64,000 nucleotides of DNA, taken from an uncultured Clostridia bacterium (lineage in GTDB: Bacteria; Bacillota; Clostridia; Christensenellales; Borkfalkiaceae). Positions 1 through 64,000 of the stretch are shown here, piece by piece. Location of the stretch: NCBI GenBank assembly GCA_964479935.1, contig CAYZOF010000002.1:11912-75911 (forward strand), in the 5' to 3' direction. Numbering within the stretch: position 1 is the first letter of the stretch; each line of letters opens with the position of its first letter. Below the pieces are notes generated by a model, which made no database searches, was not told the DNA's origin, and was given only the letters and a program-made list of their open reading frames with translations. A program made the position numbers and the translations under genes.

Positions 1-986
1 ATATGGTGTTACATGGGGTGGAGTGCGTCGTGGCGGAAGTGTCCGCGCATGCGATTCACTATAAAAAAATCGCCGGAGTCCGTTTCGCCGCGTGTATTTT
101 TACCAATTTGACGCAAGATCATTTGGATTTTTTCGAAGACATGGAAAAGTACCGTCGGACGAAAATGCGGCTTTTTTCCGCGAACAATGCTCCGATCGCG
201 ATTTTGAACGGAGACGACGAAACCGGAAGACGTATCGCGCGTATGCGAGAAAATACGGACTGTAAGACGGTTTTTTATGGTTTACATACGCCGTCGGAGG
301 TCTTTGCCGTCGTAACGAGCGAGACTCTTTCCGGCATAGACGGTATGTTGAATATCAACGACAAATTATGCCGTTTTTCATTGCAATTGACGGGCGGACA
401 TAACGTTTACAATGCTTTGGCGGCGGCTGCGTGCGCGGCGGAGCTGGGAATCTCCGTGGAATGCATCGGCGAGGGATTGAGCGCGCTCGAACGCGTCGAC
501 GGAAGATTGGAACGAGTAGGGAGCGTCAGCGGCGCGGAGATTTACGTGGATTTCGCGCATACGCCTGACGGCTTGGAAAAATCGTTGAGCGCGTTAAAGG
601 GGCACTGCAACGGTCGACTGATTTGTTTGTTCGGTTGTGGCGGCAACAGAGATAAGAAGAAGCGCGCGCTTATGGGCGAAACCGCGGCGAAGGGAACGGA
701 TTTTACGGTGCTGACTTCGGATAATCCTCGTTATGAAGATCCGCTCGACATTCTCTCGGAAATCGAACGAGGCTATCGGCATTTTTCGGTTCGGTACGTT
801 GTCGTTCCGGACAGACGGCGCGCGATAGAATACGCAATCGCGTTTTTGAAAAAGGGGGATATACTGCTCGTCGCCGGGAAAGGTGACGAACGACATCAAG
901 AGATCATGGGTATAAAATATCCGTTTAACGACAAAGATATTATCGAAAAAACATTAAAAATAAAAGGAAACGCCCCGTCGGTTTGA
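1..986 (+). CDS. murE: UDP-N-acetylmuramoyl-L-alanyl-D-glutamate--2,6-diaminopimelate ligase MurE, C-terminal ~327 aa (5' end outside window)
   Basis: ORF 3..986. Mur-ligase motifs TNLTQDHLDFF and FGCGGNRD, plus the DAP-specifying DNPR motif (TSDNPRYEDP). Heads a dcw-type gene string. Confidence 0.9.
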   Translation, partial: MVLHGVECVVAEVSAHAIHYKKIAGVRFAACIFTNLTQDHLDFFEDMEKYRRTKMRLFSANNAPIAILNGDDETGRRIARMRENTDCKTVFYGLHTPSEVFAVVTSETLSGIDGMLNINDKLCRFSLQLTGGHNVYNALAAAACAAELGISVECIGEGLSALERVDGRLERVGSVSGAEIYVDFAHTPDGLEKSLSALKGHCNGRLICLFGCGGNRDKKKRALMGETAAKGTDFTVLTSDNPRYEDPLDILSEIERGYRHFSVRYVVVPDRRRAIEYAIAFLKKGDILLVAGKGDERHQEIMGIKYPFNDKDIIEKTLKIKGNAPSV

Positions 987-1004
987 CGGGGTTCGAGCAT
1001 TCGC

Positions 1005-1958
1005 ATGCGTATTTATTTTCTATCGACGATCGTTGCGCTCGTATTGTCCGTGGTATTCTGTTGGTTGTGGATTCCGCTGTTGCGCAAATGGAAAGCAGGA
1101 CAAAATATTCTTTCTTATGTAAAGGAACATCACGAAAAGAGCGGAACGCCTACCATGGGCGGCGTAGCGTTTATAGTCGCGGCTTTGATCTCCGCGTTTT
1201 TATGTCGGCAAGATCGCGGACGTGTATTTCTTTTGTCCGCGCTGATCGGGGTGTCTTATATGGTCATTGGAATCTTGGACGATATGCTGAAGCGTAAACA
1301 TAAAGAAAATCTTGGACTGACGGCGTGGCAGAAATTTTTCTTTCAGACGATCGTGGCTATTTTTGCCGGTTGCTTTTGTTGTCGAGCAGGCTTGACTCGC
1401 GTGTATTTGCCTTTTTCTCAAACGAGTGTAGATATCCGATACGGAATAGTTCCTCTGTCAGTTCTTGCCTTTGTGGCGACTGTAAACGCCGTAAATCTGA
1501 CGGACGGCTTAGACGGATTGGCGGCAGGTTCTTGCGCGCCGCTTTTTCTTTCGCTCGGGGTAATCATCGTTTTGCAACAGGGAGATACGTCGTTGTCGGT
1601 ATTGGCTTTCGCGTTGACGGGAGCATTGTTCGGATATCTGTGTTTCAATGTTTCTCCGGCTTCGGTGTTTATGGGGGATACGGGTTCTTTGGCACTGGGC
1701 GGTTTTGCGGCGGCAATCGGCGTTTTTTCGGGAAATGCATTGTATTTGCCGATTTTGGGCGTGGTTTTCGTTTTTTCTGTAATATCGGTGCTCATGCAGG
1801 TAATATATTATAAAGTAACGAAAGGGAAACGCATTTTTTTGATGTCGCCGGCGCATCATCATTTTCAGAAAAAAGGATTTTCGGAAAGTAAAATTTCATA
1901 TGTGTATTTTCTCGTTACGGTGCTATCGGGATTATTGTCCGTAATGACGGAGTTGTAA
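1005..1958 (+). CDS. mraY: phospho-N-acetylmuramoyl-pentapeptide transferase MraY
   Basis: 317-aa polytopic membrane protein with MraY signatures NAVNLTDGLDGLAAG, FMGDTGSLALGGF and PAHHHFQKKGF. Confidence 0.95.
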   Translation: MRIYFLSTIVALVLSVVFCWLWIPLLRKWKAGQNILSYVKEHHEKSGTPTMGGVAFIVAALISAFLCRQDRGRVFLLSALIGVSYMVIGILDDMLKRKHKENLGLTAWQKFFFQTIVAIFAGCFCCRAGLTRVYLPFSQTSVDIRYGIVPLSVLAFVATVNAVNLTDGLDGLAAGSCAPLFLSLGVIIVLQQGDTSLSVLAFALTGALFGYLCFNVSPASVFMGDTGSLALGGFAAAIGVFSGNALYLPILGVVFVFSVISVLMQVIYYKVTKGKRIFLMSPAHHHFQKKGFSESKISYVYFLVTVLSGLLSVMTEL

Positions 1959-2025
1959 GGCGATGCCGCGCGCTAACCGTCCGCATGTAAATTATGCGGC
2001 ATTGTCATAATCGACGGAGGTGAAT

Positions 2026-3510
2026 ATGTATCCTGCAAGACAAGTGTTTTTGGTATTCGGTTTATCCCGTTCCGGGCAAGCCGCCGCCGCGTTTCTGCTT
2101 TCCGAGAAAGCAATCGTCTATATTTACGACGAGGGCAAAAGCGAGCGTTTGACGCAAGTAATTCGCGATTTGACAGCGTCGGGAGCAAAACAATTAAGGC
2201 AAGAAGACCTTTCTCGTGCCGCGACAATATGCGACGCGTTGGTTCTGAGTCCGGGAATCCCGGTTGACCATTCCGTTGCCGTCGCGTTTAAGCGTAACGG
2301 AAAAGCGGTCGTCGGAGAGTCGGAATTGGCGGCTCGATATTTGAATAAAACCGTAATCGCCGTTACGGGAACGAACGGGAAAACGACGGTCGTTTCCATG
2401 CTCGCGGACGTTTTCAACAAGGGCGGCTTGGCGGCGTGCGCTTGCGGAAACATCGGTTTGCCGATGTTGGATTGTCGTGACAACGAAGCGCGGATCGCCG
2501 TTGCGGAAATTTCCAGCTTCCAGCTGGAAACGTTGCGCTCTTTGCAACCGCACGTGGCGGTGATATTGAACGTCACCGAGGATCACCTGAATCGTCACTA
2601 CAATATGGAAAACTACATATTTCTGAAGTCGAAATTGCTAAAAAATAGTACGGAATCGGAGTTTGCCGTATTGAATTACGATGACGAGGTCGTACGTTCG
2701 TTTGCGGAGAAAACGAAGGCGAAAACGTTGTATTTTTCCGTTCGAGAACGTGTAAAAGGCGCATTTTACGAGGACGGAAATTTGTTTTTCGGTAAGGAAC
2801 GCATTATGACCGAAGCCGATTTGGCGACGGGCGGATTGCATAACGTGCAGAATGCGCTCGCCGTGATCGCCGTCGCGAAGATAATGGGGATCAAAACAGA
2901 GGACATCGTTGCTGCGCTTAGCGATTTCAAAGGTGTCAAGCATAGGATCGAAACGATTGCGGAAATCGACGGCGTGACTTATATCGATGATTCCAAAGGT
3001 ACAAATACGGATGCGACGCTCAAGGCGGTCGCTACCATGAAACAAGATACAATTTTGCTCTTGGGCGGAAAGGATAAAGGGTATCGTTACGAGCCGCTGT
3101 TTGCGGCTTTGGCGGAATCCAAAGTCATACATGCGGTTTTATACGGGGAAAATCGTTATGCTTTGTTGCGTGCGGCGGAGGCTCGTCGATTTGCTTCGTT
3201 GACCTTGTGCGACGATTTCGAGTTCGCCGTCCGCATTGCCGCGTTGCGCGCAAAACCCGGTCAAACGGTATTATTGAGTCCTGCCAGCGCGAGTTTCGAC
3301 GAGTTTTCCGGTTACGAGGAACGCGGAGAGAAGTATTCGGAAATCGTTCGCTCGTTTCAAGATTCGGAAGAACCTACGGAGCGCATTGCTCCCGTTATGA
3401 CGGAAACGAATAACGACGAAAATGAAAGCGTTGAAGATCCGTTGCCGCCGTTGTTTGCGAAAGCGGACGAAGTAGAGGTGGTTACAGACGATGAAGAGAT
3501 GGCGGAATGA
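2026..3510 (+). CDS. murD: UDP-N-acetylmuramoylalanine--D-glutamate ligase MurD with an acidic C-terminal extension
   Basis: N-terminal GLSRSGQAAA Rossmann motif and VTGTNGKTT P-loop. GGAGG lies 5 nt before ATG 2026 (GTG 2020 is also in frame). The last ~50 aa are D/E-rich. Confidence 0.9.
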   Translation: MYPARQVFLVFGLSRSGQAAAAFLLSEKAIVYIYDEGKSERLTQVIRDLTASGAKQLRQEDLSRAATICDALVLSPGIPVDHSVAVAFKRNGKAVVGESELAARYLNKTVIAVTGTNGKTTVVSMLADVFNKGGLAACACGNIGLPMLDCRDNEARIAVAEISSFQLETLRSLQPHVAVILNVTEDHLNRHYNMENYIFLKSKLLKNSTESEFAVLNYDDEVVRSFAEKTKAKTLYFSVRERVKGAFYEDGNLFFGKERIMTEADLATGGLHNVQNALAVIAVAKIMGIKTEDIVAALSDFKGVKHRIETIAEIDGVTYIDDSKGTNTDATLKAVATMKQDTILLLGGKDKGYRYEPLFAALAESKVIHAVLYGENRYALLRAAEARRFASLTLCDDFEFAVRIAALRAKPGQTVLLSPASASFDEFSGYEERGEKYSEIVRSFQDSEEPTERIAPVMTETNNDENESVEDPLPPLFAKADEVEVVTDDEEMAE

Positions 3511-4624
3511 TGCCAAAGGCGACGTTTGGATTCTTTTGGTCACGGCGTTATTGGCAGGGTTCGGCGTAGTCGCGGTATATTCTGCAAGCGGCTACGTCGC
3601 GGAGACGCAATACGGGAATAAATGGTATTTCGTAAAAAAGCAACTTGTCGGATTCGGGTTGGGACTCGTTGCGATGTTATTGTGCGGAAGGGCGGACTAT
3701 CGAAAACTTCGCGGCAAATTTGTACGACGTGCGGCGTTGATTATACCGATTGTATTGCTTGCGTTGGTGTTTGTTCCCGGACTCGGCAAAACGAATTACG
3801 GCGCGACGCGTTGGATCGGACTCGGCAGCATTACAGTGCAACCGTCGGAGTTTGCGAAATACGGTTTTGTCGTTTTCGCCTCGGCATATATGGCGGATAA
3901 CATGGGAAAGATGCGTACGTTCAAAGGTGTGCTTCCCGTTTTGTTTGCCGGGGGCGCGATATGCGTATTGATCATAATAGAGCCGAATATGTCCGTTACG
4001 ATGTGCGTCGGGTTGTTAATGCTCGCCATGCTTTTTATGGGCGGCATGAAAATCAAACATTTTCTTCTCATTTTTGTACCGGCGTTGCTTGCCGTTCCCG
4101 TATTGATTATCGCAGAGCCCTATCGACTGTCGCGTTTGAGCGCGTTTCTCGACCCGTGGGAATCGCCCAAAGGAGAGGGGTATCAGTTGATCCAGTCGTT
4201 GTATGCGCTCGGAAACGGCAGTTGGTTCGGGACGGGATTGTTCCGTTCTCGTCAGAAATATCGTTTTTTACCGTTTGCGGAAAGCGATTTCATTCTGTCT
4301 GTTATCGGAGAAGAGCTTGGATTCGTCGGAACTGCTGCTTTTTTCCTCGTTTGTGCGTTTTTGGTCTTTCGCGGCATTAGAGTCGCGGTAAACGCAGACG
4401 ACTTTTTTTCTTTTTTATTGGCGAGCGGCATTACGCTCGTGTACGGCATACAAACGGTAATCAACGCGCTGGTGGTAAGCGGTGCTATTCCGCCGACGGG
4501 TTTGCCGTTGCCGCTGATAAGCTCTGGGAATACTTCGCTCATCATCACCATGGCGTCGATGGGCGTATTGTATTCCGTTTCGGCAAAAGGCGTTAAACGC
4601 CGTAGAACAAAACGCGAGCGATAA
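3491..4624 (+). CDS. ftsW: SEDS-family peptidoglycan glycosyltransferase FtsW/SpoVE
   Basis: 377-aa multi-TM protein with FLPFAESDFILSVIGEELGFVG and PPTGLPLPLISSGNTSL motifs. GAGGTGG RBS; the start overlaps the murD end by 20 nt. Confidence 0.9.
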   Translation: MKRWRNDAKGDVWILLVTALLAGFGVVAVYSASGYVAETQYGNKWYFVKKQLVGFGLGLVAMLLCGRADYRKLRGKFVRRAALIIPIVLLALVFVPGLGKTNYGATRWIGLGSITVQPSEFAKYGFVVFASAYMADNMGKMRTFKGVLPVLFAGGAICVLIIIEPNMSVTMCVGLLMLAMLFMGGMKIKHFLLIFVPALLAVPVLIIAEPYRLSRLSAFLDPWESPKGEGYQLIQSLYALGNGSWFGTGLFRSRQKYRFLPFAESDFILSVIGEELGFVGTAAFFLVCAFLVFRGIRVAVNADDFFSFLLASGITLVYGIQTVINALVVSGAIPPTGLPLPLISSGNTSLIITMASMGVLYSVSAKGVKRRRTKRER

Positions 4625-4656
4625 TTCATACAATAAAGCATAAGGAGCTTTTTCGT

Positions 4657-5913
4657 ATGGATAAATTTATCATAGACGGTGGCAATCGGTTATACGGGAG
4701 CGTGAAATCGCAGAGTGCGAAAAATGCCGTATTACCGTTATTGGCGGCATCTGTTTTAACCGATGAACAAGTGACGCTCCGCGGAATACCCAAGATTAAC
4801 GACGTGGCGAATATGCTGCATATCCTCGCCGAGGTCGGCTGTAAGATAAAGCGACAAGACGATCGCGCGATTATTGACAGTTCGAACGCAGTTTCCCATG
4901 AAATACCGGCGCGGTTGACCAAGGAACTGCGTTCTTCCGTTTTTATGCTCGGTTCCGTATTGACGCGCTTCCGCCGCGCGAAGATTTCCTATCCCGGCGG
5001 TTGCGATATAGGACTTCGTCCCATTGATCTGCATTTATCGGGGTTGAAGAGGCTCGGCGTACACATAGCGGAAGAGGACGGGTATATCTGTTGCGAGGCG
5101 GAAAAGTTGACCGGGGCGGATATATTGCTGGATTTCCCGAGCGTCGGAGCAACGGAGAATATTATCCTCGCGGCGGTGAAAGCCGAAGGGGTTACGGTAA
5201 TCCGTAACGCGGCGAAAGAACCGGAAATTGTCGATTTGCAGAACTTTTTGAATGCGATGGGGGCAAACGTTTGTGGAGCGGGCGGCGGAACGATCGTCGT
5301 GAAAGGCGTAAAACGCCTCTGCGGAGTGGATTATACGCCCATCGGAGATCGAATCGAAGTTGGAACATATCTTATAGCGACGGCTTCCTGTGGCGGAGAA
5401 ATCGAAACTCGTGGCGTGCCGTCTGAAAATATTGCGGCACTTTTACATAAATTGCGTGAAAACGGTTGCAAAATATATACAAAAAATGATAAAATATGTT
5501 TATCGAGTTCAAAACGCTTAAAATCGGTGGATATCGCGGAGACTATGCCGTTCCCGGGTTTTCCGACGGATTTGCAGGCTCAGTACGCGGCGTTGAGCGC
5601 GACGGCGCACGGCACGACGTTAATCGCGGAGAATTTATTCGAAACGAGATATCGTTATGCGGCGGAGCTGAAACGCATGGGCGCGGATATTACGGTACGA
5701 GACCGTACGGCGATTATCCGCGGCGTAGAAAAATTGCACGGTGCGTGCGTCACGGCGAGCGACTTACGGGGCGGTGCGGCTTTGGTTCTTGCCGCATTGA
5801 AAGCAGAGGGACAGAGTCAGGTGTTCGATTTGTTTCACGTGGACCGCGGATATGAAGATTTTGAAGGGAAGCTCAAAAAGCTCGGCGCGAACATTCGTCG
5901 CGTGAAAATTTGA
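4657..5913 (+). CDS. murA: UDP-N-acetylglucosamine 1-carboxyvinyltransferase MurA
   Basis: 418 aa with the MurA N-terminus MDKFIIDGGNRLYG and active-site Cys context SYPGGCDIGLRPIDLH. AAGGAG RBS. Confidence 0.93.
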   Translation: MDKFIIDGGNRLYGSVKSQSAKNAVLPLLAASVLTDEQVTLRGIPKINDVANMLHILAEVGCKIKRQDDRAIIDSSNAVSHEIPARLTKELRSSVFMLGSVLTRFRRAKISYPGGCDIGLRPIDLHLSGLKRLGVHIAEEDGYICCEAEKLTGADILLDFPSVGATENIILAAVKAEGVTVIRNAAKEPEIVDLQNFLNAMGANVCGAGGGTIVVKGVKRLCGVDYTPIGDRIEVGTYLIATASCGGEIETRGVPSENIAALLHKLRENGCKIYTKNDKICLSSSKRLKSVDIAETMPFPGFPTDLQAQYAALSATAHGTTLIAENLFETRYRYAAELKRMGADITVRDRTAIIRGVEKLHGACVTASDLRGGAALVLAALKAEGQSQVFDLFHVDRGYEDFEGKLKKLGANIRRVKI

Positions 5914-5941
5914 CCTATTTTAAGCAACAAAAGAGGATATT

Positions 5942-6742
5942 ATGAAAATACGAACGAAAACAATTTGGGTAATCGTACTGACGGTTGTGTTCTTTTTATC
6001 GATGTCGGTATTGGGGATCGCTTCCGTATATCGAGTGGATTCGGTAACGCTGAACGTGTCCGTGGTTTCCGACACGGCAGAAGAAGAGGTCAATCGAATC
6101 CAAAGTCGATTGGAGGAGGCTTATGACAAGAAAAGTATCTTCAGTGCAGAAAAATACGACGCGGAAAATGTTTTGAAAGACTTTCCGTATTTCCGTTTGA
6201 CGGAGTTTCGAAAATCATATCCGAACCGACTCATCGTATCGGTGACGGAAGACGCGGAGGTGTATGCGGTTTCTAACGAGAACGGCGGTTATTACATTCT
6301 CGGCGAGGACGGATTGATTTTGGGCGTTCGGGAGTCTTATTCTAATCGATTGGACGGTGCGGAGAACGTTTTGTTGCTCGGCTTGCGCGTTTCGGGCGAG
6401 AAAGGTTCGTATCTCGACGGAGACGAAAGTCTTTCGTCTTTGTTGTCGCTTTGCGACGAGATGTCGAAATCGCTCGACGGAATTCGACGGAACGTGCTTG
6501 CTGTCGAAGTTATACGAAAAACGTCTTCGGTAGAGGACGCAATTTATAAAGTGACGATGCGCGAGGGCGTGAATTTGTATATCGGCAATCCGACGCAACG
6601 CACGGAAGAAAAGGCACGTGCGGCGATTGAAAAGTATCTGTCTCTGTCTGATTTGGAGCGGCTTACGGGTACGATTGCGGTTTCGGAGTCGGACGGAAAG
6701 TTGACGATTGCATATTCCGATAGAGGAAATTTTGATTTTTAG
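5942..6742 (+). CDS. FtsQ/DivIB-like cell-division protein (single N-terminal TM + POTRA-like ectodomain)
   Basis: 266 aa with one N-terminal TM helix (IWVIVLTVVFFLSMSVLGIASVY) followed by a soluble domain. It sits directly upstream of the ftsA-like/ftsZ pair. The call rests on topology and context, not on a strong motif. Confidence 0.6.
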   Translation: MKIRTKTIWVIVLTVVFFLSMSVLGIASVYRVDSVTLNVSVVSDTAEEEVNRIQSRLEEAYDKKSIFSAEKYDAENVLKDFPYFRLTEFRKSYPNRLIVSVTEDAEVYAVSNENGGYYILGEDGLILGVRESYSNRLDGAENVLLLGLRVSGEKGSYLDGDESLSSLLSLCDEMSKSLDGIRRNVLAVEVIRKTSSVEDAIYKVTMREGVNLYIGNPTQRTEEKARAAIEKYLSLSDLERLTGTIAVSESDGKLTIAYSDRGNFDF

Positions 6743-6755
6743 AGTATTTTTTGAT

Positions 6756-6787
6756 AAAAAACGCGCGGTAACGACGCGTTTTTTTCT
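6756..6787 (+). terminator. rho-independent terminator after the FtsQ-like gene
   Basis: aaaaaACGCG-cggtaacga-CGCGTttttttt hairpin with flanking A and T tracts. Confidence 0.5.
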
Positions 6788-6796
6788 TTCAAGTTA

Positions 6797-6825
6797 TTGA
6801 CATTTCAATATAAATAGTGTATAAT
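6797..6825 (+). promoter_or_regulatory. sigma-A-type promoter for ftsA-like/ftsZ
   Basis: TTGACA (6797..6802) - 17 nt - TATAAT (6820..6825). Confidence 0.6.
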
Positions 6826-6875
6826 ATATAAAATAATTGTTTTATGCGATTGCGTCTTACGGAGCGGATGAAGTT

Positions 6876-8063
6876 ATGAAGAATGAAAGCGTTGCGATTT
6901 TGGATATACGTTCGGACGAGGTGTCGTTTTTGCTCGGCTCGAAAGGTGTGAACGGTACGTTTGTGTTTAACGGGAATCGTAGCAAGAAATACGAAGGGTA
7001 TTCCATACAGAACGGCTTTTACGACGAAGACTCGTTTCGCAGGGCGATTATTTCGGTGATAACGTCCGTAAGGCAGAATTACGAGGGGAACGTTACGGAA
7101 ATTTTTGTGGGCGTTCCGTCTGCTTTCGTTTCCGTTATGACGAAGGGGCAGACCAATTCCTATCCGTCCAAAAGGAAACTTGTTTTACAGGATATCGAAG
7201 CTCTGTATGAGAGCGGACTAAACGAATTAATGGCACAAGGTCATTGTATTCGTCGTTCCGATATGTATTTTACTTTGGGCGATAATCGCAAATATTTCAA
7301 AGCGGAAGATTTGTACGGCGTTCCGACGACGATGTTGAAGGGTGCGCTTTGTTACTATTTCATAGACGACGTATTTTACGATACCGTTCGTTTGGCGGCA
7401 AATAGTCTCGGTTTTAACGATATTCATTTTATCCCGTCCACGCTTGCGCAGGCGCGATATTTGTTGCCGCAAAAACAAAGGGAGGGGTATGCGTTTTTAA
7501 TGGATGTCGGCTTTTTGACCTCTTCCGTTTCCGTCGTCTACGGTAACGGCATCGTGCACGAGGAATCGTTTGATTGCGGCGTCGGACAAATTTTGGCATT
7601 GCTCGTGGAGAATCTCGGCGTGGATTATGCGACGGCGGAAGAAATCCTCGCATCCTCCAATGTTTCGGGTGGAAACGTGACGGGGGATTTGAAATGGAAT
7701 AGCGATTTCGGGAACGAATCCTTTTCCGTAAAACAAATCAATGACGTGATCAAGCGTGGCTTGGATGAGCTTTGCGAAAAAACGGAAAACTTTTTCGAAC
7801 GATATTATCGAGAAAAAAACAATACAAGTTTGATGGTAAATCCAATCAGTATTACAGGCGAGGGAATCGGTTATATCAAAGGCGCGACGGAGCATATTTC
7901 CAAACGCTTAAATCGTTTGACGGAAGTGGTGTATCCCGATTTGCCTTATTACGATAAACCGATGTACGCTTCGAGAATATCGCTTCTCGATATGGCGTTG
8001 TCGGACAGACAAACGCAAGGTTGGTTTCATAAAATTTTTAATTTCGGAGGAAAAAAGAAATGA
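6876..8063 (+). CDS. ftsA: divergent FtsA-like actin-fold cell-division protein
   Basis: Actin-fold layout (VAILDIRSDEV..., FLMDVGFLTSSVSVVYG, ISITGEGIG) and a C-terminal amphipathic tail GWFHKIFNFGGKKK. ATGA overlap with ftsZ. ATG 6876 has a GGAG 11 nt upstream; the TTG at 6837 in the ORF track is less likely. Confidence 0.7.
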   Translation: MKNESVAILDIRSDEVSFLLGSKGVNGTFVFNGNRSKKYEGYSIQNGFYDEDSFRRAIISVITSVRQNYEGNVTEIFVGVPSAFVSVMTKGQTNSYPSKRKLVLQDIEALYESGLNELMAQGHCIRRSDMYFTLGDNRKYFKAEDLYGVPTTMLKGALCYYFIDDVFYDTVRLAANSLGFNDIHFIPSTLAQARYLLPQKQREGYAFLMDVGFLTSSVSVVYGNGIVHEESFDCGVGQILALLVENLGVDYATAEEILASSNVSGGNVTGDLKWNSDFGNESFSVKQINDVIKRGLDELCEKTENFFERYYREKNNTSLMVNPISITGEGIGYIKGATEHISKRLNRLTEVVYPDLPYYDKPMYASRISLLDMALSDRQTQGWFHKIFNFGGKKK

Positions 8064-9538
8064 TTGACAGTTACGATGAAGAAAGAAGAAACGCATATTC
8101 CGCACCGGCACCCGATATGTTCGGGAATAATTTGTCGGGTGTGGCGAAAATAAAGGTGGTCGGCGTCGGCGGCGCAGGTAATAACGCCGTGGATCGACTG
8201 ATCGAATCGGGGTTGAAGAGCGCGGAATACATCGTCGTCAACACCGATAATCAGGCGTTGGCTCGTTCTAAGGCGAATCGACGCATTCAAATCGGTGTAA
8301 AATTGACAAAAGGCTTAGGTGCCGGCGCAGACCCTGCTGTCGGAAAAGCCGCGGCGGAAGAAAATAAAGAAGATATTCAAGCGGCGTTGAAGGATACCGA
8401 TTTGTTGTTTATTACCGCAGGTATGGGCGGCGGAACGGGTACGGGCGCGGCTCCCGTCATCGCAAAAATTGCAAAGGATATGAAGATCCTTACGGTGGCG
8501 GTTGTTACGTTGCCGTTTACGTTTGAAGCAAAACGCAGAATGGATAACGCGGTTGTCGGTACGGATGAGTTGGCAAAATACGTAGATGCGATTATCACTA
8601 TTCCCAACGATAAAATACATCAAGTCGTTCCTAAAGGAACGTCGTTCTCCGATGCGTTGAAGGTTGCGGATGAAGTGCTTCGCCAAGGTATTCGCGGCAT
8701 CGCGGAACTTATTGTAAAGCCGTCTTTGATTAATCTCGACTTCGCCGATGTAAAGACGACGTTGAAAGGTCGCGGACTCGCGCATATGGGGATCGGTGTG
8801 GCGAAAGGCGAGAAGAGAATTTCCGACGCTGTTCGTTGTGCTGTATGCAGTCCTTTGCTCAATACTACAATCGAGGGCGCAAGCTCGGTAATCTTGAATG
8901 TCATTGGCGGTAAAGATCTGTCCTTGGATGAGGTCGTCGTTGCGGCGGATTTGGTTCGCGGCGTAATCGATTATTCCGCAAACGTTATTTTCGGAGCGTG
9001 CATCGACGAGAATATGTCCGACGAAGTAGAGGTCGTGATTATTGCAACGGGTTTCAGCAATACGACCGCGAATAACATTGCAGACAATAAGAATACGGCG
9101 GCTCGTCAAGCATCGGTTTTATCGAAACGCATCGATTATGCTTATAATGACAGAATGGCGAGAGATGAGTCGCGTTCGTATGATTACCCTACGCAACAAT
9201 CGACGAATTCCGAGAACGGTTATTCTGCGCAACGCCCGATCAATCCCGTGGGCGGATATCCGACGCAACAACCGATCAATCCGACAAACGGTTATCCTAC
9301 GCAACAACCGATCAATCCGACAAACGGTTATCCTACGCAACGGCCGATTGACCCTATGGACGGTTATTCCGCACAAAGACCTACGCCGACGCAGTATCCT
9401 TCCAGACCGACGGCGTTCGAACCGGACGATCCGATTCCCGATCCTACGACTTTGCCGAACAGAACGGAGGCTCCGGATCGAAAACATCGTCCTCGCTTCG
9501 TCGATTTTTTCATGCAGAAGAAATCCGACGATAAATAA
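8060..9538 (+). CDS. ftsZ: cell-division GTPase FtsZ with a long repeat-containing C-terminal linker
   Basis: Tubulin signature GMGGGTGTGAAPV, plus VNTDNQAL. GGAGG RBS. 492 aa because of an extended P/Q/Y-rich linker. Confidence 0.97.
   Translation: MIDSYDEERRNAYSAPAPDMFGNNLSGVAKIKVVGVGGAGNNAVDRLIESGLKSAEYIVVNTDNQALARSKANRRIQIGVKLTKGLGAGADPAVGKAAAEENKEDIQAALKDTDLLFITAGMGGGTGTGAAPVIAKIAKDMKILTVAVVTLPFTFEAKRRMDNAVVGTDELAKYVDAIITIPNDKIHQVVPKGTSFSDALKVADEVLRQGIRGIAELIVKPSLINLDFADVKTTLKGRGLAHMGIGVAKGEKRISDAVRCAVCSPLLNTTIEGASSVILNVIGGKDLSLDEVVVAADLVRGVIDYSANVIFGACIDENMSDEVEVVIIATGFSNTTANNIADNKNTAARQASVLSKRIDYAYNDRMARDESRSYDYPTQQSTNSENGYSAQRPINPVGGYPTQQPINPTNGYPTQQPINPTNGYPTQRPIDPMDGYSAQRPTPTQYPSRPTAFEPDDPIPDPTTLPNRTEAPDRKHRPRFVDFFMQKKSDDK
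9191..9370 (+). repeat. five tandem 36-nt (12-aa) units inside the ftsZ linker; units 9263..9298 and 9299..9334 are identical
   Basis: Direct reading gives acgcaacaaccgatcaatccgacaaacggttatcct twice, flanked by degenerate copies. They encode TQQSTNSENGYS/AQRPINPVGGYP/TQQPINPTNGYP x2/TQRPIDPMDGYS. Confidence 0.9.
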
Positions 9539-9550
9539 TGAAATTCTTTA

Positions 9551-9586
9551 GTAAAAAACTTGCAATAGTAGTTGCAAGTTTTTTAC
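9551..9586 (+). terminator. rho-independent terminator after ftsZ
   Basis: Perfect hairpin gtAAAAAACTTGCAA-tagtag-TTGCAAGTTTTTTac. Confidence 0.75.
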
Positions 9587-9595
9587 TAAAAGTAC

Positions 9596-9624
9596 TTGAC
9601 ATGTTATAAAAAACATGATATCAT
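9596..9624 (+). promoter_or_regulatory. promoter for the ABC-2 exporter pair
   Basis: TTGACA (9596..9601) - 17 nt - TATCAT (9619..9624). Confidence 0.5.
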
Positions 9625-9655
9625 TTTAATATCAAATTTGCACTTAGGGGTGTTT

Positions 9656-10597
9656 ATGAAAGAAGATATTTTGCAGACTTCTGCGAAAGATATTATAAAG
9701 ATCGATCGACTTTGCAAGAGTTTCGGTGACGTAAAGGCGGTACGAGAATTAAGCTTTCGGGTGAAAGAAGGGGAGTTGTTTGCTTTTCTCGGTGTAAACG
9801 GCGCGGGAAAATCCACCACGATCAACGTTATGTGCGGTCAGTTGTCGAAAGACGGCGGTACCGTTGTTGTAGACGGCGCGAATTTGGATTCCGAGTCGGA
9901 ACGAATCAAGCGTACGCTCGGTGTCGTTTTTCAAAATTCCGTTTTGGATTCTGCATTAAGCGTATACGACAATTTGGAGAGCCGTGCCGCATTATACGGC
10001 ATAACCGGTGCCGTATTTAAGACTCGGTTGGCGGAGCTGGCGGACTTGTTGGCGTTCGAAGATCTGTTAAAACGTCCGGTCGGAAAGCTGTCCGGCGGAC
10101 AACGCCGAAGAATCGATGTAGCGCGCGCATTGCTCCACCGTCCGCGAATTTTGATATTGGACGAGCCGACGACCGGACTCGATCCGCAAACTCGGAAAAC
10201 GCTTTGGACAGTGATTGCCGATTTGCGAAAGAACGAGAAAATGACGGTTTTTCTTACGACGCATTACATGGAAGAAGCGGCTGAGGCGGATTACGTTGTC
10301 ATTCTCGACAGCGGTAAAATCGTTGCGGAAGGCACGCCGTTGGAATTGAAAAATATGTATACGGGAGATTTTATTACGCTTTACGACGTGGAAGAAAGTA
10401 AGCTGAAAACGCTTGGGGTAGAGTACGAAGCGATTCGAGGTGCGTTTCGGATTGCCGTGCCGAACACCGCGAAGGCGACGGAATTGATTTTGCGACATGC
10501 GGAGTTATTTACCGATTATGAAATAACGAAAGGGAAGATGGATGACGTATTTTTGAGCGTTACGGGTAAACGCTTGGAAGGAGGGAATGTAAAATGA
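9656..10597 (+). CDS. ABC transporter ATP-binding protein (ABC-2/DrrA-like exporter subunit)
   Basis: Walker A GVNGAGKSTT, signature LSGGQRRRIDVARAL, Walker B ILILDEPTTGLD. ATG 9656 is preceded by AGGGG; the upstream TTG-type start at 9596 falls inside the promoter. Confidence 0.9.
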   Translation: MKEDILQTSAKDIIKIDRLCKSFGDVKAVRELSFRVKEGELFAFLGVNGAGKSTTINVMCGQLSKDGGTVVVDGANLDSESERIKRTLGVVFQNSVLDSALSVYDNLESRAALYGITGAVFKTRLAELADLLAFEDLLKRPVGKLSGGQRRRIDVARALLHRPRILILDEPTTGLDPQTRKTLWTVIADLRKNEKMTVFLTTHYMEEAAEADYVVILDSGKIVAEGTPLELKNMYTGDFITLYDVEESKLKTLGVEYEAIRGAFRIAVPNTAKATELILRHAELFTDYEITKGKMDDVFLSVTGKRLEGGNVK

Positions 10598-11487
10598 ATA
10601 CGATTTTCGTTTTGATAAAACGTAATATGAAGCTGTTTTTCAAAGATAAGGGAATGTTTTTCACTTCGTTGATTACGCCTGTCATTTTACTCGTTCTATA
10701 CGCAACTTTTCTCGGGAATGTATACGATGACGTATTTACTTCAAACTTGCCGGAAGGCGTACAAATTTCCGAAAAGTTGTTGGGCGGACTTGTCGGAGGA
10801 CAGCTCGCGTCGTCGATGCTTGCCGTTTCCTGCATTACGGTTGCGTTTTGTTCTAATTTCCTTATGGTACAGGATAAGGCGAACGGTACGATAAAGGATC
10901 TTCGTATTTCCCCTGTTAAATCTTCGGCGTTATCGATAAGTTATTATATTGCTACGTTGTTATCCACGCTCCTGATTTGTCTTACGGCAACAGGCATTTG
11001 CTTGATTTACGTAGCGATAAAGGGTTGGTATATGTCTTTCGCGGATGTTGCGTGTTTGGTTGCAGACGTTGCGCTACTCACGTTTTTCGGTACGGCACTT
11101 TCGTCTGTTATCAATTATTTTTTATCATCGCAAGGGCAAATTTCGGCTGTGGGAACGATCGTCAGTGCAGGATACGGCTTTATCTGCGGAGCGTATATGC
11201 CGATTTCTTCTTTCGGAAGTGGTTTACAAAAAGTGCTTTCTTTTTTACCGGGAACGTACGGAACCGCACTCGTTCGGACGCATGCGATGCGCGGTGCTTT
11301 TACGGCGATGCAAAGTCAGGGTGTGCCTGCGGAAGTTGTAACTGTGCTTAAGGAATCGTTGGATTGTAAAGTTTTCTTTTTCGGAAACGTGGTCAGTGTT
11401 CCGGTTATGTACGGGATACTCATTGCTTTTATCGTCGTGTTGGTTGCCGTTTATGTGTTGTTAAACACGTTAAAAAAGAAAAATTAA
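10594..11487 (+). CDS. ABC-2 type transporter permease
   Basis: 297-aa protein with about 6 TM helices. Its start overlaps the ATPase stop (ATGA). Confidence 0.8.
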   Translation: MNTIFVLIKRNMKLFFKDKGMFFTSLITPVILLVLYATFLGNVYDDVFTSNLPEGVQISEKLLGGLVGGQLASSMLAVSCITVAFCSNFLMVQDKANGTIKDLRISPVKSSALSISYYIATLLSTLLICLTATGICLIYVAIKGWYMSFADVACLVADVALLTFFGTALSSVINYFLSSQGQISAVGTIVSAGYGFICGAYMPISSFGSGLQKVLSFLPGTYGTALVRTHAMRGAFTAMQSQGVPAEVVTVLKESLDCKVFFFGNVVSVPVMYGILIAFIVVLVAVYVLLNTLKKKN

Positions 11488-11530
11488 GGGAGCACGGTAT
11501 AATCGAACTTCACGACGCATATAATAGCCT

Positions 11531-12880
11531 ATGCGTTTAGAAAGTTTGAAGGAAATTAAGAAGGTATATTTTATCGGTATCGGCGGCATCAGCATGAGTT
11601 CGTTGGCAAAATTCCTTTCCGTCAACGGCTATGCGGTGTCGGGAAGCGATATACAACGAACGGAAACGACGGAATCTTTGGCGTTTTACGGAATCCATGT
11701 TTTTATCGGTGTAGAGGCAAACCGTTTGGAACTGGTAGAATGCGATGCGGTCGTGTATACGGATGCCGTTAAGGACAATCATAAGGAGCTTCAAAAGGCG
11801 CATTCGTTGGGCAAGATATGTTATTCGCGCGGTGAATTGTTGCGTTTGATTTGCGATGAATTTCCGCACGTAATCACGGTGGCGGGAAGCCACGGAAAAA
11901 CGACGTGCACCGCTATGTGTGCGCATATTTTGAAAGCGGTAGCCGCGCCGTTCACGGCGCATATCGGCGGTGAGGACGGCACGTTCGGGAATTTTTGTGC
12001 GTACGGATCGGAATATTTTTTAACGGAAGCCTGCGAATATAAGAAGAATTTGCTAAAATTGAGAAGCGAAATTGCGATTTTGTTGAATATCGACAAGGAC
12101 CACATGGAGTGTTATCGCGATGAGGCGGAATTATCGGATTGCTTTCGGCAATACGTAGAGTCGGCAAAGACCGCGTTCGTTTGCGCGGATGACGAAAAAT
12201 GTCGAGCGTTAGGGGATTTCCCGAGTTTTGGCATACGGAGTTCAACGGCGGATTATCGGGCGGTGGATTTGCGTGAAAACGGAGAGCGATACTCGTTTAC
12301 GGTCGAGGAGTACGGAAAACCGATTTGTCGCGTGCGGTTAAACGCCATCGGTCGCTGTAATATTTATAATGCGTTGGCGGCTTTTTCCGCCGTACGTTCG
12401 TTTGGGTTTCGAGAAAAGGATATCGTCAGGGGATTGGAGTCGTTTACCGCCGTGCGGCGACGTTTCGAGCGAATCGGTACCTATCGAGGTGCTACGTTTA
12501 TTTGCGATTATGCGCATCACCCCAGTGAAATTTTGTCTACGGTCGCGACGGCAGAGGGAATATGTAAAGGGAAGTTATTTGTCGTTTTTCAGCCGCATAC
12601 CTATTCGAGGACGAAATTGCTCATGCAAGAATTTGTGCAAGCTCTTCGTCCGATTAAAAATCTTATGATTTTTAAGGCGTATCCGGCTCGCGAGAAATAT
12701 GACGCCGAGGGCAGTGCGGAGCTTATGGCGCAAACGATCGGCGGTTGTCTGTATGCGGAGAATATGTACATATTGAGAATGTGGTTAAAAAAGACGCTAA
12801 AAGAAGGCGACATCGTATTGTTTTTGGGCGCAGGAGATATTTATTATATAGCGCAGTATTTATTAAAAGACTTAAAATAA
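11531..12880 (+). CDS. murC: UDP-N-acetylmuramate--L-alanine ligase MurC
   Basis: FIGIGGISMSSLA N-terminal motif, AGSHGKTTCTAM P-loop, Mur ligase C-terminal domain. Confidence 0.93.
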   Translation: MRLESLKEIKKVYFIGIGGISMSSLAKFLSVNGYAVSGSDIQRTETTESLAFYGIHVFIGVEANRLELVECDAVVYTDAVKDNHKELQKAHSLGKICYSRGELLRLICDEFPHVITVAGSHGKTTCTAMCAHILKAVAAPFTAHIGGEDGTFGNFCAYGSEYFLTEACEYKKNLLKLRSEIAILLNIDKDHMECYRDEAELSDCFRQYVESAKTAFVCADDEKCRALGDFPSFGIRSSTADYRAVDLRENGERYSFTVEEYGKPICRVRLNAIGRCNIYNALAAFSAVRSFGFREKDIVRGLESFTAVRRRFERIGTYRGATFICDYAHHPSEILSTVATAEGICKGKLFVVFQPHTYSRTKLLMQEFVQALRPIKNLMIFKAYPAREKYDAEGSAELMAQTIGGCLYAENMYILRMWLKKTLKEGDIVLFLGAGDIYYIAQYLLKDLK

Positions 12881-12953
12881 GACAAAAAAACGTCGAAAAA
12901 AGCGAAAAAGTAAAAAAACTCGTTTTTTCGGCGATTTTTTTTGCCTGAAACTA

Positions 12954-12982
12954 TTGATAAAATCAAAAAAAAATGTTATAAT
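12954..12982 (+). promoter_or_regulatory. promoter for ftsK (extended -10)
   Basis: TTGATA (12954..12959) - 17 nt - TATAAT (12977..12982), with TGt immediately upstream of the -10. Confidence 0.6.
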
Positions 12983-13010
12983 ACTAAGGTATAATTAGGA
13001 GGTAATTCCT

Positions 13011-16000
13011 TTGAAAAACGATGATAATAAAAAGTCGGAGTTATCCGAAGATAAAAAAGAATCGGAACTTGTCACCAAAGAGAGCTTCAGTGCGGTATGT
13101 GCATTGTTTTCATTGATTGCGTTTTTGATTTTGTGTACGAAATCTTTCATTTTCGGAGAGTTTGGAGATGCGGTACACGCGTTTCTTACGGGGGTGTTCG
13201 GATATTTTGCTTATCCGTTGTTTTTGGGTGGCATATATTTCTTTTCTATGGCGTTGATCGGAAAACGTTTGGTCAAGAACAGAAAAGTTGTTTTATGCGT
13301 GATCCTCGGAATTGTTTTCGCAGAATTGATTTTGCATACGGCTTTGACATATAACTGGCAACTCGACGGGTATTTGTCGGCTTGTTTCGACGCAGGAAAG
13401 AATTTCCCGTCTTCGACGATCACCGGGTGGTTTGGCGGCTTGTTCGTATTCGTGTTCGCTTCGGCATTTTCGAAAACGGGTGCAATCGTTTGCTTTGCGA
13501 CCTTCGCGGTGATTTCCGTATACTTGGCTGTGATATTCGCTCGTAAATCTACGAAAAAAGCACCCAAGAAAGAAGAGAAAAAGTACGAGATTCCCGTGAC
13601 GCAACTCGCATCGGAGCTTCCGACGAAGAGCGAAGAAGCGCATGTCGCGCCTCCTTCGACGCCGAGTTATCAAGCACCGACGAACGCATACGTCGCGCAG
13701 GTGCAACAACGCCCCGGCGTTCGTTTGAACGAACGTGAGGAGCAACCTTCCGTCGGCGGCGCGTTTTCTCCGTTCGGAACGTCGCAAACCATGCAGGAAA
13801 AGGATTCCGCTTGGTTGGAAAAATCGTACGACAACAGTCGCGAATATTTATTCGGGACGACGCCTGCGGAAAATTATAAGAAGAATTTGATTTTCGACCC
13901 TAATTCCAGCGCGAACAGACGTCCGCCCGTAGATCCTTATCAGCCTGCTGTACAGAGTGGTTTTACGCCTTCGTATTCGGATGCTTACGCGACGTCGGTC
14001 GATAATCACGAAGACATCGCGCCTATAAAAATCGTGACGGATGCTACTTATGGATATCGTAGCGAAGATTACGACAGAGAACCTACCGCCACCGAAACGC
14101 GACAAGAGCCGTCGTATTTTGGAAATTACGGAGGGGCGGAGGAAACGATTCCTACGCAGCCTGCTCAACCGCAGGAGAATAAAATTCCAGACATACAGCC
14201 GTTGCCGACGTACGAACCGGAGTCGACTTTCTTGCATACGGACGAGCCTTTTCGCACGCAATCGCTTTTTGGAGAGAGAGAGGCTTTTCGACCGGCGGAA
14301 ACGCATGTTGAAGAAGATCGAACGGAACGTTTTGTCGAAGACCGTGAGGAGCCTGTAGTTCCCGAACGTTCCGACCGCGCGGATTCGGCTTATCGCCGAC
14401 ATGACTACATGGAACTTTTCTCGACGGAGAATCCCAACATATTCGGAAATGAGGATCGGGATACCGTATTGGGCGGAGAGAATTCTGTGCGTTCGGACGA
14501 ACGCGAATCACGGTGGGGAAGTTCGAATTGGGAGAGCGACCCGACGCCGTTTGACAATACGGAAAGGGATTCGATTGTCGAAAGGAATTCCGATAGAAAC
14601 GAAGAAAACGCACGCAACGAACGCGATGCGTTGCGTTTGTTCGACGAGACTCCCGAGGACGACCCGTATTCGTTGCGCTCGGATTTCGAAGCACCTACAA
14701 GCGATCGCGCAGATTTCAATTTGGACGCAGGTAGCTCCCTTTATAATAGAGACGGCGAGTATTCATCGGATCGAGCGGACAGCCGTACGGGTTTTGCGGA
14801 GGAAGAAACTTCGAGAGGAGTCGAAAACGATTTTTATTCGCCGAGAAACGAATTTGTCGAACTACCGAGAATTCAGGAACCGCCGAAGCCGAAAAAACCG
14901 CATATTCCCAAACCGTACGTATGCATGAGTTTGGACGATTTGGACTGTCGCGATATCGAGCCGACGGCAAACCAAGCGGAAGTTGAGGAAACCAAAGAAA
15001 CCATTATTGCGATTTTGGAAGATTTCAAGGTGACGGGGGCAACGATCGCCTCCGTGACGTTCGGACCTACCGTCACAAGATATAACGTGACGTTACCGCG
15101 CAGTGTATCGCCGAAAAAAGTCGTCGCACTCGATCAATCGATTGCGATCGGGTTGCACGCTAACGGCGTCAATATCTATCCGAATTACGAGGACGGCGTC
15201 GTCAGTATCGAAGTCCCGAACAAAAAACGACAGTTCGTGCAACTCGGCTGTATGTTGTCCGGCGATACATACGTAAACGCGAAACCCTCTTCGCTTATGT
15301 TTGCGATGGGGAAAGACGTTGCCAATCGGAAAGTCTACGGCGATATTTCCAAAATGATACACTTGCTCGTTGCAGGTGCATCCGGATCGGGTAAGAGCGT
15401 ATTTTTGGGCGCGCTCATTATCAGTTTGATCCAAAAATATTCCCCCGAAGAATTGCGTTTGATCTTGATTGACCCGAAAAAGACGGAATTCGTTTTGTAT
15501 AACGATTTGCCGCATTTGATGATCAACGAAATCATTACCGATGTCGGTAAGGCAGTGCAAAGTTTGAATTGGGCGATAGAGGAAATGAATCGTCGATACG
15601 GCTTGTTCCAAGAAATGACGCGAAACGGCGCGTATGTCGTGAATCTGGAACAGTACAACGCGCAAATGAAAAAACACGAACGCTTGCCGAAAATCGTTAT
15701 TATCATAGATGAGCTTGCCGATTTGATGCTTGCCGCGAAAAAAGATATCGAAGACAGGATTCAGAATTTGACGCAAAAAGCGCGTGCAGCCGGTATCCAT
15801 ATGATCGTTGCGACGCAACGTCCGTCAACGGACGTTATTACGGGCGTCATCAAGAGCAATTTGCCGACGCGAGTCGCGTTCGGCGTTGCGACGGACGTGG
15901 ATTCCCGAGTCATTCTCGATCAAGGCGGTGCGCAGAAGTTGCTCGGAAAAGGTGATTTTCTTTACACCATGCAGGGAATCAATACGCCCGTTCGAGTGCA

Positions 16001-16370
16001 GAGCGCGTTTATTTCTCCCGAAGAATCCTTAAAAGTCGTGAACTTTATCAAAGAGCATAACGAAGCCTATTACGATGAGGAAGCGACAGCGTATATCAAC
16101 AACACCAAGACGTCTTCCGGCGGAGGAGGCGGCAATGCCGGTGAAAAAGATATTGAGCCGGTCTATATCGAAGCTTTGAAGTACGTGATTTTGAGCGGTA
16201 GTGCTTCCATTTCCATGATTCAGCGTAAATGCTCGGCAGGGTATAACAAAGCCGGCAGGATTATCGAATGGATGGAAGAAATGGGCTATATTTCGGCGTT
16301 TGACGGTGCGAAGGCTCGTAAGGTGCTGATTACGCAAGAGGAATTCGAGGCGAAATACGGTCCGATGTAA
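13011..16370 (+). CDS. ftsK: DNA translocase FtsK/SpoIIIE
   Basis: N-terminal 4-5 TM helices and a ~450-aa disordered linker. Motor domain has Walker A VAGASGSGKS, Walker B IVIIIDELADLM and VATQRPS. The gamma winged helix reads ISMIQRKCSAGYNKAGRIIEWMEEMGYIS. TTG start lies 8 nt after AGGAGG. Confidence 0.95.
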   Translation: MKNDDNKKSELSEDKKESELVTKESFSAVCALFSLIAFLILCTKSFIFGEFGDAVHAFLTGVFGYFAYPLFLGGIYFFSMALIGKRLVKNRKVVLCVILGIVFAELILHTALTYNWQLDGYLSACFDAGKNFPSSTITGWFGGLFVFVFASAFSKTGAIVCFATFAVISVYLAVIFARKSTKKAPKKEEKKYEIPVTQLASELPTKSEEAHVAPPSTPSYQAPTNAYVAQVQQRPGVRLNEREEQPSVGGAFSPFGTSQTMQEKDSAWLEKSYDNSREYLFGTTPAENYKKNLIFDPNSSANRRPPVDPYQPAVQSGFTPSYSDAYATSVDNHEDIAPIKIVTDATYGYRSEDYDREPTATETRQEPSYFGNYGGAEETIPTQPAQPQENKIPDIQPLPTYEPESTFLHTDEPFRTQSLFGEREAFRPAETHVEEDRTERFVEDREEPVVPERSDRADSAYRRHDYMELFSTENPNIFGNEDRDTVLGGENSVRSDERESRWGSSNWESDPTPFDNTERDSIVERNSDRNEENARNERDALRLFDETPEDDPYSLRSDFEAPTSDRADFNLDAGSSLYNRDGEYSSDRADSRTGFAEEETSRGVENDFYSPRNEFVELPRIQEPPKPKKPHIPKPYVCMSLDDLDCRDIEPTANQAEVEETKETIIAILEDFKVTGATIASVTFGPTVTRYNVTLPRSVSPKKVVALDQSIAIGLHANGVNIYPNYEDGVVSIEVPNKKRQFVQLGCMLSGDTYVNAKPSSLMFAMGKDVANRKVYGDISKMIHLLVAGASGSGKSVFLGALIISLIQKYSPEELRLILIDPKKTEFVLYNDLPHLMINEIITDVGKAVQSLNWAIEEMNRRYGLFQEMTRNGAYVVNLEQYNAQMKKHERLPKIVIIIDELADLMLAAKKDIEDRIQNLTQKARAAGIHMIVATQRPSTDVITGVIKSNLPTRVAFGVATDVDSRVILDQGGAQKLLGKGDFLYTMQGINTPVRVQSAFISPEESLKVVNFIKEHNEAYYDEEATAYINNTKTSSGGGGGNAGEKDIEPVYIEALKYVILSGSASISMIQRKCSAGYNKAGRIIEWMEEMGYISAFDGAKARKVLITQEEFEAKYGPM

Positions 16371-16389
16371 TCAAAGGAAGTTAGTAATT

Positions 16390-17721
16390 ATGTTGGAAAA
16401 TAAAACATTCGGCGTCATTTCATTGGGATGCGATAAAAATCGTGTCGATACGGAAAAATTGATCGGACTTTTGAAAGACGCAAATTGCGTGTTGACGGAC
16501 GATTTGTCACAGGCACAAATCGTCATCGTCAATACCTGCGCCTTTTTGCAATCGGCGCGCGAGGAAGCAATTCAAACCATTCTCGAATGCGCGGAGTATA
16601 AAAAGGATAAATTGGAGAAAATAGTAGTAACCGGTTGTTTGCCGCAAAAATTCATCGGTGAGCTTTACGAGCCGTTGCTCGAGGCAGATGTTTTTCTGGG
16701 AATCAACGACTACGAGCGTATTTTCGAAGCGTTGGAAAATTCCTATAATAAACGGGAACGGCAAAACTACGTCGGTTGCGGAAACGACGGCTATCGTTAC
16801 AGAAGAGTTTTGACGACGGACGAGCATGTGGCATATTTGAAGATTGCCGACGGTTGTTACAATCATTGCACATATTGCCTGATTCCGAAAATTCGCGGAA
16901 AATATCGCTCCTATCCCATGGAAAATTTGGTGAAAGAAGCGCAAATGCTCGGAGATATTTCGGAATTGCTTATCGTTGCGCAGGATACGACGCGCTACGG
17001 AGAGGATCTGTACGGCAAAAATCGTTTCGTGGAGTTATTGCAACGTTTGTCGAAATTGGAGAATATTGAAAAAATCCGATTATTGTATTGCTATCCGGAC
17101 GTGATCACGGACGAATTGATCGAGGAAGTTCGAACCAACGAGAAAATCGAAAAGTATCTGGATATTCCTTTGCAACACTCCGAAGACAGAATATTAAAGC
17201 TCATGAATCGAAAAGGCAATCGAGACGGATATTTGCAGCTTTTCGCACGTTTACGGGAGCGTATTCCCGGGATTTCGCTCCGTTCCACGTTTATAACGGG
17301 TTTTCCGACGGAAACGGAAGAAGAGTTCGAGCGTATGAAAGAATTTTTGCAAGAAGCAAAACTTTTCAATTGCGGTTTTTTCGCGTATTCGCGAGAGCCG
17401 GATACAGCCGCCGCTAAAATGCGTCCGCAGGTGCATGCGGCAACGAAAAAACGCAGAGTGAAAGCACTTTATGCGGTACAAGAAAAGATTTCCGAATCGC
17501 TTCTTGCGCAATTCTGCGGCAAGTCGCTTGAGGTGCTTTGCGACGGTATCGATTACGAAAAAGGTTGTTTTGTCGGAAGAGCGTACTTTAACGCGCCGGA
17601 TATTGACGGAAAGGTATACTTTCACGCAAGGGAAGCCGTACAGGGCAAACGCTACGAGGTACGGATCGACCGCACGGACAGTTATGATTTATACGGACAT
17701 ACGGAGGATTACGAATTATGA
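16390..17721 (+). CDS. rimO: radical-SAM methylthiotransferase, RimO type (ribosomal protein S12 methylthiotransferase)
   Basis: N-terminal MTTase domain (SLGCDKNRVDTE, VNTCAF), radical-SAM CYNHCTYC, C-terminal TRAM. The position before pgsA-cinA-recA is typical for rimO. MiaB cannot be excluded by eye. Confidence 0.8.
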   Translation: MLENKTFGVISLGCDKNRVDTEKLIGLLKDANCVLTDDLSQAQIVIVNTCAFLQSAREEAIQTILECAEYKKDKLEKIVVTGCLPQKFIGELYEPLLEADVFLGINDYERIFEALENSYNKRERQNYVGCGNDGYRYRRVLTTDEHVAYLKIADGCYNHCTYCLIPKIRGKYRSYPMENLVKEAQMLGDISELLIVAQDTTRYGEDLYGKNRFVELLQRLSKLENIEKIRLLYCYPDVITDELIEEVRTNEKIEKYLDIPLQHSEDRILKLMNRKGNRDGYLQLFARLRERIPGISLRSTFITGFPTETEEEFERMKEFLQEAKLFNCGFFAYSREPDTAAAKMRPQVHAATKKRRVKALYAVQEKISESLLAQFCGKSLEVLCDGIDYEKGCFVGRAYFNAPDIDGKVYFHAREAVQGKRYEVRIDRTDSYDLYGHTEDYEL

Positions 17722-18314
17722 ATTTACCGAATAAAATCACGTTAACGCGAATTTTTTTGATTCCCGTTTTCGTTTTGCTTTTTTTCTTGGAATGTTTACC
17801 GTTTCATTACGGCATTGCGGCAATTTTGTTTGCATTGGCGGCATGTACGGATTTTATCGACGGGCATATCGCGCGTTCGAGAGGTCTTGTGACTAATCTC
17901 GGCAAATTTTTAGATCCGATTGCCGATAAAGTGCTTGTTTCGACGGCGATGATTTTGATCTTGACGTTGCGTAGCGGTTTATTTGAACTTTTTTCCGATA
18001 TTTCCGCTTGGTTATATGTTGTTACGGCGATTTGCATTTGCGTCATTATGGCGCGTGAGCTGATTATCAGTGCGTTTAGACAGATTGCGGCGGTGAACGG
18101 CGTGGTGCTCGCGGCGGAGAAACTCGGGAAGTATAAAACGACCTTTCAGGATATTTCGATTTTCTTTTTGATTTTCGCGACGGATTTCAGTGGGTCTGCA
18201 GGAAAAATTTTCGGCGGAATCGGTTTTGTGTTGTTTGCCGTTGCAACGGTGCTTACCGTCTGGTCCGGCATTTCCTATGTCGTAAAAAATAAAAAGGTGT
18301 TACAGGATTCTTAA
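17718..18314 (+). CDS. pgsA: CDP-diacylglycerol--glycerol-3-phosphate 3-phosphatidyltransferase
   Basis: CDP-alcohol phosphatidyltransferase motif DFIDGHIARSRGLVTNLGKFLDPIADK. 198-aa membrane protein. Confidence 0.92.
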   Translation: MNLPNKITLTRIFLIPVFVLLFFLECLPFHYGIAAILFALAACTDFIDGHIARSRGLVTNLGKFLDPIADKVLVSTAMILILTLRSGLFELFSDISAWLYVVTAICICVIMARELIISAFRQIAAVNGVVLAAEKLGKYKTTFQDISIFFLIFATDFSGSAGKIFGGIGFVLFAVATVLTVWSGISYVVKNKKVLQDS

Positions 18315-18336
18315 AAGGAAGGAAGGGGATATCGCC

Positions 18337-19443
18337 GTGAAAAACGTATGCATTGTGCTAAGGAGCGATAAAGACGCGCTCTCCGACAATCGATTTCTTG
18401 TCGTTACGGACATCTTTGCGTCTGCAGGTTACGATTTTCGTGAAATCCGCATTCTCTATCAATCGGATTCCACGGAAACGCTTGCTGCATTGACCGAAGT
18501 GAAGTCGTTTTCAGAGAATATATTGCTTTTGTGCGAAAAATCCTTTTTGGCGGAGGCAAAAATGCATATAGCGACAGTTTTTCCGTCGGGAATTTACCAA
18601 GGCGGCGTAAACGGAGCCGGAATTTATGCCGATAAGGATTCCGCATGTTTTTTATTATCGGCGGATCTTACCGATACAGGCGCGGAGTTCGCTCGAAAAA
18701 TCGGCGTTCCGTTTTTGCAAAAACGTTATCGTTCTCGGTATGAGCGTTACATGATTCGTACGGTCGGAGCAAATGAAGCACGTATCGAACAGTTGATTGC
18801 AAAAGCAAAAACTTTTGCCCCGACGAATATTTCTTATCATCACGTTCGTTTACACGGGATAGATACTTTGGAAATTTTGTACGACGCGAACGCGCCGAAG
18901 GCTTTGATAGACGATACGATTCGATTGTTTGCGGACGGGTTGAGCGATTGCATTTTCGCTTTGGAAGATGTCTCGTTGGAGGAGCAACTTGTACGGCTAC
19001 TCAAACTGCGCGGTAGAAAGCTCAGCGTTGCGGAATCGTTTACCGGAGGCGGAGTCAGTAGACGCATAGTTTCCGTTCCGGGGGCGAGCCAGGTTTTTTT
19101 CGAGGGATTGAATACGTATGACGAGTTAGCGAAAGTAAAGCGGCTCGGCGTATCGGAATATACCTTAAAAACCATGGGGGCGGTGTCCGATCAAACAGCA
19201 TACGAAATGGCTACAGGGTTGTTAAATACAGGGAATTGCGATATTTCGATTGCGACGACGGGACTTGCAGGTCCGAATACGGATCGTTCCATGTTGCCCG
19301 TCGGGTTGTGTTTTATTTCGGTAGGGGTAAAAGACAGAGTTTTCGTCTATCGGTATAAGTTTGACGGAACGCGAGAAGAAATTACGGAAACGGCAATCAA
19401 TTACGCATTATTTTTGGCGTATAAACAATTAAAAAATATTTAA
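18337..19443 (+). CDS. cinA: CinA-family protein (C-terminal PncC-type nicotinamide-nucleotide amidohydrolase domain; divergent N-terminal half)
   Basis: C-terminal [34 protein letters not shown], and synteny with recA. GTG start; an alternative ATG lies at 18348. Confidence 0.75.
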
Positions 19444-19469
19444 TCGAAAAAATAGCAGGAGAAAAATAT

Positions 19470-20498
19470 ATGAATGAAAAAAACACAGAAAAAATGAAGG
19501 CTCTCGACGCCGTATTGTTGCAAATCGAAAAGCAATACGGAAAAGGCTCTATCATGCGTTTGGGTGATGAAGCAGGCAGTACGGAAATCGAAGTGATTTC
19601 TTCCGGTTGTCTTACTTTGGATTTAGCCTTGGGGATCGGCGGCTTTCCGCGAGGTAGAATTATCGAAATTTACGGACCCGAATCTTCTGGTAAGACAACG
19701 GTGGCGTTGCATGCGATTGCGGAAGCGCAAAAAGCCGGTGGCGTAGCCGCTTTCATCGACGCGGAGCATGCGTTGGATCCCGTTTACGCGAAGAAACTGG
19801 GCGTCAATTTGGACGAGTTGTACGTTTCGCAACCCGACACGGGCGAACAGGCGCTCGATATTACCGACGCACTGGTAAGAAGCTCGGCTGTTGACATCAT
19901 CGTCATCGACTCCGTTGCGGCGTTGACTCCCAAGGCGGAAATCGAGGGCGACATGGGCGACGCGCACGTCGGCTTGCAGGCGCGTTTGATGTCGCAAGCA
20001 TTGAGGAAATTGACGGCAATCGTAAATAAATCAAAGACTTGCGTTATCTTCATTAACCAACTTCGCGAAAAAGTGGGTATCATGTTCGGAAACCCCGAGA
20101 CGACGCCTGGTGGTAAAGCTCTGAAATTCTATGCAAGTATTCGTTTGGACGTTCGTAAGGCGGATACGTTGAAAGATTCGGACGGCGCGATGGGGAACAG
20201 AACCAAAGCGAAAGTGGTGAAAAACAAGCTTGCGCCTCCGTTTAAGCAAGCCGAATTCGATATCATTTTCGGAGAAGGCATTTCTCGTGAAGGGTGTATT
20301 ATCGATATGGGCGTTCAATACGATATTATCGGGAAAAGCGGTTCGTTTTTCAGCTACAACGGCATAAAAGTCGCGCAAGGTCGTGAAAAGCTTCGTTTGT
20401 ATTTGAGAGATAATCCCGAAGTCATGACAGAAATCGAAAACAAAATCCGTGACGCGGCAAAAGGCAAAACGGAAATTGCGCCTCCGGTCGAAGAATGA
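19470..20498 (+). CDS. recA: recombinase RecA
   Basis: [13 protein letters not shown] Walker A and [10 protein letters not shown]. Full-length 342 aa. Confidence 0.98.
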
Positions 20499-20530
20499 CG
20501 CGGTGGTATGAAGTAATATAGAATTGCAAC

Positions 20531-20580
20531 AAAGCTGTCCGAACAAAACGTTTCGGGCGGCTTTTGTTTATTGTTTTTTT
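20531..20580 (+). terminator. rho-independent terminator after recA
   Basis: AAAGCTGTCCGAA-caaaacg-TTTCGGGCGGCTTT. The 13-bp stem includes two G-U pairs and is followed by a T-rich run ending in TTTTTTT. Confidence 0.7.
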
Positions 20581-20715
20581 GGAAAAATAGTTTTATGACG
20601 ATGGTTGTATTGCGCTCCGAGAGAGTGCTTTAAGGGCAGAAATGACCGCAGACGATATTTTTTCGGCATTTTAATAAATTATTTCAGGATATTGGAAACA
20701 ATTTCAAATCAAACA

Positions 20716-20744
20716 ATTGACATTTTGTGAAAAATATTGTAAAA
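20716..20744 (+). promoter_or_regulatory. promoter for rny
   Basis: TTGACA (20716..20721) - 17 nt - TAAAAT (20739..20744). Leaves a leader of ~90 nt. Confidence 0.55.
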
Positions 20745-20836
20745 TAGTATAGATAGAAAAAATTATAAGTCGAATTATTCGTCAATTCGTAAAAATAATG
20801 GCTTTATCAATTTAATTTTAACGCAGGAGGCACAAA

Positions 20837-22450
20837 ATGCACAATATTAATTTGAGCGTCCTGTTTCTCACAGGGATGCCCGTTGTTTTGGGTGTCATAT
20901 TCGCTATCGTAGCGCTTGGTGTCGGTTTGTCCGTCGGATTCGTCGTATACAAGCAGACGACGGAAAAGAAAGTCGGGTCTGCAGACGAAAGAGTCCGTAA
21001 GATCGTAAGCGATGCGGAAGCGGAAGCGGAGCGTATTAAAACGCAGGGCAAAGAAGAGAGCAAAAGAGCGTTAAAAGAAGCTCTTTTGGAAGCGAAGGAA
21101 CAGGACTTAAAATTAAGAAACGAATTCGAGCGTGAAAGCAAGGAAAAGAAAGCGGAGCTTCAGCGCATGGAACAGCGTTTGACGCAAAAAGAAGATACGT
21201 TGGACAAGAAGACGGAATCGCTCGAACAGCAAAAGAACAATCTTTCGAAGAAAGAAGACGAAGTTCGAGTTTTGCAAGAAAAACTCAATTCGCAACACGA
21301 ATTGATGATTCAAGAACTCGAAAAGGTAGCGCAACTTACGAAAGAAGAAGCAAAACGCTTGTTGACGGAAGAGATTTTAGACAGTACGCGTCACGATATA
21401 GCGATTCAAGTTCGTAATATGGAACAACAGGCGAAAGACGAAGCGGATGTCAATGCAAAGAAGATCGTCGCGCTCGCTATTCAGAAATGCGCGGCGGATC
21501 AAGCGTCCGAAATTACAGTTTCCGTCGTACCGTTGCCGAACGATGATATGAAGGCGCGTATTATCGGCAGAGAAGGGAGAAATATTCGAGCATTGGAAAA
21601 TGCTACGGGTATCGAATTGATCATTGACGATACTCCTGAAGTAGTTATTTTGTCAGGTTTCGACCCTGTCAGACGTGAAATAGCGCGTTTGTCGTTGGAA
21701 AAACTGATTAATGACGGACGTATTCATCCGGCTCGTATCGAGGAGACAGTAGAAAAAGTTGCTCGCGAAATGGATATTCAAATCAAAGAGGCAGGTGAAG
21801 CCGCCGTATTCGAAGCCGGAATTTTCGGCTTGCATCCGGAGCTGATTAAGTTGATCGGTCGCTTGAAATTCAGAACAAGCTACGGGCAGAACGTTTATAA
21901 GCATTCCGTAGAAGTTTCCATGCTCGCAGGGCAGATGGCGGCAGAACTCGGTTTGGACGTGAATTTTGCAAAACGCGCAGGTTTGTTGCACGATATCGGC
22001 AAAGCGGTCGATCAGGAACAGGAAGGCACGCATATACAAATCGGTGCGGATTTGGCAAAGAAATATAAAGAAAATGCGAATATTGTCAACGCGATTATGG
22101 CGCATCACGGCGATATAGAACCTAAAACGATTGAAGCGGTGTTGATTCAAGCCGCCGACGCGATTTCGGGTGCTCGTCCCGGAGCGAGACGCGAAATGGG
22201 AACGAATTACGTGAAACGTCTTGAAAAATTGGAAGAGATTGCTTCCGGTTTCAGTGGCGTGGAAAAGAGTTATGCGATTCAGGCAGGACGCGAGATTCGC
22301 GTTATGGTAAAACCCGAGCAGGTAGACGATGCGCAGGCGTTGTTCTTGGCGAAAGACATCGCAAAAAAGATCGAAACCGAATTGGAATATCCCGGACAGA
22401 TCAAGGTCAATGTCATTCGCGAATTCCGCGGCGTAGAATACGCGAAATAA
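20837..22450 (+). CDS. rny: ribonuclease Y
   Basis: N-terminal TM helix, long K/E-rich coiled coil, KH domain ([15 protein letters not shown]) and HD domain (LLHDIGKA). AGGAGG lies 6 nt upstream of the ATG. Confidence 0.95.
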
Positions 22451-22464
22451 TTCACAAATTAAGG

Positions 22465-22500
22465 GGAGTTGTCGCAAAGCGGCAGCTCCTTAAAATTTTC
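22465..22500 (+). terminator. terminator-like hairpin after rny
   Basis: GGAGTTGTCGC-aaa-GCGGCAGCTCC followed by ttaaaatttt. The T tract is weak. Confidence 0.5.
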
Positions 22501-22541
22501 TAAAAAAATAAAAATTTTTTCAAAAAAAGACATGCTTCGGC

Positions 22542-22570
22542 TTGACATTTTAATCTTTTTTTTGTATACT
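22542..22570 (+). promoter_or_regulatory. promoter for tRNA-Thr
   Basis: TTGACA (22542..22547) - 17 nt - TATACT (22565..22570). The tRNA starts 23 nt downstream. Confidence 0.6.
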
Positions 22571-22592
22571 AATATAGTAAGTCTTATGAATA

Positions 22593-22668
<76 letters not shown>

Positions 22669-22675
22669 AAAAATG

Positions 22676-22709
22676 CTCATTCGATAGTCAGTCGAATGGG
22701 TATTTTTTT
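22676..22709 (+). terminator. rho-independent terminator after tRNA-Thr
   Basis: CTCATTCGA-tagtcag-TCGAATGGG followed by tattttttt. Confidence 0.65.
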
Positions 22710-22710
22710 G

Positions 22711-22741
22711 ATGCGTCCATACGAGGTCGGCATGAGGACGC
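22711..22741 (+). repeat. degenerate copy of the tRNA-Thr anticodon-stem/variable region
   Basis: The 11-mer acgaggtcggc (22721..22731) is identical to tRNA positions 22633..22643. It is flanked by gcgtcc/ggacgc, as in the tRNA anticodon stem. Confidence 0.5.
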
Positions 22742-22929
22742 TACGCTATGCCGTTGCTGTACTCCTTACAAATTCGTCTAGTATTTCCATAAGGAAAGCA
22801 TAGATTTGATTCGATAAGCATCAGACCTTTTTCTTTTTTACGGTTCGGATCGGGCATAGCGTCATAATAAAAAAGTTCGATAACGACCGTCGAGCACCGC
22901 AACGCTCAACCATCATTATAGAACTTCAA

Positions 22930-23787
22930 TTATTCGCCGAATTTGTTTTCCAAGAATCGTTTGACATCGTAACCTTGTCGATATAACAGATATGTGGTGA
23001 TGTTCGGGGCAGAAAAATCGTTTAGCCGAACTTCTTCCAAAACACCTCTTTCCAGTTTATCCTTGACCATTTTATACGGTAAAAAGGAATAACCTAATCC
23101 GTTTTCAAGGTAGGGGAACAGCTTGGAGGAATTGTCAACGTCCAATCGGAAAATATGATTTTTCGGAAAGAGCGAGCGGATGAACACGCCTGCGTCGCTC
23201 AACGTGAAGTCGCACATCAGATAGGGGAGTTTGCTCAACTGCTCTTTCGTTACTCCGTCGCGATATTCGTTCATGCCTTTTTTGCAGACGAGCGCGGTGC
23301 GATCCGTATCGTAGACGTCACAGATAAATCCTGTGCGTTTCAACGGAATTGCCGAAAAGACGACGTCTAACATATTATCTTGTAATAGCTGGATTAAATC
23401 GAGCGAATGTCCCAACATAACTTTTACCGAGGTGACGGTATTGTTTTTCAAGCATTCGTCCACCAACGGTTTTACATAGACTTCGTAAGTCGCGTTGATC
23501 GCGCCGACGGCAAACTTTCTGCTGTGACAAGAAAGTGCGTTCATTTCCTCGACGGAGGCGGATTCCAATTCCAAAATACGTTCCGCGTATCGCAAGAACA
23601 CTTTGCCTGCTTCCGTCAACGTAACGTTTTTCGAGCCGCGCGTAAACAATTTTTTGCCGACTTCTTTTTCCAATTCGCTGATGCGATTGGTCACGGTGGA
23701 TTGCGCAATGAACAGTTGTTCGGCTGCGAGAGTGAAATTTTTTACTTTGGAAAGGAAAATAAACGTTCTGAGTTCTTCTGTATTCAT
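22930..23787 (-). CDS. LysR-family transcriptional regulator
   Basis: N-terminal HTH FTLAAEQLFIAQSTVTNRISELEKEVG followed by a substrate-binding domain. Divergent from yggS. Confidence 0.9.
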   Translation of the reverse strand: MNTEELRTFIFLSKVKNFTLAAEQLFIAQSTVTNRISELEKEVGKKLFTRGSKNVTLTEAGKVFLRYAERILELESASVEEMNALSCHSRKFAVGAINATYEVYVKPLVDECLKNNTVTSVKVMLGHSLDLIQLLQDNMLDVVFSAIPLKRTGFICDVYDTDRTALVCKKGMNEYRDGVTKEQLSKLPYLMCDFTLSDAGVFIRSLFPKNHIFRLDVDNSSKLFPYLENGLGYSFLPYKMVKDKLERGVLEEVRLNDFSAPNITTYLLYRQGYDVKRFLENKFGE

Positions 23788-23874
23788 TAAAAAAACCGAT
23801 TATCCTTGTCGTTGTTATCTATTATATTAATTATACTTCTTTTTCGATAAAAAAGCAACAAAATAAACCTATCG

Positions 23875-23890
23875 TTTGTAAATTTACAAA
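23875..23890. promoter_or_regulatory. perfect 16-bp palindrome, candidate LysR-type operator in the lysR/yggS divergent region
   Basis: TTTGTAAATTTACAAA, 25 nt upstream of the yggS -35 box. Confidence 0.45.
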
Positions 23891-23915
23891 ACTTTTTGAA
23901 TTGTCACTCGTCGGA

Positions 23916-23944
23916 TTGACAAAACGAAAAAAATGGAGTATACT
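23916..23944 (+). promoter_or_regulatory. promoter for yggS
   Basis: TTGACA (23916..23921) - 17 nt - TATACT (23939..23944). Confidence 0.55.
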
Positions 23945-23978
23945 ATACAAAGAAAAACGCAAGAGGAGTGTTTTCAAT

Positions 23979-24653
23979 ATGCAGACAGAAATTACAGAGC
24001 GAATACGGGAATTGAAAAGGCAGCTCGCGTGCGGCAATAATTTCGGAGAAAAAATTACCTTGGTGGCGGCGACGAAAATGCAGTCCGTCGTGGCAATCAA
24101 CGAGGCAATCTCTGCGGGGGTAGATGCGATTGCGGAGAACAAACCGCAGGAATTTCGCGATAAAAACGAGTTCCTTTCGGCGTGTCCGCGACATTTTATC
24201 GGCCATTTGCAGACGAATAAAATCAAATATTTGCTCGGGAAAGTCGAGTTGTATCATTCCTGTGATCGCGAGGAGCTGGCGCAAGAGCTTGCTCGTCTGT
24301 CGGTAAAAAACGGTTTAACGTCGAACGTGTTGGTGCAAATCAATATCGGTGCGGAAACCTCTAAGAGCGGTTATGTCTACGAGGAAGCAAAAATTGTATA
24401 TGAGCGAATCGCGCGCACGGAGGGACTTTGCGCGAAAGGTTTTATGGCGATGTTGCCGGAGCTTGACGAAGAGGCGTATTTGCGTTCGCTCGTTAAGAAA
24501 ATGCGCGGTTTGTACGACTGGGCGAAGGACAATTTCCCCGATACGGAGTATTTATCCATGGGCATGAGCGGCGATTATAAGCTTTGCATCGAAGAGGGAA
24601 GTAATATGATTCGAGTCGGTTCGACTATATTCGGTCGACGAAATTACACTTAA
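23979..24653 (+). CDS. yggS: YggS-family pyridoxal-phosphate homeostasis protein
   Basis: LVAATKMQS (PLP lysine) and HFIGHLQTNK. ATG 23979 follows GAGGAG; the ORF-track start 23901 lies within the promoter. Confidence 0.88.
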   Translation: MQTEITERIRELKRQLACGNNFGEKITLVAATKMQSVVAINEAISAGVDAIAENKPQEFRDKNEFLSACPRHFIGHLQTNKIKYLLGKVELYHSCDREELAQELARLSVKNGLTSNVLVQINIGAETSKSGYVYEEAKIVYERIARTEGLCAKGFMAMLPELDEEAYLRSLVKKMRGLYDWAKDNFPDTEYLSMGMSGDYKLCIEEGSNMIRVGSTIFGRRNYT

Positions 24654-24665
24654 AAGGAGCAGAAT

Positions 24666-26252
24666 ATGCAGAATAAAGAACAAAGATCGAAATTCGGTTG
24701 GTATTACGTGTATTTGCTATTGGGCGCATTAAGCGTTTGGCTGCTTGTCAATCATATTGCCGGGTTCGAATATCCGCAATATTTTTACGAAAGCAATGAA
24801 GGAATTCAAAAGTACGCAGGAACAAACGTTGTTTCGCGTTGGGCGGATTTCAGCTATTTTACTTATCAAACGCTTATCTTTTTTGCGTTATGGCAGTTGT
24901 TGCTATTTATTTCCTATATGCTGAAATGGACAAAACTTCATCGTTTTTTAACGCACAGAGCGACGGTTGCGTTCATTTTGACGAATTATACGGTGACTTC
25001 GGTCATGTATACGATTTTCGAGTTATCGAGCGGAAATCCCACTTTCGGGTTGTATGCGTATACGAATTCCGCAATACATAACTTCGGTACGAATATTGTA
25101 ACGCATTACGTATTGTATATTTGCGCGCTCGTCATTGGCTTATCGATCGAAACGCATGGAAAATTAAATAAAAAGCATGTCGCACTGTTTATCTTTTATT
25201 TGATTGCATACTGCGTGGCGGTGAAATTGACGGGCATGTATTGCTATGACATCGAATGGTATCCATATGAAATTTTCGATGCGGAAATGACGTGGCATCT
25301 GTTTTTTAGAGCGACGTATGATAGAACTCTCAGTTACGTATTTCTTGCCGCAATCGGAGTAATATCTCTTTGTTTATATTGCCTGTTTTTGCATTGCTTT
25401 TCAGTGCTGGAGACGAAACGTTGTGTGAATTCTTATATGAAGCAGTTGAACGATACAAAACCAGACGGATACGCGTTAGTTACGGGGGCGACGGGCGGAT
25501 TGGGAAAAGCGTTCGTTTTTGCATTGGCAAAGCGCGGATACGACTTGTTGTTGACGGGTCGAAGCGAAGAAAAATTGCAGGCACTTCGGGAGCAAGCCAA
25601 GGCGATGTATCCGTCTGTAAAAGTATGGATTTTTGAGGCGGATTTGGCAGACGAGGGGAGCAGGTATGCGTTGACGTCTAAAATTTCGGCGCACGGATTT
25701 AAAATTTCTCTACTCGCGAACGTTGCCGGCGCAGATATTCAAAAAGTTTTTTCATCGTATACACAAGAAAAAATTGCTTTTCAATGTCGGTTGAATTTTG
25801 AAGCGGCGGTTTCCATGTGTCGATTTGCGCTCGAACGAAAAGCGGCTTCCTTAAAAATTATCAATATTTCCAGCGTTTCGGGAATTTATCCGATGCCGTA
25901 TTTCGCGGTTTACAGCGCTACGAAGTCCGCGCTTACTTCTTTTTCCGTTGCTTTGCGCGAAGAAGAAAAGGACGAAAATGTTTCCGTAACGGCAATTTTG
26001 CCGGGGGCAATACCTACAAGAGAAGACATTAAGGAGCAAATCAAGGGGCAAGGCTTATGGGGAAAATTGGCGGCAAAATCACCGGAACGCGTGGCGGAGG
26101 CGGCATTAAAAGCCGTTTATAAGAATAAGCCTAAGGTCATTGTCGGTTTTTGGAATAAAGCGATGCGCGTTTGCACTTGTTGGTTGCCGACTTCTTGGCG
26201 ACTCACCTTCATCGCGAAGCGTTGGCGAAAGATATCCAAAGACGCTTTTTAA
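24666..26252 (+). CDS. fusion protein: N-terminal ~250-aa polytopic membrane domain + C-terminal short-chain dehydrogenase/reductase
   Basis: About 6-7 hydrophobic helices in aa 10-250, then the SDR motifs VTGATGGLGKAF and YSATKSAL. Confidence 0.8.
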   Translation: MQNKEQRSKFGWYYVYLLLGALSVWLLVNHIAGFEYPQYFYESNEGIQKYAGTNVVSRWADFSYFTYQTLIFFALWQLLLFISYMLKWTKLHRFLTHRATVAFILTNYTVTSVMYTIFELSSGNPTFGLYAYTNSAIHNFGTNIVTHYVLYICALVIGLSIETHGKLNKKHVALFIFYLIAYCVAVKLTGMYCYDIEWYPYEIFDAEMTWHLFFRATYDRTLSYVFLAAIGVISLCLYCLFLHCFSVLETKRCVNSYMKQLNDTKPDGYALVTGATGGLGKAFVFALAKRGYDLLLTGRSEEKLQALREQAKAMYPSVKVWIFEADLADEGSRYALTSKISAHGFKISLLANVAGADIQKVFSSYTQEKIAFQCRLNFEAAVSMCRFALERKAASLKIINISSVSGIYPMPYFAVYSATKSALTSFSVALREEEKDENVSVTAILPGAIPTREDIKEQIKGQGLWGKLAAKSPERVAEAALKAVYKNKPKVIVGFWNKAMRVCTCWLPTSWRLTFIAKRWRKISKDAF

Positions 26253-26282
26253 CGGGGTGAGTTCTATTGCTGTCAAAGAAAG

Positions 26283-26312
26283 AACGTTCGAACGGCGGTT
26301 CGGGCGTTTTTT
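26283..26312 (+). terminator. rho-independent terminator after the membrane-SDR gene
   Basis: AACGTTCGAAC-ggcg-GTTCGGGCGTT (11 bp, with G-U pairs) followed by tttt. Confidence 0.65.
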
Positions 26313-26353
26313 ATGCTCGCGGCGTATTATCTCAAAAAAGCCAAGGAAAACCC

Positions 26354-26382
26354 TTGACAAATTCTCTTTAGTTTGCTATAAT
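26354..26382 (+). promoter_or_regulatory. promoter for the citrate synthase-aconitase-icd operon
   Basis: TTGACA (26354..26359) - 17 nt - TATAAT (26377..26382). Confidence 0.6.
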
Positions 26383-26438
26383 CGAATAAATAGATTTTTA
26401 AGCAACTTTCAATCAGAAAGTCGAATGAGAGGAAAGGA

Positions 26439-27839
26439 ATGATTGAATTTAATCCCATGAGTAATTTATTGGAACAAGACCAATATAAATACGATTTGCA
26501 AGATGTTGAAAATCCCAATCTCTTTCGGGATATTTATCCGTATGACGAAGTCCCTAAAACGTCTTTCAATCATCGGCGCGTGCCGATGAACATGCCTAAG
26601 GAAATTTGGATTACGGATACGACGTTTCGCGACGGACAGCAGTCGCGCGCACCGTACACGGCAGAACAGATCGTGGACATTTATAAGTTGATTGCACGGC
26701 TCGGCGGACCGAAAGGAATCATTCGCCAAAGCGAATTTTTCGTATATACGAAAAAAGATCGCGACGCTTTGGAACGCTGTATGTCGCTCGGTTATAAATT
26801 CCCGGAAATAACGACGTGGATTCGCGCGAAAAAAGAGGACTTTGACCTTGTGCGCAATATCGGAATCAAAGAAACGGGAATTTTGGTCAGTTGTTCGGAT
26901 TATCATATTTTCAAAAAACTGAATATGACGAGAAGACAGGCATTTGATTATTATCTCGGCGTAGTAAAACAGGCTTTTGAGGCAGGCGTTTCGCCGCGCT
27001 GTCATTTGGAGGACTTAACGCGCGCCGATTTGTACGGTTTCGTCGTGCCGTTCGTCAACGCATTGGTGGAGCTTTCTCACGAGTCGAATATTCCCGTTAA
27101 AATTCGTATGTGCGATACGATGGGTTACGGCGTTCCGTTTACGGGCGCGGCGCCTCCGCGGAGCGTTCCCGGTTTGGTTTACGGGTTGCACCACTATTCG
27201 GACGTCACGTCGGAAATGTTGGAATGGCACGGGCATAACGATTTCTATATGGGCGTCGCGAATGCCGTCAGTGCGTGGCTTTTCGGCGCGAGCGCGGTCA
27301 ATTGCTCCTTACTCGGAATAGGCGAACGTACCGGCAACGTTCCCACGGAAGCGATGGTCATGCAATACGCGTCTTTGCGCGGAACGTTGGACGGTATGGA
27401 TACGACCGCGATTACGGACATTGCGGAATACTTCCGTAAGGTTCTTGGTTATGACGTTCCGCCGATGACGCCGTTCGTGGGGAGCGCGTTCAATTTGACG
27501 AGAGCCGGTGTACATGCGGATGGCATGATGAAAGACGCAGAGATTTATAATATTTTCGATACGGAAAAAATTCTCAACCGTCCTGCTGAAGTTTCCGTTT
27601 CTAATACGTCGGGGTTGGCAGGAATCGCCTATTGGCTCAATAAGCATTATAAACTTTCGCCGGAGCAACAGGTCGGCAAACAGGATCTGCTCGTACAAGA
27701 AATGAAGTCACGGATCGATGCGTTATATGCCGACGGAAGAACGACCGTAATGGGCGAGGCGGAATTGGAAAATTTGGTGAGAGTATGCGCAAAAGACCTT
27801 CATTGCGAGGCAAGTTATTTAACGCGTACGGGAGAATAA
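26439..27839 (+). CDS. homocitrate/isopropylmalate-synthase-family enzyme, probable Re-citrate synthase
   Basis: DRE-TIM metallolyase motifs ITDTTFRDGQQS and HGHNDFYMGVANAV. Heads an operon with aconitase and isocitrate dehydrogenase. Confidence 0.7.
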   Translation: MIEFNPMSNLLEQDQYKYDLQDVENPNLFRDIYPYDEVPKTSFNHRRVPMNMPKEIWITDTTFRDGQQSRAPYTAEQIVDIYKLIARLGGPKGIIRQSEFFVYTKKDRDALERCMSLGYKFPEITTWIRAKKEDFDLVRNIGIKETGILVSCSDYHIFKKLNMTRRQAFDYYLGVVKQAFEAGVSPRCHLEDLTRADLYGFVVPFVNALVELSHESNIPVKIRMCDTMGYGVPFTGAAPPRSVPGLVYGLHHYSDVTSEMLEWHGHNDFYMGVANAVSAWLFGASAVNCSLLGIGERTGNVPTEAMVMQYASLRGTLDGMDTTAITDIAEYFRKVLGYDVPPMTPFVGSAFNLTRAGVHADGMMKDAEIYNIFDTEKILNRPAEVSVSNTSGLAGIAYWLNKHYKLSPEQQVGKQDLLVQEMKSRIDALYADGRTTVMGEAELENLVRVCAKDLHCEASYLTRTGE

Positions 27840-27843
27840 TTAT

Positions 27844-29778
27844 ATGGGGTATACGATATCGCAAAAAATCATAAAAAATCACCTTGTCAGCGGTGAAATG
27901 AAGACTGGGAGCGAAATTGGCTTGAAAATCGATCAAACGCTCACGCAGGACGCTACGGGAACGATGGCGTATTTGCAATTTGAGGCAATGGGAATCGATC
28001 GTGTTAAGACCGAACTTTCCGTTGCGTACATCGACCATAATACGTTGCAGGCAGGTTTCGAAAACGCGGACGATCACCGCTACATTCAGACGGTTGCAAA
28101 AAAACACGGGATTCGCTTTTCTCGTCCGGGAAACGGCATTTGCCACCAAGTGCATTTGGAGCGTTTTTCAAAACCCGGCAAGACCCTGATCGGATCGGAT
28201 TCGCATACGCCCACGGCAGGCGGAATCGGTATGCTCGGTATGGGGGCAGGCGGTTTGGACGTTGCTGTGGCAATGGGCGGTGGAACGTATTATATCACCA
28301 TGCCGAAAACGATTAAGGTTGAGTTGACGAGCAAACTTCCCGATTACGTCGGCGCAAAAGACGTGATTTTGGAGGTGCTTCGTTTGCTCGGGGTTAAAGG
28401 CGGCGTCGGCGCAATCGTCGAATACGTCGGCGACGGCGTAAAGACTTTGTCCGTGCCGCAAAGGGCGACGATTACCAATATGGGCGCAGAGCTTGGCGCG
28501 ACGTCTTCGATTTTTCCGTCTGACGAAATCACTCGGCAGTTTTTGAAAGCTGAAGCTCGGGAATCGGATTGGACGGAGCTTTCCGCAGATGCGGACGCGG
28601 AGTACGATGAGTCGTACACAGTGGATTTGAGTGCTTTGCGACCTTTGGCGGCTTGTCCGCACAGTCCCGATAACGTAAAACCCGTTTCCGAATTGAGCGG
28701 TATGAAAATCAACCAAATATGTATCGGTTCTTGTACCAATTCGTCTTTGGCGGACTTATTGACAGTTGCGACGATGCTTAAAGGAAAGACGGTGCATCCC
28801 GATGTCAGTCTGTCCGTTTCGCCGGGGTCAAAACAGGTGTACACGATGTTGGCGGAGTGCGGAGCGTTGGCGGATTTGATTGCCGCCGGCGCAAGAATTT
28901 TGGAGTGCGCGTGCGGTCCTTGTATCGGCATGGGATTTTCGCCTCAATCGGCAGGAATCAGTTTGCGTACCTTTAATCGAAACTTTTTGGCGCGTAGCGG
29001 TACGGCGGACGCGCAAGTATATCTTGTTTCGCCGGAAACGGCGGCTGCTTCGGCGATAACGGGCGTATTTACCGACCCGACGACGCTCGGATCTGCGCCT
29101 GCTTTGGATTTGCCCGATACGTTTAAGATCAACGATAATTTGATTGAATTGCCGATCGAGGCGGCTCGCATGGACGAAGTGATCGTGGAACGCGGTCCGA
29201 ATATTAAACCGATTCCCGTGGGGAAAGCTCCGGACGAAACGCTTTCCTGCGAATTGATTTTGAAAGTCGGCGATAATATCACGACCGACCATATCATGCC
29301 GGCAGGGACGAAAGTTTTGCCTTACCGCTCCAACGTGCCGAAACTTTCGGAATTCTGCTTTACGGTATGCGATAAAGAATTTCCCGAGCGCGCGAACGCG
29401 AAGGGCGGTGGAGTCATTTTAGGAGGAGCGAATTACGGACAAGGTTCCTCGCGAGAGCATGCCGCACTCGTGCCTCTGTACTTAGGAATAAAAGCGGTCG
29501 TGGCGAAGAGTTTTGCGCGTATCCACGTGGCAAATTTGATTAATTTCGGTATCGTGCCGATGACTTTACAAAATCCCGTGGATTACGAAAAATTTAACGA
29601 GGGTGATCAATTGGAAATTTGCGGTTTTTCCGAGACGGTCGCTTCGGCGACAGAGGCTACACTCGTTAATAAAACAAATGGCGCGTCGGCAAAACTTTCC
29701 TTGAATTTATCCGATCGTCAAAGAAAAATATTACTGGCAGGCGGTTGCTTGAATTACACGAAACAGGAGAAAAAGTAA
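27844..29778 (+). CDS. aconitate hydratase (single-chain, ~640-aa type)
   Basis: Fe-S ligand contexts IGSCTNSS and CGPCIGMG. The swivel domain is at the C-terminus (GANYGQGSSREHAA). Confidence 0.9.
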   Translation: MGYTISQKIIKNHLVSGEMKTGSEIGLKIDQTLTQDATGTMAYLQFEAMGIDRVKTELSVAYIDHNTLQAGFENADDHRYIQTVAKKHGIRFSRPGNGICHQVHLERFSKPGKTLIGSDSHTPTAGGIGMLGMGAGGLDVAVAMGGGTYYITMPKTIKVELTSKLPDYVGAKDVILEVLRLLGVKGGVGAIVEYVGDGVKTLSVPQRATITNMGAELGATSSIFPSDEITRQFLKAEARESDWTELSADADAEYDESYTVDLSALRPLAACPHSPDNVKPVSELSGMKINQICIGSCTNSSLADLLTVATMLKGKTVHPDVSLSVSPGSKQVYTMLAECGALADLIAAGARILECACGPCIGMGFSPQSAGISLRTFNRNFLARSGTADAQVYLVSPETAAASAITGVFTDPTTLGSAPALDLPDTFKINDNLIELPIEAARMDEVIVERGPNIKPIPVGKAPDETLSCELILKVGDNITTDHIMPAGTKVLPYRSNVPKLSEFCFTVCDKEFPERANAKGGGVILGGANYGQGSSREHAALVPLYLGIKAVVAKSFARIHVANLINFGIVPMTLQNPVDYEKFNEGDQLEICGFSETVASATEATLVNKTNGASAKLSLNLSDRQRKILLAGGCLNYTKQEKK

Positions 29779-29779
29779 A

Positions 29780-30955
29780 ATGTATACGGAAGAACAAAAA
29801 GCGCAACTGGACGTTGCGTGCGAAAAATTCAGAAAAATAATGGAAGAACAGCTTTTGCGTGTAGAAGACATGAAAGCGCAAGGCGGTTTTGTCGATTATG
29901 CGTCGCTCGATTGCATCGAAATCGGCGTTTGCGGAGGCGACGGTATCGGACCGATTATAACCGCGCAGGCAAGACGGGTGTTGGAATTTATTTTGGCGGA
30001 TCTCGTTGCGTCGGGGAAAGTGAAATTTCGGGATATCGAAGGGTTGACGATCGAGAATCGAATCGTCAAAGGAAAAGCGATTCCCGACGACGTTATGGCG
30101 GAGCTGAAAGCTTGTCACATCATATTGAAAGGACCTACGACGACGCCGCAAAAAGGTAGCGGAATGCCGAATATCGAATCGGCAAACGTAGCAATGCGCA
30201 AAGCGTTGGATTTGTTTGCCAACATTCGCCCCGTCAAAGTTCCCGAAGAGGGAATCAATTGGACGATTTTCCGTGAAAATACGGAAGGTGGTTATGCCGT
30301 CGGTTCGTCCGGATATAACGTTACCGAAGACCTTGCCGTCGATTTTACGATTACCACAAAACAAGGTTCGGACAGAATCGCTCGTTTGGCGTACGATTAT
30401 GCACGGAAGAACGGATTTAAGCGTGTATCGCTTGTTACCAAAGCCAACGTTATTAAGACGACGGACGGTAACTTTTTGGAAGATTGCCATAAGGTAGGCG
30501 ATTTGTATCCCGACATCGTCACGGACGAATGGTATGCGGATATCATGACGGCAAAGCTTGTGGACAAAAAACGTCGGAAAGATTTCCAAGTTTTGTTGTT
30601 GCCGAATCTTTACGGAGATATCATTTCCGACGAAGCGGCGGAGTTCCAAGGCGGAGTCGGTACGGCAGGTTGTGCGAATATCGGTAAAAAATATGCTATG
30701 TTCGAGGCAATCCATGGTAGCGCGCCTCGAATGATTACGGAAGGCAGAGGACAATATGCCGATCCCTGTTCGATGCTTCGCGCGTGCGTCATGCTCCTTT
30801 CGCATATCGGTTTGCAAGATCGAGCGGATAGGCTGGAACACGCGCTCGATATCTGCTCGTTCGAAGAAAAAAAATACGTTATCACGGGTCGATCGACGGG
30901 GGCGACGTGCGAGCAATTCGGAAATTACGTAATGGACACTCTAAAAAACGTATAA
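29780..30955 (+). CDS. icd: isocitrate dehydrogenase (isocitrate/isopropylmalate dehydrogenase family)
   Basis: LKGPTTTP...ANVAMRKALDLFANIRP and LLPNLYGDIISDEAA. Begins 1 nt after the aconitase stop. Confidence 0.8.
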   Translation: MYTEEQKAQLDVACEKFRKIMEEQLLRVEDMKAQGGFVDYASLDCIEIGVCGGDGIGPIITAQARRVLEFILADLVASGKVKFRDIEGLTIENRIVKGKAIPDDVMAELKACHIILKGPTTTPQKGSGMPNIESANVAMRKALDLFANIRPVKVPEEGINWTIFRENTEGGYAVGSSGYNVTEDLAVDFTITTKQGSDRIARLAYDYARKNGFKRVSLVTKANVIKTTDGNFLEDCHKVGDLYPDIVTDEWYADIMTAKLVDKKRRKDFQVLLLPNLYGDIISDEAAEFQGGVGTAGCANIGKKYAMFEAIHGSAPRMITEGRGQYADPCSMLRACVMLLSHIGLQDRADRLEHALDICSFEEKKYVITGRSTGATCEQFGNYVMDTLKNV

Positions 30956-30963
30956 GCGAACAA

Positions 30964-30999
30964 GGCGTTGACGAATTTTTATTCGTGAGCGTCTTTTTT
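30964..30999 (+). terminator. rho-independent terminator after icd
   Basis: GGCGTTGACGAAT-tttt-ATTCGTGAGCGTC (one mismatch) followed by TTTTTT. Confidence 0.6.
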
Positions 31000-31010
31000 C
31001 TTTAAAAGCC

Positions 31011-31039
31011 TTTACAGTTTGAAAAAAATGTGTTATAAT
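31011..31039 (+). promoter_or_regulatory. promoter for membrane protein 31128..31946
   Basis: TTTACA (31011..31016) - 17 nt - TATAAT (31034..31039), with TGt upstream. Confidence 0.45.
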
Positions 31040-31127
31040 ACAAGTATGCATAAGCGATTTTTTTCGTTATGTCGACGAAGGATTGTATAATATTAAGTTA
31101 AGAGAAAGAGTTTTATAGGAACGAATT

Positions 31128-31946
31128 ATGAAGTATACGGTGAAAGCAAACAAATATATCGCAAGGAATCTTTTTTATATTTTGCCTTTTGCGATTATTC
31201 CCGCGTTTTTTCTCTCTATTTCCACGGACGAAAATGCGTTGCGTTCGGTTTTGGAAAAAGTGTTTTCGAAAAATACGCATCGGTTAACCTTTTCGGAGCT
31301 TTTCCGCTCCGTTTCGGTGCTGAACTTTGCGTCTTGGCGTTCCGTTATTTTCGGCTTCGCAGGGATCATATTGGTTGTCGTTTGCGTGGCGATGATGATG
31401 GCGATGCTCGAAAAGCATTTTCGCATCGGGAAACGTTCATACAGAGGGCTTCTTTCGAAATTGAACGACAATTTGATTTCTACCGCATTTTTTACCGTTT
31501 TAATGGTGATTTTGTATGAGCTTTGGTCGATTATAGTGGCATTGGGTTTATATGTTTTTTCGAGAATTATATTTCCGACGATTGCATATATCATGATGGG
31601 AATGTTTTTGGTCATCATGCACGTGGCGTTGATCTATGCAATCGGATTTATTTATCTTTGGTTGCCGTGCATGCAAATCACGGGATTCCGACTTATGCAG
31701 GCGTTGTATTATTCCCACCGCATGGTAAACGAGGTAAAATGGGGAATTTTGTTCGGACAGCTCGCGATGTTGTTGTTTGCGGAAACGCTTATTTGTCTTT
31801 GCGCGGCATTTGCGCCGAATCCGGCTATTTTTACGATTTTAACGACGGTATTGTATACTTGGTTGTTGATGCTATTCTGCGTGCGTATGGAGCTCGTCTA
31901 TTTCGAACGCGAACATCTTAATCGAGCGGATGTATTTCAAGAATAA
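31128..31946 (+). CDS. hypothetical polytopic membrane protein
   Basis: 272 aa with about 6 hydrophobic helices. No motif recognised. Confidence 0.6.
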   Translation: MKYTVKANKYIARNLFYILPFAIIPAFFLSISTDENALRSVLEKVFSKNTHRLTFSELFRSVSVLNFASWRSVIFGFAGIILVVVCVAMMMAMLEKHFRIGKRSYRGLLSKLNDNLISTAFFTVLMVILYELWSIIVALGLYVFSRIIFPTIAYIMMGMFLVIMHVALIYAIGFIYLWLPCMQITGFRLMQALYYSHRMVNEVKWGILFGQLAMLLFAETLICLCAAFAPNPAIFTILTTVLYTWLLMLFCVRMELVYFEREHLNRADVFQE

Positions 31947-31966
31947 GAAAAAACGGAGGTTTTTAT

Positions 31967-33685
31967 ATGGATTATCAAGAAAATTATCAGGCATGGCTGA
32001 ATGACGAAAGGTTAAACGCGGAAGGGCGCGCGGAATTGCGTTCGATTGCGAACGACGAACGGGAAATCGAGTATCGTTTCGGCGGAGAACTCGAATTCGG
32101 GACGGCAGGCATGCGCGGCGTGATCGGTTACGGCATGAACATGATGAACGTGTATACCGTTATGCGTGCGACGCAAGGACTTGCGGAGTGGATTAAGACG
32201 CTCGGTGCGGAAGCCGCAGAACGCGGTGTCGTGATTTCCTACGACACGCGAAGAAAATCGGAAGAATTTGCGAAAGTTTCGGCTGGGGTTTTGGCAAAGA
32301 ACGGAATCAAAGCCTATCTTTTCGACGATGTTCATCCCGTTCCTATGCTTTCCTATGCGGTGCGCTACTTAAAGACGATTGCCGGAATCATGATTACTGC
32401 AAGCCATAACCCGAAGCAATATAACGGCTATAAAGTATACGGAGCGGACGGAGCGCAAATGTCGCCGGAAGATACGGAAAAGGTCGTTTTACATATTGAA
32501 AATATCAAGGATTACTTATCGGTTTCGGCGGTAGAGAACGATCCGCTCATCGTTTCCGTGCCGAAAAAACTCGACGAAGATTACATAGAAGAATTGTCTA
32601 AATTGACGCTTTCCGAAGAAGCCGTGCAAAAGTGCGGTTCGAGTTTGAAATTGGTCTATACGCCCGTACACGGTAGCGGATACGTGCCGGTCATGACGAT
32701 TTTGAAAAAGTTGGGCATCAATGTAACGGTCGTGAAGGAGCAAACGGGGAAAGATACGGAATTTTCCACGGTGAAAGTGCCGAATCCCGAGTTCAAAGAA
32801 ACGTTGTCTATGGGAATCGATTTGGCGAACCGCATTCATGCCGACGTTGTATTCGGGACGGATCCCGATTCCGACCGTCTCGGCGTGGCGATAAAGGACG
32901 ATGCGGGAGAGTTTGTGGCGTTGTCGGGGAATCAAGTGGGCATTTTGTTGTTGGATTATATTTTGACTCGCTTGACGGAAACAGGAAAAATGCCTTCCGA
33001 CGCGGCGGTCGTGAAATCGTTCGTTACGACGGGTATGGCGAAGGCACTTTGCGACGATTACGGAGTTGCGTTATTCGAAACGCCCGTAGGCTTCAAATTT
33101 ATCGGTGAAAAAATTAAACAATGGGAAGCGGACGGAACGCATACGTACATATTCGGCTTTGAAGAATCTTGTGGTTATCTTCGCGGCACGCACGCACGTG
33201 ATAAAGACGCAGTCGTCGCGTCTATGCTTTGCGCGGAAATGGTATGCTATTATGCCTACATAGGCAAGAGTGTGTATCGTCGTTTACAGGAGATTTATGC
33301 AAAGTACGGTTTCGTTTTGGATTTGAACGTATCCGTGCAATATTCCGGACTGAACGCAATGAAAGAAATGAACGCGGTCGTAGACGGTTTGAAAACTTTG
33401 CGAGTCGACGAAATTGCAGGCATTCGAGTGGACGCCGTTCGCGATTACAGTGCGGCGAAACGTACGCTTGCAGACGGTGCCGTCGAAACGCTCGATATTC
33501 CGAAATGCAATTGCGTGTATTACGAGTTGGAGGGCGGTTCGTTCGTATGTGTTCGTCCCAGCGGTACGGAGCCGAAACTGAAAATTTATTATTCTTTGAA
33601 AGCGCAAGACGAAGCGACGGCAAATATAAAATTGTGCGATATAAAGACCGCCGTCAACGAATTGCTGGAAAGGGCGAAGCGATAA
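31967..33685 (+). CDS. phosphoglucomutase/phosphomannomutase family (PgcA-like, 572 aa)
   Basis: Phosphoserine loop TASHNPKQYNGYKVY and metal loop FGTDPDSDRLG. Confidence 0.9.
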   Translation: MDYQENYQAWLNDERLNAEGRAELRSIANDEREIEYRFGGELEFGTAGMRGVIGYGMNMMNVYTVMRATQGLAEWIKTLGAEAAERGVVISYDTRRKSEEFAKVSAGVLAKNGIKAYLFDDVHPVPMLSYAVRYLKTIAGIMITASHNPKQYNGYKVYGADGAQMSPEDTEKVVLHIENIKDYLSVSAVENDPLIVSVPKKLDEDYIEELSKLTLSEEAVQKCGSSLKLVYTPVHGSGYVPVMTILKKLGINVTVVKEQTGKDTEFSTVKVPNPEFKETLSMGIDLANRIHADVVFGTDPDSDRLGVAIKDDAGEFVALSGNQVGILLLDYILTRLTETGKMPSDAAVVKSFVTTGMAKALCDDYGVALFETPVGFKFIGEKIKQWEADGTHTYIFGFEESCGYLRGTHARDKDAVVASMLCAEMVCYYAYIGKSVYRRLQEIYAKYGFVLDLNVSVQYSGLNAMKEMNAVVDGLKTLRVDEIAGIRVDAVRDYSAAKRTLADGAVETLDIPKCNCVYYELEGGSFVCVRPSGTEPKLKIYYSLKAQDEATANIKLCDIKTAVNELLERAKR

Positions 33686-33754
33686 TTCCGTCGATTTCGC
33701 CGATATACGGATTCGTCACGGACGGAAAATATTCCTAAACATCGGGAGGCTGCG

Positions 33755-34417
33755 ATGATTTCTTTACGCATATCGAAATCTTACGGAGAACAAGTCGTTT
33801 TTAAGGATTTTTCGCTCGATATTCAAGAGGGTGAAATTCTATGCGTTTTGGGGGAGTCCGGCGGAGGAAAAACGACGTTACTCAATATCCTCGCCGGATT
33901 GATTCCCTACAACGGAGAAAGGAAAAACGTTCCGAATTCCGTCGGTTATATCTTTCAGGAGCCGCGCTTACTCCCCAATTTAACCGTTGAGGGAAATTTG
34001 CGTTACGCCGGCGGAAATATGGAACGGCTGGAAGAAATTTTACGCAAGACGGAATTATCGGCGTTGCGGAACAAACGCCCCGGAGAACTGTCGGGCGGTG
34101 AAAAACAGCGGGTGTCCGTTGCTCGTGCGTTCCTTTCCGAGGCGCAACTATTGCTGTTGGACGAGCCGTTTTCCTCTTTCGATACCGGGTTGAAAGTGCG
34201 TATTGCGAAGTTTTTTGTATCGCTTTGGAAAGAGCGAAAACCTACCGCGGTATTCGTCACGCACGATCTGGAAGAAGCGTGTATGCTCGGTTCGCGCGTG
34301 ATTGTTCTTAAAAACGGGCAAATCGCTTGCGATCTTCGGCTCGACTATCCGGAGCTTCCTCGCGCGTACGGGGAGAATTCCGCCATGAAAGAGGAGTTGT
34401 TGCGGGTATTGCTCTAA
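33755..34417 (+). CDS. ABC transporter ATP-binding protein, orphan (no adjacent permease)
   Basis: Walker A GESGGGKTT, signature LSGGEKQRVSVARAF, Walker B LLLLDEPFSSFD. Confidence 0.85.
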   Translation: MISLRISKSYGEQVVFKDFSLDIQEGEILCVLGESGGGKTTLLNILAGLIPYNGERKNVPNSVGYIFQEPRLLPNLTVEGNLRYAGGNMERLEEILRKTELSALRNKRPGELSGGEKQRVSVARAFLSEAQLLLLDEPFSSFDTGLKVRIAKFFVSLWKERKPTAVFVTHDLEEACMLGSRVIVLKNGQIACDLRLDYPELPRAYGENSAMKEELLRVLL

Positions 34418-34492
34418 ATGCCGTTATTTTGTGATAAAAACGAATCGATTCATAAAAAATTTGTGAAAAATCGATTTTTTTTATTTTTGCTA

Positions 34493-34521
34493 TTGACAAA
34501 GTTTTCAAATGGTGGTATACT
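34493..34521 (+). promoter_or_regulatory. promoter for the 34594 lipoprotein gene
   Basis: TTGACA (34493..34498) - 17 nt - TATACT (34516..34521). Confidence 0.55.
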
Positions 34522-34593
34522 TGTCATAGAATAAATGGTATCATGTTTTGTAAAACGAAACGTGAGAATCTAAAAATTTCGGAGGTGGCATTT

Positions 34594-36177
34594 ATGCAAT
34601 TATGGAAAAAAACAGTTTCAATGCTTTTGTGCGTCGGACTTAGTTGTTCGATGACGGCGTGCGATTTCGGCAACAACAGCTCGAAAGACGACGGCAGTGC
34701 CGTCCAACCTGAATTCTCGAGCGGCTTGTCCGATTCGAGCAGTAGCGGTACGACGGAAATCTATGCGGAATCTTTCTTTGACGTTTTGTCTACGGCAAAA
34801 TCCGCGAAAGTTCAGTTATCGTTCCAATACGCTTACAAGTATCAATATGAAACGTATGGTTGGATTGCAGAGAATCAAACGGTAACGGCAGATATTATCG
34901 TTTCTGAAAATTCGAACAACGGTTTCGACTGTAAGGTCGAAATCAAGACCGTGAACAGCACTGTTAGTGCGGAAGGAACGTCGTTGAACGAAACGAACAG
35001 TAGTTCTGCGCTCGGATACATTATTGACGGCGATTTCTATACTTACGATTTTGAAGAGAAATATTATCAAAGAGACAGCGTAACGTTTGACGATATGCTG
35101 GTGAATGCAGGTATCGACGCTGCTTCTTTACAGGCGTCGTTGGAATCTTTGTTCTCCTCCTTAGATTCGAGCAATACGAATATGGAAGAGCTGATCGGCT
35201 CGCTGAACGATGCGTTTATGGCGAGTGCAAAAGTTGAGGACGGCGCGTTGATGTTTACGCTCGACATGAAAGATGCCGTCAATAGCTTCCTCGACTATCT
35301 CGGTACTCTGAACGGCGAAACGACGCTCGGCGAAATCGTGAACGATGTGCTTGCTCTTATCGATCCGAATTTGAATTATATAGATATTCTTGACGGAATC
35401 TCGGATTTGGGTTCGATGAAGATTTCGGATTTATATACGGCTTTGGACGAGGCGTTTGAGGAGGAAACGGGCGTAGACATGCAAACCTATAAAGACACGT
35501 TGATGCTGAATCCTTCCTTAATCGGGGTTTTACAGGATGCCGGATTGGATTCGGAGCAAATTGAGGCAATTGCGAAATTCAAATTCGAGGATTTCGTAAA
35601 GGAAAACGGTGCGCTTACACTCGATGAATATATCAATAAACTGCTTACGCCGAGTGAAGATATGGCAGAGGATTCAGCGGATGATATCGAAGCCGATCCG
35701 AGCAAGGTAGTTGAAAATGCGTGTGATGCGATTAAAGAGTATCTTTCGTTGACGCTTGCTCAATTTGACGAAGCAAACGACACGAACATTGTAGAAATCA
35801 TTCAGTCGATTGCATCGCTCGATGTTACCACATTGAACGGAAAATTCGGCGTGGTATACGACAACGACTATAAAGTTCAATCCGGTATCTTCGCGTTTAA
35901 CGCTGCTTACGATATACCGTGCGAAAACGGCGATAAGGATGAACAGGCTTTGACGCTGAAAGTAACGGTTTCCGAATTGAGCAAGAATACGGTGACGATC
36001 AAATTGGAAGACAACGCACGTGTCGTGAATTTGTGCGATTATTGTCGGGAAAGCTGGACGGAGGTCGATGGTAATCAACTCAGCCATAGAGACGAATATA
36101 ATTGTTATCTTTGTGACGACTGCTACGCAAGATATTACAGCGAGATGATTCCGTCGGAGAACGCAATCACCGACTAA
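34594..36177 (+). CDS. large acidic lipoprotein with a C-terminal Cys cluster
   Basis: Signal peptide plus lipobox (LSCSMTAC). GGAGGTG RBS before ATG 34594. The C-terminus reads CDYC...x22...CYLCDDC. Confidence 0.75.
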   Translation: MQLWKKTVSMLLCVGLSCSMTACDFGNNSSKDDGSAVQPEFSSGLSDSSSSGTTEIYAESFFDVLSTAKSAKVQLSFQYAYKYQYETYGWIAENQTVTADIIVSENSNNGFDCKVEIKTVNSTVSAEGTSLNETNSSSALGYIIDGDFYTYDFEEKYYQRDSVTFDDMLVNAGIDAASLQASLESLFSSLDSSNTNMEELIGSLNDAFMASAKVEDGALMFTLDMKDAVNSFLDYLGTLNGETTLGEIVNDVLALIDPNLNYIDILDGISDLGSMKISDLYTALDEAFEEETGVDMQTYKDTLMLNPSLIGVLQDAGLDSEQIEAIAKFKFEDFVKENGALTLDEYINKLLTPSEDMAEDSADDIEADPSKVVENACDAIKEYLSLTLAQFDEANDTNIVEIIQSIASLDVTTLNGKFGVVYDNDYKVQSGIFAFNAAYDIPCENGDKDEQALTLKVTVSELSKNTVTIKLEDNARVVNLCDYCRESWTEVDGNQLSHRDEYNCYLCDDCYARYYSEMIPSENAITD

Positions 36178-36194
36178 AACAAGATAATTTTTTC

Positions 36195-36221
36195 AACGAG
36201 CGAGAGATATTCTCGCTCGTT
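36195..36221 (+). terminator. hairpin terminator after the lipoprotein gene
   Basis: Perfect 11-bp stem AACGAGCGAGA-gatat-TCTCGCTCGTT. The T tract is weak. Confidence 0.55.
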
Positions 36222-36235
36222 GTTCTATTGTATAG

Positions 36236-36264
36236 TTGACTTATTCGAAAAAAAGTGCTACAAT
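36236..36264 (+). promoter_or_regulatory. promoter placed 9 nt before the yfhO-family ATG (leaderless or near-leaderless mRNA)
   Basis: TTGACT (36236..36241) - 17 nt - TACAAT (36259..36264). The ATG is at 36274 and has no Shine-Dalgarno. Confidence 0.5.
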
Positions 36265-36273
36265 AATCGTATC

Positions 36274-39009
36274 ATGAGAAAAAATATCCAGTCGACCGCC
36301 GATGAGGCGGTAAAAAAGAAACAAGAAACGCTTTCGTCGTATTTCGATAAGAATTACGCGTATTTTTTCGCACCGTTACTCGTTGCGTTAATTTATCTCG
36401 TTGCATTGATCGGAAACGGCGTTTATCCGTTCGGTAATAAATATACCGTGGCGAGTTACGACCTGTCTGCACAAATATGCCCGTTTGTCGAGCATTTATT
36501 TGACGTGATACAAGGGAAGTCCTCACTGTTCTATTCGTATGCGATTGTCGGCGGGGCGGACGTGACGGGTACGTTTTTGTACTTTTTCATCAGTCCGTTC
36601 AGCTTCTTGTTTTTAGTATTCGGCGACGGTATGGTAAACAGAGCCGCGGTCGTCGTCATGTTCTTCAAATTGATCACGACGGCGTTCGCCGGGACATGGT
36701 TTGCGAAAAAACTGTTCAAAAATATTCCCGATTATCTGTGCGTGGCGATCGGTGTCGTGTATACGTATTGCGGATATATGTTCGTGGCGAATACGTATAT
36801 CAATTGGGTAGATTTTTTGATCTACATGCCGTTTGCGGTGGCGGCGTTCAAGCATTTTGTCGATACCGGTAGTTTTTGGCGTTTTGCCGTTTTGACGGCT
36901 TGTTGCGTATATACCTGTTTTTCGATTGCGTGCTTTTCGATGTTTATCGTGTTTCCGATATTGATTTTTTACGCGCTCGTTTGCGTGGAAAAGCCGAAAC
37001 GGAACAAGTTTATCGCAGACCTTTGCATCGCTTTCGCGGTGGCGATTCTGCTTTCTTTGCCCGTGCTTTTGCCAGCGTTAAAAGCTTACTCGGCAGGCGC
37101 GCGGAGCGGCGGTGACGGAATTTTATACGATTTATGGAAAGGCTTTAAGGACAAAACGAGCGACTCTCCGTCAAATTTCGATTCGTCGTGGTATGCGAAT
37201 AATATTGCGGAGAGTCTTTACGCGAAGTGGTCGTATATTCTTTCCGATTCGATTTTCGTTTTGCTCACGATTTTCTGGTTTTATAGAAACGGCATCAAGA
37301 CGCCTTTTGCCAAGTTTATGGCGGCTGCAGGCGTGTTGACGTTGTTGCCGACGGTAGTGGACGAGTCGATGTTGTTGTTGAATATGGGTTCGTATATGTC
37401 TTACGCGTTGCGATTCGGATTCTTAAATGCGACGTATTTTCTGGGCGGCGCATGTTTGGCTCTCAACGAGTTTTGTTACGACCGACAATGTGCTTTTGAC
37501 GGAACTCCGTTGTACAAAGCGACTTCGGAAGTTGAATCGGAATCCTCTGAAAATCTTGATCCGAGCGAGAAACGTGGTATGACGCCTATGATGTGGGTGA
37601 TTGGAGCCGTCGGATTGATCGCAACGATATTCCTGTTTTGGTTCAGTAACAACGGAAATTATAAAAAGACCGAATTTTGGTCGAATTTTATAAGCGATTC
37701 CGACATGCTGGACGCCATTAAGGGATTTTCGGCAAAATTCGCCCATTCGCTCGGCGGTATGGAAGTAGTTAGCGTATTGTTCGTCGTAGTAGCGGTCGTG
37801 TTTGTCGTTGGCGCGATATTGGCATCCAAGCGAAAGATTTCCGTGCGTTGGCTTTCGTACGTGTTGGTGGTCGTCGTCGGCATGCAGGTGATATTCTATA
37901 ACAATCAGCTTGTAGAGGGGAATCTTTCCACTCAGCAGGTGACAATGGACAGCTATATCGAAGTCAATGAAGTGTTGAACGGCAATGACGACAGTTATTT
38001 CAGGGTGAAAGATTATAACGATAAGCTGACGTCTTGCGCGCCGTTGACAGGCAACGCGAATGCGTTCAGTGCCTTTTCTTCCGTAATCGATGCGGACAAT
38101 TTCTCACCGTTTCATCTGTTCGGCTACAAGGGTAACAGTAAAAACAACTTCAAAAGCGCGCATGACAGCGATAAAATAAATCGTAGCGACGAATTCGGAG
38201 ATTCGTTTTTGGGCTACAAGTATTATTTTGTTCATAAAGACTATATAGGGAATTTCAAAGACGGAAAAACGCTCGCGAAATACATGAAACCATATACATA
38301 TACGGATGAAAACGGCGAAGAAACACAGCTGACGTCTTCGGACGGAACATACTACGTTTATGAAAATGAAATTGTTTTCCCGTCGGCTTACGTATTGGAA
38401 AGCGGCGAGTATCGATGTGTGAAACCAAACGTAGCAAATTCGAGCAATCGAACTGCGAATCAAGCAGCATTGTATGAATTTTTACGTGGTAAAACGTTGA
38501 GCGAGATGCAGGAAGTAACAGGTAGCACGTCTTCGCAGTACGTGACGCCCGAGACGACGCGAGAGCTTAGCGAGTATTTGTGGGAGCGTGCGGCTAATAT
38601 CGAAGTCGGTGCAGGGAAAATCACGGCGACGGTAAGCGGCGCGACGGCAGGGCAATGCTTGTTCTTGAATTTTGTGGCGAGTGACGGATACGTCGTGACG
38701 GTCAACGGAAAGGAAGCGGAATTGATCGACAACGATTTGCATTTTCTTTCCGTTGCGTTGGAAGACGGCGAAAACGTGGTAGAATTCGTCTATAAATCGC
38801 CGTATCCGAAATTTATCGTATACGGAGTCGTTGGCGCGTTGGTCGGCTTGTTGGCGGTCGCTTTCGTCGTGAATAAGACGAAACTTGTCGAGCGGTGCGC
38901 GCCCGTAATCGCATGGGCAGGCGTGCTATTGGCGATTGCGGTCGTGGCGTTCTTTATGCTGTATCCGACGTCTGCGTGGCTCGTGAAGTTGTTGCGCTTG
39001 AGAGGATAA
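36274..39009 (+). CDS. YfhO-family polytopic membrane protein (putative glycosyltransferase for cell-envelope polymers)
   Basis: About 910 aa with many N-terminal TM helices (e.g. FLYFFISPFSFLFLVFG), a large extracytoplasmic domain and a final TM pair. Family assignment is by architecture and recall, not by alignment. Confidence 0.65.
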   Translation: MRKNIQSTADEAVKKKQETLSSYFDKNYAYFFAPLLVALIYLVALIGNGVYPFGNKYTVASYDLSAQICPFVEHLFDVIQGKSSLFYSYAIVGGADVTGTFLYFFISPFSFLFLVFGDGMVNRAAVVVMFFKLITTAFAGTWFAKKLFKNIPDYLCVAIGVVYTYCGYMFVANTYINWVDFLIYMPFAVAAFKHFVDTGSFWRFAVLTACCVYTCFSIACFSMFIVFPILIFYALVCVEKPKRNKFIADLCIAFAVAILLSLPVLLPALKAYSAGARSGGDGILYDLWKGFKDKTSDSPSNFDSSWYANNIAESLYAKWSYILSDSIFVLLTIFWFYRNGIKTPFAKFMAAAGVLTLLPTVVDESMLLLNMGSYMSYALRFGFLNATYFLGGACLALNEFCYDRQCAFDGTPLYKATSEVESESSENLDPSEKRGMTPMMWVIGAVGLIATIFLFWFSNNGNYKKTEFWSNFISDSDMLDAIKGFSAKFAHSLGGMEVVSVLFVVVAVVFVVGAILASKRKISVRWLSYVLVVVVGMQVIFYNNQLVEGNLSTQQVTMDSYIEVNEVLNGNDDSYFRVKDYNDKLTSCAPLTGNANAFSAFSSVIDADNFSPFHLFGYKGNSKNNFKSAHDSDKINRSDEFGDSFLGYKYYFVHKDYIGNFKDGKTLAKYMKPYTYTDENGEETQLTSSDGTYYVYENEIVFPSAYVLESGEYRCVKPNVANSSNRTANQAALYEFLRGKTLSEMQEVTGSTSSQYVTPETTRELSEYLWERAANIEVGAGKITATVSGATAGQCLFLNFVASDGYVVTVNGKEAELIDNDLHFLSVALEDGENVVEFVYKSPYPKFIVYGVVGALVGLLAVAFVVNKTKLVERCAPVIAWAGVLLAIAVVAFFMLYPTSAWLVKLLRLRG

Positions 39010-39028
39010 ATAATAAAAAATAGATATT

Positions 39029-39062
39029 TGAGCCGCGGCGAGGAATTTTCCCCGTCGCGGCT
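39029..39062 (+). terminator. terminator-like hairpin after the yfhO-family gene
   Basis: GAGCCGCG...CGCGGCTC stem. T tract is poor. Confidence 0.4.
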
Positions 39063-39110
39063 CTGTTATGTGGAAGTTTTCGCACGAGTGTGAAAATCTT
39101 TTCCAAACGG

Positions 39111-39139
39111 TTGACAGAAAGAATAAAATGTTATAAAAT
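39111..39139 (+). promoter_or_regulatory. promoter for membrane protein 39195..39932
   Basis: TTGACA (39111..39116) - 17 nt - TAAAAT (39134..39139). Confidence 0.5.
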
Positions 39140-39194
39140 TTATTTGTTGAAGTTCGAAATCAACGATATTTTTTGAGAACAAGGAGTTATAGAC

Positions 39195-39932
39195 ATGGAT
39201 TTTAACGGCGTATACGGCATCGGACATATTGTGTATTTGGTACTTGTCGCGATTGCGTTTTCGGTTGGTTTCCATTTTTTGAACAAGCATAAACATGATG
39301 AACGTTTCGGTAGGTTGCTTTTGAAGAGTAGCGCGGCGGTCTTGCTCGCGGCGATTACGGTAAATCGCGTGTCCGTTACCTATTACAATATCGTCATTGC
39401 GCGTAATGGCGATACGTGGTGGACGCTTCTTCCGTATACATTTTGCGGACTTTCGAGTTTAGTTCTTTCCCTTACTGTTTTATTCGGAAAGAAGAATTGC
39501 GGTATTTTGCATTGTATCGCCTATCTCGGTTTTTTAGGCGGAACGATTACGATGTTTTATCCGGATTTTTTGGAAAGCCAAACGTTTTTTGATATTCGCA
39601 GCATAACGGGACTTTTGCATCATACGCTCATGGTTTGGGTCGTAATCGTTTGTATAAAAACGAGGCACTTGCAACCATCTTTGCGGAAATGGCACTATTA
39701 TCCGCTCGGATTATCGTTGATTATGACTTTCGGAATGTTCGAAAAAGAGTGCTTAGGTTTTCGAAAAGCTATGCAGATCGGGGAACCGCTATTAAAATCC
39801 GCGCCTGTGCTTACGGCATGGTATACGGTCGGAATTTTATCCGTAGGGATGGTTTTGGGATTCTTATTCACATTGGAAAAATATCGTACCAAGCGAAAGA
39901 TACCCACAGAGGAAAGTTTACAGGAAAGTTAA
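39195..39932 (+). CDS. polytopic membrane protein (possibly YwaF/TMEM164-like)
   Basis: 245 aa with about 7 TM helices. The LLPYTFCGLSS and GLLHHTLMVW motifs are reminiscent of that family. Low certainty on the family. Confidence 0.55.
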   Translation: MDFNGVYGIGHIVYLVLVAIAFSVGFHFLNKHKHDERFGRLLLKSSAAVLLAAITVNRVSVTYYNIVIARNGDTWWTLLPYTFCGLSSLVLSLTVLFGKKNCGILHCIAYLGFLGGTITMFYPDFLESQTFFDIRSITGLLHHTLMVWVVIVCIKTRHLQPSLRKWHYYPLGLSLIMTFGMFEKECLGFRKAMQIGEPLLKSAPVLTAWYTVGILSVGMVLGFLFTLEKYRTKRKIPTEESLQES

Positions 39933-39939
39933 AGGTAGG

Positions 39940-39972
39940 AATACCGCGACAGTTTTCAGCCGTGGTATTTTT
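39940..39972 (+). terminator. rho-independent terminator after 39195..39932
   Basis: AATACCGCG-12 nt-CGTGGTATT followed by tttc. Confidence 0.5.
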
Positions 39973-40025
39973 CGAGTATATCATTCGTTTTTTCGAAAGA
40001 ATCCCATATAGACATGAAAGAATTT

Positions 40026-40431
40026 CTATTGCAAACATTTTTCTTTCGTAGTATAATATATATGTAAGAAACGAGAGATTTGAGAGTCGTCAGGGGGCTT
40101 AGAAAATCTGCAAAGATTACGAAATTCGTAAGAACACTTTAAGACGTTAATCATTTGCGTATTTTGAGGGAAGCCAAAGATTTTTTTAAGGATGAGGAAC
40201 CACAAGAAACTGTCCAGATGGTAGATGCGAGTTTTCCCCATACGGTTATAAAAAGCAGATTAAAAGTATGGGAATGAGTTCATCTAAATTGATATGCTCT
40301 TCCAAGAGAGAAACGAGATTAGGATTTTTGTTTTCGAGGGAAAGAGTAACGTTGTTGTAGATGTCTTCCAAGGACATTTGCACAAATTTATTTCGCATGA
40401 TTTTTTTCTCCGCTTTTGTTGTTTTTGGCAA
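40026..40431 (-). pseudogene. decayed N-terminal fragment of an IS-type transposase (frameshifted, no catalytic domain)
   Basis: Two consecutive short ORFs in different frames (40246..40431 and 40026..40241). The second (LDSFLWFLILKKIFGFPQNTQMINVLKCSYEFRNLCRFSKPPDDSQISRF) resembles the conserved N-terminal transposase domain of the IS5/IS1182 type. No DDE part follows. Confidence 0.55.
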
Positions 40432-40490
40432 TATAATTATACCACAAAAACGGAGAAAAATCAGTTGTTTATATAGTCTTAAAAGCCTTT

Positions 40491-40526
40491 TGCCGATTGA
40501 CTTTTTTGACTTTTACAATCGGCAAG
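40491..40526 (+). promoter_or_regulatory. 10-bp inverted repeat just upstream of the ROK-like kinase gene (operator or 5' hairpin)
   Basis: TTGCCGATTG - 16 nt - CAATCGGCAA, ending 24 nt before ATG 40551. Confidence 0.4.
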
Positions 40527-40550
40527 TAAAAGAATATAAGTAGGAGAAAT

Positions 40551-41936
40551 ATGGCTATGAGAATGCCCGTATTAGACAAAAATTTTTATCCGATGAATAA
40601 AGCACTCGCCGATTTTGACGCAGAAGTCAAAAAGAGAGGCAAAGCAGTGAAAGTAACGTTAGTTGCGGAACGTAGCAACGGATACAACTACGTATACTCG
40701 TACGACGCGTTGGCAGACGGCGTCAATGACGCGTTGAATTTTCGCGTGGCGGAACGCCTTGCTAAGACAATTTTGTGGGTTGTAGGCGGCTATAAAATTT
40801 ACATTGCCGGCAGTAAATCGATTTACGAATATTTGAAGCAAGCATATACGTTGCAGGGACTCCGCGCGTTCGACGTGGATTTCATGAGCGGCGTGTACGA
40901 AAAGCCTTTCGAGGTAGTTTGGTTAGAAAACGACGCAATTCCCGAACAGAAGAATGCGTCTATTCGCGTAGGCGGTTATTTGGACGGTTGCCGCATCGGT
41001 TTCGACGCAGGCGGATCGGACAGAAAGGTGAGTGCCGTTATTAACGGTGAAGTCGTTTACAGTGAAGAAGTGGTTTGGAATCCGAAAGTAACGGAAGATC
41101 CTACCTATCACTATAATGAAATCTTGACGGCGATGAAAACGGCGGCGTCCAAAATGCCTACCGTTGACGCTATTGGTGTTTCCTCCGCAGGCGTATACGT
41201 CGACAACAAGATTATGGTGGCTTCGTTGTTTATTAAAGTAGACAAAGCGAAACACGGCGATTACGTGAAGAACATGTACATTAACGTTGCCAAAGAAATG
41301 AGCAAAGAATACGGCAAAGAAATTCCTTTGGAAGTAGCCAATGACGGCGACGTAACAGCTTTGGCTGGCGCAATCGATTTGAACGATAACTGCGTGCTGG
41401 GTATCGCAATGGGTACGAGCGAAGCAGTCGGCTATATCAATAACAACGGCGGTATCAATGGTTGGCTTTCGGAGCTTGCGTTCGCACCCGTAGATTTTAA
41501 CGAAGGCGCAATGCAAGACGAATGGAGCGGCGATTTCGGCGTCGGTTGCAAATATTTCTCGCAAGATGCGGTGATTAAACTCGCGGAAGCTGGCGGATAC
41601 AAGTTTGCAGACGGTTTGACGCCTGCGCAGAAATTGAAAGAAATTCAGGCTCTCATGGAAAAGGACGACGCGCTTGCAAGACAGATTTTCGAAGATATCG
41701 GCGTATATCTCGCGCATACCATTCCTTTCTATGCAAAGTTCTACGATATAAAGCACATGTTATTGCTCGGACGCGTTATGGGCGGCAAAGGCGGCGATAT
41801 TATTTTGGCAACTTGCAAAGAGGTTTTGGCTGCGGAATATCCGGAATTCGCAACGCTCGATATTGGACTTCCCGATGAAAACAATCGTCGTGTAGGGCAG
41901 AGCATCGCGGCGGCTTCGTTGCCGGCGACCGTTTAA
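40551..41936 (+). CDS. ASKHA-superfamily sugar kinase, ROK-like, with a ~140-aa N-terminal extension
   Basis: Phosphate-1 motif RIGFDAGGSDRKV, then AIGVSSAGVYV and VANDGDVTALAG. Lacks the ROK CxCGxxGC zinc motif. Located next to nagA. Confidence 0.6.
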   Translation: MAMRMPVLDKNFYPMNKALADFDAEVKKRGKAVKVTLVAERSNGYNYVYSYDALADGVNDALNFRVAERLAKTILWVVGGYKIYIAGSKSIYEYLKQAYTLQGLRAFDVDFMSGVYEKPFEVVWLENDAIPEQKNASIRVGGYLDGCRIGFDAGGSDRKVSAVINGEVVYSEEVVWNPKVTEDPTYHYNEILTAMKTAASKMPTVDAIGVSSAGVYVDNKIMVASLFIKVDKAKHGDYVKNMYINVAKEMSKEYGKEIPLEVANDGDVTALAGAIDLNDNCVLGIAMGTSEAVGYINNNGGINGWLSELAFAPVDFNEGAMQDEWSGDFGVGCKYFSQDAVIKLAEAGGYKFADGLTPAQKLKEIQALMEKDDALARQIFEDIGVYLAHTIPFYAKFYDIKHMLLLGRVMGGKGGDIILATCKEVLAAEYPEFATLDIGLPDENNRRVGQSIAAASLPATV

Positions 41937-41959
41937 GCGTTCGCATATAGGAGAAAAGT

Positions 41960-43108
41960 ATGAAAAGTTTTAGAAATGCAACCGTTTACGTAGAAGGCAA
42001 AGGTTTGACAAAATGTACGGTATGCTTTGACGATAAAATTCAAAGAATTACCGATTCCGAAGAGAATGGCGCGGATGCGATCGTGCTTCCCGAAAATGCA
42101 ATCGTATTGCCGGGATTTGTCGATCAACATATCCACGGAGCCGGCGGCAGTGACGGAATGGACGGAACGACGAAAGATATTTCCGTCATCGCCGATACCG
42201 TAGCGGCGGAAGGCACGACGTCTTTCTGCGTAACGACCATGACGCAGAGTCCTGAAAACATCACGCGCGCAATGGAAGCCGTTAAAACGTATATGTCGGA
42301 ATCGCATCAAAACGGCGCGCGAGTGCTCGGCGTGCATTTGGAGGGACCGTTTATTGCGGCGGCGCATAAAGGCGCGCAACCTTTGGAATATGTCAAAGCT
42401 CCCGATATCAAGGCTTTCGATAAGTACAACGAAGCAAGCGGCAATGCGATCCGCATTGTAACGCTTGCCCCCGAAACGGAAGGAGCGGAGGCTTTTATCG
42501 CGCACCTTTCGAAGAACGGCATTGTTCCCTCGATCGGTCATACAGGCGCGAAAGTGGCGGATATCGAAAAAGCGATTTCGATGGGCGCATGTAACGTAAC
42601 GCATACCTATAACGCGCAGTCTGCGCTTCACCATCGAGAAATCGGTACGGTGGGTAGCGCGATGCTGTTCGACGAATTGAATTGCGAGTTGATTGCGGAT
42701 ACCATCCACGTGTCGGTGCCGGCGATGCGTTTGCTCGCGAAAAACAAATCCGACGACAAGCTTACACTTATAACCGACGCTATGCGAGCCAAAGGACTTC
42801 CCGACGGCATCAGCGAGCTGGGCGGTCAAACGGTGTACGTTAAGAACGGGGAGGCTCGTTTAGAAGACGGTACGCTGGCAGGGAGTGTTTTGCGAATGAA
42901 TCGCGCCGTGCAAAATTTGACGGAGAAAGTCGGTGTTTCGTTCTTGAAAGCCGTAGATTGCGCTACGATAAATCCTGCGAAGAATTTAGGACTTTCCGAT
43001 ACAATCGGGAGCATTAAAGTCGGGAAAAATGCCGATTTCACCGTTTTGAACGATAAATTCGACGTGCTTTTGACGGTACGCGACGGCAATATCATTTATC
43101 AAGCCTAA
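41960..43108 (+). CDS. nagA: N-acetylglucosamine-6-phosphate deacetylase
   Basis: Amidohydrolase motif PGFVDQHIHGAGG. 382 aa with a typical NagA C-terminus. Confidence 0.9.
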   Translation: MKSFRNATVYVEGKGLTKCTVCFDDKIQRITDSEENGADAIVLPENAIVLPGFVDQHIHGAGGSDGMDGTTKDISVIADTVAAEGTTSFCVTTMTQSPENITRAMEAVKTYMSESHQNGARVLGVHLEGPFIAAAHKGAQPLEYVKAPDIKAFDKYNEASGNAIRIVTLAPETEGAEAFIAHLSKNGIVPSIGHTGAKVADIEKAISMGACNVTHTYNAQSALHHREIGTVGSAMLFDELNCELIADTIHVSVPAMRLLAKNKSDDKLTLITDAMRAKGLPDGISELGGQTVYVKNGEARLEDGTLAGSVLRMNRAVQNLTEKVGVSFLKAVDCATINPAKNLGLSDTIGSIKVGKNADFTVLNDKFDVLLTVRDGNIIYQA

Positions 43109-43125
43109 TGTTATTTTCTCATAAA

Positions 43126-43163
43126 AGAGCTTGTTTTTCGTAAGAAAAGCGAGTTCTTTTTTC
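43126..43163 (+). terminator. rho-independent terminator after nagA
   Basis: AGAGCTTGTTTTTC-gtaa-GAAAAGCGAGTTCT (three G-U pairs) followed by TTTTTT. Confidence 0.6.
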
Positions 43164-43215
43164 ATACTTAGAAAACGTTGCGCATAGAATAAAAAAAACA
43201 AGCAGGAGATCGGGA

Positions 43216-44100
43216 ATGGGGGCAATAGAACAGATCGGCAGGGAATTATCGGGGATTCGGCAGGAAACGCCGTTTGAGTTTTCAAAACATAGTTCGATCG
43301 GAATCGGCGGACGGGGAAAGCTCGCGCTGTATCCCGCGACGATAGAAGAAATGCAACAAACCGTCGATTGTTTACGGCGTTCGGCTATCGATTATGCCGT
43401 TGTCGGAAATATGAGCAACGTTTTACCGCCCGACGATCCGTCAGAGAAAATTATAGTATGTACCAAGTTGCTCGTCGGCGCGCAATTGGGCAAAAGCGCA
43501 TTCGTTCTTGCCGGAACAAACGTCGGTACCTTGCTTCGCTCGTGTCGATATGCGGATAAGAGCGGCGCGGAATTTCTGATAGGAATCCCCGGTACGCTCG
43601 GTGGTGCGTTATATATGAATGCGGGAGTTTGTGACCGACACATGTCGGATATTACGGAAAGCGTCCTCGTTTTTCGAAACGGTGTACTGCAGACGATTCC
43701 GCTCAAGGCATGCGGCTATGCCTATAAGCGAAGTGTTTTTATGAAAAATGAGGACGTGATTTTGGGTGCGAATTTACGTTTAACCGATTCGAATAAAATC
43801 CGTATCGAGGAGCTTCAAAAACTATATAGGCAACGTAGAGCGCATTTGCCGAACGGCAAGAGTATGGGGTGTGTTTTCAAAAATCCGGACGGCATGTTTG
43901 CCGGCGAGTTGATCGAAGAGGCAGGGTTGAAAGGGGCGACACAAGGCGCGGCGTTCGTTTCGTCGGAGCATGCGAATTTTATTATTAACGGCGGTTCGGC
44001 GACGGAACGCGATGTGCGTTTGTTGATTGATAGAATTAAAGAAAGGGTGTATAGCAAATTCAGTGTACGACTGGAAGAGGAAATTCGTTATCTTACATAG
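43216..44100 (+). CDS. murB: UDP-N-acetylenolpyruvoylglucosamine reductase MurB
   Basis: FAD-binding SIGIGGRGKLALYP, and MGCVFKNP in the C-terminal domain. Confidence 0.9.
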   Translation: MGAIEQIGRELSGIRQETPFEFSKHSSIGIGGRGKLALYPATIEEMQQTVDCLRRSAIDYAVVGNMSNVLPPDDPSEKIIVCTKLLVGAQLGKSAFVLAGTNVGTLLRSCRYADKSGAEFLIGIPGTLGGALYMNAGVCDRHMSDITESVLVFRNGVLQTIPLKACGYAYKRSVFMKNEDVILGANLRLTDSNKIRIEELQKLYRQRRAHLPNGKSMGCVFKNPDGMFAGELIEEAGLKGATQGAAFVSSEHANFIINGGSATERDVRLLIDRIKERVYSKFSVRLEEEIRYLT

Positions 44101-44183
44101 CGAGTTAATCGATTTGCCTGTATGATGATTTTGGACATTGCATTCGGATAATTTCGAAAAATTTGTAAAATAGCCGAAAAATT

Positions 44184-44212
44184 TTTGCTTTGTGATAGAA
44201 TTCATGCTATAA
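44184..44212 (+). promoter_or_regulatory. promoter for the PPTase gene, leaving a ~90-nt structured leader
   Basis: TTGCTT (44184..44189) - 17 nt - TATAAT (44207..44212). Confidence 0.45.
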
Positions 44213-44304
44213 TAGTATTGCGGTATTAGAGTGCAATAACATGGCATCGAAACTTTTGATGCTGTTATGCGACATTACCTCGAGCAAATTTTTCACGCGG
44301 AGAA

Positions 44305-44988
44305 GTGCCACGGAAACTAGAGAGGCGAATTTTGAACAAAGCGGAATACGAAAATTATTGCCGTGACGAGTGTCGTTGCGGCGCGACGATCGTTCCGTCG
44401 ATAGAGACGGCACAGATTTATATAGCGACAATTCCCGAGGAATTGCCACTCTTGTCCGTTTTTCCGAAATCACGCGACGAAGAGATCCGGGCGTGTAAAA
44501 ATCCGCGCGTGCGCAAAGAAAAATATTGCGCGTGGAAATTATTGGAGTATGCGTTGCGGCAAGTCGGACTTTCCATGTCGGATTTGTGTTTTTCCAAGAC
44601 GGTGCACGGAAAATGGACAACGAATGCTTGTTATTTTTCTCTAACGCATTGCGGCGAATTTCTTGCCGTCGCATTATCTAAAACGCCGATTGGCGTGGAT
44701 GCGGAACGGCTGACGGAAAAACTATCGTCGGCTCGCCGAAAATTCTTGACGAAACAAGAACTGTCGTTTTTAGAAACTCTGCCGCAAAAGGAGCGACTCA
44801 ACTATTTGGCGAAAAAATGGACGCAGAAGGAGAGTATTTTTAAGGCGTACGGGGAAAGTGCGTTTGTTCCGTCTCGGATTCAGACGGACGATTATCCGAC
44901 GCAGACGTTCGTCATGAAAGACGGTTATATTTTATCGGTTGCAACGGACGCTGCGAAAATCGCTTTGCATGATTTACGTCGAGCTTGA
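44305..44988 (+). CDS. 4'-phosphopantetheinyl transferase, Sfp type
   Basis: FSLTHCGEFLAVALS, IGVDAERL and WTQKESIFKAYG motifs. The start is uncertain (GTG 44305). Confidence 0.8.
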   Translation: MPRKLERRILNKAEYENYCRDECRCGATIVPSIETAQIYIATIPEELPLLSVFPKSRDEEIRACKNPRVRKEKYCAWKLLEYALRQVGLSMSDLCFSKTVHGKWTTNACYFSLTHCGEFLAVALSKTPIGVDAERLTEKLSSARRKFLTKQELSFLETLPQKERLNYLAKKWTQKESIFKAYGESAFVPSRIQTDDYPTQTFVMKDGYILSVATDAAKIALHDLRRA

Positions 44989-45027
44989 GAATAAAATGAA
45001 ATCCGCTGAAAACATTCGATAAAACGC

Positions 45028-45056
45028 TTGCATTTTTGAAAGGAGCGTGCTATAAT
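45028..45056 (+). promoter_or_regulatory. promoter for the Cys-triad membrane protein gene
   Basis: TTGCAT (45028..45033) - 17 nt - TATAAT (45051..45056). Confidence 0.55.
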
Positions 45057-45085
45057 ATAGGAAAATATGCAAAGGAGAGTTTGAT

Positions 45086-45547
45086 ATGCGAAAAAAAAGA
45101 CCGTTTTTAATTTTGATTAGCATTCTACTGTTGCTTGTAACGGTATTTTCATTTTCGTTTACGGCTCTTCCGCATAGAGATGAGTGTTCGCATTCTGTAT
45201 GCGAATATTGTGAGGAACTTGAACAGGCGGAGTTGCATTTGCAAGAAACGACTCGCACGCACGGAGAATGTAACGAAGCAGTTTACTGTGAAGTTTGCAC
45301 CTTAATACGTATGCAACAAACGTATTTGCGCGGTAAACGCTCGGAAGGGCATACTTGTCATGCAAAAATTTGTTTTTCTTGCCTTTTGAATATGATTTAT
45401 CGGCGTATTCAATCGTTTGCGGTAACTTTGGCTGTACTGTTGCTGGCGGTTGCCATCATTGCGCAGGTACATTACTTATACTTGAAACCGAGCGTTTTAT
45501 CACGCAAGGTTACGTTGATCGAATTAAAGGTTAAATTAACCGATTAA
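45086..45547 (+). CDS. small bitopic membrane protein with three Cys-triad motifs between two TM helices
   Basis: TM1 at aa 7-27 and TM2 around aa 109-130. Between them lie ECSHSVCEYC, ECNEAVYCEVC and TCHAKICFSC. Own TTGCAT-17-TATAAT promoter and AAAGGAG RBS. Confidence 0.7.
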   Translation: MRKKRPFLILISILLLLVTVFSFSFTALPHRDECSHSVCEYCEELEQAELHLQETTRTHGECNEAVYCEVCTLIRMQQTYLRGKRSEGHTCHAKICFSCLLNMIYRRIQSFAVTLAVLLLAVAIIAQVHYLYLKPSVLSRKVTLIELKVKLTD

Positions 45548-45587
45548 TACAATAGAATACCGTAAAAACGCAGTCTGTTAAAGCGGG

Positions 45588-45638
45588 CTCTTTTGTTGTA
45601 CGTTCCGAAAACGCTTTTGACAAAAGAGTATGTTTTTT
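45588..45638 (+). terminator. compound hairpin + T tract after the Cys-triad gene
   Basis: CTCTTTTGT - 23 nt (with inner CGTT/AACG) - ACAAAAGAG followed by tatgtttttt. Confidence 0.5.
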
Positions 45639-45660
45639 CGCGTGTTTTTACGCACAATAT

Positions 45661-45701
45661 AACGAGCAATCCGCTTTTTACGCGGGGAGGCTCGTTTTCT
45701 T
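45661..45701 (+). promoter_or_regulatory. second hairpin in the leader of the MacB-type ABC operon (possible attenuator)
   Basis: AACGAGC...(CCGC-tttttac-GCGG)...GCTCGTT followed by ttct. It ends ~25 nt before ATG 45726. Confidence 0.35.
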
Positions 45702-45725
45702 ATAGAAAAATAAAGGAGAAACAAC

Positions 45726-46385
45726 ATGATAGAAATTAAAGGTATTACGAAGCAGTTTCAAAACGAAACGGCGATCGATTATAAAGATATAACGTTTGAA
45801 ACAGGGAAATCCTATATGTTGCTCGGTGCGTCGGGATGCGGAAAATCCACGTTATTGAATATGATTGCCGGAATTTTATCTCCGACCAAAGGACAGGTTG
45901 TCATTGACGGCGTCGACATGTCCGGGGCGAGTCAAAAGGCGCGAGATAAGTTCCGTATCGAGAACATCGGCTACATATTTCAAGATTTTAAGCTCATCAA
46001 CGACATGACGGTGACGGATAACATCAATATTTTGCGCTTGGAGGACATAGACACTTCGGACGCGCCGAAACTTTTGGCTTGTTTAGGCATCGAAGAAAAG
46101 AAAAACAGCAAGATCAAACATCTTTCGGGCGGTCAAAAGCAACGCGTCGCTATCGCGCGCGCTCTTGTGAAAAAGCCGCAGATCATTCTCGCGGACGAAC
46201 CGACGGGAAATTTGAACTTCGCCATCGGGGAACAGGTCATTAAGGAATTGATAGAAATTTCTAAAGGCAAAACGTTGATTGCTGTCTCGCATGACGAGCG
46301 TCTTGCCAAGTATTTCGACGAAGTCGTCGATATGAACGAAATGACGGGCGGCAGAAGAGATATCGCGCCCGAGGAGGTGTTGTAA
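45726..46385 (+). CDS. ABC transporter ATP-binding protein (MacB/LolD-like)
   Basis: Walker A GASGCGKSTLLN, LSGGQKQRVAIARAL, ILADEPTGNLN. Confidence 0.9.
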   Translation: MIEIKGITKQFQNETAIDYKDITFETGKSYMLLGASGCGKSTLLNMIAGILSPTKGQVVIDGVDMSGASQKARDKFRIENIGYIFQDFKLINDMTVTDNINILRLEDIDTSDAPKLLACLGIEEKKNSKIKHLSGGQKQRVAIARALVKKPQIILADEPTGNLNFAIGEQVIKELIEISKGKTLIAVSHDERLAKYFDEVVDMNEMTGGRRDIAPEEVL

Positions 46386-47593
46386 TGTTTCGTTTTGCTT
46401 TGAAGAATATGGCAATAAAAATGGTACAAAATATTTTGATTGTGCTGTCTATCGTCCTTTCTGCAGGGATAGCGGTGTTAGCATATAACGTAGCCAATCA
46501 GGTGGAGGAAGGAATAACGAAAAACGCAGGGTATTATTCGGTAATCGTTGGGCCTTCGGGCAGTCAAACGCAACTCGCGATGAATACGATGTATTTCACG
46601 GACGAGCCTGTCGGTACGATTCCCTATTCGGTTGTTACGGATTTACAAAAGGACGGTTCAAGAGTAAAATCGGTCATTCCGTTTGCAATGGCAGACAATT
46701 ATAACGGCTATGGCGTGGTCGGAACGACTTCGGCATTTTTGAACGAAAAAACCGTTGAGAAGGGTACCATGTACGAGGATAACACCACGATGCAGGCGGT
46801 CGTCGGGTATAAAGTGGCGAAATATAACAGCCTTAAAGTCGGCGATGTGATCTATACCAGTCATTCGGCAAACAGTACCGAAACGCACGCAAAGGGAATT
46901 ACTGTCGTCGGTATTTTGGGGGAAAGCCATTCTGCCTACGATAACATCGTATTCACGCAGCTACGTACCCTTTGGGAAATGCACGATCACGGCGAAGATG
47001 CGGAAGAGGGCGATGAGGAACACGATCACGAACACGGCAAAACCGTCTGTGCGGTATTGGTGAATACCACTACGCCTGCGGCGGCGTTGCAACTGGTTAC
47101 CGAATACGACGGAAAAGTGCTCACCGACGATGACGGCGATGCGTTCACCTTACAGGCAATTGAACCGATGGACGTCGTTCGAGGCGTGTTAAACGAAGCC
47201 GACGATACAAAATACATTGTATTTGTGCTTTGCGCGGTTATTTTGCTCATGAATATCATGGTCATTTCGATTATTACGTTGCTCAATATGTATCATTCGG
47301 CGAAGGAAATTTCGCTCATGCGGTTGATCGGTATCAGTATGAAGAAAATCAACCTTTTGTACATTATTCAAAATGGCATCATCGGTTTGGTATCGGCAGG
47401 GTTGGCGTTCGGTTTGTCTAAGGTCTGCTTGCTATTGATGAACAATTACGTGGCGTCTATGGGCGTCGTCTTGAATATGGGCATCGTATATCCTATGGAA
47501 TTCGTGATTTTGTTTGCGGTATTTTTAATAAGCGTCGTTCCCACCGTCATTTGGACGTTCTTTATGTCTAAAAAAGATGGGATAGGCGAGTAA
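46385..47593 (+). CDS. FtsX/MacB-type ABC permease (4 TM) with a His/Asp/Glu-rich insertion in the extracytoplasmic domain
   Basis: TM1, then a ~240-aa external domain, then three C-terminal TM helices (FtsX-like layout). The loop MHDHGEDAEEGDEEHDHEHG is encoded at 46979..47038. Confidence 0.85.
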   Translation: MFRFALKNMAIKMVQNILIVLSIVLSAGIAVLAYNVANQVEEGITKNAGYYSVIVGPSGSQTQLAMNTMYFTDEPVGTIPYSVVTDLQKDGSRVKSVIPFAMADNYNGYGVVGTTSAFLNEKTVEKGTMYEDNTTMQAVVGYKVAKYNSLKVGDVIYTSHSANSTETHAKGITVVGILGESHSAYDNIVFTQLRTLWEMHDHGEDAEEGDEEHDHEHGKTVCAVLVNTTTPAAALQLVTEYDGKVLTDDDGDAFTLQAIEPMDVVRGVLNEADDTKYIVFVLCAVILLMNIMVISIITLLNMYHSAKEISLMRLIGISMKKINLLYIIQNGIIGLVSAGLAFGLSKVCLLLMNNYVASMGVVLNMGIVYPMEFVILFAVFLISVVPTVIWTFFMSKKDGIGE

Positions 47594-47608
47594 AAGGAGA
47601 AAAAACTT

Positions 47609-48637
47609 ATGAAAGGATTTATAGAAAAAGTAAAGGCGTTTTTTGAGAAACATTCGTTTATGAAATGGCTTGCACCGCTCTTGGCGGTGGTTGTGATTGC
47701 TACGTCCGTACTTGTACCGATGGCGGCATGTAAAGACAAGAAACCGAGCAGCGGTGGCGTTACGATAGAAAACGGTATTGCGAAACTGAGTTTCAAATCG
47801 GCGGCAAATTACGAATATTTGAAAACGCTCGATAATACGACGGTTACGATCAGCGGTTATATGGCGAGCAGCTCTCCCGTGGACGGTTCGTTTATGTTTT
47901 TGATGAACTTGCCCTATCAAAGTTGTCCGTTTTGCGTGCCGAATACGTCACAACTCTCCAACACGTTGGAAGTATACCCTAAGAAAGGCGACGCATTCGA
48001 TTATACCACGCAGGCGATCAAAGTCGTAGGGACATTGAAAGTTGCGCCCAATGAAAACAAACCTTTCACGGATAAATACGGGTACGTGTTCAATTACAAG
48101 ATTACGGACGCTGAATATACGATTTTGCGTTCCGAAGACTTGTCCGAAGATCTTGCGCTTTGGTCGAAAATTGCCGATTCGGACGTCATCAACGATATTT
48201 ATACGATGTACGATTACGTGAACTTCACCTGCGCGTGGAATACTTATTTCTATAACTCCTATACGGATGTAGACGGCAACCTTGTACCCGGTTATTATCT
48301 GTATGCTTCCGACGCCGAATATTTGTTGACGACGGACGGAGCGCAGTGGAATTACGGCTATCAAGACGGCTATTTCGATAAAATTATCGCCAAAATTCAA
48401 TCCGTAGACGAAACGGCGTTTCAAGACTTAGTGGAAAATATAGAGAAAGCAAAGGCTCTTGCCGAAAAAGCCGTGAAAGAACTTTTGGACGGCAAATATA
48501 CTTGTCAGAAGCAATACGTGGAGAAATTCGATTGCGAGGACTGGATTTTTACATTGGACAAAGGGGAAGAATTGCAGGCAGAAATGAGCACAATTTACAG
48601 CGAATTTTCCAACTGGCTCGGCAGTTGGGAAATGTAA
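47609..48637 (+). CDS. lipoprotein with an OB-like CxxC domain, co-transcribed with the MacB-type transporter
   Basis: Signal peptide plus lipobox (VPMAAC). TISGYMASSSPVDGSFMFLMNLPYQSCPFCVPN is reminiscent of DUF3299-type ABC-associated proteins (from recall only). Confidence 0.7.
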   Translation: MKGFIEKVKAFFEKHSFMKWLAPLLAVVVIATSVLVPMAACKDKKPSSGGVTIENGIAKLSFKSAANYEYLKTLDNTTVTISGYMASSSPVDGSFMFLMNLPYQSCPFCVPNTSQLSNTLEVYPKKGDAFDYTTQAIKVVGTLKVAPNENKPFTDKYGYVFNYKITDAEYTILRSEDLSEDLALWSKIADSDVINDIYTMYDYVNFTCAWNTYFYNSYTDVDGNLVPGYYLYASDAEYLLTTDGAQWNYGYQDGYFDKIIAKIQSVDETAFQDLVENIEKAKALAEKAVKELLDGKYTCQKQYVEKFDCEDWIFTLDKGEELQAEMSTIYSEFSNWLGSWEM

Positions 48638-48704
48638 GGTAACGTCGTATCACATTGTCGTGCAATATTATCTAAAGTTTTAAAGGTAAAAAATCGGATA
48701 ACGG

Positions 48705-48731
48705 AAAGGGGCGCGTTTACGCGTCCTTTTT
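48705..48731 (+). terminator. rho-independent terminator after the CxxC lipoprotein gene
   Basis: AAAGGGGCGCG-ttta-CGCGTCCTTTT (11 bp including G-U pairs) followed by a T run. Confidence 0.65.
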
Positions 48732-48820
48732 CATAAGTCGTCGAAAAATGCTTGCATTTGCCGCATTTTTATGCTATACTGAATCAAAAATCGGCAAAAG
48801 CCGAAAAGAGGAACAATTGC

Positions 48821-49453
48821 ATGACGGAACACGAAAAGATGTTTGCAGGGAAGATATACGATCCGTTTACGGAAGGAATGCCGGAAGCGCGCATGAAAGC
48901 GCATAATCTTTGTAAACAATATAACGACACTTTGGAAACGGAAACGGAGAAACGGGAAGCGATTTTGAAGGAACTGTTGCCCGAACGCGGTGACGGCGTA
49001 TATTTGCAAGGTCCGATTTATTTTGACTTCGGTACGAATATTTCGATGGGGAAAGGGAGCTTCGCCAATTTTAACTTTATGGTATTGGACGAGGGAAAAG
49101 TACGAATCGGCGAGAACGTGTTTATCGGACCGAACGTATCGATGTTGACCGCAATTCATCCGCTTTGTTATCGGGATCGAAATAGTTTTTTCAATGCAAA
49201 AACGGGTGTTGTGACCAATTTGGAATATACGGGGGCGATTACCGTGGAAGACAATTGCTGGATCGCGGCAAACGTTACGATTTGCGGTGGCGTGACGATT
49301 GGCGCAGGGAGCGTTATCGGCGCAGGCTCGGTGGTGACGAAAAATATTCCGCCCGACAGTTTGGCAGTCGGAAATCCCTGTCGCGTACTTCGTAAAATTA
49401 CGGATGAAGATAGTCTTGCCAACCATCCGGAGCTGTTTGCCGATGAAAATTGA
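48821..49453 (+). CDS. maa: maltose/galactoside O-acetyltransferase family (left-handed beta-helix)
   Basis: Maa-type N-terminus MFAGKIYDPFTEGMPEARMKAHNLCKQYN, and hexapeptide repeats (IGENVFIGPNV, VTICGGVTIGAGSVIGAGSVV). Confidence 0.85.
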   Translation: MTEHEKMFAGKIYDPFTEGMPEARMKAHNLCKQYNDTLETETEKREAILKELLPERGDGVYLQGPIYFDFGTNISMGKGSFANFNFMVLDEGKVRIGENVFIGPNVSMLTAIHPLCYRDRNSFFNAKTGVVTNLEYTGAITVEDNCWIAANVTICGGVTIGAGSVIGAGSVVTKNIPPDSLAVGNPCRVLRKITDEDSLANHPELFADEN

Positions 49454-49524
49454 CGAGGCGGAGCGCGGTTAGCGCGATTTTTTCTTACTCAGCTCGAAAA
49501 ACGTAAAAAAATACCGATAAGCTA

Positions 49525-49553
49525 TTGCCAAAAGAGGATTTTTGTGGTATAAT
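49525..49553 (+). promoter_or_regulatory. promoter for upp (extended -10)
   Basis: TTGCCA (49525..49530) - 17 nt - TATAAT (49548..49553), preceded by TGg. Confidence 0.55.
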
Positions 49554-49594
49554 GATAATCGAATATATCAAAAATCGGATAAAGGAGTACATCC

Positions 49595-50236
49595 ATGAAA
49601 CAATATGACAATGTTGTAATTTTCGATCATCCTTTGATCAAGCATAAAATCGCGATTTTGCGCGATGAAAAAACTTCCACGAAGATTTTTCGGGAATTGA
49701 TCGAAGAAATTACTATGCTCATGACTTACGAGAGCTTCAAAGACGGCGTACCGACTACGGTAAAAGAAGTAAAGACCCCGTTGGAAGTCTGCAAACAGGA
49801 CGTCGTTGCGGACAACGCCGTAGTCATTGTTCCGATTCTGCGTGCAGGACTCGGCATGGTCAGTGGCATTCACAGCCTTTTTCCCAGTGCGAGAGTCGGG
49901 CATATCGGTATGTACCGCGATGAGGAAACTTTGGAACCGAAAGAGTATTATTGTAAGCTCCCGGACGGAATCGAGGACAAGTTCGTATTGTTGGTCGATC
50001 CGATGTTGGCGACGGGCGGTAGCGCGTGCGACGCGATCGGACTTTTGAAAAAGCGCGGTTGCAAAAATATTCGTTTCATGGCGATTATCGGTGCGCCCGA
50101 GGGCGTATCCAAGGTCGCAGAAACTTATCCGGACGTGAAAATTTTTGTATCCACGTTGGACAGACAGCTCAACGAAAACGGCTATATTTTGCCGGGCCTC
50201 GGCGATGCGGGAGATCGTTTGTTCGGTACGAAATAA
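49595..50236 (+). CDS. upp: uracil phosphoribosyltransferase
   Basis: PRPP loop VLLVDPMLATGGS and C-terminal GLGDAGDRLFGT. 213 aa. Confidence 0.95.
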   Translation: MKQYDNVVIFDHPLIKHKIAILRDEKTSTKIFRELIEEITMLMTYESFKDGVPTTVKEVKTPLEVCKQDVVADNAVVIVPILRAGLGMVSGIHSLFPSARVGHIGMYRDEETLEPKEYYCKLPDGIEDKFVLLVDPMLATGGSACDAIGLLKKRGCKNIRFMAIIGAPEGVSKVAETYPDVKIFVSTLDRQLNENGYILPGLGDAGDRLFGTK

Positions 50237-50303
50237 AACGACGACGGCGAATGTTTCGATATGCTCGCCGCTTGTCGTATAAAGAAAATAAGGAGTTCGT
50301 TTT

Positions 50304-50921
50304 ATGAAAATTATCACCGTCAGCCGCGAATTCGGAAGCGGCGGCAGGGAACTCGGAAAGCGTTTGTCGGACATTTTCGGGTTCGATTATTACGACAGAG
50401 AGATTATTACGGAGATTGCCGAAAGAGAAAAACTGGACGAGCGATACGTTGAAAAAACATTGGAACTCAGTTCCATGCCTAATCTGCCTTTTTCGTGCAG
50501 AAATTCGTTTTTGACATTGGGAACGCTTTCGCCGCAGACGGAGCTGCTTTTGGCGCAAAAACGCGTATTGGAAAAAATCGCGAAGTCGGGGAAAAATTGC
50601 GTGATCGTCGGTCGAAACGCCGACATGATCTTGCGCAACCATCAACCGTTTAATTTGTTTGTATGCGCGGATATGCAGGCGAAAATCGAGCGTTGTAAGC
50701 AACGCGCCGACCAAGCCGAAAATTTATCGGAAAAAGAAATCGAAAAACGCATCAAAACTATCGATAAGAATCGTATGAAAACGCGTGCGGTCATTAGCGG
50801 TAGCGGCTGGGGCGAACGTCAATTTTATAATCTTATCGTTAATACGACAGGCTGGGAAATCAAGCAACTCACGCCGTTGGTGGCGGCGTTTATCGAGCGA
50901 TGGTACGAGGTTCGTAAATGA
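50304..50921 (+). CDS. cytidylate-kinase-like family protein
   Basis: N-terminal ITVSREFGSGGRELGKRLS P-loop variant typical of this family. 205 aa. Confidence 0.75.
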   Translation: MKIITVSREFGSGGRELGKRLSDIFGFDYYDREIITEIAEREKLDERYVEKTLELSSMPNLPFSCRNSFLTLGTLSPQTELLLAQKRVLEKIAKSGKNCVIVGRNADMILRNHQPFNLFVCADMQAKIERCKQRADQAENLSEKEIEKRIKTIDKNRMKTRAVISGSGWGERQFYNLIVNTTGWEIKQLTPLVAAFIERWYEVRK

Positions 50922-52246
50922 CCATCCGTTTTTTCGATCATTTTACTTATAAAAAGCTCCTACGCTTTACTTTGCCGTCCATTTTGATGATGATTTTTAC
51001 CTCGCTTTACGGTGTCGTGGACGGCTTTTTCGTTTCCAACTACGCAGGAAAGGCGTCGTTTACGGCGGTGAATCTCATCTATCCGTTTACGATGGTCTTG
51101 GGCGCGGTCGGGTTTATGCTCGGCTCCGGCGGTAGTGCGTTGATTGCAAAAACGCTCGGAGAGGGGAACCGCGAAAAAGCCAATGCGCTGTTTTCGTTGT
51201 TCGTTTATCTTACAGTGGCGAGCGGTATCGTGCTCGGCGTTATCGGCACGGCGCTTGTGGAGCCTATTGCTCTTTTGCTCGGCGCGGAAGGCGAAGTGGT
51301 GGAGCTGAGCGCGACTTACGGAAAAATCCTGCTGTACGCGCTCCCCGTATATATGCTTCAATTTGAGTTTCAAACTTTCTTTTCCACGGCGGAAAAACCG
51401 CAAATGGGATTGTTCGTAACTATCGGCGCAGGCGTGACGAATATCGCTTTGGACGCATTGTTCATCGGCGTGTTTAAGTGGGGGATTGCCGGAGCGGCTT
51501 TCGCCACGGCGTTCAGTCAGGCGGTCGGGGGAATCCTTCCGATTCTTTACTTTTTCGGTAGGAACAATAGCTTGTTGCGTTTGGGGAAAACGAGTTTCGA
51601 CGGAAAATCTTTATGGATAGCCTGTACAAACGGCTCATCGGAGCTGTTGTCGCAAATTTCCATGTCGCTCGTGGCGATGCTTTATAACGCGCAATTGTTG
51701 CATTATGAGCCGGAAAACGGCGTTGCTGCGTACGGTGTATTAATGTACGTCAATATGATTTTCTTGTCTGCGTTTATCGGATATTCGATGGGCACCGCGC
51801 CCGTCGTCGGATATCATTACGGCGCAAACAATCGCGAGGAGTTGAAGAGCATTCGTAAAAAGAGCATGGTCATCGTCTGTGTAACTGCAATCGTAATGTT
51901 CGTTGTAGCGGAGCTTTTTGCCAAGCCGCTCGCATTGGTTTTTGTTTCTTACGACGAAGAGCTATTGCAACTCACTTTGCGCGCGTTTGCGATTTTCTCT
52001 TTCTCGTTTTTATTTTGCGGCGTGGGAATTTTCGGTTCTTCGTTTTTCACCGCACTCAACAACGGATTGGTCTCGGCAATCATCTCGTTTTTGCGAACGG
52101 TGGTATTTCAGATTGGAGCCGTTCTGTTGTTGCCGCTTGCGTTCGCTTCGGACGGCATTTGGGCGTCGGTCGTCGTCGGGGAATTTTTGGCTGCGGCGGT
52201 AGCCGTCGCGCTATTGATCGCCTGTCGTAAAAAATACGGATATTAA
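50918..52246 (+). CDS. MATE-family efflux transporter
   Basis: 442 aa, 12 TM helices, with a typical MATE N-terminus (LLRFTLPSILMMIFTSLYGVVDGFFV). Confidence 0.88.
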   Translation: MTIRFFDHFTYKKLLRFTLPSILMMIFTSLYGVVDGFFVSNYAGKASFTAVNLIYPFTMVLGAVGFMLGSGGSALIAKTLGEGNREKANALFSLFVYLTVASGIVLGVIGTALVEPIALLLGAEGEVVELSATYGKILLYALPVYMLQFEFQTFFSTAEKPQMGLFVTIGAGVTNIALDALFIGVFKWGIAGAAFATAFSQAVGGILPILYFFGRNNSLLRLGKTSFDGKSLWIACTNGSSELLSQISMSLVAMLYNAQLLHYEPENGVAAYGVLMYVNMIFLSAFIGYSMGTAPVVGYHYGANNREELKSIRKKSMVIVCVTAIVMFVVAELFAKPLALVFVSYDEELLQLTLRAFAIFSFSFLFCGVGIFGSSFFTALNNGLVSAIISFLRTVVFQIGAVLLLPLAFASDGIWASVVVGEFLAAAVAVALLIACRKKYGY

Positions 52247-52258
52247 AAGTTTATAAAA

Positions 52259-52287
52259 ACGCGGTTCGAGGAAAAATCGAACCGCGT
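52259..52287. terminator. bidirectional terminator between the convergent MATE and RNase-lipoprotein genes
   Basis: Perfect ACGCGGTTCGA-ggaaaaa-TCGAACCGCGT with an A tract upstream and a T tract downstream. Confidence 0.75.
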
Positions 52288-52300
52288 TTTGTGCGTCAGT

Positions 52301-53737
52301 TTAATATTTTCGGTAATCGTAGTAATAATCGATTCGTGCGTCGGCGAGCAACGGATAATTTGTCAACGAATCGAACACGACTTCGACATAGTCGGTCGGG
52401 TTGTAGTTTTTCTTGCTGGAAATCGTACCTCCGCCCGTGATATTTCCGAATTTTTCTCCCCAACCGCCTTCATAGTTCAAATATTCTTGAAAATCGTTGT
52501 AGTGATTATACGTGTAGAACACGTAAAATTCGCCGAGTTCGTATATGCCGTTATGGTTTAGGTCTTCTTTCCCGTAGACGATTCGCGCCGCACCGCGTGT
52601 AATTTCGTATCCGTCGTTGTAAAGCTCTGCCTTATAGCTCGGGTCGCAATCGGTACCGGTCGTGCCGATATCCAACTCATAATAATGCAAGTCACCTCCG
52701 CAACCGCTGATGTTCGGTAAAATAGGCTCGTACGGGTACTGCGACGTATCACCCGAAAAAGCCGTGTGATTTACCCGTAAGTACTCGCCCCAAATGCTTT
52801 TGGTCGGTTTTGCATTTTTGGACGCCGTATAGTTGACCGGCACGTCCCCGAAAGCGTATATATAAGCCGCTACTTCTTCCAAATCGATGTACGCGCCGCC
52901 TTTGTATACGCGAAACGCTTCCTGCCCGTACGCATCTACGACCGTATACTCTCTTCCGTCCTCGCTCAACAACATGTCGCTGTTCCGCACGTATTTCCCG
53001 TTTACTTTCGGTTGATAAGAGGAAATTGTCGGTGCTTGGTCGGGCGTTTCGAGCGTTCCCGACATAAACCCGTGCAGACTTCGATAATACGCGTCGTCCG
53101 CGTCTTTTGCCACTTCGTAACTATCATAGAACTCCTTGGAGGAAACATCTGCGTAGGGATCTTCGCTCCCGTCGGGAAACAGATCTTCCGAGGAGAGCTC
53201 GTAATCGATTAACTGCGAATTTTTATCGAATTCGATCACGCCTTTGTAATTCTTGATCGAACCTGAAACCCAAATATAATCCCCGACGCCGATCAAATTC
53301 GCGCCTGCACCCGTCAATTGATAGCAATACATGGAACGGCTTTGCGGCTCGTCTACGTCGAAATAGAGGCAAATGCCTTTAGAGGGCGTATATTTGATGT
53401 CGATTTCCGTCACCACGCCGCCGAGCTCGTATTCACCGTCTAACGCCTCGCCGTTTTTCAGCGCGTAGGCATCGTTTACGATTTCTTCGTATTCGTTTTC
53501 TTCGATTTCGGAGCTACTCGAGCTACTCATCTCGGAGCCAACGTCGGGAGTGGAGGTCGAAGACTCGTTTTCAACGCTGTCAGATGCGCTAATTTCGGAC
53601 GAGAAAGATTCCGACGAAGAAATACTCGAGGTGGAGCTATCGCTCGAAGTTTCGCCCGTGGAAACGGTTTCGCATGCCGTAATCGCAAAAATAAGAGCGA
53701 ACGCGCTAAGCATAGTCAATTGTTTTTTAATTTTCAT
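52301..53737 (-). CDS. secreted lipoprotein: Ser-rich linker + OB-fold module + barnase/T1-type ribonuclease domain
   Basis: Lipobox FAITAC. OB-like module MYCYQLTGAGANLIGVGDYIWVSGSIKNYKGVIEF. The RNase domain (aa ~285-420, nt 52478..52885) has barnase-like catalytic contexts HYYELDI (Glu), TRGAARIVYG (Arg) and YTYNHYNDFQ (His). Confidence 0.75.
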   Translation of the reverse strand: MKIKKQLTMLSAFALIFAITACETVSTGETSSDSSTSSISSSESFSSEISASDSVENESSTSTPDVGSEMSSSSSSEIEENEYEEIVNDAYALKNGEALDGEYELGGVVTEIDIKYTPSKGICLYFDVDEPQSRSMYCYQLTGAGANLIGVGDYIWVSGSIKNYKGVIEFDKNSQLIDYELSSEDLFPDGSEDPYADVSSKEFYDSYEVAKDADDAYYRSLHGFMSGTLETPDQAPTISSYQPKVNGKYVRNSDMLLSEDGREYTVVDAYGQEAFRVYKGGAYIDLEEVAAYIYAFGDVPVNYTASKNAKPTKSIWGEYLRVNHTAFSGDTSQYPYEPILPNISGCGGDLHYYELDIGTTGTDCDPSYKAELYNDGYEITRGAARIVYGKEDLNHNGIYELGEFYVFYTYNHYNDFQEYLNYEGGWGEKFGNITGGGTISSKKNYNPTDYVEVVFDSLTNYPLLADARIDYYYDYRKY

Positions 53738-53764
53738 AAATAACCTTCTTCCTTTGTCTATAAT

Positions 53765-53793
53765 AGTATAACAAAAAATGAAGGGGAAGTCAA
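53765..53793 (-). promoter_or_regulatory. separate promoter for the RNase-lipoprotein gene (minus strand)
   Basis: Minus strand: TTGACT (53788..53793) - 17 nt - TATACT (53765..53770). Confidence 0.5.
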
Positions 53794-53798
53794 ATGAA

Positions 53799-53828
53799 AA
53801 GAGCCGCTCCGTAAAAGGAGTGGCTCTT
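53799..53828 (-). terminator. hairpin terminator after the 1200-aa lipoprotein gene (minus strand)
   Basis: On the minus strand: AAGAGCCACTCC-ttttac-GGAGCGGCTCTT (one mismatch) followed by ttcattt. Confidence 0.5.
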
Positions 53829-53846
53829 AAATTCCGAATTATTCGA

Positions 53847-56800
53847 TTATTCGTTCGTTTCGGTTGTCGTTGCGGTTGAGTAGGTTACTTCAATCGAATT
53901 CAAACGAACCTGTGCTTTAAGCTTAGCAATTTCAAATTTATCGACGGAAGCCGTAAACGTCACCGTAACAACTGATCCGTTTAACTCAAAATCATAGTCA
54001 TCGGATTCGGTGATAGAATCTTTTAATTCTGTTGCATAACTACTGTTATTACAATTGAAAACGATTTGCGTCATTCCTTTGCAGTCAATAATAATTTGGC
54101 TTGAGGCATAGCATTTTACAGGATTATAAGCATCGGCAACATCAGTTTTAGAGGCACTCTTGTTGTTTGTAAGGGTTACAGCACCGTAGGTCCACACCTG
54201 CGAATTGCTATCTTGAGATTTACGATTCGTTTTGTCAGCGAACGAAAGGGTTACGGTTTCTTCGTCTGCTTTAGGAGCGGCAGAAACTTTCACGCTAAAC
54301 GTTTTGCTAAACGAAGTTTCGCCAAGCTTAAGCGTAGCGGTAATCGTTACAAACGTCAGTTCTTCGGGCAACGTATAGGTAATCTTACCGTTAGCATTGT
54401 CGACAACCGCGCAATCCTTATCGGTAGCATAGCTGATAGCGACGTCCGTGTAGGTCGTGCCTGCGATAGCGACCGTTTCATCGCCAGCCGCCTTGATTTC
54501 CGTATTTAACGTTAAACTGAAAGATTCAATAACAAGTTTATAGATAGGGGCAATGGTTTCATTTGCGGTGCATTCTATGACAGTAGCGTTTTTTGCCCGT
54601 ACGTCGGTATATTTACCGATAACGGTCAAAAGCTTAACGGTGTCACCAACAACGGGTTTCGTTGCCATACTGTCATAACGAGTATTATTTTCGTCATACA
54701 AACCATAAACATAGAAGATATTGCCGTTTTCGTCTGCGATATAGCAATTACCGTATGTTGTACTTGCCAATTTTACAATCGTACCACTGATATAATATTT
54801 CTCGGTGGTATAGTTATCTTTTGAAAACGTATTAGCCTTTTCGATAGCTTCGGGAATGGTAAGCGTGGTATATTCGGTAGGCGTAACGGGTGTATCCGTA
54901 TTGTCGCCACTTTCCGATCCGCCTTGGTTGCCACTGTCCGTGGTGCTTTCTGCGTAGAAGTTGCAGTGAATGTTTTCGGAAGCTTTTACGGGACTAACCG
55001 ATGTATAGGTACCGTAAGTACCGATTGTATAAGCCGTATCGTTTACAGTCGTACGCAATTCGCCCGTTTCGCTGTCAATCGTGTAGACGGTAGAAGCGGT
55101 GATTTGATATTTAACGTTTACGTATGTATCGCTTGTAACGATATTGACATACGTTTTTTGCTCCATCGTACAGTAGAGGTAGTAACCGCCTTCGGTTTGT
55201 TCCAAATAGAAATCCAAAGCGTCGGCAACGGTATCCGTAGTTGCAAAATAGTAGGTATTTACCATTGCGCCCGTGAGATAATAAGTTTTTCCGGACTGCA
55301 CCATACCGAATTTATAAGCTGTACCTACTACGGGAGCGGTAACAACGCTGTACGTTTTGGTATCGGTGTTGTCGCCCGTGTTACCTTCGTCGCCGCCGGT
55401 CGTATCTCCACCGGTGCTGCCTTCGCCCAAAGTAACTTGGATAGCGGTGATTTTTACTTGACCTTTCTTTTCGTCACCGGTATTGCCTACACCGAATGTA
55501 ACAGAGCTTGCATTTACGGTATAAACTTCATCGGAAGCGATTTGCGTTTCACCGCAAGTAAGGATACCGGTATTCTTTACGGCATAAGTAATTTTCACGC
55601 TACCGATCGAGCCGCTTGCAACGGAAATCGTTAGGGTTGCGGATTCGGTTTGATAAATACGCCAGTCTTCGCCGTTGGTGTAATATTTACCTGTATTCAA
55701 GCTATAATCGCCGACAGCCGTACCGCTAACGGTCAACGTAACGCCTTTGTTGGTGATGGTCGTATAGCTTTTCGAGTCTTCCCAATTATTAGCGTCTGCC
55801 CAATCTGCAATCGTGAAACCTTTCGTGATGTCGAGGTCGGTGGTTTCGCCGCTGTCGCCGCCGGTAGAACCGCCTTCGCCTTCGGTGTAGCTGTCAAGGC
55901 TGCAACCGCTTCCGAATTCGACTGTACCCTTGAAGTTCATGAGCGTACCTGTAACGGTGATGGTGTCGCCGATCTTGATTGCGTCTGCGCCCGTACCTTT
56001 TAAACGATAACATTGGATAGATTTGCCTTCAACGTCGATAGTAACGGTTACGTTGCTGTATTCAGAACTGTAAGGGGTGTTCACGTTCGTGATTTTACCT
56101 GTAAGCGTGTATTCGCCGAGCGTTTCGCCTGCCGCAAGATTGAATGCCGCGTTGACGATCTCGCTTGCGCTTGCATTTGCCGCAGGAGCAACCGTTTTAG
56201 GACCGAGCGTCAAGGTGAACGTTTTCGTGTCGGTCTTCTCGCCGCAAGTAAGGGTAGCCGTAAGGGTAACGGTCGTTTGCGCTTCGGGAATGGTAAGCTT
56301 CAACGCACTGCCGTCTACCTTTGCGCATGCTTCATCGGAAGACGTCCAAGCAATTTTTACGTCGGGATAACGTTCGTCGTATGCGGTGAGCTCTACCGTC
56401 TGGTCGAGGGTATATTTTGCCTGAACGCTCAAAACTTCTTTAATCGCCGCGAATTTCGTTTCCGCAGAAACGGAATCCGCAGAAATCATTTCCGCAAGAC
56501 CGCCGACAAAGGACTTTGATGCATAAGAAAGTAAAGAAGAACTAATAGTATTTTTCGTATCATAAGATCCTAAATAGAGAGTTTTTTCGGTATCGGTAGT
56601 TGAAGATTGATCATTAGTGGAATGCGCCGCGATAGTCGTCGTAATCGTATTATATTCACTATTCCAAACGAATTTGCTTACAGGATTACCGGAAAATTCG
56701 GGGTTATAGGACCAGCTATTCTTTGTCGAGTTCCAAGACTCCACAACGCCGATGTACATTTTCGTATTCGTACCGTCAAAGAAGTACGGATAGAATTCCG

Positions 56801-57449
56801 TCGTGCTGCCTTCCAAATATTCAACGTATACGTCAACGCCTTCCTTGTAGTTTTCGGTTGTAGCGAAATAATAGGTGTTTGCTTTCGCGCCCGTGAAGTA
56901 CATATCCGTTTGGTTATTGCCTTGATAAACATAGAGCTTATATGCCGTTCCTGCTACGGGAGCCGCCGTGATAAGCTTCGGCGTGACATCCGACATAGCC
57001 AAAACTTTACGCGTGAACGTAAGGACAATCGATTCGCCGGCTTCGTTGGTAACGGTTGCCGTCAAGGTATATGTAAGGTCTTCCTTGAGATCTTTTGCAA
57101 CGATAACGGGAATGAGTTCGCTTCCGTCCTCGTCGGTGTATACTTCGCCAAACGTTACCCCTGCGGATACGTTAACGGTCCAAGTGATGGGGTAACCCCA
57201 AACCTTTGCGTCTACCGTGTAGTCTTCCCGACCTTCTTTGTTCAAATTTTGTTCTTTGCTTTTCAAGAACTCTGCTGCTGTTTGCAAGTTTTCGTCTTCC
57301 ACTTCAGTGGCTGAAGAGCTACTGTTTCCGTTGCTATTGCTGACGGAGGGAGTACTGTTGGAGGGGGAGCTGTCGTTGTTGTTTTTACAAGCGCCCGCGC
57401 AAGCCAAAATCGCGATGGTGGCAAGAATGCCGGTTAAGATTTTTTTCAT
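53847..57449 (-). CDS. 1200-aa surface lipoprotein with duplicated module set (Ig-like, two OB-fold-like, two pairs of unknown modules)
   Basis: Signal peptide plus lipobox (ILACAGAC) and an S/N-rich linker. OB modules lie at aa ~428-520 (IQCYRLKGTGADAIKIGDTITVTGTLMNFKGTVEF) and ~858-962. Internal repeats pair aa 156-320 with 697-830, and aa 541-675 with 1063-1190. Confidence 0.8.
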   Translation of the reverse strand: MKKILTGILATIAILACAGACKNNNDSSPSNSTPSVSNSNGNSSSSATEVEDENLQTAAEFLKSKEQNLNKEGREDYTVDAKVWGYPITWTVNVSAGVTFGEVYTDEDGSELIPVIVAKDLKEDLTYTLTATVTNEAGESIVLTFTRKVLAMSDVTPKLITAAPVAGTAYKLYVYQGNNQTDMYFTGAKANTYYFATTENYKEGVDVYVEYLEGSTTEFYPYFFDGTNTKMYIGVVESWNSTKNSWSYNPEFSGNPVSKFVWNSEYNTITTTIAAHSTNDQSSTTDTEKTLYLGSYDTKNTISSSLLSYASKSFVGGLAEMISADSVSAETKFAAIKEVLSVQAKYTLDQTVELTAYDERYPDVKIAWTSSDEACAKVDGSALKLTIPEAQTTVTLTATLTCGEKTDTKTFTLTLGPKTVAPAANASASEIVNAAFNLAAGETLGEYTLTGKITNVNTPYSSEYSNVTVTIDVEGKSIQCYRLKGTGADAIKIGDTITVTGTLMNFKGTVEFGSGCSLDSYTEGEGGSTGGDSGETTDLDITKGFTIADWADANNWEDSKSYTTITNKGVTLTVSGTAVGDYSLNTGKYYTNGEDWRIYQTESATLTISVASGSIGSVKITYAVKNTGILTCGETQIASDEVYTVNASSVTFGVGNTGDEKKGQVKITAIQVTLGEGSTGGDTTGGDEGNTGDNTDTKTYSVVTAPVVGTAYKFGMVQSGKTYYLTGAMVNTYYFATTDTVADALDFYLEQTEGGYYLYCTMEQKTYVNIVTSDTYVNVKYQITASTVYTIDSETGELRTTVNDTAYTIGTYGTYTSVSPVKASENIHCNFYAESTTDSGNQGGSESGDNTDTPVTPTEYTTLTIPEAIEKANTFSKDNYTTEKYYISGTIVKLASTTYGNCYIADENGNIFYVYGLYDENNTRYDSMATKPVVGDTVKLLTVIGKYTDVRAKNATVIECTANETIAPIYKLVIESFSLTLNTEIKAAGDETVAIAGTTYTDVAISYATDKDCAVVDNANGKITYTLPEELTFVTITATLKLGETSFSKTFSVKVSAAPKADEETVTLSFADKTNRKSQDSNSQVWTYGAVTLTNNKSASKTDVADAYNPVKCYASSQIIIDCKGMTQIVFNCNNSSYATELKDSITESDDYDFELNGSVVTVTFTASVDKFEIAKLKAQVRLNSIEVTYSTATTTETNE

Positions 57450-57480
57450 TGAGTTTCTCCTTTATATAAAATTTTTGTTT

Positions 57481-58860
57481 TCAATGAATCGTAATTGCGC
57501 CAAGGTAGAATACCTTGATTTGATAACCTTCGTAATAATCGACGAAGCCTTTGTTTACGTCGATTGTTTTGCCTAAAAACTCGTCTTCCGTAACAAGGGT
57601 TTCGTCCGCATGGCGCAACACAGCCGTACGAACGGTAATGGTTTGACCGTCTTCCGATCTACAAGTGAGCGTGATTGCACCTTTGTTGTTACTGGTTTCA
57701 TTCTTCGTAGTATATGCGTCTATAACCGTCAAATTCTTCATGGAAATCGACGTATTCATTGCGAGCGCGGCATAGTCGAACTCAACAGGGGTAATAACCG
57801 TTTCACCCGTTTGGAAATCCAACGTTTCCATATCCACGGCGACTTTGCCGTTGAACGTGCTTGCCGAAGTTTCTTTGTAGGCAATTTCATTGTCTTCGGA
57901 AAGTTTTATAGTGTTGTCAGGATCGTCCGGTTTTATTGCACGATATTTCAAGTCGGACACTTGATAGGTGCCACTTGCTTCATAGTAGGTAACTTTGCCG
58001 ACCATACGAACGCGATTGCCGGGGGCAAGAATATCGAGAAGTTCTTCCTTATAGTTCAAAAAAGCAGAGATACCATAATATAAACCGGTTTCAGCATCGT
58101 AATCTTCGATATAAACGTTCCAACTATTGTACAACGTTACCGTGCCTTCAAAGGTAACTTTTACTTCGAGATATTCTTCGGGATTTGTACGCAATTCTTT
58201 AAGCGTGATAGTTTTTGCGTCGCCTTTGTAGAAATCCGGGTCATCGCCCGACCAAAGGTTCAATTTGTTTGTTTTAGCTTGGCTGAACGCGTTCATACAA
58301 GCCGTACTGTAACGGCAGGTATTCATTTTGTTACCATACGCAAAACCGTTTTGCAGAATTTCCAAGTTCAAATTGCGGTAGTCTGTGCCACCTTGCGGTT
58401 TATACCAAATCCAAACGAGAAATCTGCCGTTTGAGTCGTATTCCCATTCCGTACCGTCCGTTTCCACGATGATAGAGGACGCGCTCTCTAACTTTTCCCT
58501 GGTGAAGTTAGAGGCTTTTTTGCCCCAAGGCTCGATTGCACCTGTCGATTCGGGGGTGTTGATGGCGGTGTAACGCGCTTTCAAAGTGCCGTCCGGGGCA
58601 ATGCTCGTCGGAACGTTGAAATGCGTCGTATCGCCGTCGACGTACAGTTTTACCGTTACTTCCAGTTTTTTCGAGTCGGTCGTCATATCGAGCTTCGTCT
58701 GTTCGACGTAGTCGATAAATTCCGTCGAACTGCTCCCAGAGGAACTGTTTTCCGAAGCACTGTTTTCGGCGGAATTGCCGCCGTTAGGCAGGTCGCACCC
58801 TGCGAACGCGCCGAGCGAGATCGCAGCGAGCAACAATAAGGATAATATTTTCTTTTTCAT
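57481..58860 (-). CDS. lipoprotein with staphylococcal (micrococcal) nuclease domain + C-terminal OB-like/beta domains
   Basis: Lipobox GAFAGC. SNase motifs VDGDTTHF, KARYTAINTPE, GRFLVWIWY, LQNGFAY and NLWS (aa ~65-205). Confidence 0.8.
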   Translation of the reverse strand: MKKKILSLLLLAAISLGAFAGCDLPNGGNSAENSASENSSSGSSSTEFIDYVEQTKLDMTTDSKKLEVTVKLYVDGDTTHFNVPTSIAPDGTLKARYTAINTPESTGAIEPWGKKASNFTREKLESASSIIVETDGTEWEYDSNGRFLVWIWYKPQGGTDYRNLNLEILQNGFAYGNKMNTCRYSTACMNAFSQAKTNKLNLWSGDDPDFYKGDAKTITLKELRTNPEEYLEVKVTFEGTVTLYNSWNVYIEDYDAETGLYYGISAFLNYKEELLDILAPGNRVRMVGKVTYYEASGTYQVSDLKYRAIKPDDPDNTIKLSEDNEIAYKETSASTFNGKVAVDMETLDFQTGETVITPVEFDYAALAMNTSISMKNLTVIDAYTTKNETSNNKGAITLTCRSEDGQTITVRTAVLRHADETLVTEDEFLGKTIDVNKGFVDYYEGYQIKVFYLGAITIH

Positions 58861-58887
58861 AATTTTTCCTTTTCCTAAGGTTATCGA

Positions 58888-60393
58888 TTAAAGGTCGTTG
58901 AATTCCAATTCGTCAATGGTGTCGTCAAATGCATTCTTAATAAAGTCAGCCAACGTCATATTGCCAAGATCCGTTTTCGCGAAACAGGTTTGCATCAAAA
59001 GCCCGACTTGTACACGAGCTTCCGAAGAACCTGCGAATGCAGGGGAAATGTAGCAAGCATCTTCTTGTGCAAGTGCTTGTATAACAGCCGTTGCAGTCAA
59101 GTTTTTGTCACCGTCGGCGGATGCAAGCCAATTCTTGTAGAATTCGTTCTGTTGAACGGATTTAATGACGGGCGCATATCCGTTGTTCTGAGAGAATTCT
59201 GCCTGCAATTCAACGCAAGTCGTCAAAAATTTTGCAAACAACCAAGCCGCTGCCTGTTCCTGTTCCGCAGCCGCTTTATCGGTTTTGTTCAATTCCGCTA
59301 GTCTTACCTTGTTGAAAAGTACAAGGGAGGGTCCTTGTGAAATTACTTTCGGTTTGTTAACGTCTACTTGAGGGATCGGTGCTACGCCTACTTCAAAAGG
59401 ATAGACGTCTTGCCCTTCGGAATTTTTAACCTTATCGGGAACTTGATTGGAAGCGCCGCCGGTAGAACCGATACACATAAACATTCTGGTCTTGGATGTA
59501 TCGATATTGGTGAACAACAAGGACGTATAGGAGTTACCGTTGAGGGCTTTCGTTGTTACGTAACCGGATTGATGCCAGTTGGTAAATCTTTCAACGAATG
59601 CGCGAGCTTCCGGGGTGTTGAAAAGGTAGTGGTCGCCCGTTGCGGAGGTGTAAGGGATTCCGGACTGTTCACACATCGTGATGAACCAGTTGGATTCGGA
59701 GTCGTAACCGAGAGGGATGCAGTTGCTTTCCTCGCTTCTGATGGTTTGACACAGGGTTTCCATTTCATCCCAGGTGGTGGGAACGGTGTAACCCTTTGCA
59801 TCGAAATACGTTTTGTTGTAGAACAACACTTCCGAAGATTTTTGGAAAGGAAGGGTGTACATTTTTCCGTCACCGTATACGCGACCTTCTTCCCAGTAGC
59901 TTTCTACGAAATCGTCAAGTTGCGCCTGCGTGTAACCCATCGTCTCCGTCGTACCGTCTGCGTGTTCTACAACGGCATCGCTTGCGATATAGCTATCGAG
60001 CGTGAGGACCATTTTCGACTTATTGTAAAGGGCAACATGGTCGGAATAGCAATATGCCAAACTAGGGGAGTTTTTACCTGCTAATTCCTTACTGATTTGG
60101 CTGCGCAAAGCGTCATAGTCACCGATCATCGTATGCGTGATATGAATGTTAGGATAAAGTCTGTTAAATTCGGGAATATATTCATTCAAAATCGGTTGAA
60201 GCGTGTTCGCACCCATTGTGTGGTAGAACGTAATGTCAACGTCACTGCCGTCATAGGCTACGATAGGGGTGATTTCAACTCCGCTATCGGAAGAGCCACC
60301 GGAGTTGCCGCCGTTATCGCCGCAAGAGGCGAGCGCGCTGAGAGACATTACTGCCGAAAGAAAGGTACACAGAAATTTTTTGGTGTTTTTCAT
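58888..60393 (-). CDS. ABC transporter solute-binding lipoprotein (family-1/CUT1-type)
   Basis: Signal peptide plus lipobox (LSALASCG), about 480 mature aa, adjacent to MalF/G-like permeases. ATG at 60393 (MKNTKKF) is preferred over the ORF-track start at 60453. Confidence 0.8.
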   Translation of the reverse strand: MKNTKKFLCTFLSAVMSLSALASCGDNGGNSGGSSDSGVEITPIVAYDGSDVDITFYHTMGANTLQPILNEYIPEFNRLYPNIHITHTMIGDYDALRSQISKELAGKNSPSLAYCYSDHVALYNKSKMVLTLDSYIASDAVVEHADGTTETMGYTQAQLDDFVESYWEEGRVYGDGKMYTLPFQKSSEVLFYNKTYFDAKGYTVPTTWDEMETLCQTIRSEESNCIPLGYDSESNWFITMCEQSGIPYTSATGDHYLFNTPEARAFVERFTNWHQSGYVTTKALNGNSYTSLLFTNIDTSKTRMFMCIGSTGGASNQVPDKVKNSEGQDVYPFEVGVAPIPQVDVNKPKVISQGPSLVLFNKVRLAELNKTDKAAAEQEQAAAWLFAKFLTTCVELQAEFSQNNGYAPVIKSVQQNEFYKNWLASADGDKNLTATAVIQALAQEDACYISPAFAGSSEARVQVGLLMQTCFAKTDLGNMTLADFIKNAFDDTIDELEFNDL

Positions 60394-60456
60394 GTTGATA
60401 CATCCTTTATATAATATTTTGTTTTTTCGATAAAATTTATAAAATTTATACAAGAG

Positions 60457-61410
60457 TTAGCCCTTAATACCACTTCTGGAAACGCCTTTCATAATATATT
60501 TTCTGAGAAAGACGAATACGAGGAACAACGGGGCGGAAACTATCGCGACAGCCGCCATTTGAACGGGGATGTTTGTTTTTCCCGTATCCACGTCGGTGAA
60601 AGAGAGTGCGCGCAACCCGTTGGTAATCAAACGCATTTCTTCTTCGTTTGCAACCAGTCGAGGCCAGATATAGCTGTTCCATGCGCCCATCATCTTCAAA
60701 ATTGTAATCGAAATTAAGGTGGGCAGGGCAAGGGGAATCATAACTTTCCAGAGATATTTCAAGTCGGTCGTGCCGTCGACTTTTGCCGCCAGATACAGTT
60801 CGTTAGGAATCTGTTCGAAATTCTGTTTCAACAGATAGATATAAAACACGCTGACGAGGAAAGGAACGATCAACGCCTTAAAGGTGTTCATCCATTGGAA
60901 TGTACTGATCGTCTGATAATTGGTGATGGTGAAAAGTTCCCCGGGGATCATCATCGTTGTCAAAAGGAAAGCAAACAGGGCGTTTTTTCCCTTGAATTCC
61001 AATCGGGCAAAGGCGAACGCCGACAACACGGTGATGATAAGGGACAGTATGGTCGAGACGATACCGACGTATACCGTATTTAAGAATAATCTGCCTAAGT
61101 TGCCTGTGGTGAACGCTTGCGAATAGTTCGACCATAAAATCTCTTTCGGGAAGAACGTGGGTTCGGGCAATGAAAACTCTTGCACGCTCTTTACGGAGGA
61201 AATCAACATAAAGTAGAAAGGAAACAAAACGACCAACGCCATAACGCCGAGAAAAGCGTACAAAGCGATTTGCACCAGCACTTTCGTTACTTTTTGTTTT
61301 TTTGATACTTTTTGAATATCCTTTTCTTTCATGACGCTTTCGGCGAGTTCGGTTTTTCCCGTGTCTTCGGAAGGGAGGTCCAAATTTTCATTTTCTTGTA
61401 ATTCTTTCAT
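60457..61410 (-). CDS. ABC transporter permease (MalG/UgpE-like)
   Basis: 6 TM helices and an EAA-type loop LAAKVDGTTDLKYLWKVMIPLALP. Hydrophilic extension of ~45 aa at the N-terminus. Confidence 0.88.
   Translation of the reverse strand: MKELQENENLDLPSEDTGKTELAESVMKEKDIQKVSKKQKVTKVLVQIALYAFLGVMALVVLFPFYFMLISSVKSVQEFSLPEPTFFPKEILWSNYSQAFTTGNLGRLFLNTVYVGIVSTILSLIITVLSAFAFARLEFKGKNALFAFLLTTMMIPGELFTITNYQTISTFQWMNTFKALIVPFLVSVFYIYLLKQNFEQIPNELYLAAKVDGTTDLKYLWKVMIPLALPTLISITILKMMGAWNSYIWPRLVANEEEMRLITNGLRALSFTDVDTGKTNIPVQMAAVAIVSAPLFLVFVFLRKYIMKGVSRSGIKG
61369..61395 (-). repeat. 27-nt near-repeat copy B, encoding ENENLDLPS at the N-terminus of permease 2
   Basis: See copy A; read directly from the sequence. 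Confidence 0.8.
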
Positions 61411-61422
61411 AAAATACCTCCT

Positions 61423-62718
61423 TTAACGCGTTTTTTTCTTTTTACTGACACTCAAATTAATCATGGTTACCACGAAGATAATGGCAAACAGAATCAACGC
61501 CGCCGCACTGGCTACGCCGTCCTGGTCAAGGGACATGCGATCGTATATGAAACCGACCATCGTATTGAGCGAATGTTCCGAACCTGCAGGTCTCATATTC
61601 TCGCCGAAAATGCCGACAATGCTCGAATATTCCTTAAAACCGCCGATAAAACCCGTAATAATAACGTAGGCAAGCATCGGGGCAAGTTGGGGCACGGTAA
61701 TTTTCGTGAATACGCGCCAACGGGGCGTACTGTCGATTTTTGCGGCTTCGTAATATTGCTTGTCGATACTCTGCAAACCGCCGAGCAAAATTAAGATTTT
61801 GAAAGGCAGGGCATTCCAAACGATGTATATGACGAGTACGGTGATGTTTGCGGCATAGCTCGAGCCTGGGTTGACCCAGTTGATAGGTTCTACGCCAAAA
61901 ATGCCGAGGATGTTATTTATAATGCCATAGGAATCGATATTGCCCGTTATAACAGAGCCGACGATATAAAACATTGCATTGAATACCATACCGATTGCAA
62001 TCGAGTTGGTAACGTAGGGCAGGAAGAAAATCGTCTGAAAAAATCTCTGCAACGGCTTAATCGAATTTAAGCAAACGGCGATAAGCAGTGCCAAAATCGT
62101 CGAGATAGGTACGGTAAGCACGCAGAGCAAAATCGTGTTTTTCAAACAGGTCAAGAAGCCTTTGTAGCGGATAACTTTTTCGTAGTTTTTAAAGCCGAAC
62201 TCGAACGTTATTTCATCGTTGAGGACACTCATTCCGCCGTAGTCTTCCAAAAAGGAAATACGTACGGTGTTGATGATGGGCCAAACCGTGAAAATCGCCA
62301 ACAAAACGATGGCAGGAAGGAGGTAAATCCAGCCTTTCCATTTATCGAACTTTATTTTTTGGAGAAATTTACGTCTCTTTGTTCTCCATTCGTCAAGCAA
62401 AACGCGCAGACTTTTTTTACTTCCCGCATCTTCGTCGTCTTCGTTGATGTCGGAAATCGCAAGCTCCGCTTCCGTCGTCGTTTCGTTCACGGAAAGCGCG
62501 GCTACTGCCGCCTGTTCGGATTCGTCGTCTGCCACAGATTTTACGAATATCTCGTTGATTTTATAACTTAAAAGTTTGCCGCAAACAGGACAAACGTATG
62601 CCTTTGTTCCGTCCGTCATTCGCAATTCCGCGCGACACGAAAGACAATGCACGGTTAAGTCTTTCTTTGCGGAAGGATCGTAATCGGAAAGGAGGTTCAA
62701 ATTTTCGTTTTCGCTCAT
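61423..62718 (-). CDS. ABC transporter permease (MalF/UgpA-like) with N-terminal CxxC-x16-CxxC zinc-ribbon extension
   Basis: EAA loop YYEAAKIDSTPRWRVFTKITVP and 6 TM helices. The N-terminal ~125 aa are cytoplasmic, with CLSCRAELRMTDGTKAYVCPVCG followed by an acidic linker. Confidence 0.88.
   Translation of the reverse strand: MSENENLNLLSDYDPSAKKDLTVHCLSCRAELRMTDGTKAYVCPVCGKLLSYKINEIFVKSVADDESEQAAVAALSVNETTTEAELAISDINEDDEDAGSKKSLRVLLDEWRTKRRKFLQKIKFDKWKGWIYLLPAIVLLAIFTVWPIINTVRISFLEDYGGMSVLNDEITFEFGFKNYEKVIRYKGFLTCLKNTILLCVLTVPISTILALLIAVCLNSIKPLQRFFQTIFFLPYVTNSIAIGMVFNAMFYIVGSVITGNIDSYGIINNILGIFGVEPINWVNPGSSYAANITVLVIYIVWNALPFKILILLGGLQSIDKQYYEAAKIDSTPRWRVFTKITVPQLAPMLAYVIITGFIGGFKEYSSIVGIFGENMRPAGSEHSLNTMVGFIYDRMSLDQDGVASAAALILFAIIFVVTMINLSVSKKKKTR
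62686..62712 (-). repeat. 27-nt near-repeat copy A, encoding ENENLNLLS at the N-terminus of permease 1
   Basis: Plus strand ggaaaggaggttcaaattttcgttttc, versus copy B ggaagggaggtccaaattttcattttc (3 mismatches). Confidence 0.8.
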
Positions 62719-62721
62719 ACG

Positions 62722-63822
62722 TTACACCTCGAACGAGATTCTTTCTTCCGTTTCCGCGTCAAAGAGAAACACTTTATGCGGTTTCAATGCGAATGCGATG
62801 GTTGTCGCCGCCGGGGCAATTTTTACGTCTGCGTCTACGATCGAACGGACAATCGGGTTCAAAGACGCCGAGTGACGGGATACGATGCTCACGTCGCGTC
62901 CCATAACTTCTACGTTGGAAAGATTACAAACAAACGCGCCGTCTTCGCAAGGGATAAAGCCTTCCGGACGAATGCCTACGGTTACTGCGCGGTCGTCTAC
63001 GCCGGGTACGTCGAGCACGGCGTTCTCGCCGAGATAGAGCTTACCGCCCTGCACTTTGCCGCTGAATACGTTGATGGGGGGAGTACCGAGGAATTTCGCA
63101 ACGAACAAGTTGGTGGGGGTGTCGTAGATTTCCTGCGGTTTGCCGACTTGTTGCACGACGCCGAGCTTCATCACCACGATCATGTCGGAGATGCTCATCG
63201 CTTCTTCTTGGTCGTGGGTTACGAATACGGTCGTGATGCCCGTTTCTTTTTGGATTCTTCTGATTTCTTCACGAGTTTGCAATCTCAAACGCGCGTCGAG
63301 GTTGGAAAGCGGCTCGTCCAAGAGCAATACGCGCGGCATTTTAACAAGCGCACGCGCGATTGCGACACGCTGTTGCTGTCCGCCGGAAAGCTCGCTCGGC
63401 TTTCTGTCCATAAGCTCGTCGATCTGCACGAGCTTCGCGGCTTCTTGCGCGCGTTGCAACATATCGGCTTTGGAAAGCTTATCTGCGCCTCGTAAGTTTT
63501 GCAGGGGAAAGAGAATGTTCTGCTTTACCGTCATGTGCGGATACAGAGCGTAGTTCTGGAATACGAGTCCGATGCCTCTGTTTTCGGGAGAAAGCTCGGT
63601 GACGTCTTCTTCGCCGAAGAAGATTCTGCCCGAAGTGGGTTGTTGAAGTCCACTGATCATGTACAGGGTCGTACTTTTACCGCATCCGGAAGGACCGAGT
63701 AATCCGACGAGTTTCCCGTCGGGGATGGTAAAGGTGAAGTCATTTACCGCAACCACTTCTTCGCCGCCTTTTTTGTTGCGACTCGGAAAGATTTTGGTCA
63801 AATTTTGCAATTCTACTTTCAT
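62722..63822 (-). CDS. ABC transporter ATP-binding protein (MalK/UgpC/MsmX-like with C-terminal regulatory domain)
   Basis: Walker A GPSGCGKSTTL, LSGGQQQRVAIARAL, LLLDEPLSNLD. 366 aa. GGAGG RBS. Confidence 0.92.
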   Translation of the reverse strand: MKVELQNLTKIFPSRNKKGGEEVVAVNDFTFTIPDGKLVGLLGPSGCGKSTTLYMISGLQQPTSGRIFFGEEDVTELSPENRGIGLVFQNYALYPHMTVKQNILFPLQNLRGADKLSKADMLQRAQEAAKLVQIDELMDRKPSELSGGQQQRVAIARALVKMPRVLLLDEPLSNLDARLRLQTREEIRRIQKETGITTVFVTHDQEEAMSISDMIVVMKLGVVQQVGKPQEIYDTPTNLFVAKFLGTPPINVFSGKVQGGKLYLGENAVLDVPGVDDRAVTVGIRPEGFIPCEDGAFVCNLSNVEVMGRDVSIVSRHSASLNPIVRSIVDADVKIAPAATTIAFALKPHKVFLFDAETEERISFEV

Positions 63823-63867
63823 ATAACCTCCAAAGAAAGTTCATACGTATTTATAAATCGAGCATTG

Positions 63868-63881
63868 AAAACTCGAGTTTT
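63868..63881. promoter_or_regulatory. perfect 14-bp palindrome upstream of the ABC ATPase gene
   Basis: AAAACTCGAGTTTT overlaps the stop of the upstream minus-strand CDS. It could be a short terminator stem or an operator. Confidence 0.3.
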
Positions 63882-64000
63882 AGGCTTCTGTATTTTGTGC
63901 TTCGAGCGCTGCCTGCTCTTGTTGCCAGGCAATCAAATCCTCTTGCGAGTCGAAAATTTGCTGACTTGCGAAATCCACGACCGCTGTATCCGAGAGCAGG
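63880..64000 (-). CDS. 3' end of an unidentified minus-strand CDS running out of the window
   Basis: Open frame read by hand from the window edge to TAA (plus-strand tta at 63880..63882). Its C-terminus is ...AWQQEQAALEAQNTEA. Too short to name. Confidence 0.35.
   Translation of the reverse strand, partial: LLSDTAVVDFASQQIFDSQEDLIAWQQEQAALEAQNTEA

Follow-up and report, generated by a model that had tools for sequence, protein, structure and literature searches.

Four genes conserved as a unit in uncultured gut Clostridia, predicted to join a MacB-type ABC motor to three outward Cys/His-rich parts

Why should a transporter of the MacB type be encoded together with a small Cys/His-rich membrane protein and a lipoprotein carrying a CPFC motif? 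This question is raised by four neighbouring genes in a 64,000-nucleotide stretch of DNA from an uncultured Clostridia bacterium (the window), for which the original prediction had proposed a metal- or thiol-handling module. The coordinates of all four genes in the ORF list of the window agree exactly with those given in that prediction, and every ORF and motif described there was present. Its statement that the combination was not recognisable was fair, since neither accessory protein belongs to any Pfam or NCBIfam family. The genes, motifs, promoter-like site and leader described below all lie on the + strand.

Gene order and the ABC motor

The unit begins with the gene of a 153-aa membrane protein (45086..45547), which is followed, after a 178-nt leader, by genes encoding an ABC ATPase (219 aa, 45726..46385), an FtsX/MacB-type permease (402 aa, 46385..47593) and a lipoprotein (342 aa, 47609..48637). 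Searching from the lipoprotein side, we found the ATPase, permease and lipoprotein genes contiguous in all of 76 species-level loci, and the small-protein gene lay directly 5' of them in about 59 of the 63 usable loci, the window counted in. A search from the side of the small protein, based on three relatives that included the weakest profile match, returned four loci with the identical gene order. The outer flanks, made up mainly of unrelated housekeeping genes, varied among loci in which the core order was conserved. The proposal that the Cys/His-rich exported elements belong to a single module, and with it the expectation that the small Cys gene would be syntenic with the transporter across relatives, was thus borne out. 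As judged from sequence, the four genes are one conserved unit of uncultured gut Clostridia, consisting of a MacB-type ABC motor and three predicted outward Cys/His-rich parts.

The ATPase (PF00005, ABC_tran, 5.5e-37) probably falls into the MacB/LolD/FtsE-like clade, its best NCBIfam matches all lying below their cutoffs, and shows 63–93% identity among related loci. The permease matched both PF12704 (MacB_PCD; 39.3 bits, cutoff 27) and PF02687 (FtsX; 28.8 bits, cutoff 25.5), and its four hydrophobic segments (residues 8–38, 274–304, 324–353 and 359–396) leave a large extracytoplasmic domain of 235 aa (residues 39–273) between TM1 and TM2. These results confirmed the predicted ABC ATPase and 4-TM FtsX-type permease, and by their domain content the two proteins are a split MacB-type (type VII) ABC transporter. 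With MacB, FtsEX, LolCDE and HrtBA it shares the MacB_PCD and FtsX domains and the four TM helices, and probably also the clade of its ATPase; in contrast to these systems, the Clostridial unit has no membrane-fusion protein or TolC and carries accessory parts rich in metal ligands.

The extracytoplasmic domain of the permease contains, as had been noted, a His/Glu/Asp-rich loop, MHDHGEDAEEGDEEHDHEHG (residues 199–218, 46979..47038). Comparison of orthologues showed that this loop varies in length and is present in 60 of 60 orthologous permeases; its absence from orthologues of retained function would have counted against the original prediction.

The small membrane protein and the lipoprotein

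The small protein is predicted to have its N-terminus inside, followed by TM1 (residues 3–30), an outside Cys/His region, TM2 (residues 106–135) and a cytoplasmic tail; the K/R-rich N-terminus together with two TM segments places the knuckles outside. The AF2 model was of low confidence (pLDDT 66.8). Three Cys/His repeats lie between the two hydrophobic segments, as originally described: knuckle 1, HRDECSHSVCEYC (residues 30–42, 45173..45211; C34, H36, C39 and C42 invariant), knuckle 2, HGECNEAVYCEVC (residues 59–71, 45260..45298; H59, C62, C68 and C71 invariant), and knuckle 3, HTCHAKICFSC (residues 89–99, 45350..45382; H89, C91, C96 and C99 invariant), the last two within a lineage-specific insertion. 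The three motifs appeared in 0 of 200,000 composition-preserving shuffles of the protein, which puts them well outside chance expectation, and not one copy of the Cys motif was found in the other six-frame ORFs of the window.

The triad is not a hallmark of the family. Most relatives are about 95 aa long, with two TM helices that flank a single H-x-H-x-C-x4-C-x2-C knuckle and with a conserved LKVKLS(D/N) cytoplasmic end; knuckle 1 corresponds to this single motif. Sequence comparison thus indicates that the 'Cys triad' arose by triplication of one knuckle in this lineage. In the single-motif family, which comprises 3,734 representative clusters at E<=1e-3, CxxC is the sole strictly invariant element, and the His and Cys ahead of it hardly vary. 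Among the triple-motif proteins, none of the 12 ligand positions (three Cys3His sets) varies, at an overall identity of 33–78%. The C-terminal tail, LKVKLTD in the window (45524..45544; family consensus tP-V-x-LKVKLS[DN]), occurs in its strict form in 51 of 63 loci and in a variant form in 8 further loci. Its synonymous codon sites vary freely while the peptide is conserved, indicating selection on the peptide.

No Pfam or NCBIfam family was found for the window protein, nor any Pfam family for 55 family members at E<=10. Knuckle 3 alone fits the H-x3-C-x2-C motif of zinc-binding anti-sigma factors (ZAS), which have a cytoplasmic ZAS domain and a neighbouring gene for their ECF sigma factor; this assignment was rejected, as the motifs lie outside, between TM helices, and no sigma factor gene adjoins the module in any locus.

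The lipoprotein comprises a signal peptide with lipobox Cys41 (translation may in fact start at Met22), an OB-fold N-domain (residues 57–172) and a helical/beta C-domain (residues 175–340). The motif FMFLMNLPYQSCPFCVPN (residues 95–112, 47891..47944), which includes CPFC at nt 47924–47935, is invariant in 52 aligned homologues. In the AF2 model (pLDDT 82), the N-domain is beta-rich and its structural neighbours in the PDB are OB folds, in agreement with the OB-like domain to which the motif had been assigned; the CPFC loop region itself (residues 110–116) is poorly modelled (pLDDT <50). The C-domain was modelled with pLDDT >93 and contains many invariant Tyr, Trp and Asn residues. More than 1,256 homologues were found, with a Pfam family in none of them. 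The suggested resemblance to DUF3299-type partners of such transporters held in part: both have an OB fold and are partners of the same type, but membership of DUF3299 was rejected, since PF11736 gave no match even at E<=10. A thioredoxin-fold oxidoreductase of the ResA/StoA/DsbA type was likewise rejected, as the domain around CPFC is an OB-like beta-barrel and no Trx-family Pfam match was obtained.

The spacing of CPFC is glutaredoxin-like. Its invariance in the lipoproteins, and that of CxxC in the small family, would suit a thiol/disulfide relay in which both pairs are redox-active, as in CcdA–ResA or DsbB–DsbA, or a trap for an electrophile expelled by the ABC motor. We consider this explanation unlikely, since an OB fold rather than a thioredoxin fold carries the CPFC motif, no role would be left for the conserved His (H-x-H-x-C; Cys3His in each of three knuckles) or for the His/Glu loop of the permease, and the neighbouring genes include no partner that supplies reductant. 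Moreover, the hosts are strict gut anaerobes, in which extracellular disulfide chemistry is unusual. The CxxC pairs could be purely structural or redox-active.

Homologous modules and the Zrg systems

The N-domain of the lipoprotein is homologous to exported proteins of about 150 aa from Paracoccus, Rhizobium, Shinella, Azospirillum, Roseomonas, Ensifer and Deinococcus (tblastn E to 2e-5; hhalign 98.5%, E 2.6e-15), and CPFC is invariant in these distant Gram-negative and Deinococcus homologues too. In 7 of 7 annotated loci inspected, the OB protein is encoded between an alkaline phosphatase of PF00245, a Zn2Mg enzyme family, and an ATPase with an FtsX permease. The Paracoccus permease aligned with the window permease, His-rich loop included (BLASTP E 3e-19), and in 6 of 7 homologous permeases from alpha-proteobacteria a His-rich loop (5–13 His per 50 aa) stands at the matching position, after a conserved W-x-x-H-G. 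These clusters, unnamed and unannotated on the replicons of the named genera, share with the Clostridial unit the homologous OB protein and permease and the adjacency of ATPase and permease. They differ from it in their order, with the OB protein first, in having a soluble OB protein of about 150 aa with no C-domain, and in the absence of the small Cys/His membrane subunit. Conversely, the window and all the Clostridial loci lacked any alkaline-phosphatase homologue.

A second parallel is provided by the Zur-regulated systems ZrgABCDE of Vibrio and PA4063–PA4066 of Pseudomonas aeruginosa, which combine a split MacB-like ABC transporter with an OB-fold partner and a His-rich zinc-binding protein (PMC9817125, PMC9820375, PMC8561739, PMC11481552). 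The OB-fold partner is ZrgE/PA4066, PDB 4hsp (PMC9820375, PMC9817125, PMC8561739), and the Vibrio system has an extra 101-aa membrane protein, ZrgD (PMC9817125, PMC9820375, PMC8561739, PMC11481552). Both the direction of transfer and the substrate of Zrg/PA4063-66 are disputed (PMC11481552 vs. PMC9820375). The Clostridial unit resembles these systems in pairing a separate ATPase with a MacB-like 4-TM permease whose outside domain is large, in a His-rich element that would bind zinc with low affinity, and in its small membrane protein, comparable to Vibrio ZrgD of about 100 aa. In addition, 4hsp ranked seventh among the structural neighbours of the lipoprotein model (prob 0.99, TMt 0.41, 18% identity); no PDB sequence match to 4hsp was obtained, and the similarity is at the fold level only.

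The two systems also differ in several respects. The His-rich element is a permease loop in the Clostridial unit and a separate periplasmic DUF2796 protein (ZrgA/PA4063) in Zrg, and no gene for such a separate protein is present in the module. The Clostridial OB partner is lipid-anchored and has an extra 170-aa C-domain and the CPFC motif, and its small subunit combines two TM helices with Cys3His knuckles. The small protein was not identified as DUF2607 (ZrgD), whose Pfam model failed to match the window protein or 55 family members at E<=10. As the lipoprotein and the small protein fail the DUF3299 and DUF2607 models, respectively, the Zrg parallel is architectural. Furthermore, the Clostridial host is a Gram-positive-type anaerobe, and no Zur box was detected in 58 regions upstream of the module. 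Operators resembling those of Zur, Fur, PerR, AdcR, CsoR, CzrA, MntR and NikR were not enriched at these 58 loci, as scanned with consensus sequences from which the Zur box of these Clostridia may differ.

A candidate metal relay and its alternatives

Metal handling is the most coherent reading of the unit, as suggested by its ligand conservation and by analogy to the Zrg systems. We infer that the unit binds a metal, as well as the metal's identity and direction of travel and the contacts between subunits. Specifically, the unit would be one membrane machine, an ATP-driven extracytoplasmic relay for a metal, probably zinc, comparable to ZrgABCDE/PA4063–PA4066, and we give this model about an even chance of being correct. 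A type VII ABC motor would carry three outward metal-ligand elements, namely the flexible permease loop, the CPFC OB lipoprotein and the small 2-TM subunit, whose Cys3His knuckle or knuckles would stand at the outer face of the membrane while its conserved LKVKLS[DN] tail, on the inside, probably binds either the ATPase or the permease at its cytoplasmic face. The low-affinity His/acidic loop would capture a divalent metal (most probably Zn(II)), the CPFC lipoprotein and the knuckles rich in thiolates would then pass this metal between them, and ATP-driven movements of the permease would power loading or release. The net role may be metal acquisition or the metallation of exported proteins. 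MacB-type transporters are not known to carry substrates across the membrane, and net import would therefore call for a novel mechanism. Further points against the model are that metal-responsive operators were not enriched upstream of the module, that the leader matched no known riboswitch, that the promoters look constitutive and that most genes nearby are unrelated housekeeping genes. In the lineage of the window, the knuckle has been triplicated, giving three Cys3His sites, and a structured, attenuator-like leader has come to separate the small gene from the ABC genes.

More tentatively, and with a chance we put well short of even, the small 2-TM knuckle protein may represent an unrecognised class of accessory subunit of type VII ABC transporters, which together with the permease loop and the CPFC partner would form an ATP-powered extracytoplasmic metal relay acquiring zinc or loading it onto exported metalloproteins. 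If so, the core machine that alpha-proteobacteria and Deinococcus encode beside PhoA-type alkaline phosphatases would be the bacterial equivalent of systems dedicated to the metallation of secreted zinc enzymes.

Gram-positive pumps of the MacB type typically handle antimicrobial peptides, bacteriocins, haem or lipids, and an ordinary MacB/Bce/Hrt-like pump for one of these substrates, with a structural or sensory small protein and structural zinc knuckles, would fit the best NCBIfam match of the ATPase, a lactococcin-972-type bacteriocin export ATPase (L_ocin_972_ABC), followed by FtsE, LolD and DevA. It would also fit the promoters, which look constitutive in the window and its relatives: a promoter-like site with an extended -10, TTGCAT-17 nt-TGcTATAAT, was read from the sequence upstream of the small gene (45028..45056), and relatives carry TTGACA/TTGACT-17-TGnTATAAT in the equivalent place. 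The window site was absent from the promoter scan because the scan demands 4/6 matches in the -35 hexamer. However, the NCBIfam matches are all far under their equivalog cutoffs, and the unit is not linked to genes for a bacteriocin precursor, a two-component system or biosynthesis. Such a pump would also leave unexplained the universally conserved, length-variable His/acidic loop and the alkaline-phosphatase linkage of the homologous modules, and we regard it as improbable.

FtsEX-type complexes regulate extracellular partners, sometimes via small membrane cofactors, and on this precedent the motor might switch on an extracellular activity (e.g. binding or hydrolysis of cell wall or glycan) of the confidently folded C-domain with its invariant Tyr, Trp and Asn, and the metal sites would be structural or regulatory. 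This is very unlikely, because no enzyme family could be recognised in the C-domain and Gram-negative homologues do without it while retaining both the OB-CPFC domain and the His-rich loop, so that the conserved core function lies elsewhere.

The leader between the small gene and the ATPase gene (45548..45725) proved to be structured, as predicted, with a folding energy of -51.7 kcal/mol (z = -3.95). A long-range stem, CGUAAAAACGC / GCGUGUUUUUACG, surrounds a hairpin at 45572–45589, and a terminator-like hairpin (45662–45695) with a U-tract is followed by the RBS AAGGAG (45713–45718). No Rfam match or known riboswitch was found in the leader. It occurs once in the window, and its conservation is confined to the seven triple-motif loci.

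A conserved four-gene module and its neighbours

The arrangement noted in the window is real and non-random, and the module is a coherent, widespread and previously undescribed system: a MacB-type, OB-partnered metal-associated ABC variant with a new accessory subunit family, whose function we infer only from sequence, predicted structure and context. Four co-directional ORFs were found exactly as originally predicted, encoding a small Cys/His membrane protein (45086–45547), an ATPase (45726–46385), a permease (46385–47593) and a lipoprotein (47609–48637). The ATPase matched PF00005 (5.5e-37) and the permease contained MacB_PCD and FtsX domains over the Pfam cutoffs and four TM segments, in agreement with the proposed MacB/FtsX-type transporter.

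A species-level scan from the lipoprotein, with one genome per species, yielded 76 loci, nearly all hosted by uncultured Oscillospiraceae, Faecousia, Acutalibacteraceae or 'Clostridia' of animal guts. The ATPase, permease and lipoprotein genes were contiguous wherever the contig permitted, with identities across loci of 63–93%, 60–92% and 50–84%, respectively. A search seeded with words retrieved just three small-protein relatives, but many more came to light from the sequence ahead of each ATPase gene (n = 63 usable loci, window included). An ORF of the same architecture was present in 51 of the 63 loci by a strict C-terminal pattern, and eight further loci showed a variant ending; the Cys/His protein is therefore syntenic with the ABC genes, as the original prediction required. 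In addition, the reverse test, run from three relatives of the small protein that included its weakest profile match, gave four loci, all of which (4/4) had the order small protein, ABC_tran, MacB_PCD/FtsX and a lipoprotein of ~320 aa. The outer flanks varied by locus (hydrogenase, serine dehydratase, DAHP synthase or phosphopantetheinyl transferase). By gene order, the four genes are one conserved unit.

The survey of related loci revealed no consistent metal gene among the neighbours; the recurrent ones were limited to genes for DUF134 regulators (10 loci) and chromate transporters (5–6 loci). The commonest neighbour, a DUF134 putative DNA-binding protein encoded upstream of the small gene (L013, L015, L019, L020, L026, L021, L023, L025, L082 and L042), is in some loci fused to a Nitro_FeMo-Co (NifX-like) domain and terminates in a His/Cys-rich tail (…CNHHDHHHGENHTCGEHGCGGNCGNHE). 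This protein may control the module by sensing metals or redox state. In several lineages the module is followed by chromate-transporter (PF02417) genes (L020 and ~5 other loci; 9576–10288 in L091). In the closest relative, L001, genes for a CobW_C-domain protein (143 aa) and a DUF1980_C-domain protein (321 aa) occupy 4355–5758, ~2–3 kb upstream of the module; the window has neither gene. Such pairs are typical of zinc-limitation regulons. The GC skew of the window falls from ~+0.15 to ~0.02 at ~52 kb (~52000), with no relation to the module.

The small Cys/His protein and the leader

The small protein of the window (153 aa) has hydrophobic segments at residues 3–30 and 106–135, and the three predicted motifs, HRDECSHSVCEYC, HGECNEAVYCEVC and HTCHAKICFSC, are all present between them. 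Shuffling of its own residues produced three such motifs in 0 of 200,000 trials, and not even one was found in the other six-frame ORFs of the 64-kb window. A profile search of 1.84 billion representatives (clusters at 50% identity) returned 3,734 clusters at E ≤ 1e-3 and 458 at E ≤ 1e-10, and the length was ~95 aa or slightly more in 150 of 150 clusters among the matches listed. A typical member (90–100 aa) comprises a K/R-rich N-terminus, TM1, a single motif, (L)P-H-x-H-x-C-x4-C-x2-C, TM2, a variable linker and the ending t-P-V-x-L-K-V-K-L-S-[DN]; CxxC is invariant, and the His and Cys before it are nearly so. Pfam and NCBIfam returned no family for the window protein and 55 family members even at E ≤ 10, with TM-segment noise only, and a PDB sequence search with the family profile gave nothing meaningful.

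The window protein aligned with the family end to end save for a 57-aa insertion, which consists of two extra units of a Cys/His knuckle and a helix. This triple form is common to seven loci, in which all twelve positions (C34/H36/C39/C42, H59/C62/C68/C71 and H89/C91/C96/C99) are invariant at 33–78% identity, and therefore form three Cys3His sets. Lineage P0194 has expanded the Cys region in another way. Thus the Cys triad of the original prediction stands as a feature of the window but not as a family-wide trait, most relatives being single-motif, and it is a lineage-specific multiplication of one conserved site. The low-confidence AF2 model of the 153-aa protein (pLDDT 66.8, pTM 0.37), used for secondary structure only, suggests a helix beginning at each CxxC. 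A c-type haem-binding site (CxxCH) was rejected, no CxxC being followed by His. A bacteriocin precursor was likewise rejected: the protein spans the membrane twice and its cytoplasmic end is conserved, it shows neither a leader nor a cleavage motif, and biosynthetic genes are absent from the vicinity.

Four of four Val codons, several Leu codons and four of four TCN Ser codons are used in the tail, and because these codons vary, the tail is conserved as peptide. The small gene carries a palindrome at its 3′ end, GGTTAAATTAACC, which arises from the K-V-K-L-T codons and was rejected as an operator since synonymous codons differ across loci. Unlike the other tail codons, which vary freely, the final Asp/Asn codon (window 45542–45547, followed by TAA or TGA) is GAT or AAT in 53 of 54 loci and never GAC or AAC, which may reflect codon bias or a constraint imposed by the termination context.

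The 178-nt leader between the small gene and the ATPase gene folds well under its shuffled controls (z = −3.95), bearing out the suspected structure. A long spacer (144–179 nt) occurs only in the triple-motif lineage, as against 39–52 nt in most other loci. It contains a conserved long-range stem around a hairpin, then a terminator-like stem with an invariant 3′ arm and U-tract (GGCUCGUUUU); two-sided changes preserve several pairs, and further pairs are changed on one side only. The leader is read as a putative attenuator that would let the small subunit and the ABC genes be expressed independently of each other. Rfam (evalue mode, 40–52 kb of the window) gave no match in the leader and no known riboswitch. 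The promoters of the module look constitutive, and in 58 loci consensus sites for Zur, Fur, PerR, AdcR, CsoR, CzrA, MntR and NikR were no commoner ahead of the small gene than in shuffles. Tandem direct repeats just upstream of the small-gene −35 in L004 (~5410–5440, ATATCACAAAC ×2) and L009 (~3430–3460, GATTATCACGTG ×2) are not conserved across loci and may be lineage-specific regulator sites.

Permease loop, lipoprotein and distant homologues

The predicted His/acidic stretch, MHDHGEDAEEGDEEHDHEHG, lies at residues 199–218 in the outside domain of the permease. L-W-x-M-H-[DE]-H, a variable-length His/Glu/Asp run and then T-V-C-A were kept in 60 of 60 distinct orthologues. The lipoprotein (Cys41) carries the expected CxxC in FMFLMNLPYQSCPFCVPN, and SSPVDGSFMFLMNLPYQSCPFCVPNTSQLSNT was essentially invariant in an alignment of 52 sequences. 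Its more than 1,256 homologues (clusters at 90% identity) include none with Pfam domains or informative names, and its halves matched no Pfam or NCBIfam family even at E ≤ 10. PDB sequence searches with the permease and with the lipoprotein (single sequence and profile) returned nothing meaningful. The lipoprotein AF2 model (pLDDT 82) comprises a beta-rich N-domain (residues 57–172) with a poorly defined CPFC loop and a very confident C-domain. Foldseek against PDB returned OB folds, namely the AspRS and AsnRS N-domains and RPA14/32, with PA4066, the DUF3299 protein 4hsp, at rank 7 (prob 0.99, TMt 0.41, 18% identity). The proposed DUF3299-type partner was thus upheld as to its OB-like fold, but Pfam did not place it in DUF3299. 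The longest lipoprotein ORF starts 21 codons ahead of a second Met (window 47609–47674, MKWLAPLL…PMAAC); a Met22 start would yield a canonical lipoprotein signal peptide, many homologues begin about there, and Met22 may be the true start.

A tblastn search of PLSDB with the lipoprotein N-domain matched 53 replicons of Rhizobium, Paracoccus, Shinella, Ensifer, Microvirga, Azospirillum, Roseomonas and Deinococcus (25–34% identity, >80% of query, E to 2e-5). In seven of seven annotated loci inspected, the matched gene encodes an exported 'hypothetical protein' of ~150 aa, in the order PF00245 alkaline phosphatase, OB protein, ABC ATPase and FtsX permease. PF00245 is a Zn2Mg enzyme family. CPFC is invariant in both the Clostridial and the Gram-negative/Deinococcus groups, which hhalign joined at 98.5% probability (E 2.6e-15). 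Moreover, the Paracoccus permease aligned with that of the window (E 3e-19) with the His-rich stretches superposed, and six of seven Gram-negative permeases have 5–13 His per 50 aa at this place. The Gram-negative OB proteins matched no Pfam or NCBIfam family and did not match 4hsp by sequence, and a PDB sequence search with their profile gave nothing meaningful. Although both groups share the OB(CPFC) protein and the His-loop permease, the Gram-negative/Deinococcus loci encode no small Cys/His subunit, whereas the Clostridial loci encode no alkaline phosphatase. A literature search on operons combining alkaline phosphatase, FtsX and zinc found nothing relevant.

A proposed metal relay and its alternatives

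The closest described system is Vibrio ZrgABCDE, equivalent to P. aeruginosa PA4063–PA4066, which is Zur-regulated, is required for zinc-limited growth without ZnuABC, and combines a split MacB-like ABC with a His-rich protein that binds zinc and an OB-fold partner of the DUF3299 family; the Vibrio version also has a 101-aa membrane protein (PMC9817125, PMC9820375, PMC8561739). The literature offers "no clue as to its function" for the OB-fold partner, and both import and export of metal have been argued for such MacB-type systems, a 2024 study favouring cobalt-pyochelin export (PMC11481552). The parts list of the module is alike but its arrangement differs: the permease itself carries the His-rich element, which is a separate protein in Zrg, the OB partner is lipid-anchored, and the small subunit bears Cys3His knuckles. 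Because the parts are alike and the sequence-family tests for DUF3299 and DUF2607 failed, we treat the module as probably working like Zrg, by analogy, without filing it as a member.

On sequence, structure prediction and context together, the best-supported reading, to which we give an even chance, is that the module acts as an ATP-driven extracytoplasmic metal relay. Zinc would be the favoured metal because of the presence of both His/acidic and Cys3His ligands, the analogy with Zrg, the link of the homologous core to alkaline phosphatase and an anaerobic habitat that keeps thiolates reduced. Against a relay stand the lack of any metalloregulator site in 58 upstream regions or known riboswitch, and the constitutive-looking promoters. 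A redox or thiol relay is unlikely: neither the conservation of the His-rich loop nor the set of domains in the Gram-negative homologues fits it as well as a metal relay. An ordinary detoxification pump, with the knuckles as structural zinc sites, fits both features less well and is likewise improbable. FtsEX-like control of the lipoprotein C-domain, which again fits them less well, is the most doubtful.

The question of what MacB-type systems do in metal homeostasis thereby gains a second, independent and sequence-rich family, in which all presumed ligands are assigned to the His/Glu loop, CPFC or the Cys3His knuckles and lineages with one, several or three knuckles form a natural dose series. 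Two large unannotated families common in animal-gut Oscillospiraceae are also given a context. The same core exists in cultivable relatives (Paracoccus, Rhizobium and Deinococcus radiodurans pMP1), where it adjoins a zinc-dependent alkaline phosphatase whose activity is easily assayed. In Ensifer adhaerens plasmid p-3 (L086), the phosphatase-OB-ABC cluster (2681–7716) lies inside an arsenic/copper resistance island. A PCu(A)C copper chaperone is encoded directly upstream; beyond the permease come, in this order, a TM protein that contains the Cys-rich segment MSCCPDQKQSLPDCQKSCPLATICMAKC, FixH and an RND pump.

Follow-up and report, generated by a model that had tools for sequence, protein, structure and literature searches.

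Loci dedicated to DNA degradation have reportedly been published for Bacteroidales. In mycoplasmas, the staphylococcal-nuclease (SNase) lipoproteins MAG_5040, mhp379, MPN133 and MHO_0730 belong to a conserved co-transcribed operon together with a solute-binding protein (SBP)-like lipoprotein and a sugar-type ABC transporter, and import of nucleic-acid precursors has been proposed for these operons (PMC3585158, PMC9740415). The DNA-degradation loci of Izemoplasmatales comprise nucleases, ABC transporters and a large nucleic-acid-binding protein (PMC8289736, PMC8397711, PMC10470597), and a further precedent follows the same logic (PMC12478041). The earlier note on the DNA analysed here had presented a module joining a CUT1-type importer to nucleases as apparently undescribed; given these published precedents that was wrong and the novelty overstated, since mycoplasmas and Izemoplasma already provide published examples of the principle.

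We analysed a 64,000-nucleotide stretch of DNA from an uncultured Clostridia bacterium (the window), in which we identified what is probably an operon for scavenging nucleic acids in uncultured Clostridia of the gut and rumen, combining surface nucleases and OB-fold proteins with a sugar-type importer (Table 1). The ORF check of the window recovered the seven co-oriented minus-strand genes reported before, all with the same coordinates and strands, and added to this string an eighth gene upstream, of the RDD family, which is cut by the window end. The gene order is RDD, ATPase, permease, permease, SBP, SNase and giant gene, then a terminator and a promoter, and finally the RNase gene. The gaps computed from the ORF coordinates were again 27 nt (SBP to SNase) and 31 nt (SNase to giant gene), and 60 nt lie between the RDD and ATPase genes. 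Co-transcription within the operon is presumed. The hairpin and the promoter described ahead of the RNase gene were both found in the sequence. The hairpin (GAGCCaCTCC-TTTTAC-GGAGcGGCTC, then TTTT) has a 10-bp stem with one mismatch and a 6-nt loop, and was missed by a strict terminator scan because its T-run is short. The promoter-like site was the best minus-strand match between positions 52000 and 64000 (10/12 with TG) and is followed by an RBS and the ATG of the RNase gene; across the region as a whole, promoter-like sites showed no excess over shuffled sequence. The bidirectional terminator separates the RNase gene from a convergent MATE gene.

Table 1. Features of the locus, with positions counted from the first nucleotide of the window.
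Feature	Position	Strand	Basis or remark
RDD-family membrane protein, C-terminal 39 codons	63883..64000	-	rest beyond the window; first gene of the conserved string
MalK/UgpC-type ABC ATPase with C-terminal MalK OB regulatory domain	62722..63822	-	Pfam, NCBIfam
MalF/UgpA-type permease with N-terminal extension	61423..62718	-	Pfam, NCBIfam
MalG/UgpE-type permease	60457..61410	-	Pfam, NCBIfam
Family-1 solute-binding lipoprotein (SBP)	58888..60393	-	Pfam, lipobox
Lipoprotein with staphylococcal-nuclease domain (residues ~60-205) and OB-like C-terminal region	57481..58860	-	Pfam, alignment
1200-aa (giant) lipoprotein, string of beta-rich modules	53847..57449	-	Pfam, BLASTP, hhalign, AF2
Terminator-like hairpin 3' of the giant gene	53797..53826	-	read directly from the sequence
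Promoter-like site TTGACT-17-TATACT, extended TG	53765..53793	-	promoter scan and sequence
478-aa lipoprotein: S-rich tether, OB fold, linker domain, barnase-like domain	52301..53737	-	AF2, Foldseek, Pfam, hhalign
Strong bidirectional terminator hairpin (AAAACGCGGTTCGA / TCGAACCGCGTTTT)	52256..52290	.	read directly from the sequence

Pfam and NCBIfam matches backed the assignment of the ATPase, the two permeases and the SBP to a CUT1-type importer. The ATPase matched ABC_tran (E=4e-38), OB_MalK and CysA_C in Pfam, with UgpC as its top NCBIfam match (350 bits), while the top NCBIfam matches of the two permeases together were UgpA, UgpE, MalF and MalG. BPD_transp_1 was present both in the MalF/UgpA-type permease (E=5e-18; top NCBIfam matches MalF and UgpA) and in the MalG/UgpE-type permease (E=6e-18; top NCBIfam match UgpE, E=7e-30). 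The former carries a 125-aa cytoplasmic N-terminal extension with a CxxC...CxxC zinc-ribbon motif; the zinc-ribbon profile matches were weak, and the extension was found in only 5 out of 18 long orthologues. The most likely start codon of the SBP is the ATG at 60393 rather than the TTG at 60453, where the ORF begins; the lipobox of the protein is LASC, and Cys24 is invariant in the family. It matched SBP_bac_8 (E=2e-27) and SBP_bac_1 (E=2e-20) and had more than 6,400 homologues, with the closest PDB sequences (E~1e-10) covering only part of the protein. Judged from its sequence, it is a divergent CUT1-type SBP whose nearest, though weak, matches are proteins that bind carbohydrates or glycerol-3-phosphate, which leaves room for a sugar as its ligand. 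The translated RDD fragment matched the C-terminus of the RDD ORF in the relative L001, the representative of the RDD cluster matched PF06271 (55 bits; cutoff 24), and the RDD gene was directly upstream of the ATPase gene in 60 out of 65 loci.

Lipoboxes and S/N-rich tethers had been claimed for all four extracytoplasmic proteins, and pattern match, composition and orthologue conservation agreed with this. The lipobox pattern was matched by 4/4 exported proteins, the tethers were rich in S, T, N, G, D and E (56–82% of the first 50 residues), and the lipobox was kept in 71–88% of the orthologues, compared with 0/40, 1/75 and 0/72 in cytoplasmic controls. The SNase assignment, also made earlier, is solid; the profile search placed PF00565 over its cutoff (E=8e-14). 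When aligned to S. aureus nuclease, D19, D21, T22, R35, E43 and R87 were invariant in 80/80 orthologues and position D40 was N in 78/80; on this alignment the active site of the predicted nuclease is intact. The C-terminal OB region of the same protein had a weak match to tRNA_anti_2 (20 bits).

The giant protein contains an ~80-aa duplicated module (residues ~160–240 and ~702–773; BLASTP E=5.5e-13), an aBig_2 Ig-like domain (351–415; Pfam E=2e-12) and a nucleic-acid-type OB fold at residues 430–521. The assignment of this OB fold is solid, and the proposal that the giant and RNase proteins have an OB module in common was borne out (BLASTP E=1e-18, 40% identity; single-sequence hhalign E=1.7e-34). 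Two OB modules had been attributed to the giant protein; the second one (885–961), with E=0.018 and an AF2 model of a helix plus five strands, is unproven and only plausible. The AF2 model of the giant protein (mean pLDDT 82.8) returned only generic beta-sandwich arrays in Foldseek, and domain and structure searches found no catalytic domain in it. PF01336 occurs in many of its homologues and PF04231 in two of them. Binding of nucleic acids by the OB proteins is predicted, as are the nuclease activities of the SNase and barnase-like lipoproteins.

The 478-aa lipoprotein comprises an OB domain (~80–180), a conserved linker domain and a barnase-like domain (~285–420). Its description as an OB plus barnase/T1-type RNase lipoprotein stood for the OB fold, which is of nucleic-acid type (AF2 pLDDT ~90) and matched the OB folds of LysRS, Stn1, RPA and PolC in Foldseek, while the RNase part stays below the Pfam threshold. 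PF00545 ranked first among Pfam families in 41/41 members of the barnase-like family (best E 8e-4), but its gathering score was not reached in any member tested. It is therefore conceivable, if unlikely, that the C-terminal domain has a binding or structural role and shares no more than short motifs with barnase: a profile search of PDB sequences found no RNase, hhalign probability was low (1.65%, single-sequence template), AF2 was poor in this domain (confidence 40–70) and RNase Sa failed significance in the shuffle test. Against this, the hhalign alignment covered the whole barnase domain (residues 6–107, 36% identity), and barnase E73, R83, R87 and H102 aligned with the invariant E354, R381, R385 and H412, with K27 (one-position offset) also falling on an invariant or near-invariant residue in an otherwise variable family. 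Barnase itself scored above 19,982 of 20,000 shuffles (p~9e-4), and the predicted secondary structure, a helix followed by strands, agrees with barnase. The RNase assignment thus has sub-threshold though consistent evidence from sequence, and its gene, downstream in 12 out of 46 loci with enough flank, is accessory to the module.

Gene-neighbourhood analysis, proposed earlier as a check, was based on 80 species-level genomes with an SBP orthologue. The SNase gene was directly 3' of the SBP gene in 79 of them (median gap 15 nt), as many as kept the order ATPase-PermF-PermG-SBP-SNase, and a giant-protein relative followed the SNase gene in 74/80 loci (median gaps in the SBP-SNase-giant linkage, 15 and 24 nt). 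Median SBP identity among loci was 65%; the 80 loci form one orthologue group with no independent origins, because all are closest relatives (50–96% SBP identity). The core was kept despite a differing upstream neighbour (DeoC in 23 loci, PHP in 10, unrelated genes in 28), and the SBP-SNase-giant linkage is not due to chance. At least one nucleoside or nucleotide metabolism gene was found in 34 of the 38 loci with both flanks available. A deoC-deoD-cdd-pdp-tdk cluster lies upstream in 21 out of 59 loci, including the 96%-identical L001, and a surE-nrnA-nrnA-HD block lies downstream (SurE and NrnA in 33–34 of 46 loci), still linked where it is moved or inverted (L025, L035). In the window, only upp is nearby. 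SurE, NrnA and deo genes are on other strands and therefore not co-transcribed with the operon; they are housekeeping genes, and their proximity could partly be inherited synteny.

These contexts also bear on whether the importer is an ordinary one, for oligosaccharides or glycerophosphodiesters, and merely shares a transcription unit with nuclease and OB lipoproteins that serve eDNA matrix remodelling, escape from DNA traps or antagonism of neighbours by a secreted RNase. The top profile matches of the SBP, carbohydrate SBPs and UgpB, would suit such an importer, and RNases of the barnase family can serve as toxins. Cytotoxic and NET-degrading roles have likewise been described for Mycoplasma SNase homologues (PMC9740415). 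We consider this explanation very improbable: SBP and SNase genes adjoin across divergent species and varied contexts, no recurrent glycoside hydrolase, sugar kinase or sugar regulator was found among the loci, and nucleoside and nucleotide enzymes are over-represented in the flanks. Moreover, no barstar-like inhibitor or immunity gene was found beside the RNase gene at the locus, and the enzymes are lipid-anchored, not released. The surface nuclease ensemble coupled to a CUT1 importer, as put forward in the earlier note, gained support from context (79/80 and 34/38 loci), SNase and OB; the RNase and the second OB, one below the Pfam threshold and the other weakly supported, are its less firm parts.

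In the proposed scavenging operon, the lipid-anchored proteins on long S/N-rich tethers would act outside the membrane, where the giant OB protein and the OB modules that both enzymes carry may hold extracellular DNA or RNA at the cell surface. The SNase lipoprotein would cut DNA and RNA and the barnase-like lipoprotein, in genomes carrying its gene, RNA; both families leave 3'-phosphate ends. The SBP lipoprotein would catch a small product and deliver it to the CUT1-type MalFGK2-like translocator. Inside the cell, NrnA-type oligonucleotidases, the SurE 5'/3'-nucleotidase and HD and PHP phosphohydrolases would act first, and DeoD, Pdp, Cdd, DeoC, Tdk and Upp would then yield bases, pentose phosphate and salvage nucleotides. 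Our preferred guess for the cargo is 3'-mononucleotides or di/oligonucleotides, with nucleosides less favoured.

The same ensemble might instead take up nucleosides or free ribose/deoxyribose after unlinked ecto-nucleotidases strip the phosphates, the CUT1 system being a nucleoside/pentose importer of unusual class; we regard this as possible but doubtful. Uncharged sugars are the classical CUT1 substrates, and the enzymes encoded divergently next to the loci, DeoC, DeoD, Pdp and Cdd, have nucleosides and deoxyribose phosphate as substrates. Prior dephosphorylation is assumed for Shewanella, Vibrio and Izemoplasma, nucleotides having to lose phosphate before uptake according to the literature (PMC8289736). 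An exported phosphatase (a lipoprotein 2',3'-cyclic phosphodiesterase/nucleotidase) was found in 2 loci; however, 78/80 gene strings are without one. The linked cytoplasmic enzymes (two NrnA, SurE, HD and PHP) would be required only on import of phosphorylated material. The ATPase and permeases score best against Ugp models, and UgpB-type CUT1 members carry phosphodiesters.

The operon is quite likely an ABC-based, Gram-positive equivalent of the loci described in other bacteria for degrading and utilizing DNA. What is new is the Clostridia version, with its unannotated barnase-like and giant families and the RDD gene, and the hints that imported products are phosphorylated. An operon of SNase and a sugar-type ABC transporter is common to it and the mycoplasmas.

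The seven minus-strand ORFs that the earlier note had proposed were all recovered at their positions (52301-63822), and profile searches agreed with its assignment of the ATPase, both permeases and the solute-binding protein (SBP) to a CUT1, or sugar-type, ABC importer. In particular, the ATPase was of the MalK/UgpC type (ABC_tran together with OB_MalK, the latter at 28.1 bits for a cutoff of 27; top NCBIfam match UgpC), the permeases PermF and PermG were BPD_transp_1 proteins of the MalF/UgpA and MalG/UgpE types (top NCBIfam matches UgpA/E and MalF/G), and the SBP belonged to family 1, with both PF13416 (SBP_bac_8, 97 bits) and PF01547 (SBP_bac_1, 74.6 bits) over cutoff. Together these profile matches define a predicted importer of CUT1 type (TC 3.A.1.1). 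The closest PDB sequences matched the SBP over part of the protein only, with E~1e-10 at best. PermF carried an N-terminal extension that was present in only 5 of 18 long orthologues.

The genes were closely packed. Intergenic gaps within the transporter measured 3, 12 and ~63 nt, taking the ATG at 60393 as the SBP start, and the short gaps that had been reported from the SBP to the staphylococcal nuclease (SNase) gene (27 nt) and from there to the gene of the 1200-aa giant protein (31 nt) proved correct. A sequence scan found no terminator between the transporter and the nuclease genes. Behind the giant gene we located the expected hairpin, followed by TTTT, and then the promoter-like TTGACT-17-TATACT site with a TG extension and a ribosome-binding site; a strong bidirectional terminator lay at the end of the locus. 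GC skew was about +0.15 over the first 52 kb of the window, where long ORFs are nearly all on the plus strand, and about zero over 52000-64000, a drop that fits a locus running against the prevailing gene direction.

One more co-oriented ORF ended 60 nt upstream of the ATPase gene and ran past the window end. Its visible part corresponded to the C-terminus of an RDD-family protein, and we inferred the rest from L001, a 96%-identical relative of this locus in which the RDD gene (5686-6501) precedes the ATPase gene; an RDD gene occupied the same place in 60 of 65 related loci. Since the RDD gene heads the string, the operon would comprise eight genes, with its promoter outside the window. We know of no tie between the RDD family and either ABC importers or nucleic-acid metabolism; the protein might be an accessory subunit of the importer.

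An alignment search of species-representative genomes with the SBP recovered at least 586 stretches encoding a relative, which puts the spread of the operon among uncultured Clostridia of gut and rumen at several hundred or more species-level genomes. We examined the best 80 of these at least 586 loci by tblastn and ORF clustering; all 80 came from uncultured gut/rumen Clostridia (Ca. Scatosoma, Faecousia, Oscillospiraceae-labelled MAGs and others), with a median SBP identity of 65%. The gene-neighbourhood test suggested in the earlier note had a clear outcome: the order ATPase-PermF-PermG-SBP-SNase was kept on one strand in 79 of the best 80 loci, a relative of the giant protein came next in 74, and median gaps were 15 nt (SBP-SNase) and 24 nt (SNase-giant). 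The sole locus without SNase, L074, was a deletion variant; the ORF standing in its place was considered as a non-orthologous nuclease and rejected, being a repeat protein. The gene of the barnase-like lipoprotein was accessory (found in 12 of the 46 loci whose flank was long enough). The next gene upstream of RDD coded for DeoC in 23 loci, for a PHP phosphoesterase in 10 and for something unrelated in 28. As these upstream neighbours vary while the core stays, the core outlasts the synteny around it. The arrangement, a predicted operon, is real and strongly conserved.

Two variations on this arrangement were seen among the related loci. Just upstream of its complete operon, L016 had a second, partial PermF-PermG-SBP copy without SNase that adjoined tdk and may represent either a paralogue of the transporter or a duplication. 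Three loci (L008, at 16962-18932, L017 and L067) had an extra secreted protein with dockerin-like repeats between the giant gene and surE; its C-terminus looked endonuclease-like (non-specific) by eye, and NCBIfam confirmed only the dockerin-like part.

All four exported proteins matched the lipobox pattern, with many S, T, N, G, D and E residues in their tethers, and are thus predicted lipoproteins, as the earlier note had described them. A lipobox-type signal was kept in most orthologues of the SBP (71/81), the SNase (68/79), the giant protein (54/76) and the RNase protein (11/14); among cytoplasmic controls it occurred in SurE 0/40, NrnA 1/75 and ATPase 0/72. The SNase assignment was secure in the Pfam search (PF00565, 52.4 bits for a cutoff of 21). 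Its nuclease domain aligned with S. aureus nuclease, whose D19, D21, T22, R35, E43 and R87 were invariant in 80/80 orthologues, T41 being kept in 79/80. The predicted active-site core is intact, with one metal ligand changed; this change of D40 to Asn may mean an altered metal preference, and the mycoplasma homologue MAG_5040 has been reported to be Mg-dependent. The C-terminal half of the protein gave a weak OB-fold signal.

Features of the locus, of its flanks and of related loci
Feature	Location	Strand or orientation	Remarks
PermF N-terminal extension, residues 1-125	62344-62718	minus	cytoplasmic; CxxC...CxxC zinc-ribbon motif, acidic stretch
RDD-family membrane protein (PF06271), C-terminus	63883-64000	minus	39 visible residues match the RDD protein of L001
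SNase residue 101, Ca-ligand position D40	gene 57481-58860		Asn in 78/80 orthologues
Duplicated ~80-aa module of the giant protein	residues ~160-240 and ~702-773; gene 53847-57449		consensus APV.GTAYK...YYFATT; well folded in AF2
upp (confirmed), cytidylate-kinase-like gene (weak match), MATE efflux transporter	49595-52246	plus	convergent with the locus
DeoC, DeoD, Cdd, Pdp, Tdk	upstream	divergent	all over curated cutoffs
PHP protein, 3',5'-nucleoside-bisphosphate phosphatase / RNase RNM type	directly upstream, 10 loci		under cutoff
SurE 5'/3'-nucleotidase	downstream	convergent	over cutoff
Two NrnA-like DHH phosphoesterases and dGTPase-like HD protein	downstream	convergent	under cutoff
Lipoprotein of 2',3'-cyclic-nucleotide phosphodiesterase / 3'- and 5'-nucleotidase type	L040, 4202-5887; L078		sole exported phosphatase seen

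The 478-aa lipoprotein had been read as an OB fold joined to a barnase-type RNase. The OB fold was borne out: residues 80-180 were modelled with pLDDT ~90 (AF2), and Foldseek matched them to OB folds that bind nucleic acids, namely the anticodon-binding domain of LysRS and the OB domains of Stn1, RPA and PolC, the PF01336 score being sub-threshold in the window proteins (17 bits vs 27). The RNase part fared less evenly. That the C-terminal domain is not an RNase at all would be in line with a PF00545 score of 16 bits for a cutoff of 24 and with a best E of 8e-4 among 41 family members, the divergent ones also being sub-threshold. Neither phmmer nor a profile search against PDB sequences returned an RNase for the protein, and the AF2 model, in which the barnase-like domain had pLDDT 40-70, resolved the OB domain only, with Foldseek matches confined to it. 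A search of the RNase core against 1.84 billion representatives returned a compact family of 269 clusters, and the ten most divergent members listed gave no bridge to true PF00545 members. On the other side, PF00545 was the top Pfam family in 41/41 sequences, and an hhalign comparison of the family with barnase (reference sequence confirmed against 1A2P) covered barnase residues 6-107 at 36% identity. It placed the catalytic E73, R83, R87 and H102 of barnase on E354, R381, R385 and H412, all invariant in the 41 sequences, and only 18 of 20,000 shuffled copies beat real barnase against the family HMM (p~9e-4). We concluded from these alignments that the domain probably represents a divergent barnase-like clade missed by Pfam; the family counts over 2,700 homologues, of which not one is annotated or has a Pfam domain. 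No barstar-like gene was found by tblastn with a barstar query in the window and the 80 loci.

The AF2 model of the giant protein (mean pLDDT 82.8) was a string of beta-rich modules, and Foldseek with the whole 1200-aa model returned generic beta-sandwich arrays (Ig, cadherin and S-layer type) and no catalytic domain. Two OB modules had been proposed for it. The first (residues 430-521) was clear, and was indeed homologous to that of the RNase protein (E=1e-18 and E=1.7e-34). The second (~885-961) was plausible only: it was modelled as a helix and five strands with pLDDT >92, and as a single sequence it reached E=0.018 against the OB profile. A much stronger profile score for this region (E=1e-13) was discarded as an artefact of a multi-domain alignment that mixes modules. 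The duplicated ~80-aa module matched no assigned family. Many homologues of the giant protein carried PF01336, and two were fused to PF04231 (Endonuclease I). Among species, the length of the protein at this position lay between 138 and 1854 aa.

We identified the recurrent flanking genes with NCBIfam, and many of them belonged to nucleoside and nucleotide metabolism. The deo cluster lay upstream in 21 of 59 loci, and 33-34 of 46 had SurE and NrnA downstream. Of the 38 loci for which both flanks were available, 34 had one or more of these nucleoside/nucleotide genes. The SurE-NrnA block remained linked after a move or inversion (L025, L035). Exported phosphatases were found in only 2 of 80 loci. 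Elsewhere in the window there were no SurE, NrnA or deo genes; by analogy with L001, the deo cluster of this genome would lie just past the window end. The only nearby nucleotide-salvage gene in the window was upp, which fits the salvage theme. No riboswitch turned up close to the operon, either here or in eight related loci. Rfam matched the window once, at a single tRNA gene (22594-22666, plus strand), and L005 had a SAM riboswitch (1047-1133, minus strand) ~9 kb upstream of the SBP gene and unrelated to the operon.

The functional reading of the earlier note, a putative capture, degradation and uptake of nucleic acids, is well supported by comparative genomics; the RNase and second-OB parts of that reading are weaker. 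The best-supported model is one of nutrient scavenging. Tethered OB modules would hold extracellular nucleic acid at the cell surface, where the SNase, joined by the barnase-like enzyme in the genomes that have it, would cut it. The SBP would then hand a small product to the CUT1 translocator, and the linked cytoplasmic enzymes would complete breakdown and salvage.

With low probability, the transporter could instead be an unrelated sugar importer. The ATPase and the permeases matched best, within NCBIfam, to UgpBAEC, the glycerol-3-phosphate/glycerophosphodiester importer and thus a CUT1 system with phosphorylated and phosphodiester cargo; all scores were far under the equivalog cutoffs (e.g. 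38 bits vs 411 for the SBP). The SBP is of a family distinct from UgpB, no glycerophosphodiesterase was linked, and no glycoside hydrolase or sugar regulator recurred across the loci. Nutrient scavenging from nucleic acids still leaves a choice of cargo. Nucleosides or pentoses are one candidate, to be considered beside the divergent deo genes. SNase and barnase-family enzymes leave 3'-phosphates, and these ends, together with the near absence of exported phosphatases and the linked cytoplasmic oligonucleotidase and nucleotidase genes, suggest import in phosphorylated form; by inference, we favour phosphorylated mono- or oligonucleotides over nucleosides as the cargo. Phosphorylated import would contradict the usual assumption of dephosphorylation before uptake. 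A fuller scheme, in which the CUT1 importer takes up 3'-mononucleotides, 2',3'-cyclic nucleotides or short oligonucleotides that NrnA, SurE, the HD protein and the PHP protein then dephosphorylate and trim, is tentative, and we give it clearly less than an even chance. If true, it would make the system the first ABC importer defined for nucleotides or oligonucleotides, with the RDD protein as an accessory subunit that had so far gone unrecognised in importers of this kind.

Among single proteins, one counterpart is the YhcR type of Bacillus subtilis, a cell-surface enzyme in which a nucleic-acid-binding OB-fold module is fused to an SNase domain and which yields 3'-nucleotides. YhcR is sortase-anchored and has its own 5'-nucleotidase/metallophosphoesterase domain, and its gene is not known to belong to an operon for an ABC importer.

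For the whole module, the earlier note had supposed that no association of a CUT1 importer with nucleases had been described. This was wrong in principle, as there are precedents in mycoplasmas and Izemoplasmatales; no description of the Clostridia version was found in the literature searched. The mycoplasma operon MAG_5030-MAG_5070 combines an SNase lipoprotein and an SBP-like lipoprotein with a sugar-type (MalK/UgpACE-like) ABC transporter; it is conserved across species and polycistronic, and has been proposed to supply nucleic-acid precursors (PMC3585158, PMC9740415). Homologues of this M. agalactiae operon include mhp379, MPN133, MG_186, MHO_0730 and MBOV_RS02825. We likened the two by published description and gene arrangement: as in 79 of the 80 Clostridia loci, SNase and SBP lipoproteins are contiguous with sugar-type ABC genes. 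However, the SBP and SNase genes come before the transporter in mycoplasmas and after it in Clostridia, where the string also includes the RDD gene, the giant OB-fold lipoprotein and, optionally, the barnase-like lipoprotein, and where the SNase has putative OB-like C-terminal domains. The hosts also differ, the Clostridia being free-living gut bacteria able to catabolise nucleosides, whereas mycoplasmas are nucleotide auxotrophs. A lipo_P68 match in 23 of 24 SBP members was considered as a further link to the mycoplasma operon and dismissed, since P68 corresponds to mhp390, and mhp390 does not neighbour mhp379. The Clostridia operon bears on a question that has stood since the mycoplasma operons, namely what a nuclease-linked 'sugar-type' ABC transporter imports, and the fuller import scheme, if true, would answer it for the mycoplasma transporters as well.

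The DNA-degradation loci of Ca. Izemoplasmatales combine several nucleases and ABC transporters with phosphohydrolases and a nucleic-acid-binding protein of 1049 aa, and Wasmund et al. (2021) state that SBP homologues in other genomes also adjoin nucleases (PMC8289736). For the isolates Xianfuyuplasma and Hujiaoplasma, experiments showed growth on DNA and induction by DNA and RNA of their loci, which include an extracellular ribonuclease and NrnA (PMC8397711, PMC10470597). The likeness to the Clostridia lies in the clustering of extracellular nucleases (in Izemoplasmatales with a thermonuclease and an extracellular ribonuclease among them), ABC transporters, phosphohydrolases, NrnA and a large protein, which in Izemoplasmatales is a nucleic-acid-binding one of ~1000 aa. 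The Izemoplasmatales loci also have Pst phosphate transporters, and their large protein combines nuclease and lamin-tail domains, whereas no catalytic domain was detected in the Clostridia giant. This likeness is by published description, between a group of marine sediment and one of the animal gut.

The Clostridia system is new in its hosts, in its RDD gene, in the modular OB giant, in a family of barnase-like lipoproteins that carries no annotation, and in the hint of a phosphorylated cargo. Two large unannotated families are defined, the barnase-like lipoproteins and the modular OB-fold surface proteins. In the gut, nucleic acids form a plentiful nutrient whose use is only lately being worked out, with the ddb system published in 2025. 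Gut Bacteroidales have been shown to need ddbABCDEF to deplete DNA and produce nucleobases in the gut, and like the Clostridia operon it unites in one locus lipoprotein nucleases, a surface protein that may bind substrate, and a dedicated transporter (PMC12478041). Its hardware is Gram-negative, with a SusCD-type TonB-dependent outer-membrane transporter (DdbCD), a periplasmic nuclease and unrelated enzymes, and with neither ABC importer nor SBP; the Clostridia loci had no TonB-dependent DdbCD-type gene and have ABC transport instead. The resemblance is one of analogy only, and by that analogy the operon is a candidate Firmicutes counterpart of ddb.

Follow-up and report, generated by a model that had tools for sequence, protein, structure and literature searches.

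The analysed window, a 64,000-nucleotide stretch of DNA from an uncultured Clostridia bacterium, contains in its ORF list a minus-strand gene of 1200 codons with an ATG start (53847..57449), the product of which, called here the scaffold, has 404 homologues at E<=1e-3. It is located between the genes of two other lipoproteins, and the genes of an ABC importer lie further upstream. The features of this region, in coordinates of the window and amino acids (aa) of the scaffold, are the following:

58888..63822, minus strand: CUT1-type ABC importer (solute-binding lipoprotein, two permeases, ATPase); SBP_bac_8/SBP_bac_1
57481..58860, minus strand: upstream neighbour, SNase (thermonuclease) lipoprotein with OB-like C-terminal modules; PF00565
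53847..57449, minus strand: whole scaffold gene, 1200-aa modular lipoprotein
57387..57449, minus strand: signal peptide with lipobox, aa 1-21, Cys17 or Cys21; from sequence
57300..57386, minus strand: S/N-rich low-complexity tether, aa 22-50, CKNNNDSSPSNSTPSVSNSNGNSSSSATEV; from sequence
57003..57299, minus strand: Ig1, aBig_2-like Ig module, aa 51-149, constant first module of the family; own HMM
56490..56984, minus strand: R, predicted divergent beta-trefoil, aa 156-320; AlphaFold model, Foldseek
56196..56465, minus strand: Ig2, aBig_2 module, aa 329-418; Pfam PF20578
55890..56168, minus strand: OB, probable OB fold of type A, aa 428-520; PF01336 (sub-threshold) and profile
55830..55889, minus strand: acidic G/S/T/D linker 1, aa 521-540; from sequence
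55425..55829, minus strand: S, predicted jelly-roll beta-sandwich, aa 541-675, with conserved R597 and Y599; AlphaFold model
55356..55424, minus strand: acidic G/S/T/D linker 2, aa 676-698; from sequence
54960..55355, minus strand: R', second beta-trefoil module (predicted) of a different subtype, aa 699-830; R profile E 1.4e-37
54870..54959, minus strand: acidic linker 3, about aa 831-860; from sequence
54570..54869, minus strand: OB', probable OB fold of type B, aa 861-960; OB profile, 54-59% identical to OB modules elsewhere
54279..54548, minus strand: Ig3, aBig_2 module, aa 968-1057; Ig2 profile 5e-22
53880..54263, minus strand: S', C-terminal jelly-roll (predicted) of a second subtype, aa 1063-1190; hhalign against S
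52301..53737, minus strand: downstream neighbour, lipoprotein with OB and probable barnase-like RNase domain; OB profile 1.8e-25

The N-terminus of the scaffold, MKKILTGILATIAILACAGAC, has a basic start, which is followed by a hydrophobic core and two candidate lipobox cysteines (C17 and C21), and the SPII lipobox pattern ([LVI][ASTVI][GAS]C within ~35 residues) can be read by eye in MKKILTGILATIAILAC(17)AGAC(21). A lipobox-like motif is present in the first 45 aa of 232 out of 261 family members, and the N-terminal cysteine is predicted to anchor the protein by lipid at the outer face of the membrane. An earlier, sequence-only reading of this DNA had described a 1200-aa lipoprotein in which a lipobox and an S/N-rich tether are followed by the modules Ig-R-Ig-OB-S and then R'-OB'-Ig-S', with G/S/T/D-rich spacers and no recognisable catalytic domain, and this description was borne out. 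The ORF, lipobox and tether are all present, and HMMs of the individual proposed modules, refined by iteration over 120 homologues, recovered the same order (Ig1, R, Ig2, OB, S, R', OB', Ig3, S', with the borders listed above). The spacers were found as well, together with the third acidic linker, and no catalytic family was matched in Pfam, NCBIfam or PDB sequences, all nine modules being assigned to binding-type folds. Three Ig, two OB, two R and two S modules, all of them beta-rich, make up the scaffold and are arranged as beads-on-a-string on flexible acidic linkers. Every module is acidic (pI 4.3–5.0; family medians 4.3–4.9) and rich in aromatic residues, and the co-encoded nucleases are overall as acidic as the scaffold modules. 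The atrophied bacterial Ig domain aBig_2 (PF20578) was detected in two stretches with 47.5 bits (cutoff 27), best at aa 351–415. Ig1 represents a more distant subtype, weakly picked up by the Ig2 profile (6e-6), and its own HMM matches 116 of the 120 homologues, almost always in the first position.

Initially, the protein was thought to contain a duplicated module set. Pairwise comparison by BLASTP is significant for R and R' (39% identity over 79 aa, E 3e-13) and for Ig2 and Ig3 (39% over 76 aa, E 1e-11), whereas the two other pairs are related at the profile level only: OB and OB' give no BLASTP match but are both detected by a single OB profile (3e-38 for OB, 3.8e-13 to 4.6e-19 for OB'), and S and S' are similar pairwise over just 12 aa but align in hhalign profile–profile comparison over 116 columns (probability 94.7%, E 5.7e-8), sharing an R-x-Y motif and a C-terminal Q-V-R...I-x-V motif. 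However, each module shares 50–73% identity (90–166 bits) with counterparts elsewhere, against 39% at most with the paralog within the same protein, and at the DNA level similarity between the copies is limited to patches of 26–43 nt at 77–85% identity. By these comparisons the scaffold is a mosaic rather than a recent duplication, because each module has closer relatives in other proteins than in its own partner; the proposed duplication therefore stands as ancient paralogy of the paired modules and not as duplicated halves. Between orthologous loci, both the number of modules and their order are freely variable.

The assignment of the OB modules is based on several comparisons. The scaffold OB matches PF01336 (tRNA_anti-codon type) with 21.3 bits (E 2.6e-4), which is below the gathering threshold of 27 bits, and the same family is matched, likewise sub-threshold, by 11 of the 29 family OB modules, with no rival non-OB family recurring; arrays of the same module in the protein P0002 reach 1e-29. 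The best PDB matches of the OB profile are RPA2 (E 0.006), STN1, phage SSB and YhaM. The scaffold OB also shares 39% identity (E 1e-15) with its counterpart in the RNase-like lipoprotein that the adjacent gene encodes. Some OB modules show faint matches to PF13567, the ComEC N-terminal OB family.

The AlphaFold model of R (pLDDT 93.2) has 12 strands, and its top Foldseek matches are all beta-trefoils (Kunitz STI, NTNHA/BoNT HCC, RyR/MIR and CCL2), with a probability of up to 0.97, but with E of at least 0.03 and TM of 0.45–0.51, so that the match is one of fold only. R is predicted on this ground to be a divergent beta-trefoil, and R' is 50–57% identical to R modules in other proteins. Classification of R and R' as Ricin-B/CBM13 lectins was rejected, since neither contains QxW and no Ricin-type Pfam family is matched among 39 R sequences. 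The model of S (pLDDT 92.2) is that of a jelly-roll beta-sandwich; its Foldseek matches are weak only (E of at least 0.029, TM 0.29–0.43) and comprise CBM29/36/35/22/86, fucose-binding modules and APC10. S was also considered as a jelly-roll CBM (CBM29/35/36/86 and others) and this was rejected, as no match is significant and the likeness to CBMs is that of a generic beta-sandwich; CBM65 is matched at noise level in just 3 of 47 S sequences. Neither R nor S matches any Pfam model, in line with the suggestion that they may be new domain families, and the R module is present in 2,082 protein clusters (50% identity).

Elsewhere these modules are joined to other domains. Endonuclease I is fused to R/S modules in seven proteins (P0016, P0038, P0340, P0359, P0290, P0270 and P0256), and the 5'-nucleotidase of locus L006 carries an R module at aa 113–243. 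The S' subtype is fused to a DdbD-like DUF5689 protein in a ddb-like locus, beside genes for Endonuclease_NS, an EEP nuclease and a TonB-receptor-like protein, and in other proteins it occurs with OB, dockerin, BACON and Fn3_assoc/CHB_HEX_C. S' was also seen in a fimbria-like Bacteroidota locus without obvious nucleic-acid link. The sequence-only reading had named as its refutation an assignment of R, S or OB to carbohydrate-binding or adhesin families with no nucleic-acid link, and this did not come about: for R and S only the weak lectin/CBM likeness described above was found (Foldseek E of at least 0.03, TM 0.3–0.5), and the fusions with Endonuclease I, 5'-nucleotidase and DUF5689 provide a nucleic-acid link.

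The gene had been placed between a DNase and an RNase gene, and the first of these is a bona fide SNase lipoprotein (PF00565 with 52.4 bits, cutoff 21; the OB-like PF13742 is sub-threshold). The downstream neighbour is probably a barnase-like RNase, the assignment being not statistically secure: PF00545 is the sole Pfam match in three of three orthologues, at sub-threshold level (17.9 bits, cutoff 24), and no match of the RNase domain was found among PDB sequences. In hhalign its alignment with barnase, binase and RNase Sa is end-to-end with E 0.0026 but a probability of 11.6%, and its invariant E354, R381, R385 and H412 align with barnase E73, R83, R87 and H102. The SNase and ABC genes (57481–63822) are all on the minus strand with gaps of 3–31 nt as called. 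The PDB relatives of the solute-binding protein are mostly sugar binders and also include sn-glycerol-3-phosphate binding proteins.

Eight of eight related loci show one gene order, conserved across Clostridia: RDD, ABC ATPase, two permeases, binding protein, SNase nuclease and scaffold. In each of them an SNase orthologue lies directly upstream of the scaffold gene; these loci are independent and their scaffolds have very different module counts. SurE and DHH/DHHA1 genes flank six of the eight and DeoC and PNP flank five, while phosphopentomutase, cytidine deaminase, thymidine kinase or 5'-nucleotidase are encoded near some; genes of nucleotide/nucleoside catabolism are found in the flanks of 6–7 of the 8 loci.

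The scaffold probably serves as the substrate-capturing, non-catalytic part of a locus by which a Gram-positive cell scavenges nucleic acids. Because it has no enzyme domain and is encoded in a widely conserved cluster together with secreted nucleases and an ABC importer, it most likely keeps extracellular DNA/RNA at the cell surface to be digested and taken up. The core of the sequence-only reading, a non-catalytic multivalent binding scaffold, is supported by the module folds and by the SNase/importer context in all eight loci, the ligand being putative. The OB type shared with the RNase-like neighbour, the nuclease/nucleotidase fusions and the lipobox also speak for nucleic-acid capture. 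In the proposed mechanism the chain would reach through or over the cell wall, where OB modules, and probably R and S too, would attach with avidity to extracellular DNA/RNA and keep it beside the two membrane-anchored nucleases. These would cut the captured polymer to 3'-nucleotides or short oligonucleotides, which the solute-binding lipoprotein would pick up for ABC import. Catabolism would then be completed in the cytoplasm by SurE, NrnA-like DHH phosphoesterases, nucleoside phosphorylase, phosphopentomutase and deoxyribose-phosphate aldolase, all encoded beside related loci.

Against this reading stand the acidic modules, which are unusual for polyanion binders, the carbohydrate/glycerol-phosphate (CUT1) class of the importer, the weak fold similarity of R and S to lectins, protease inhibitors and carbohydrate-binding modules, the sub-threshold Pfam scores of single OB modules, some of the S' contexts (dockerin, Fn3_assoc/CHB_HEX_C, fimbria-like) and the insecure RNase assignment. 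Could the scaffold be a glycan-binding adhesin or capture protein instead, with R and S of lectin/CBM type and OB binding oligosaccharide, that takes host, dietary or matrix polysaccharide for a sugar-type importer or anchors the cell in a DNA-containing matrix? The lectin CCL2 and the NTNHA/BoNT toxin receptor-binding domains among the Foldseek neighbours of R, the CBMs and fucose-binding modules among those of S, the acidic and aromatic-rich composition, as in many CBMs, the sugar-binding relatives of the solute-binding protein and the occurrence of S' with dockerin and CHB_HEX_C/Fn3_assoc would fit it. Yet we consider it improbable, as the structural matches are all weak (E of at least 0.03, TM of at most 0.51), QxW is absent and no lectin or CBM Pfam family is matched consistently across 39 R and 47 S sequences. 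Moreover, glycoside hydrolases were found neither among the R/S fusion partners in the sampled proteins nor within any of the eight conserved clusters, their genes being confined to outer flanks (of L001, L002 and L009). The catalytic domains that recur in the fusions are those of nucleases and of a nucleotidase, and most of the flanks carry genes of nucleotide/nucleoside catabolism.

The direct fusion of OB, R and S to nucleases and nucleotidases, which is the pattern of substrate-binding and not of docking modules, also makes it unlikely that the protein is a protein–protein scaffold or spacer that binds no soluble polymer, i.e., a wall-spanning stalk that organises SNase, RNase and binding protein like a scaffoldin without cohesins, or provides mere length. 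Ig1, constant at the N-terminus, and the Ig2 spacers look structural, the partners are all lipoproteins, and free variation in module number and order would be expected if length or valency outweighs precise chemistry, but no cohesin/dockerin-like pair was found in the locus. The idea of a DNA receptor for natural transformation or for attachment to eDNA biofilms, in which intact strands would be taken up, or the cell tethered to extracellular DNA, rather than fed by it, is very improbable: the faint PF13567 matches point to it, but neither the part of the locus inside the window nor any of the eight related loci showed com genes (ComEA, ComEC, pilins), and the scaffold is paired with non-specific nucleases, a small-solute ABC importer and catabolism-gene flanks.

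The capture of nucleic acids for feeding, the reading preferred here, can be compared with known systems. The ddbABCDEF genes form a DNA-utilisation locus of gut Bacteroidales, in which DdbD (DUF5689) is DNA-binding-like and the TonB-dependent transporter DdbC with the DUF5689 lid DdbD is the hallmark (Sharan et al., PNAS 2025, PMC12478041). Like DdbD, the scaffold is a surface lipoprotein without catalytic domain but with OB/HIN-like folds, its gene has those of an importer and of secreted lipoprotein nucleases as neighbours, an arrangement like that of a PUL for exogenous DNA, and its S' module type provides a link through the DUF5689 fusion. However, no whole-protein sequence relation between the two is detectable, and the scaffold, at 3–5 times the size, is multivalent and has beta-trefoil and jelly-roll modules in addition. 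Membership of the Ddb locus was rejected, since TonB-dependent transporters and DUF5689 are absent from the window locus and the eight related loci; the resemblance is functional. The host here has one membrane, and its import is of the CUT1 ABC type.

In the Mycoplasma operon MAG_5040/mhp379 an SNase lipoprotein, the P80 binding lipoprotein and a sugar-type ABC transporter are encoded, and import of nucleic-acid precursors was proposed (PMC3585158). The same arrangement is present here in a one-membrane host, with a membrane-anchored SNase lipoprotein adjoining the solute-binding lipoprotein and the permease/ATPase genes of a sugar-class ABC on one strand. The Mycoplasma genes are co-transcribed, and their description includes no large non-catalytic protein of many modules, whereas the Clostridia locus adds RDD, the RNase-like lipoprotein and the scaffold; the likeness is by gene arrangement. 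An OB fold is reportedly carried by YhcR, an extracellular nuclease of Bacillus subtilis. Xds of Vibrio cholerae, also an extracellular nuclease, is composed of LTD, OB and EEP (PMC6746945). As in these enzymes, a PF01336-type OB is used extracellularly next to a nuclease (the OB type recurs in the RNase-like neighbour and a weaker OB-like one in the SNase), but there it is an appendage of the catalytic polypeptide, while here OB, R and S form a separate non-catalytic protein.

Non-catalytic multivalent capture proteins of polysaccharide-utilisation systems are represented by SusE/SusF and by CBM-bearing scaffoldins. The scaffold resembles them in being lipid-anchored and multi-module, with module number varying between strains and with depolymerases and an importer adjacent, and it differs in its putative substrate, nucleic acid and not glycan, and in lacking sequence relation, R and S resembling CBM/lectin folds weakly. 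By this analogy it is best read as a one-membrane functional counterpart, specialised for nucleic acids, of SusE/F-type surface glycan-binding proteins and of Bacteroidales DdbD.

To our knowledge, nucleic-acid feeding by gut and environmental Firmicutes is little known, the sole dissected gut system being the Bacteroidales ddb locus of 2025. The present analysis ties a large, unannotated Clostridia family to a strictly conserved nuclease-plus-importer cluster and puts forward a capture protein as well as two families of modules without a Pfam entry, both possibly nucleic-acid-binding; the real substrate of a "sugar-type" ABC importer may be nucleotides or oligonucleotides. A bolder reading, which we offer with more doubt than belief, would join these points: R and S could be the first dedicated extracellular nucleic-acid-binding modules, counterparts of CBMs that are shuffled with OB onto nucleases, nucleotidases and scaffolds, the cluster of RDD, ABC importer, SNase and scaffold (with or without RNase) could be a widespread Gram-positive nucleic-acid utilisation locus, and its CUT1-type transporter could import 3'-nucleotides or short oligonucleotides, not sugars. 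If true, the concept of the polymer-utilisation locus would be extended to nucleic acids in Gram-positive bacteria, and new nucleic-acid-binding modules would be gained for annotation and biotechnology.

The scaffold gene (53847-57449, minus strand) encodes a protein of 1200 aa, which opens with MKKILTGILATIAILACAGAC, basic at its start and hydrophobic in its core, with a lipobox at Cys17 or Cys21, and continues into an S/N-rich tether of 30 residues. One HMM was built for each module proposed in the sequence-only reading and iterated on the 120 best homologues; the architecture resolved in this way keeps the module order of that reading, with boundaries that differ by a few residues.

Modules of the scaffold (residues of the minus-strand product; a prime marks the second copy; modules placed by module HMM, linkers by sequence)
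aa 51-149, Ig1
aa 156-320, R
aa 329-418, Ig2
aa 428-520, OB
aa 541-675, S
aa 699-830, R'
aa 861-960, OB'
aa 968-1057, Ig3
aa 1063-1190, S'
aa 521-540, 676-698 and 831-860, three acidic G/S/T/D linkers

In Pfam the scaffold matched aBig_2 (47.5 bits), the OB family PF01336 below threshold and no other family, and NCBIfam and PDB sequence searches with the whole protein gave no meaningful match; hence no catalytic domain is detectable, as had been read from the sequence. The scaffold, anchored by its lipid, is a chain of nine non-catalytic beta modules joined by flexible linkers.

It had also been proposed that the protein carries a duplicated module set. Since self-BLAST of the whole scaffold returned the identity match alone, the modules were compared one by one. 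In pairwise alignment R and R' are 39% identical over 79 aa (E 3e-13), and Ig2 and Ig3 39% over 76 aa (E 1e-11). When aligned directly, OB and OB' show no similarity, and a single profile detects both (3e-38 and 4e-13). S and S' align pairwise over 12 residues only and their family profiles over 116 columns (hhalign probability 94.7%, E 5.7e-8), the joint alignment containing a common R-x-Y motif (R597 and Y599 in S) and, towards the C-terminus, the motif Q-V-R...I-x-V. All four pairs are therefore homologous, R and Ig by pairwise and OB and S by profile-level similarity. A recent tandem duplication is ruled out, because each module is closer to modules of other proteins (50-73% identity, 90-166 bits) than to its partner within the scaffold (at most 39%, at most 50 bits) and the repeats at the DNA level are reduced to patches of 26-43 nt with 77-85% identity. 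Moreover, the stretch from S to the terminal S' differs among the closest relatives, where it is empty or holds R, R-R or R-OB-Ig (homologous proteins P0027, P0012, P0010), so that the scaffold is better described as a mosaic of old module subtypes; the homology of the proposed pairs stands, the duplication as a recent event does not.

The whole scaffold has 404 scored homologues; those that carry an annotation are listed as hypothetical proteins from MAGs of Clostridia, Oscillospiraceae or Lachnospiraceae. At 71% identity, an uncultured Clostridia MAG gives the nearest genome match. Nearly all members (116 of 120) open with lipobox, tether and Ig1, after which the counts of OB, R, Ig2 and S modules vary freely, from Ig1 with thirteen OB, through Ig1 with four OB, six R, one OB and S', to Ig1-R-Ig2-OB-OB-S'. 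Literature searches turned up no account of either the Clostridia cluster or the scaffold family.

R and S were modeled by AlphaFold2 with family alignments. The R model (pLDDT 93.2, pTM 0.87) is a predicted 12-strand beta-trefoil, and its credible Foldseek matches in the PDB are all beta-trefoils, i.e., Kunitz STI inhibitors, the NTNHA/BoNT receptor-binding subdomain, RyR/MIR and the lectin CCL2, each of them weak (E at least 0.03, TM 0.45-0.51). The QxW motif is absent from R, which rules out a ricin-type lectin. The S model (pLDDT 92.2, pTM 0.86) is a predicted jelly-roll beta-sandwich, whose likeness to CBM29/36/35/22/86 and APC10 is so weak (E at least 0.029, TM 0.29-0.43) that membership of any CBM family is ruled out. 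The scaffold belongs to no lectin or CBM family. Scanned against Pfam, 39 R and 47 S sequences returned scattered noise and no family, and the R profile had no meaningful match among PDB sequences; the suspicion that R and S may be new domain families is borne out in that both are sequence families which Pfam lacks, their folds being known ones. The R family comprises 2,082 clusters at 50% identity (E at most 1e-3) among 1.84 billion representatives. The OB profile found weak OB matches in the PDB, the best being RPA2, STN1, phage SSB and YhaM, and PF01336 is matched, below threshold, by 11 of 29 OB modules. All scaffold modules are acidic (pI 4.3-5.0), which counts against nucleic-acid binding, although the co-encoded nucleases are acidic too.

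In other proteins the recurring catalytic partners found for R and S are nucleic-acid-acting enzymes. The homologous proteins P0016, P0038, P0340, P0359, P0290, P0270 and P0256 combine Endonuclease I (PF04231) with R, S or both. In the related locus L006 the next gene downstream of the scaffold (16276-18564) encodes a 762-aa Metallophos/5'-nucleotidase with an R module (aa 113-243, E 2e-45), thus R also serves as an appendage of nucleotide-processing enzymes. DUF5689 corresponds to DdbD, which is predicted to act as a DNA-binding lid in the DNA-utilization locus ddbABCDEF of Bacteroidales (PMC12478041). On a separate Bacteroidota-like contig (L011, 372-1010) a DdbD-like DUF5689 C-terminus is followed by a PT linker and an S' module, and directly after this gene come Endonuclease_NS, an EEP nuclease and a CarboxypepD_reg (TonB-receptor-like) gene. 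The arrangement suggests a DNA-utilization locus of the ddb type whose lid protein gained S'. An S/S' profile search of a 5.8-billion-protein set, which returned proteins of at most 255 aa, many of them fragments, and so makes contexts visible and not full architectures, placed S/S' with DUF5689, dockerin, BACON and OB.

Eight related loci (L001-L004, L006, L008-L010) were picked for very different scaffold architectures, with up to about 70% sequence divergence. The order RDD, ABC ATPase, permease, permease, SBP (the solute-binding lipoprotein), SNase, scaffold is kept in all eight. The RDD-family membrane protein (about 250-270 aa) is always the first cluster gene; the window ends (position 64000) before the place expected for it. 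Upstream of the scaffold and on its strand, the window encodes a CUT1-type ABC importer (ATPase, two permeases, lipoprotein SBP) and an SNase lipoprotein (PF00565, 52 bits); the gene downstream encodes a lipoprotein that combines an OB of the scaffold's type (39% identical, E 1e-15) with a C-terminal domain.

Further features of the window
45726-47593, ABC ATPase and FtsX/MacB-like permease pair
47609-48637, plus strand, 342-aa lipoprotein-like ORF following this pair, with a conserved-looking CPFC motif and no Pfam match
52301-53737, minus strand, downstream RNase-like lipoprotein
53738-53846, 109-nt gap between scaffold and RNase-like gene
58888-60453, minus strand, SBP; the listed TTG start is probably too far upstream, and an ATG 20 codons downstream opens a signal peptide and lipobox (MKNTKKFLCTFLSAVMSLSALASC)
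61423-62718, minus strand, first ABC permease, 431 aa vs. 311-364 aa in the eight related loci; its N-terminal extension of about 130 aa has a CxxC...CxxC zinc-ribbon-like motif (HCLSCRAEL...YVCPVCGKLL) before the membrane domain

Promoter and terminator scans did no better than on shuffled sequence. Of the minus-strand promoter-like matches the best, TTGACT-17-TATACT with an extended TG (53793-53765), lies in the 109-nt gap, and the RNase-like gene could be driven by a promoter of its own. GC skew is strongly positive, at about +0.15, over roughly the first 52 kb and drops to near zero beyond, a change which coincides with the passage from plus-strand genes (dcw cell-division cluster, ftsK, recA, RNase Y) to the nuclease/importer cluster on the minus strand; directly ahead of this strand switch stand upp and a cytidylate-kinase-like gene.

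The RNase-like protein is composed of an N-terminal OB, a middle region (about aa 180-275) and a probable, divergent C-terminal barnase-like domain with two insertions. Its family has 2,791 matches at E at most 1e-5, all "hypothetical" and without precomputed Pfam; orthologues in L001 and L002 are 52-61% identical, and in L009 and L010 an unannotated gene of 397-475 aa occupies the corresponding place. PF00545 (barnase/N1/T1 ribonuclease) is the sole Pfam match in all three orthologues, at about 18 bits against a threshold of 24, and BLASTP against barnase and two PDB profile searches found no match. Aligned by hhalign with barnase, binase and RNase Sa, the family profile matched end-to-end (E 0.0026 for a single comparison, probability 11.6%), with the family-invariant E354, R381, R385 and H412 on barnase E73, R83, R87 and H102. 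It is probably a divergent barnase-like RNase; of the proposed placement between a DNase and an RNase gene, the upstream half is secure and the downstream half probable.

Convergent SurE and one or two DHH/DHHA1 (NrnA-like) genes accompany six of the eight loci, DeoC and PNP lie near five (divergent upstream in L001, L002, L003 and L010, downstream in L006), and phosphopentomutase, cytidine deaminase, thymidine kinase, HD phosphohydrolase and 5'-nucleotidases occur as well. This context bears the hallmarks of a nucleic-acid scavenging locus. Against such a reading, the importer belongs to the "sugar" class; PDB relatives of the SBP include sn-glycerol-3-phosphate binders besides sugar binders, hence its ligand could plausibly be phosphorylated.

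Could the scaffold be a glycan-binding adhesin? R and S do have lectins and CBMs as fold neighbors, albeit as weak matches, and S' also occurs with dockerin, with CHB_HEX_C/Fn3_assoc and in a fimbria-like locus, which again counts against nucleic acids. However, no glycoside hydrolase was found in the 14 multi-domain R proteins scanned or inside the eight conserved clusters, such genes lying just in the outer flanks of L001, L002 and L009, and we regard an adhesin as unlikely. A purely structural or protein-docking stalk is likewise held to be improbable. A receptor for transformation or biofilm DNA seems very improbable, the former in view of the lack of com genes in any locus.

The scaffold is conserved beside two lipoprotein nucleases that share its OB type, the RNase being probable, and beside a lipoprotein-dependent importer. 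It probably works like DdbD or SusE/F-type surface substrate-binding proteins. Yet, the window locus has neither a TonB-dependent transporter nor DUF5689, and the scaffold therefore stands outside the Ddb system. The locus resembles a Mycoplasma operon that joins an SNase lipoprotein, P80 and an ABC transporter (PMC3585158), and extracellular OB-bearing nucleases, e.g., Xds, are a further precedent (PMC6746945). In the mechanism that we propose, the scaffold chain would reach through the wall and bind extracellular DNA or RNA multivalently through OB, by base stacking, and through R and S. The nucleases would degrade the bound DNA or RNA to 3'-nucleotides and short oligonucleotides, the SBP would pass these products to the ABC importer, and SurE, NrnA-like enzymes, PNP, DeoB and DeoC would finish their catabolism.
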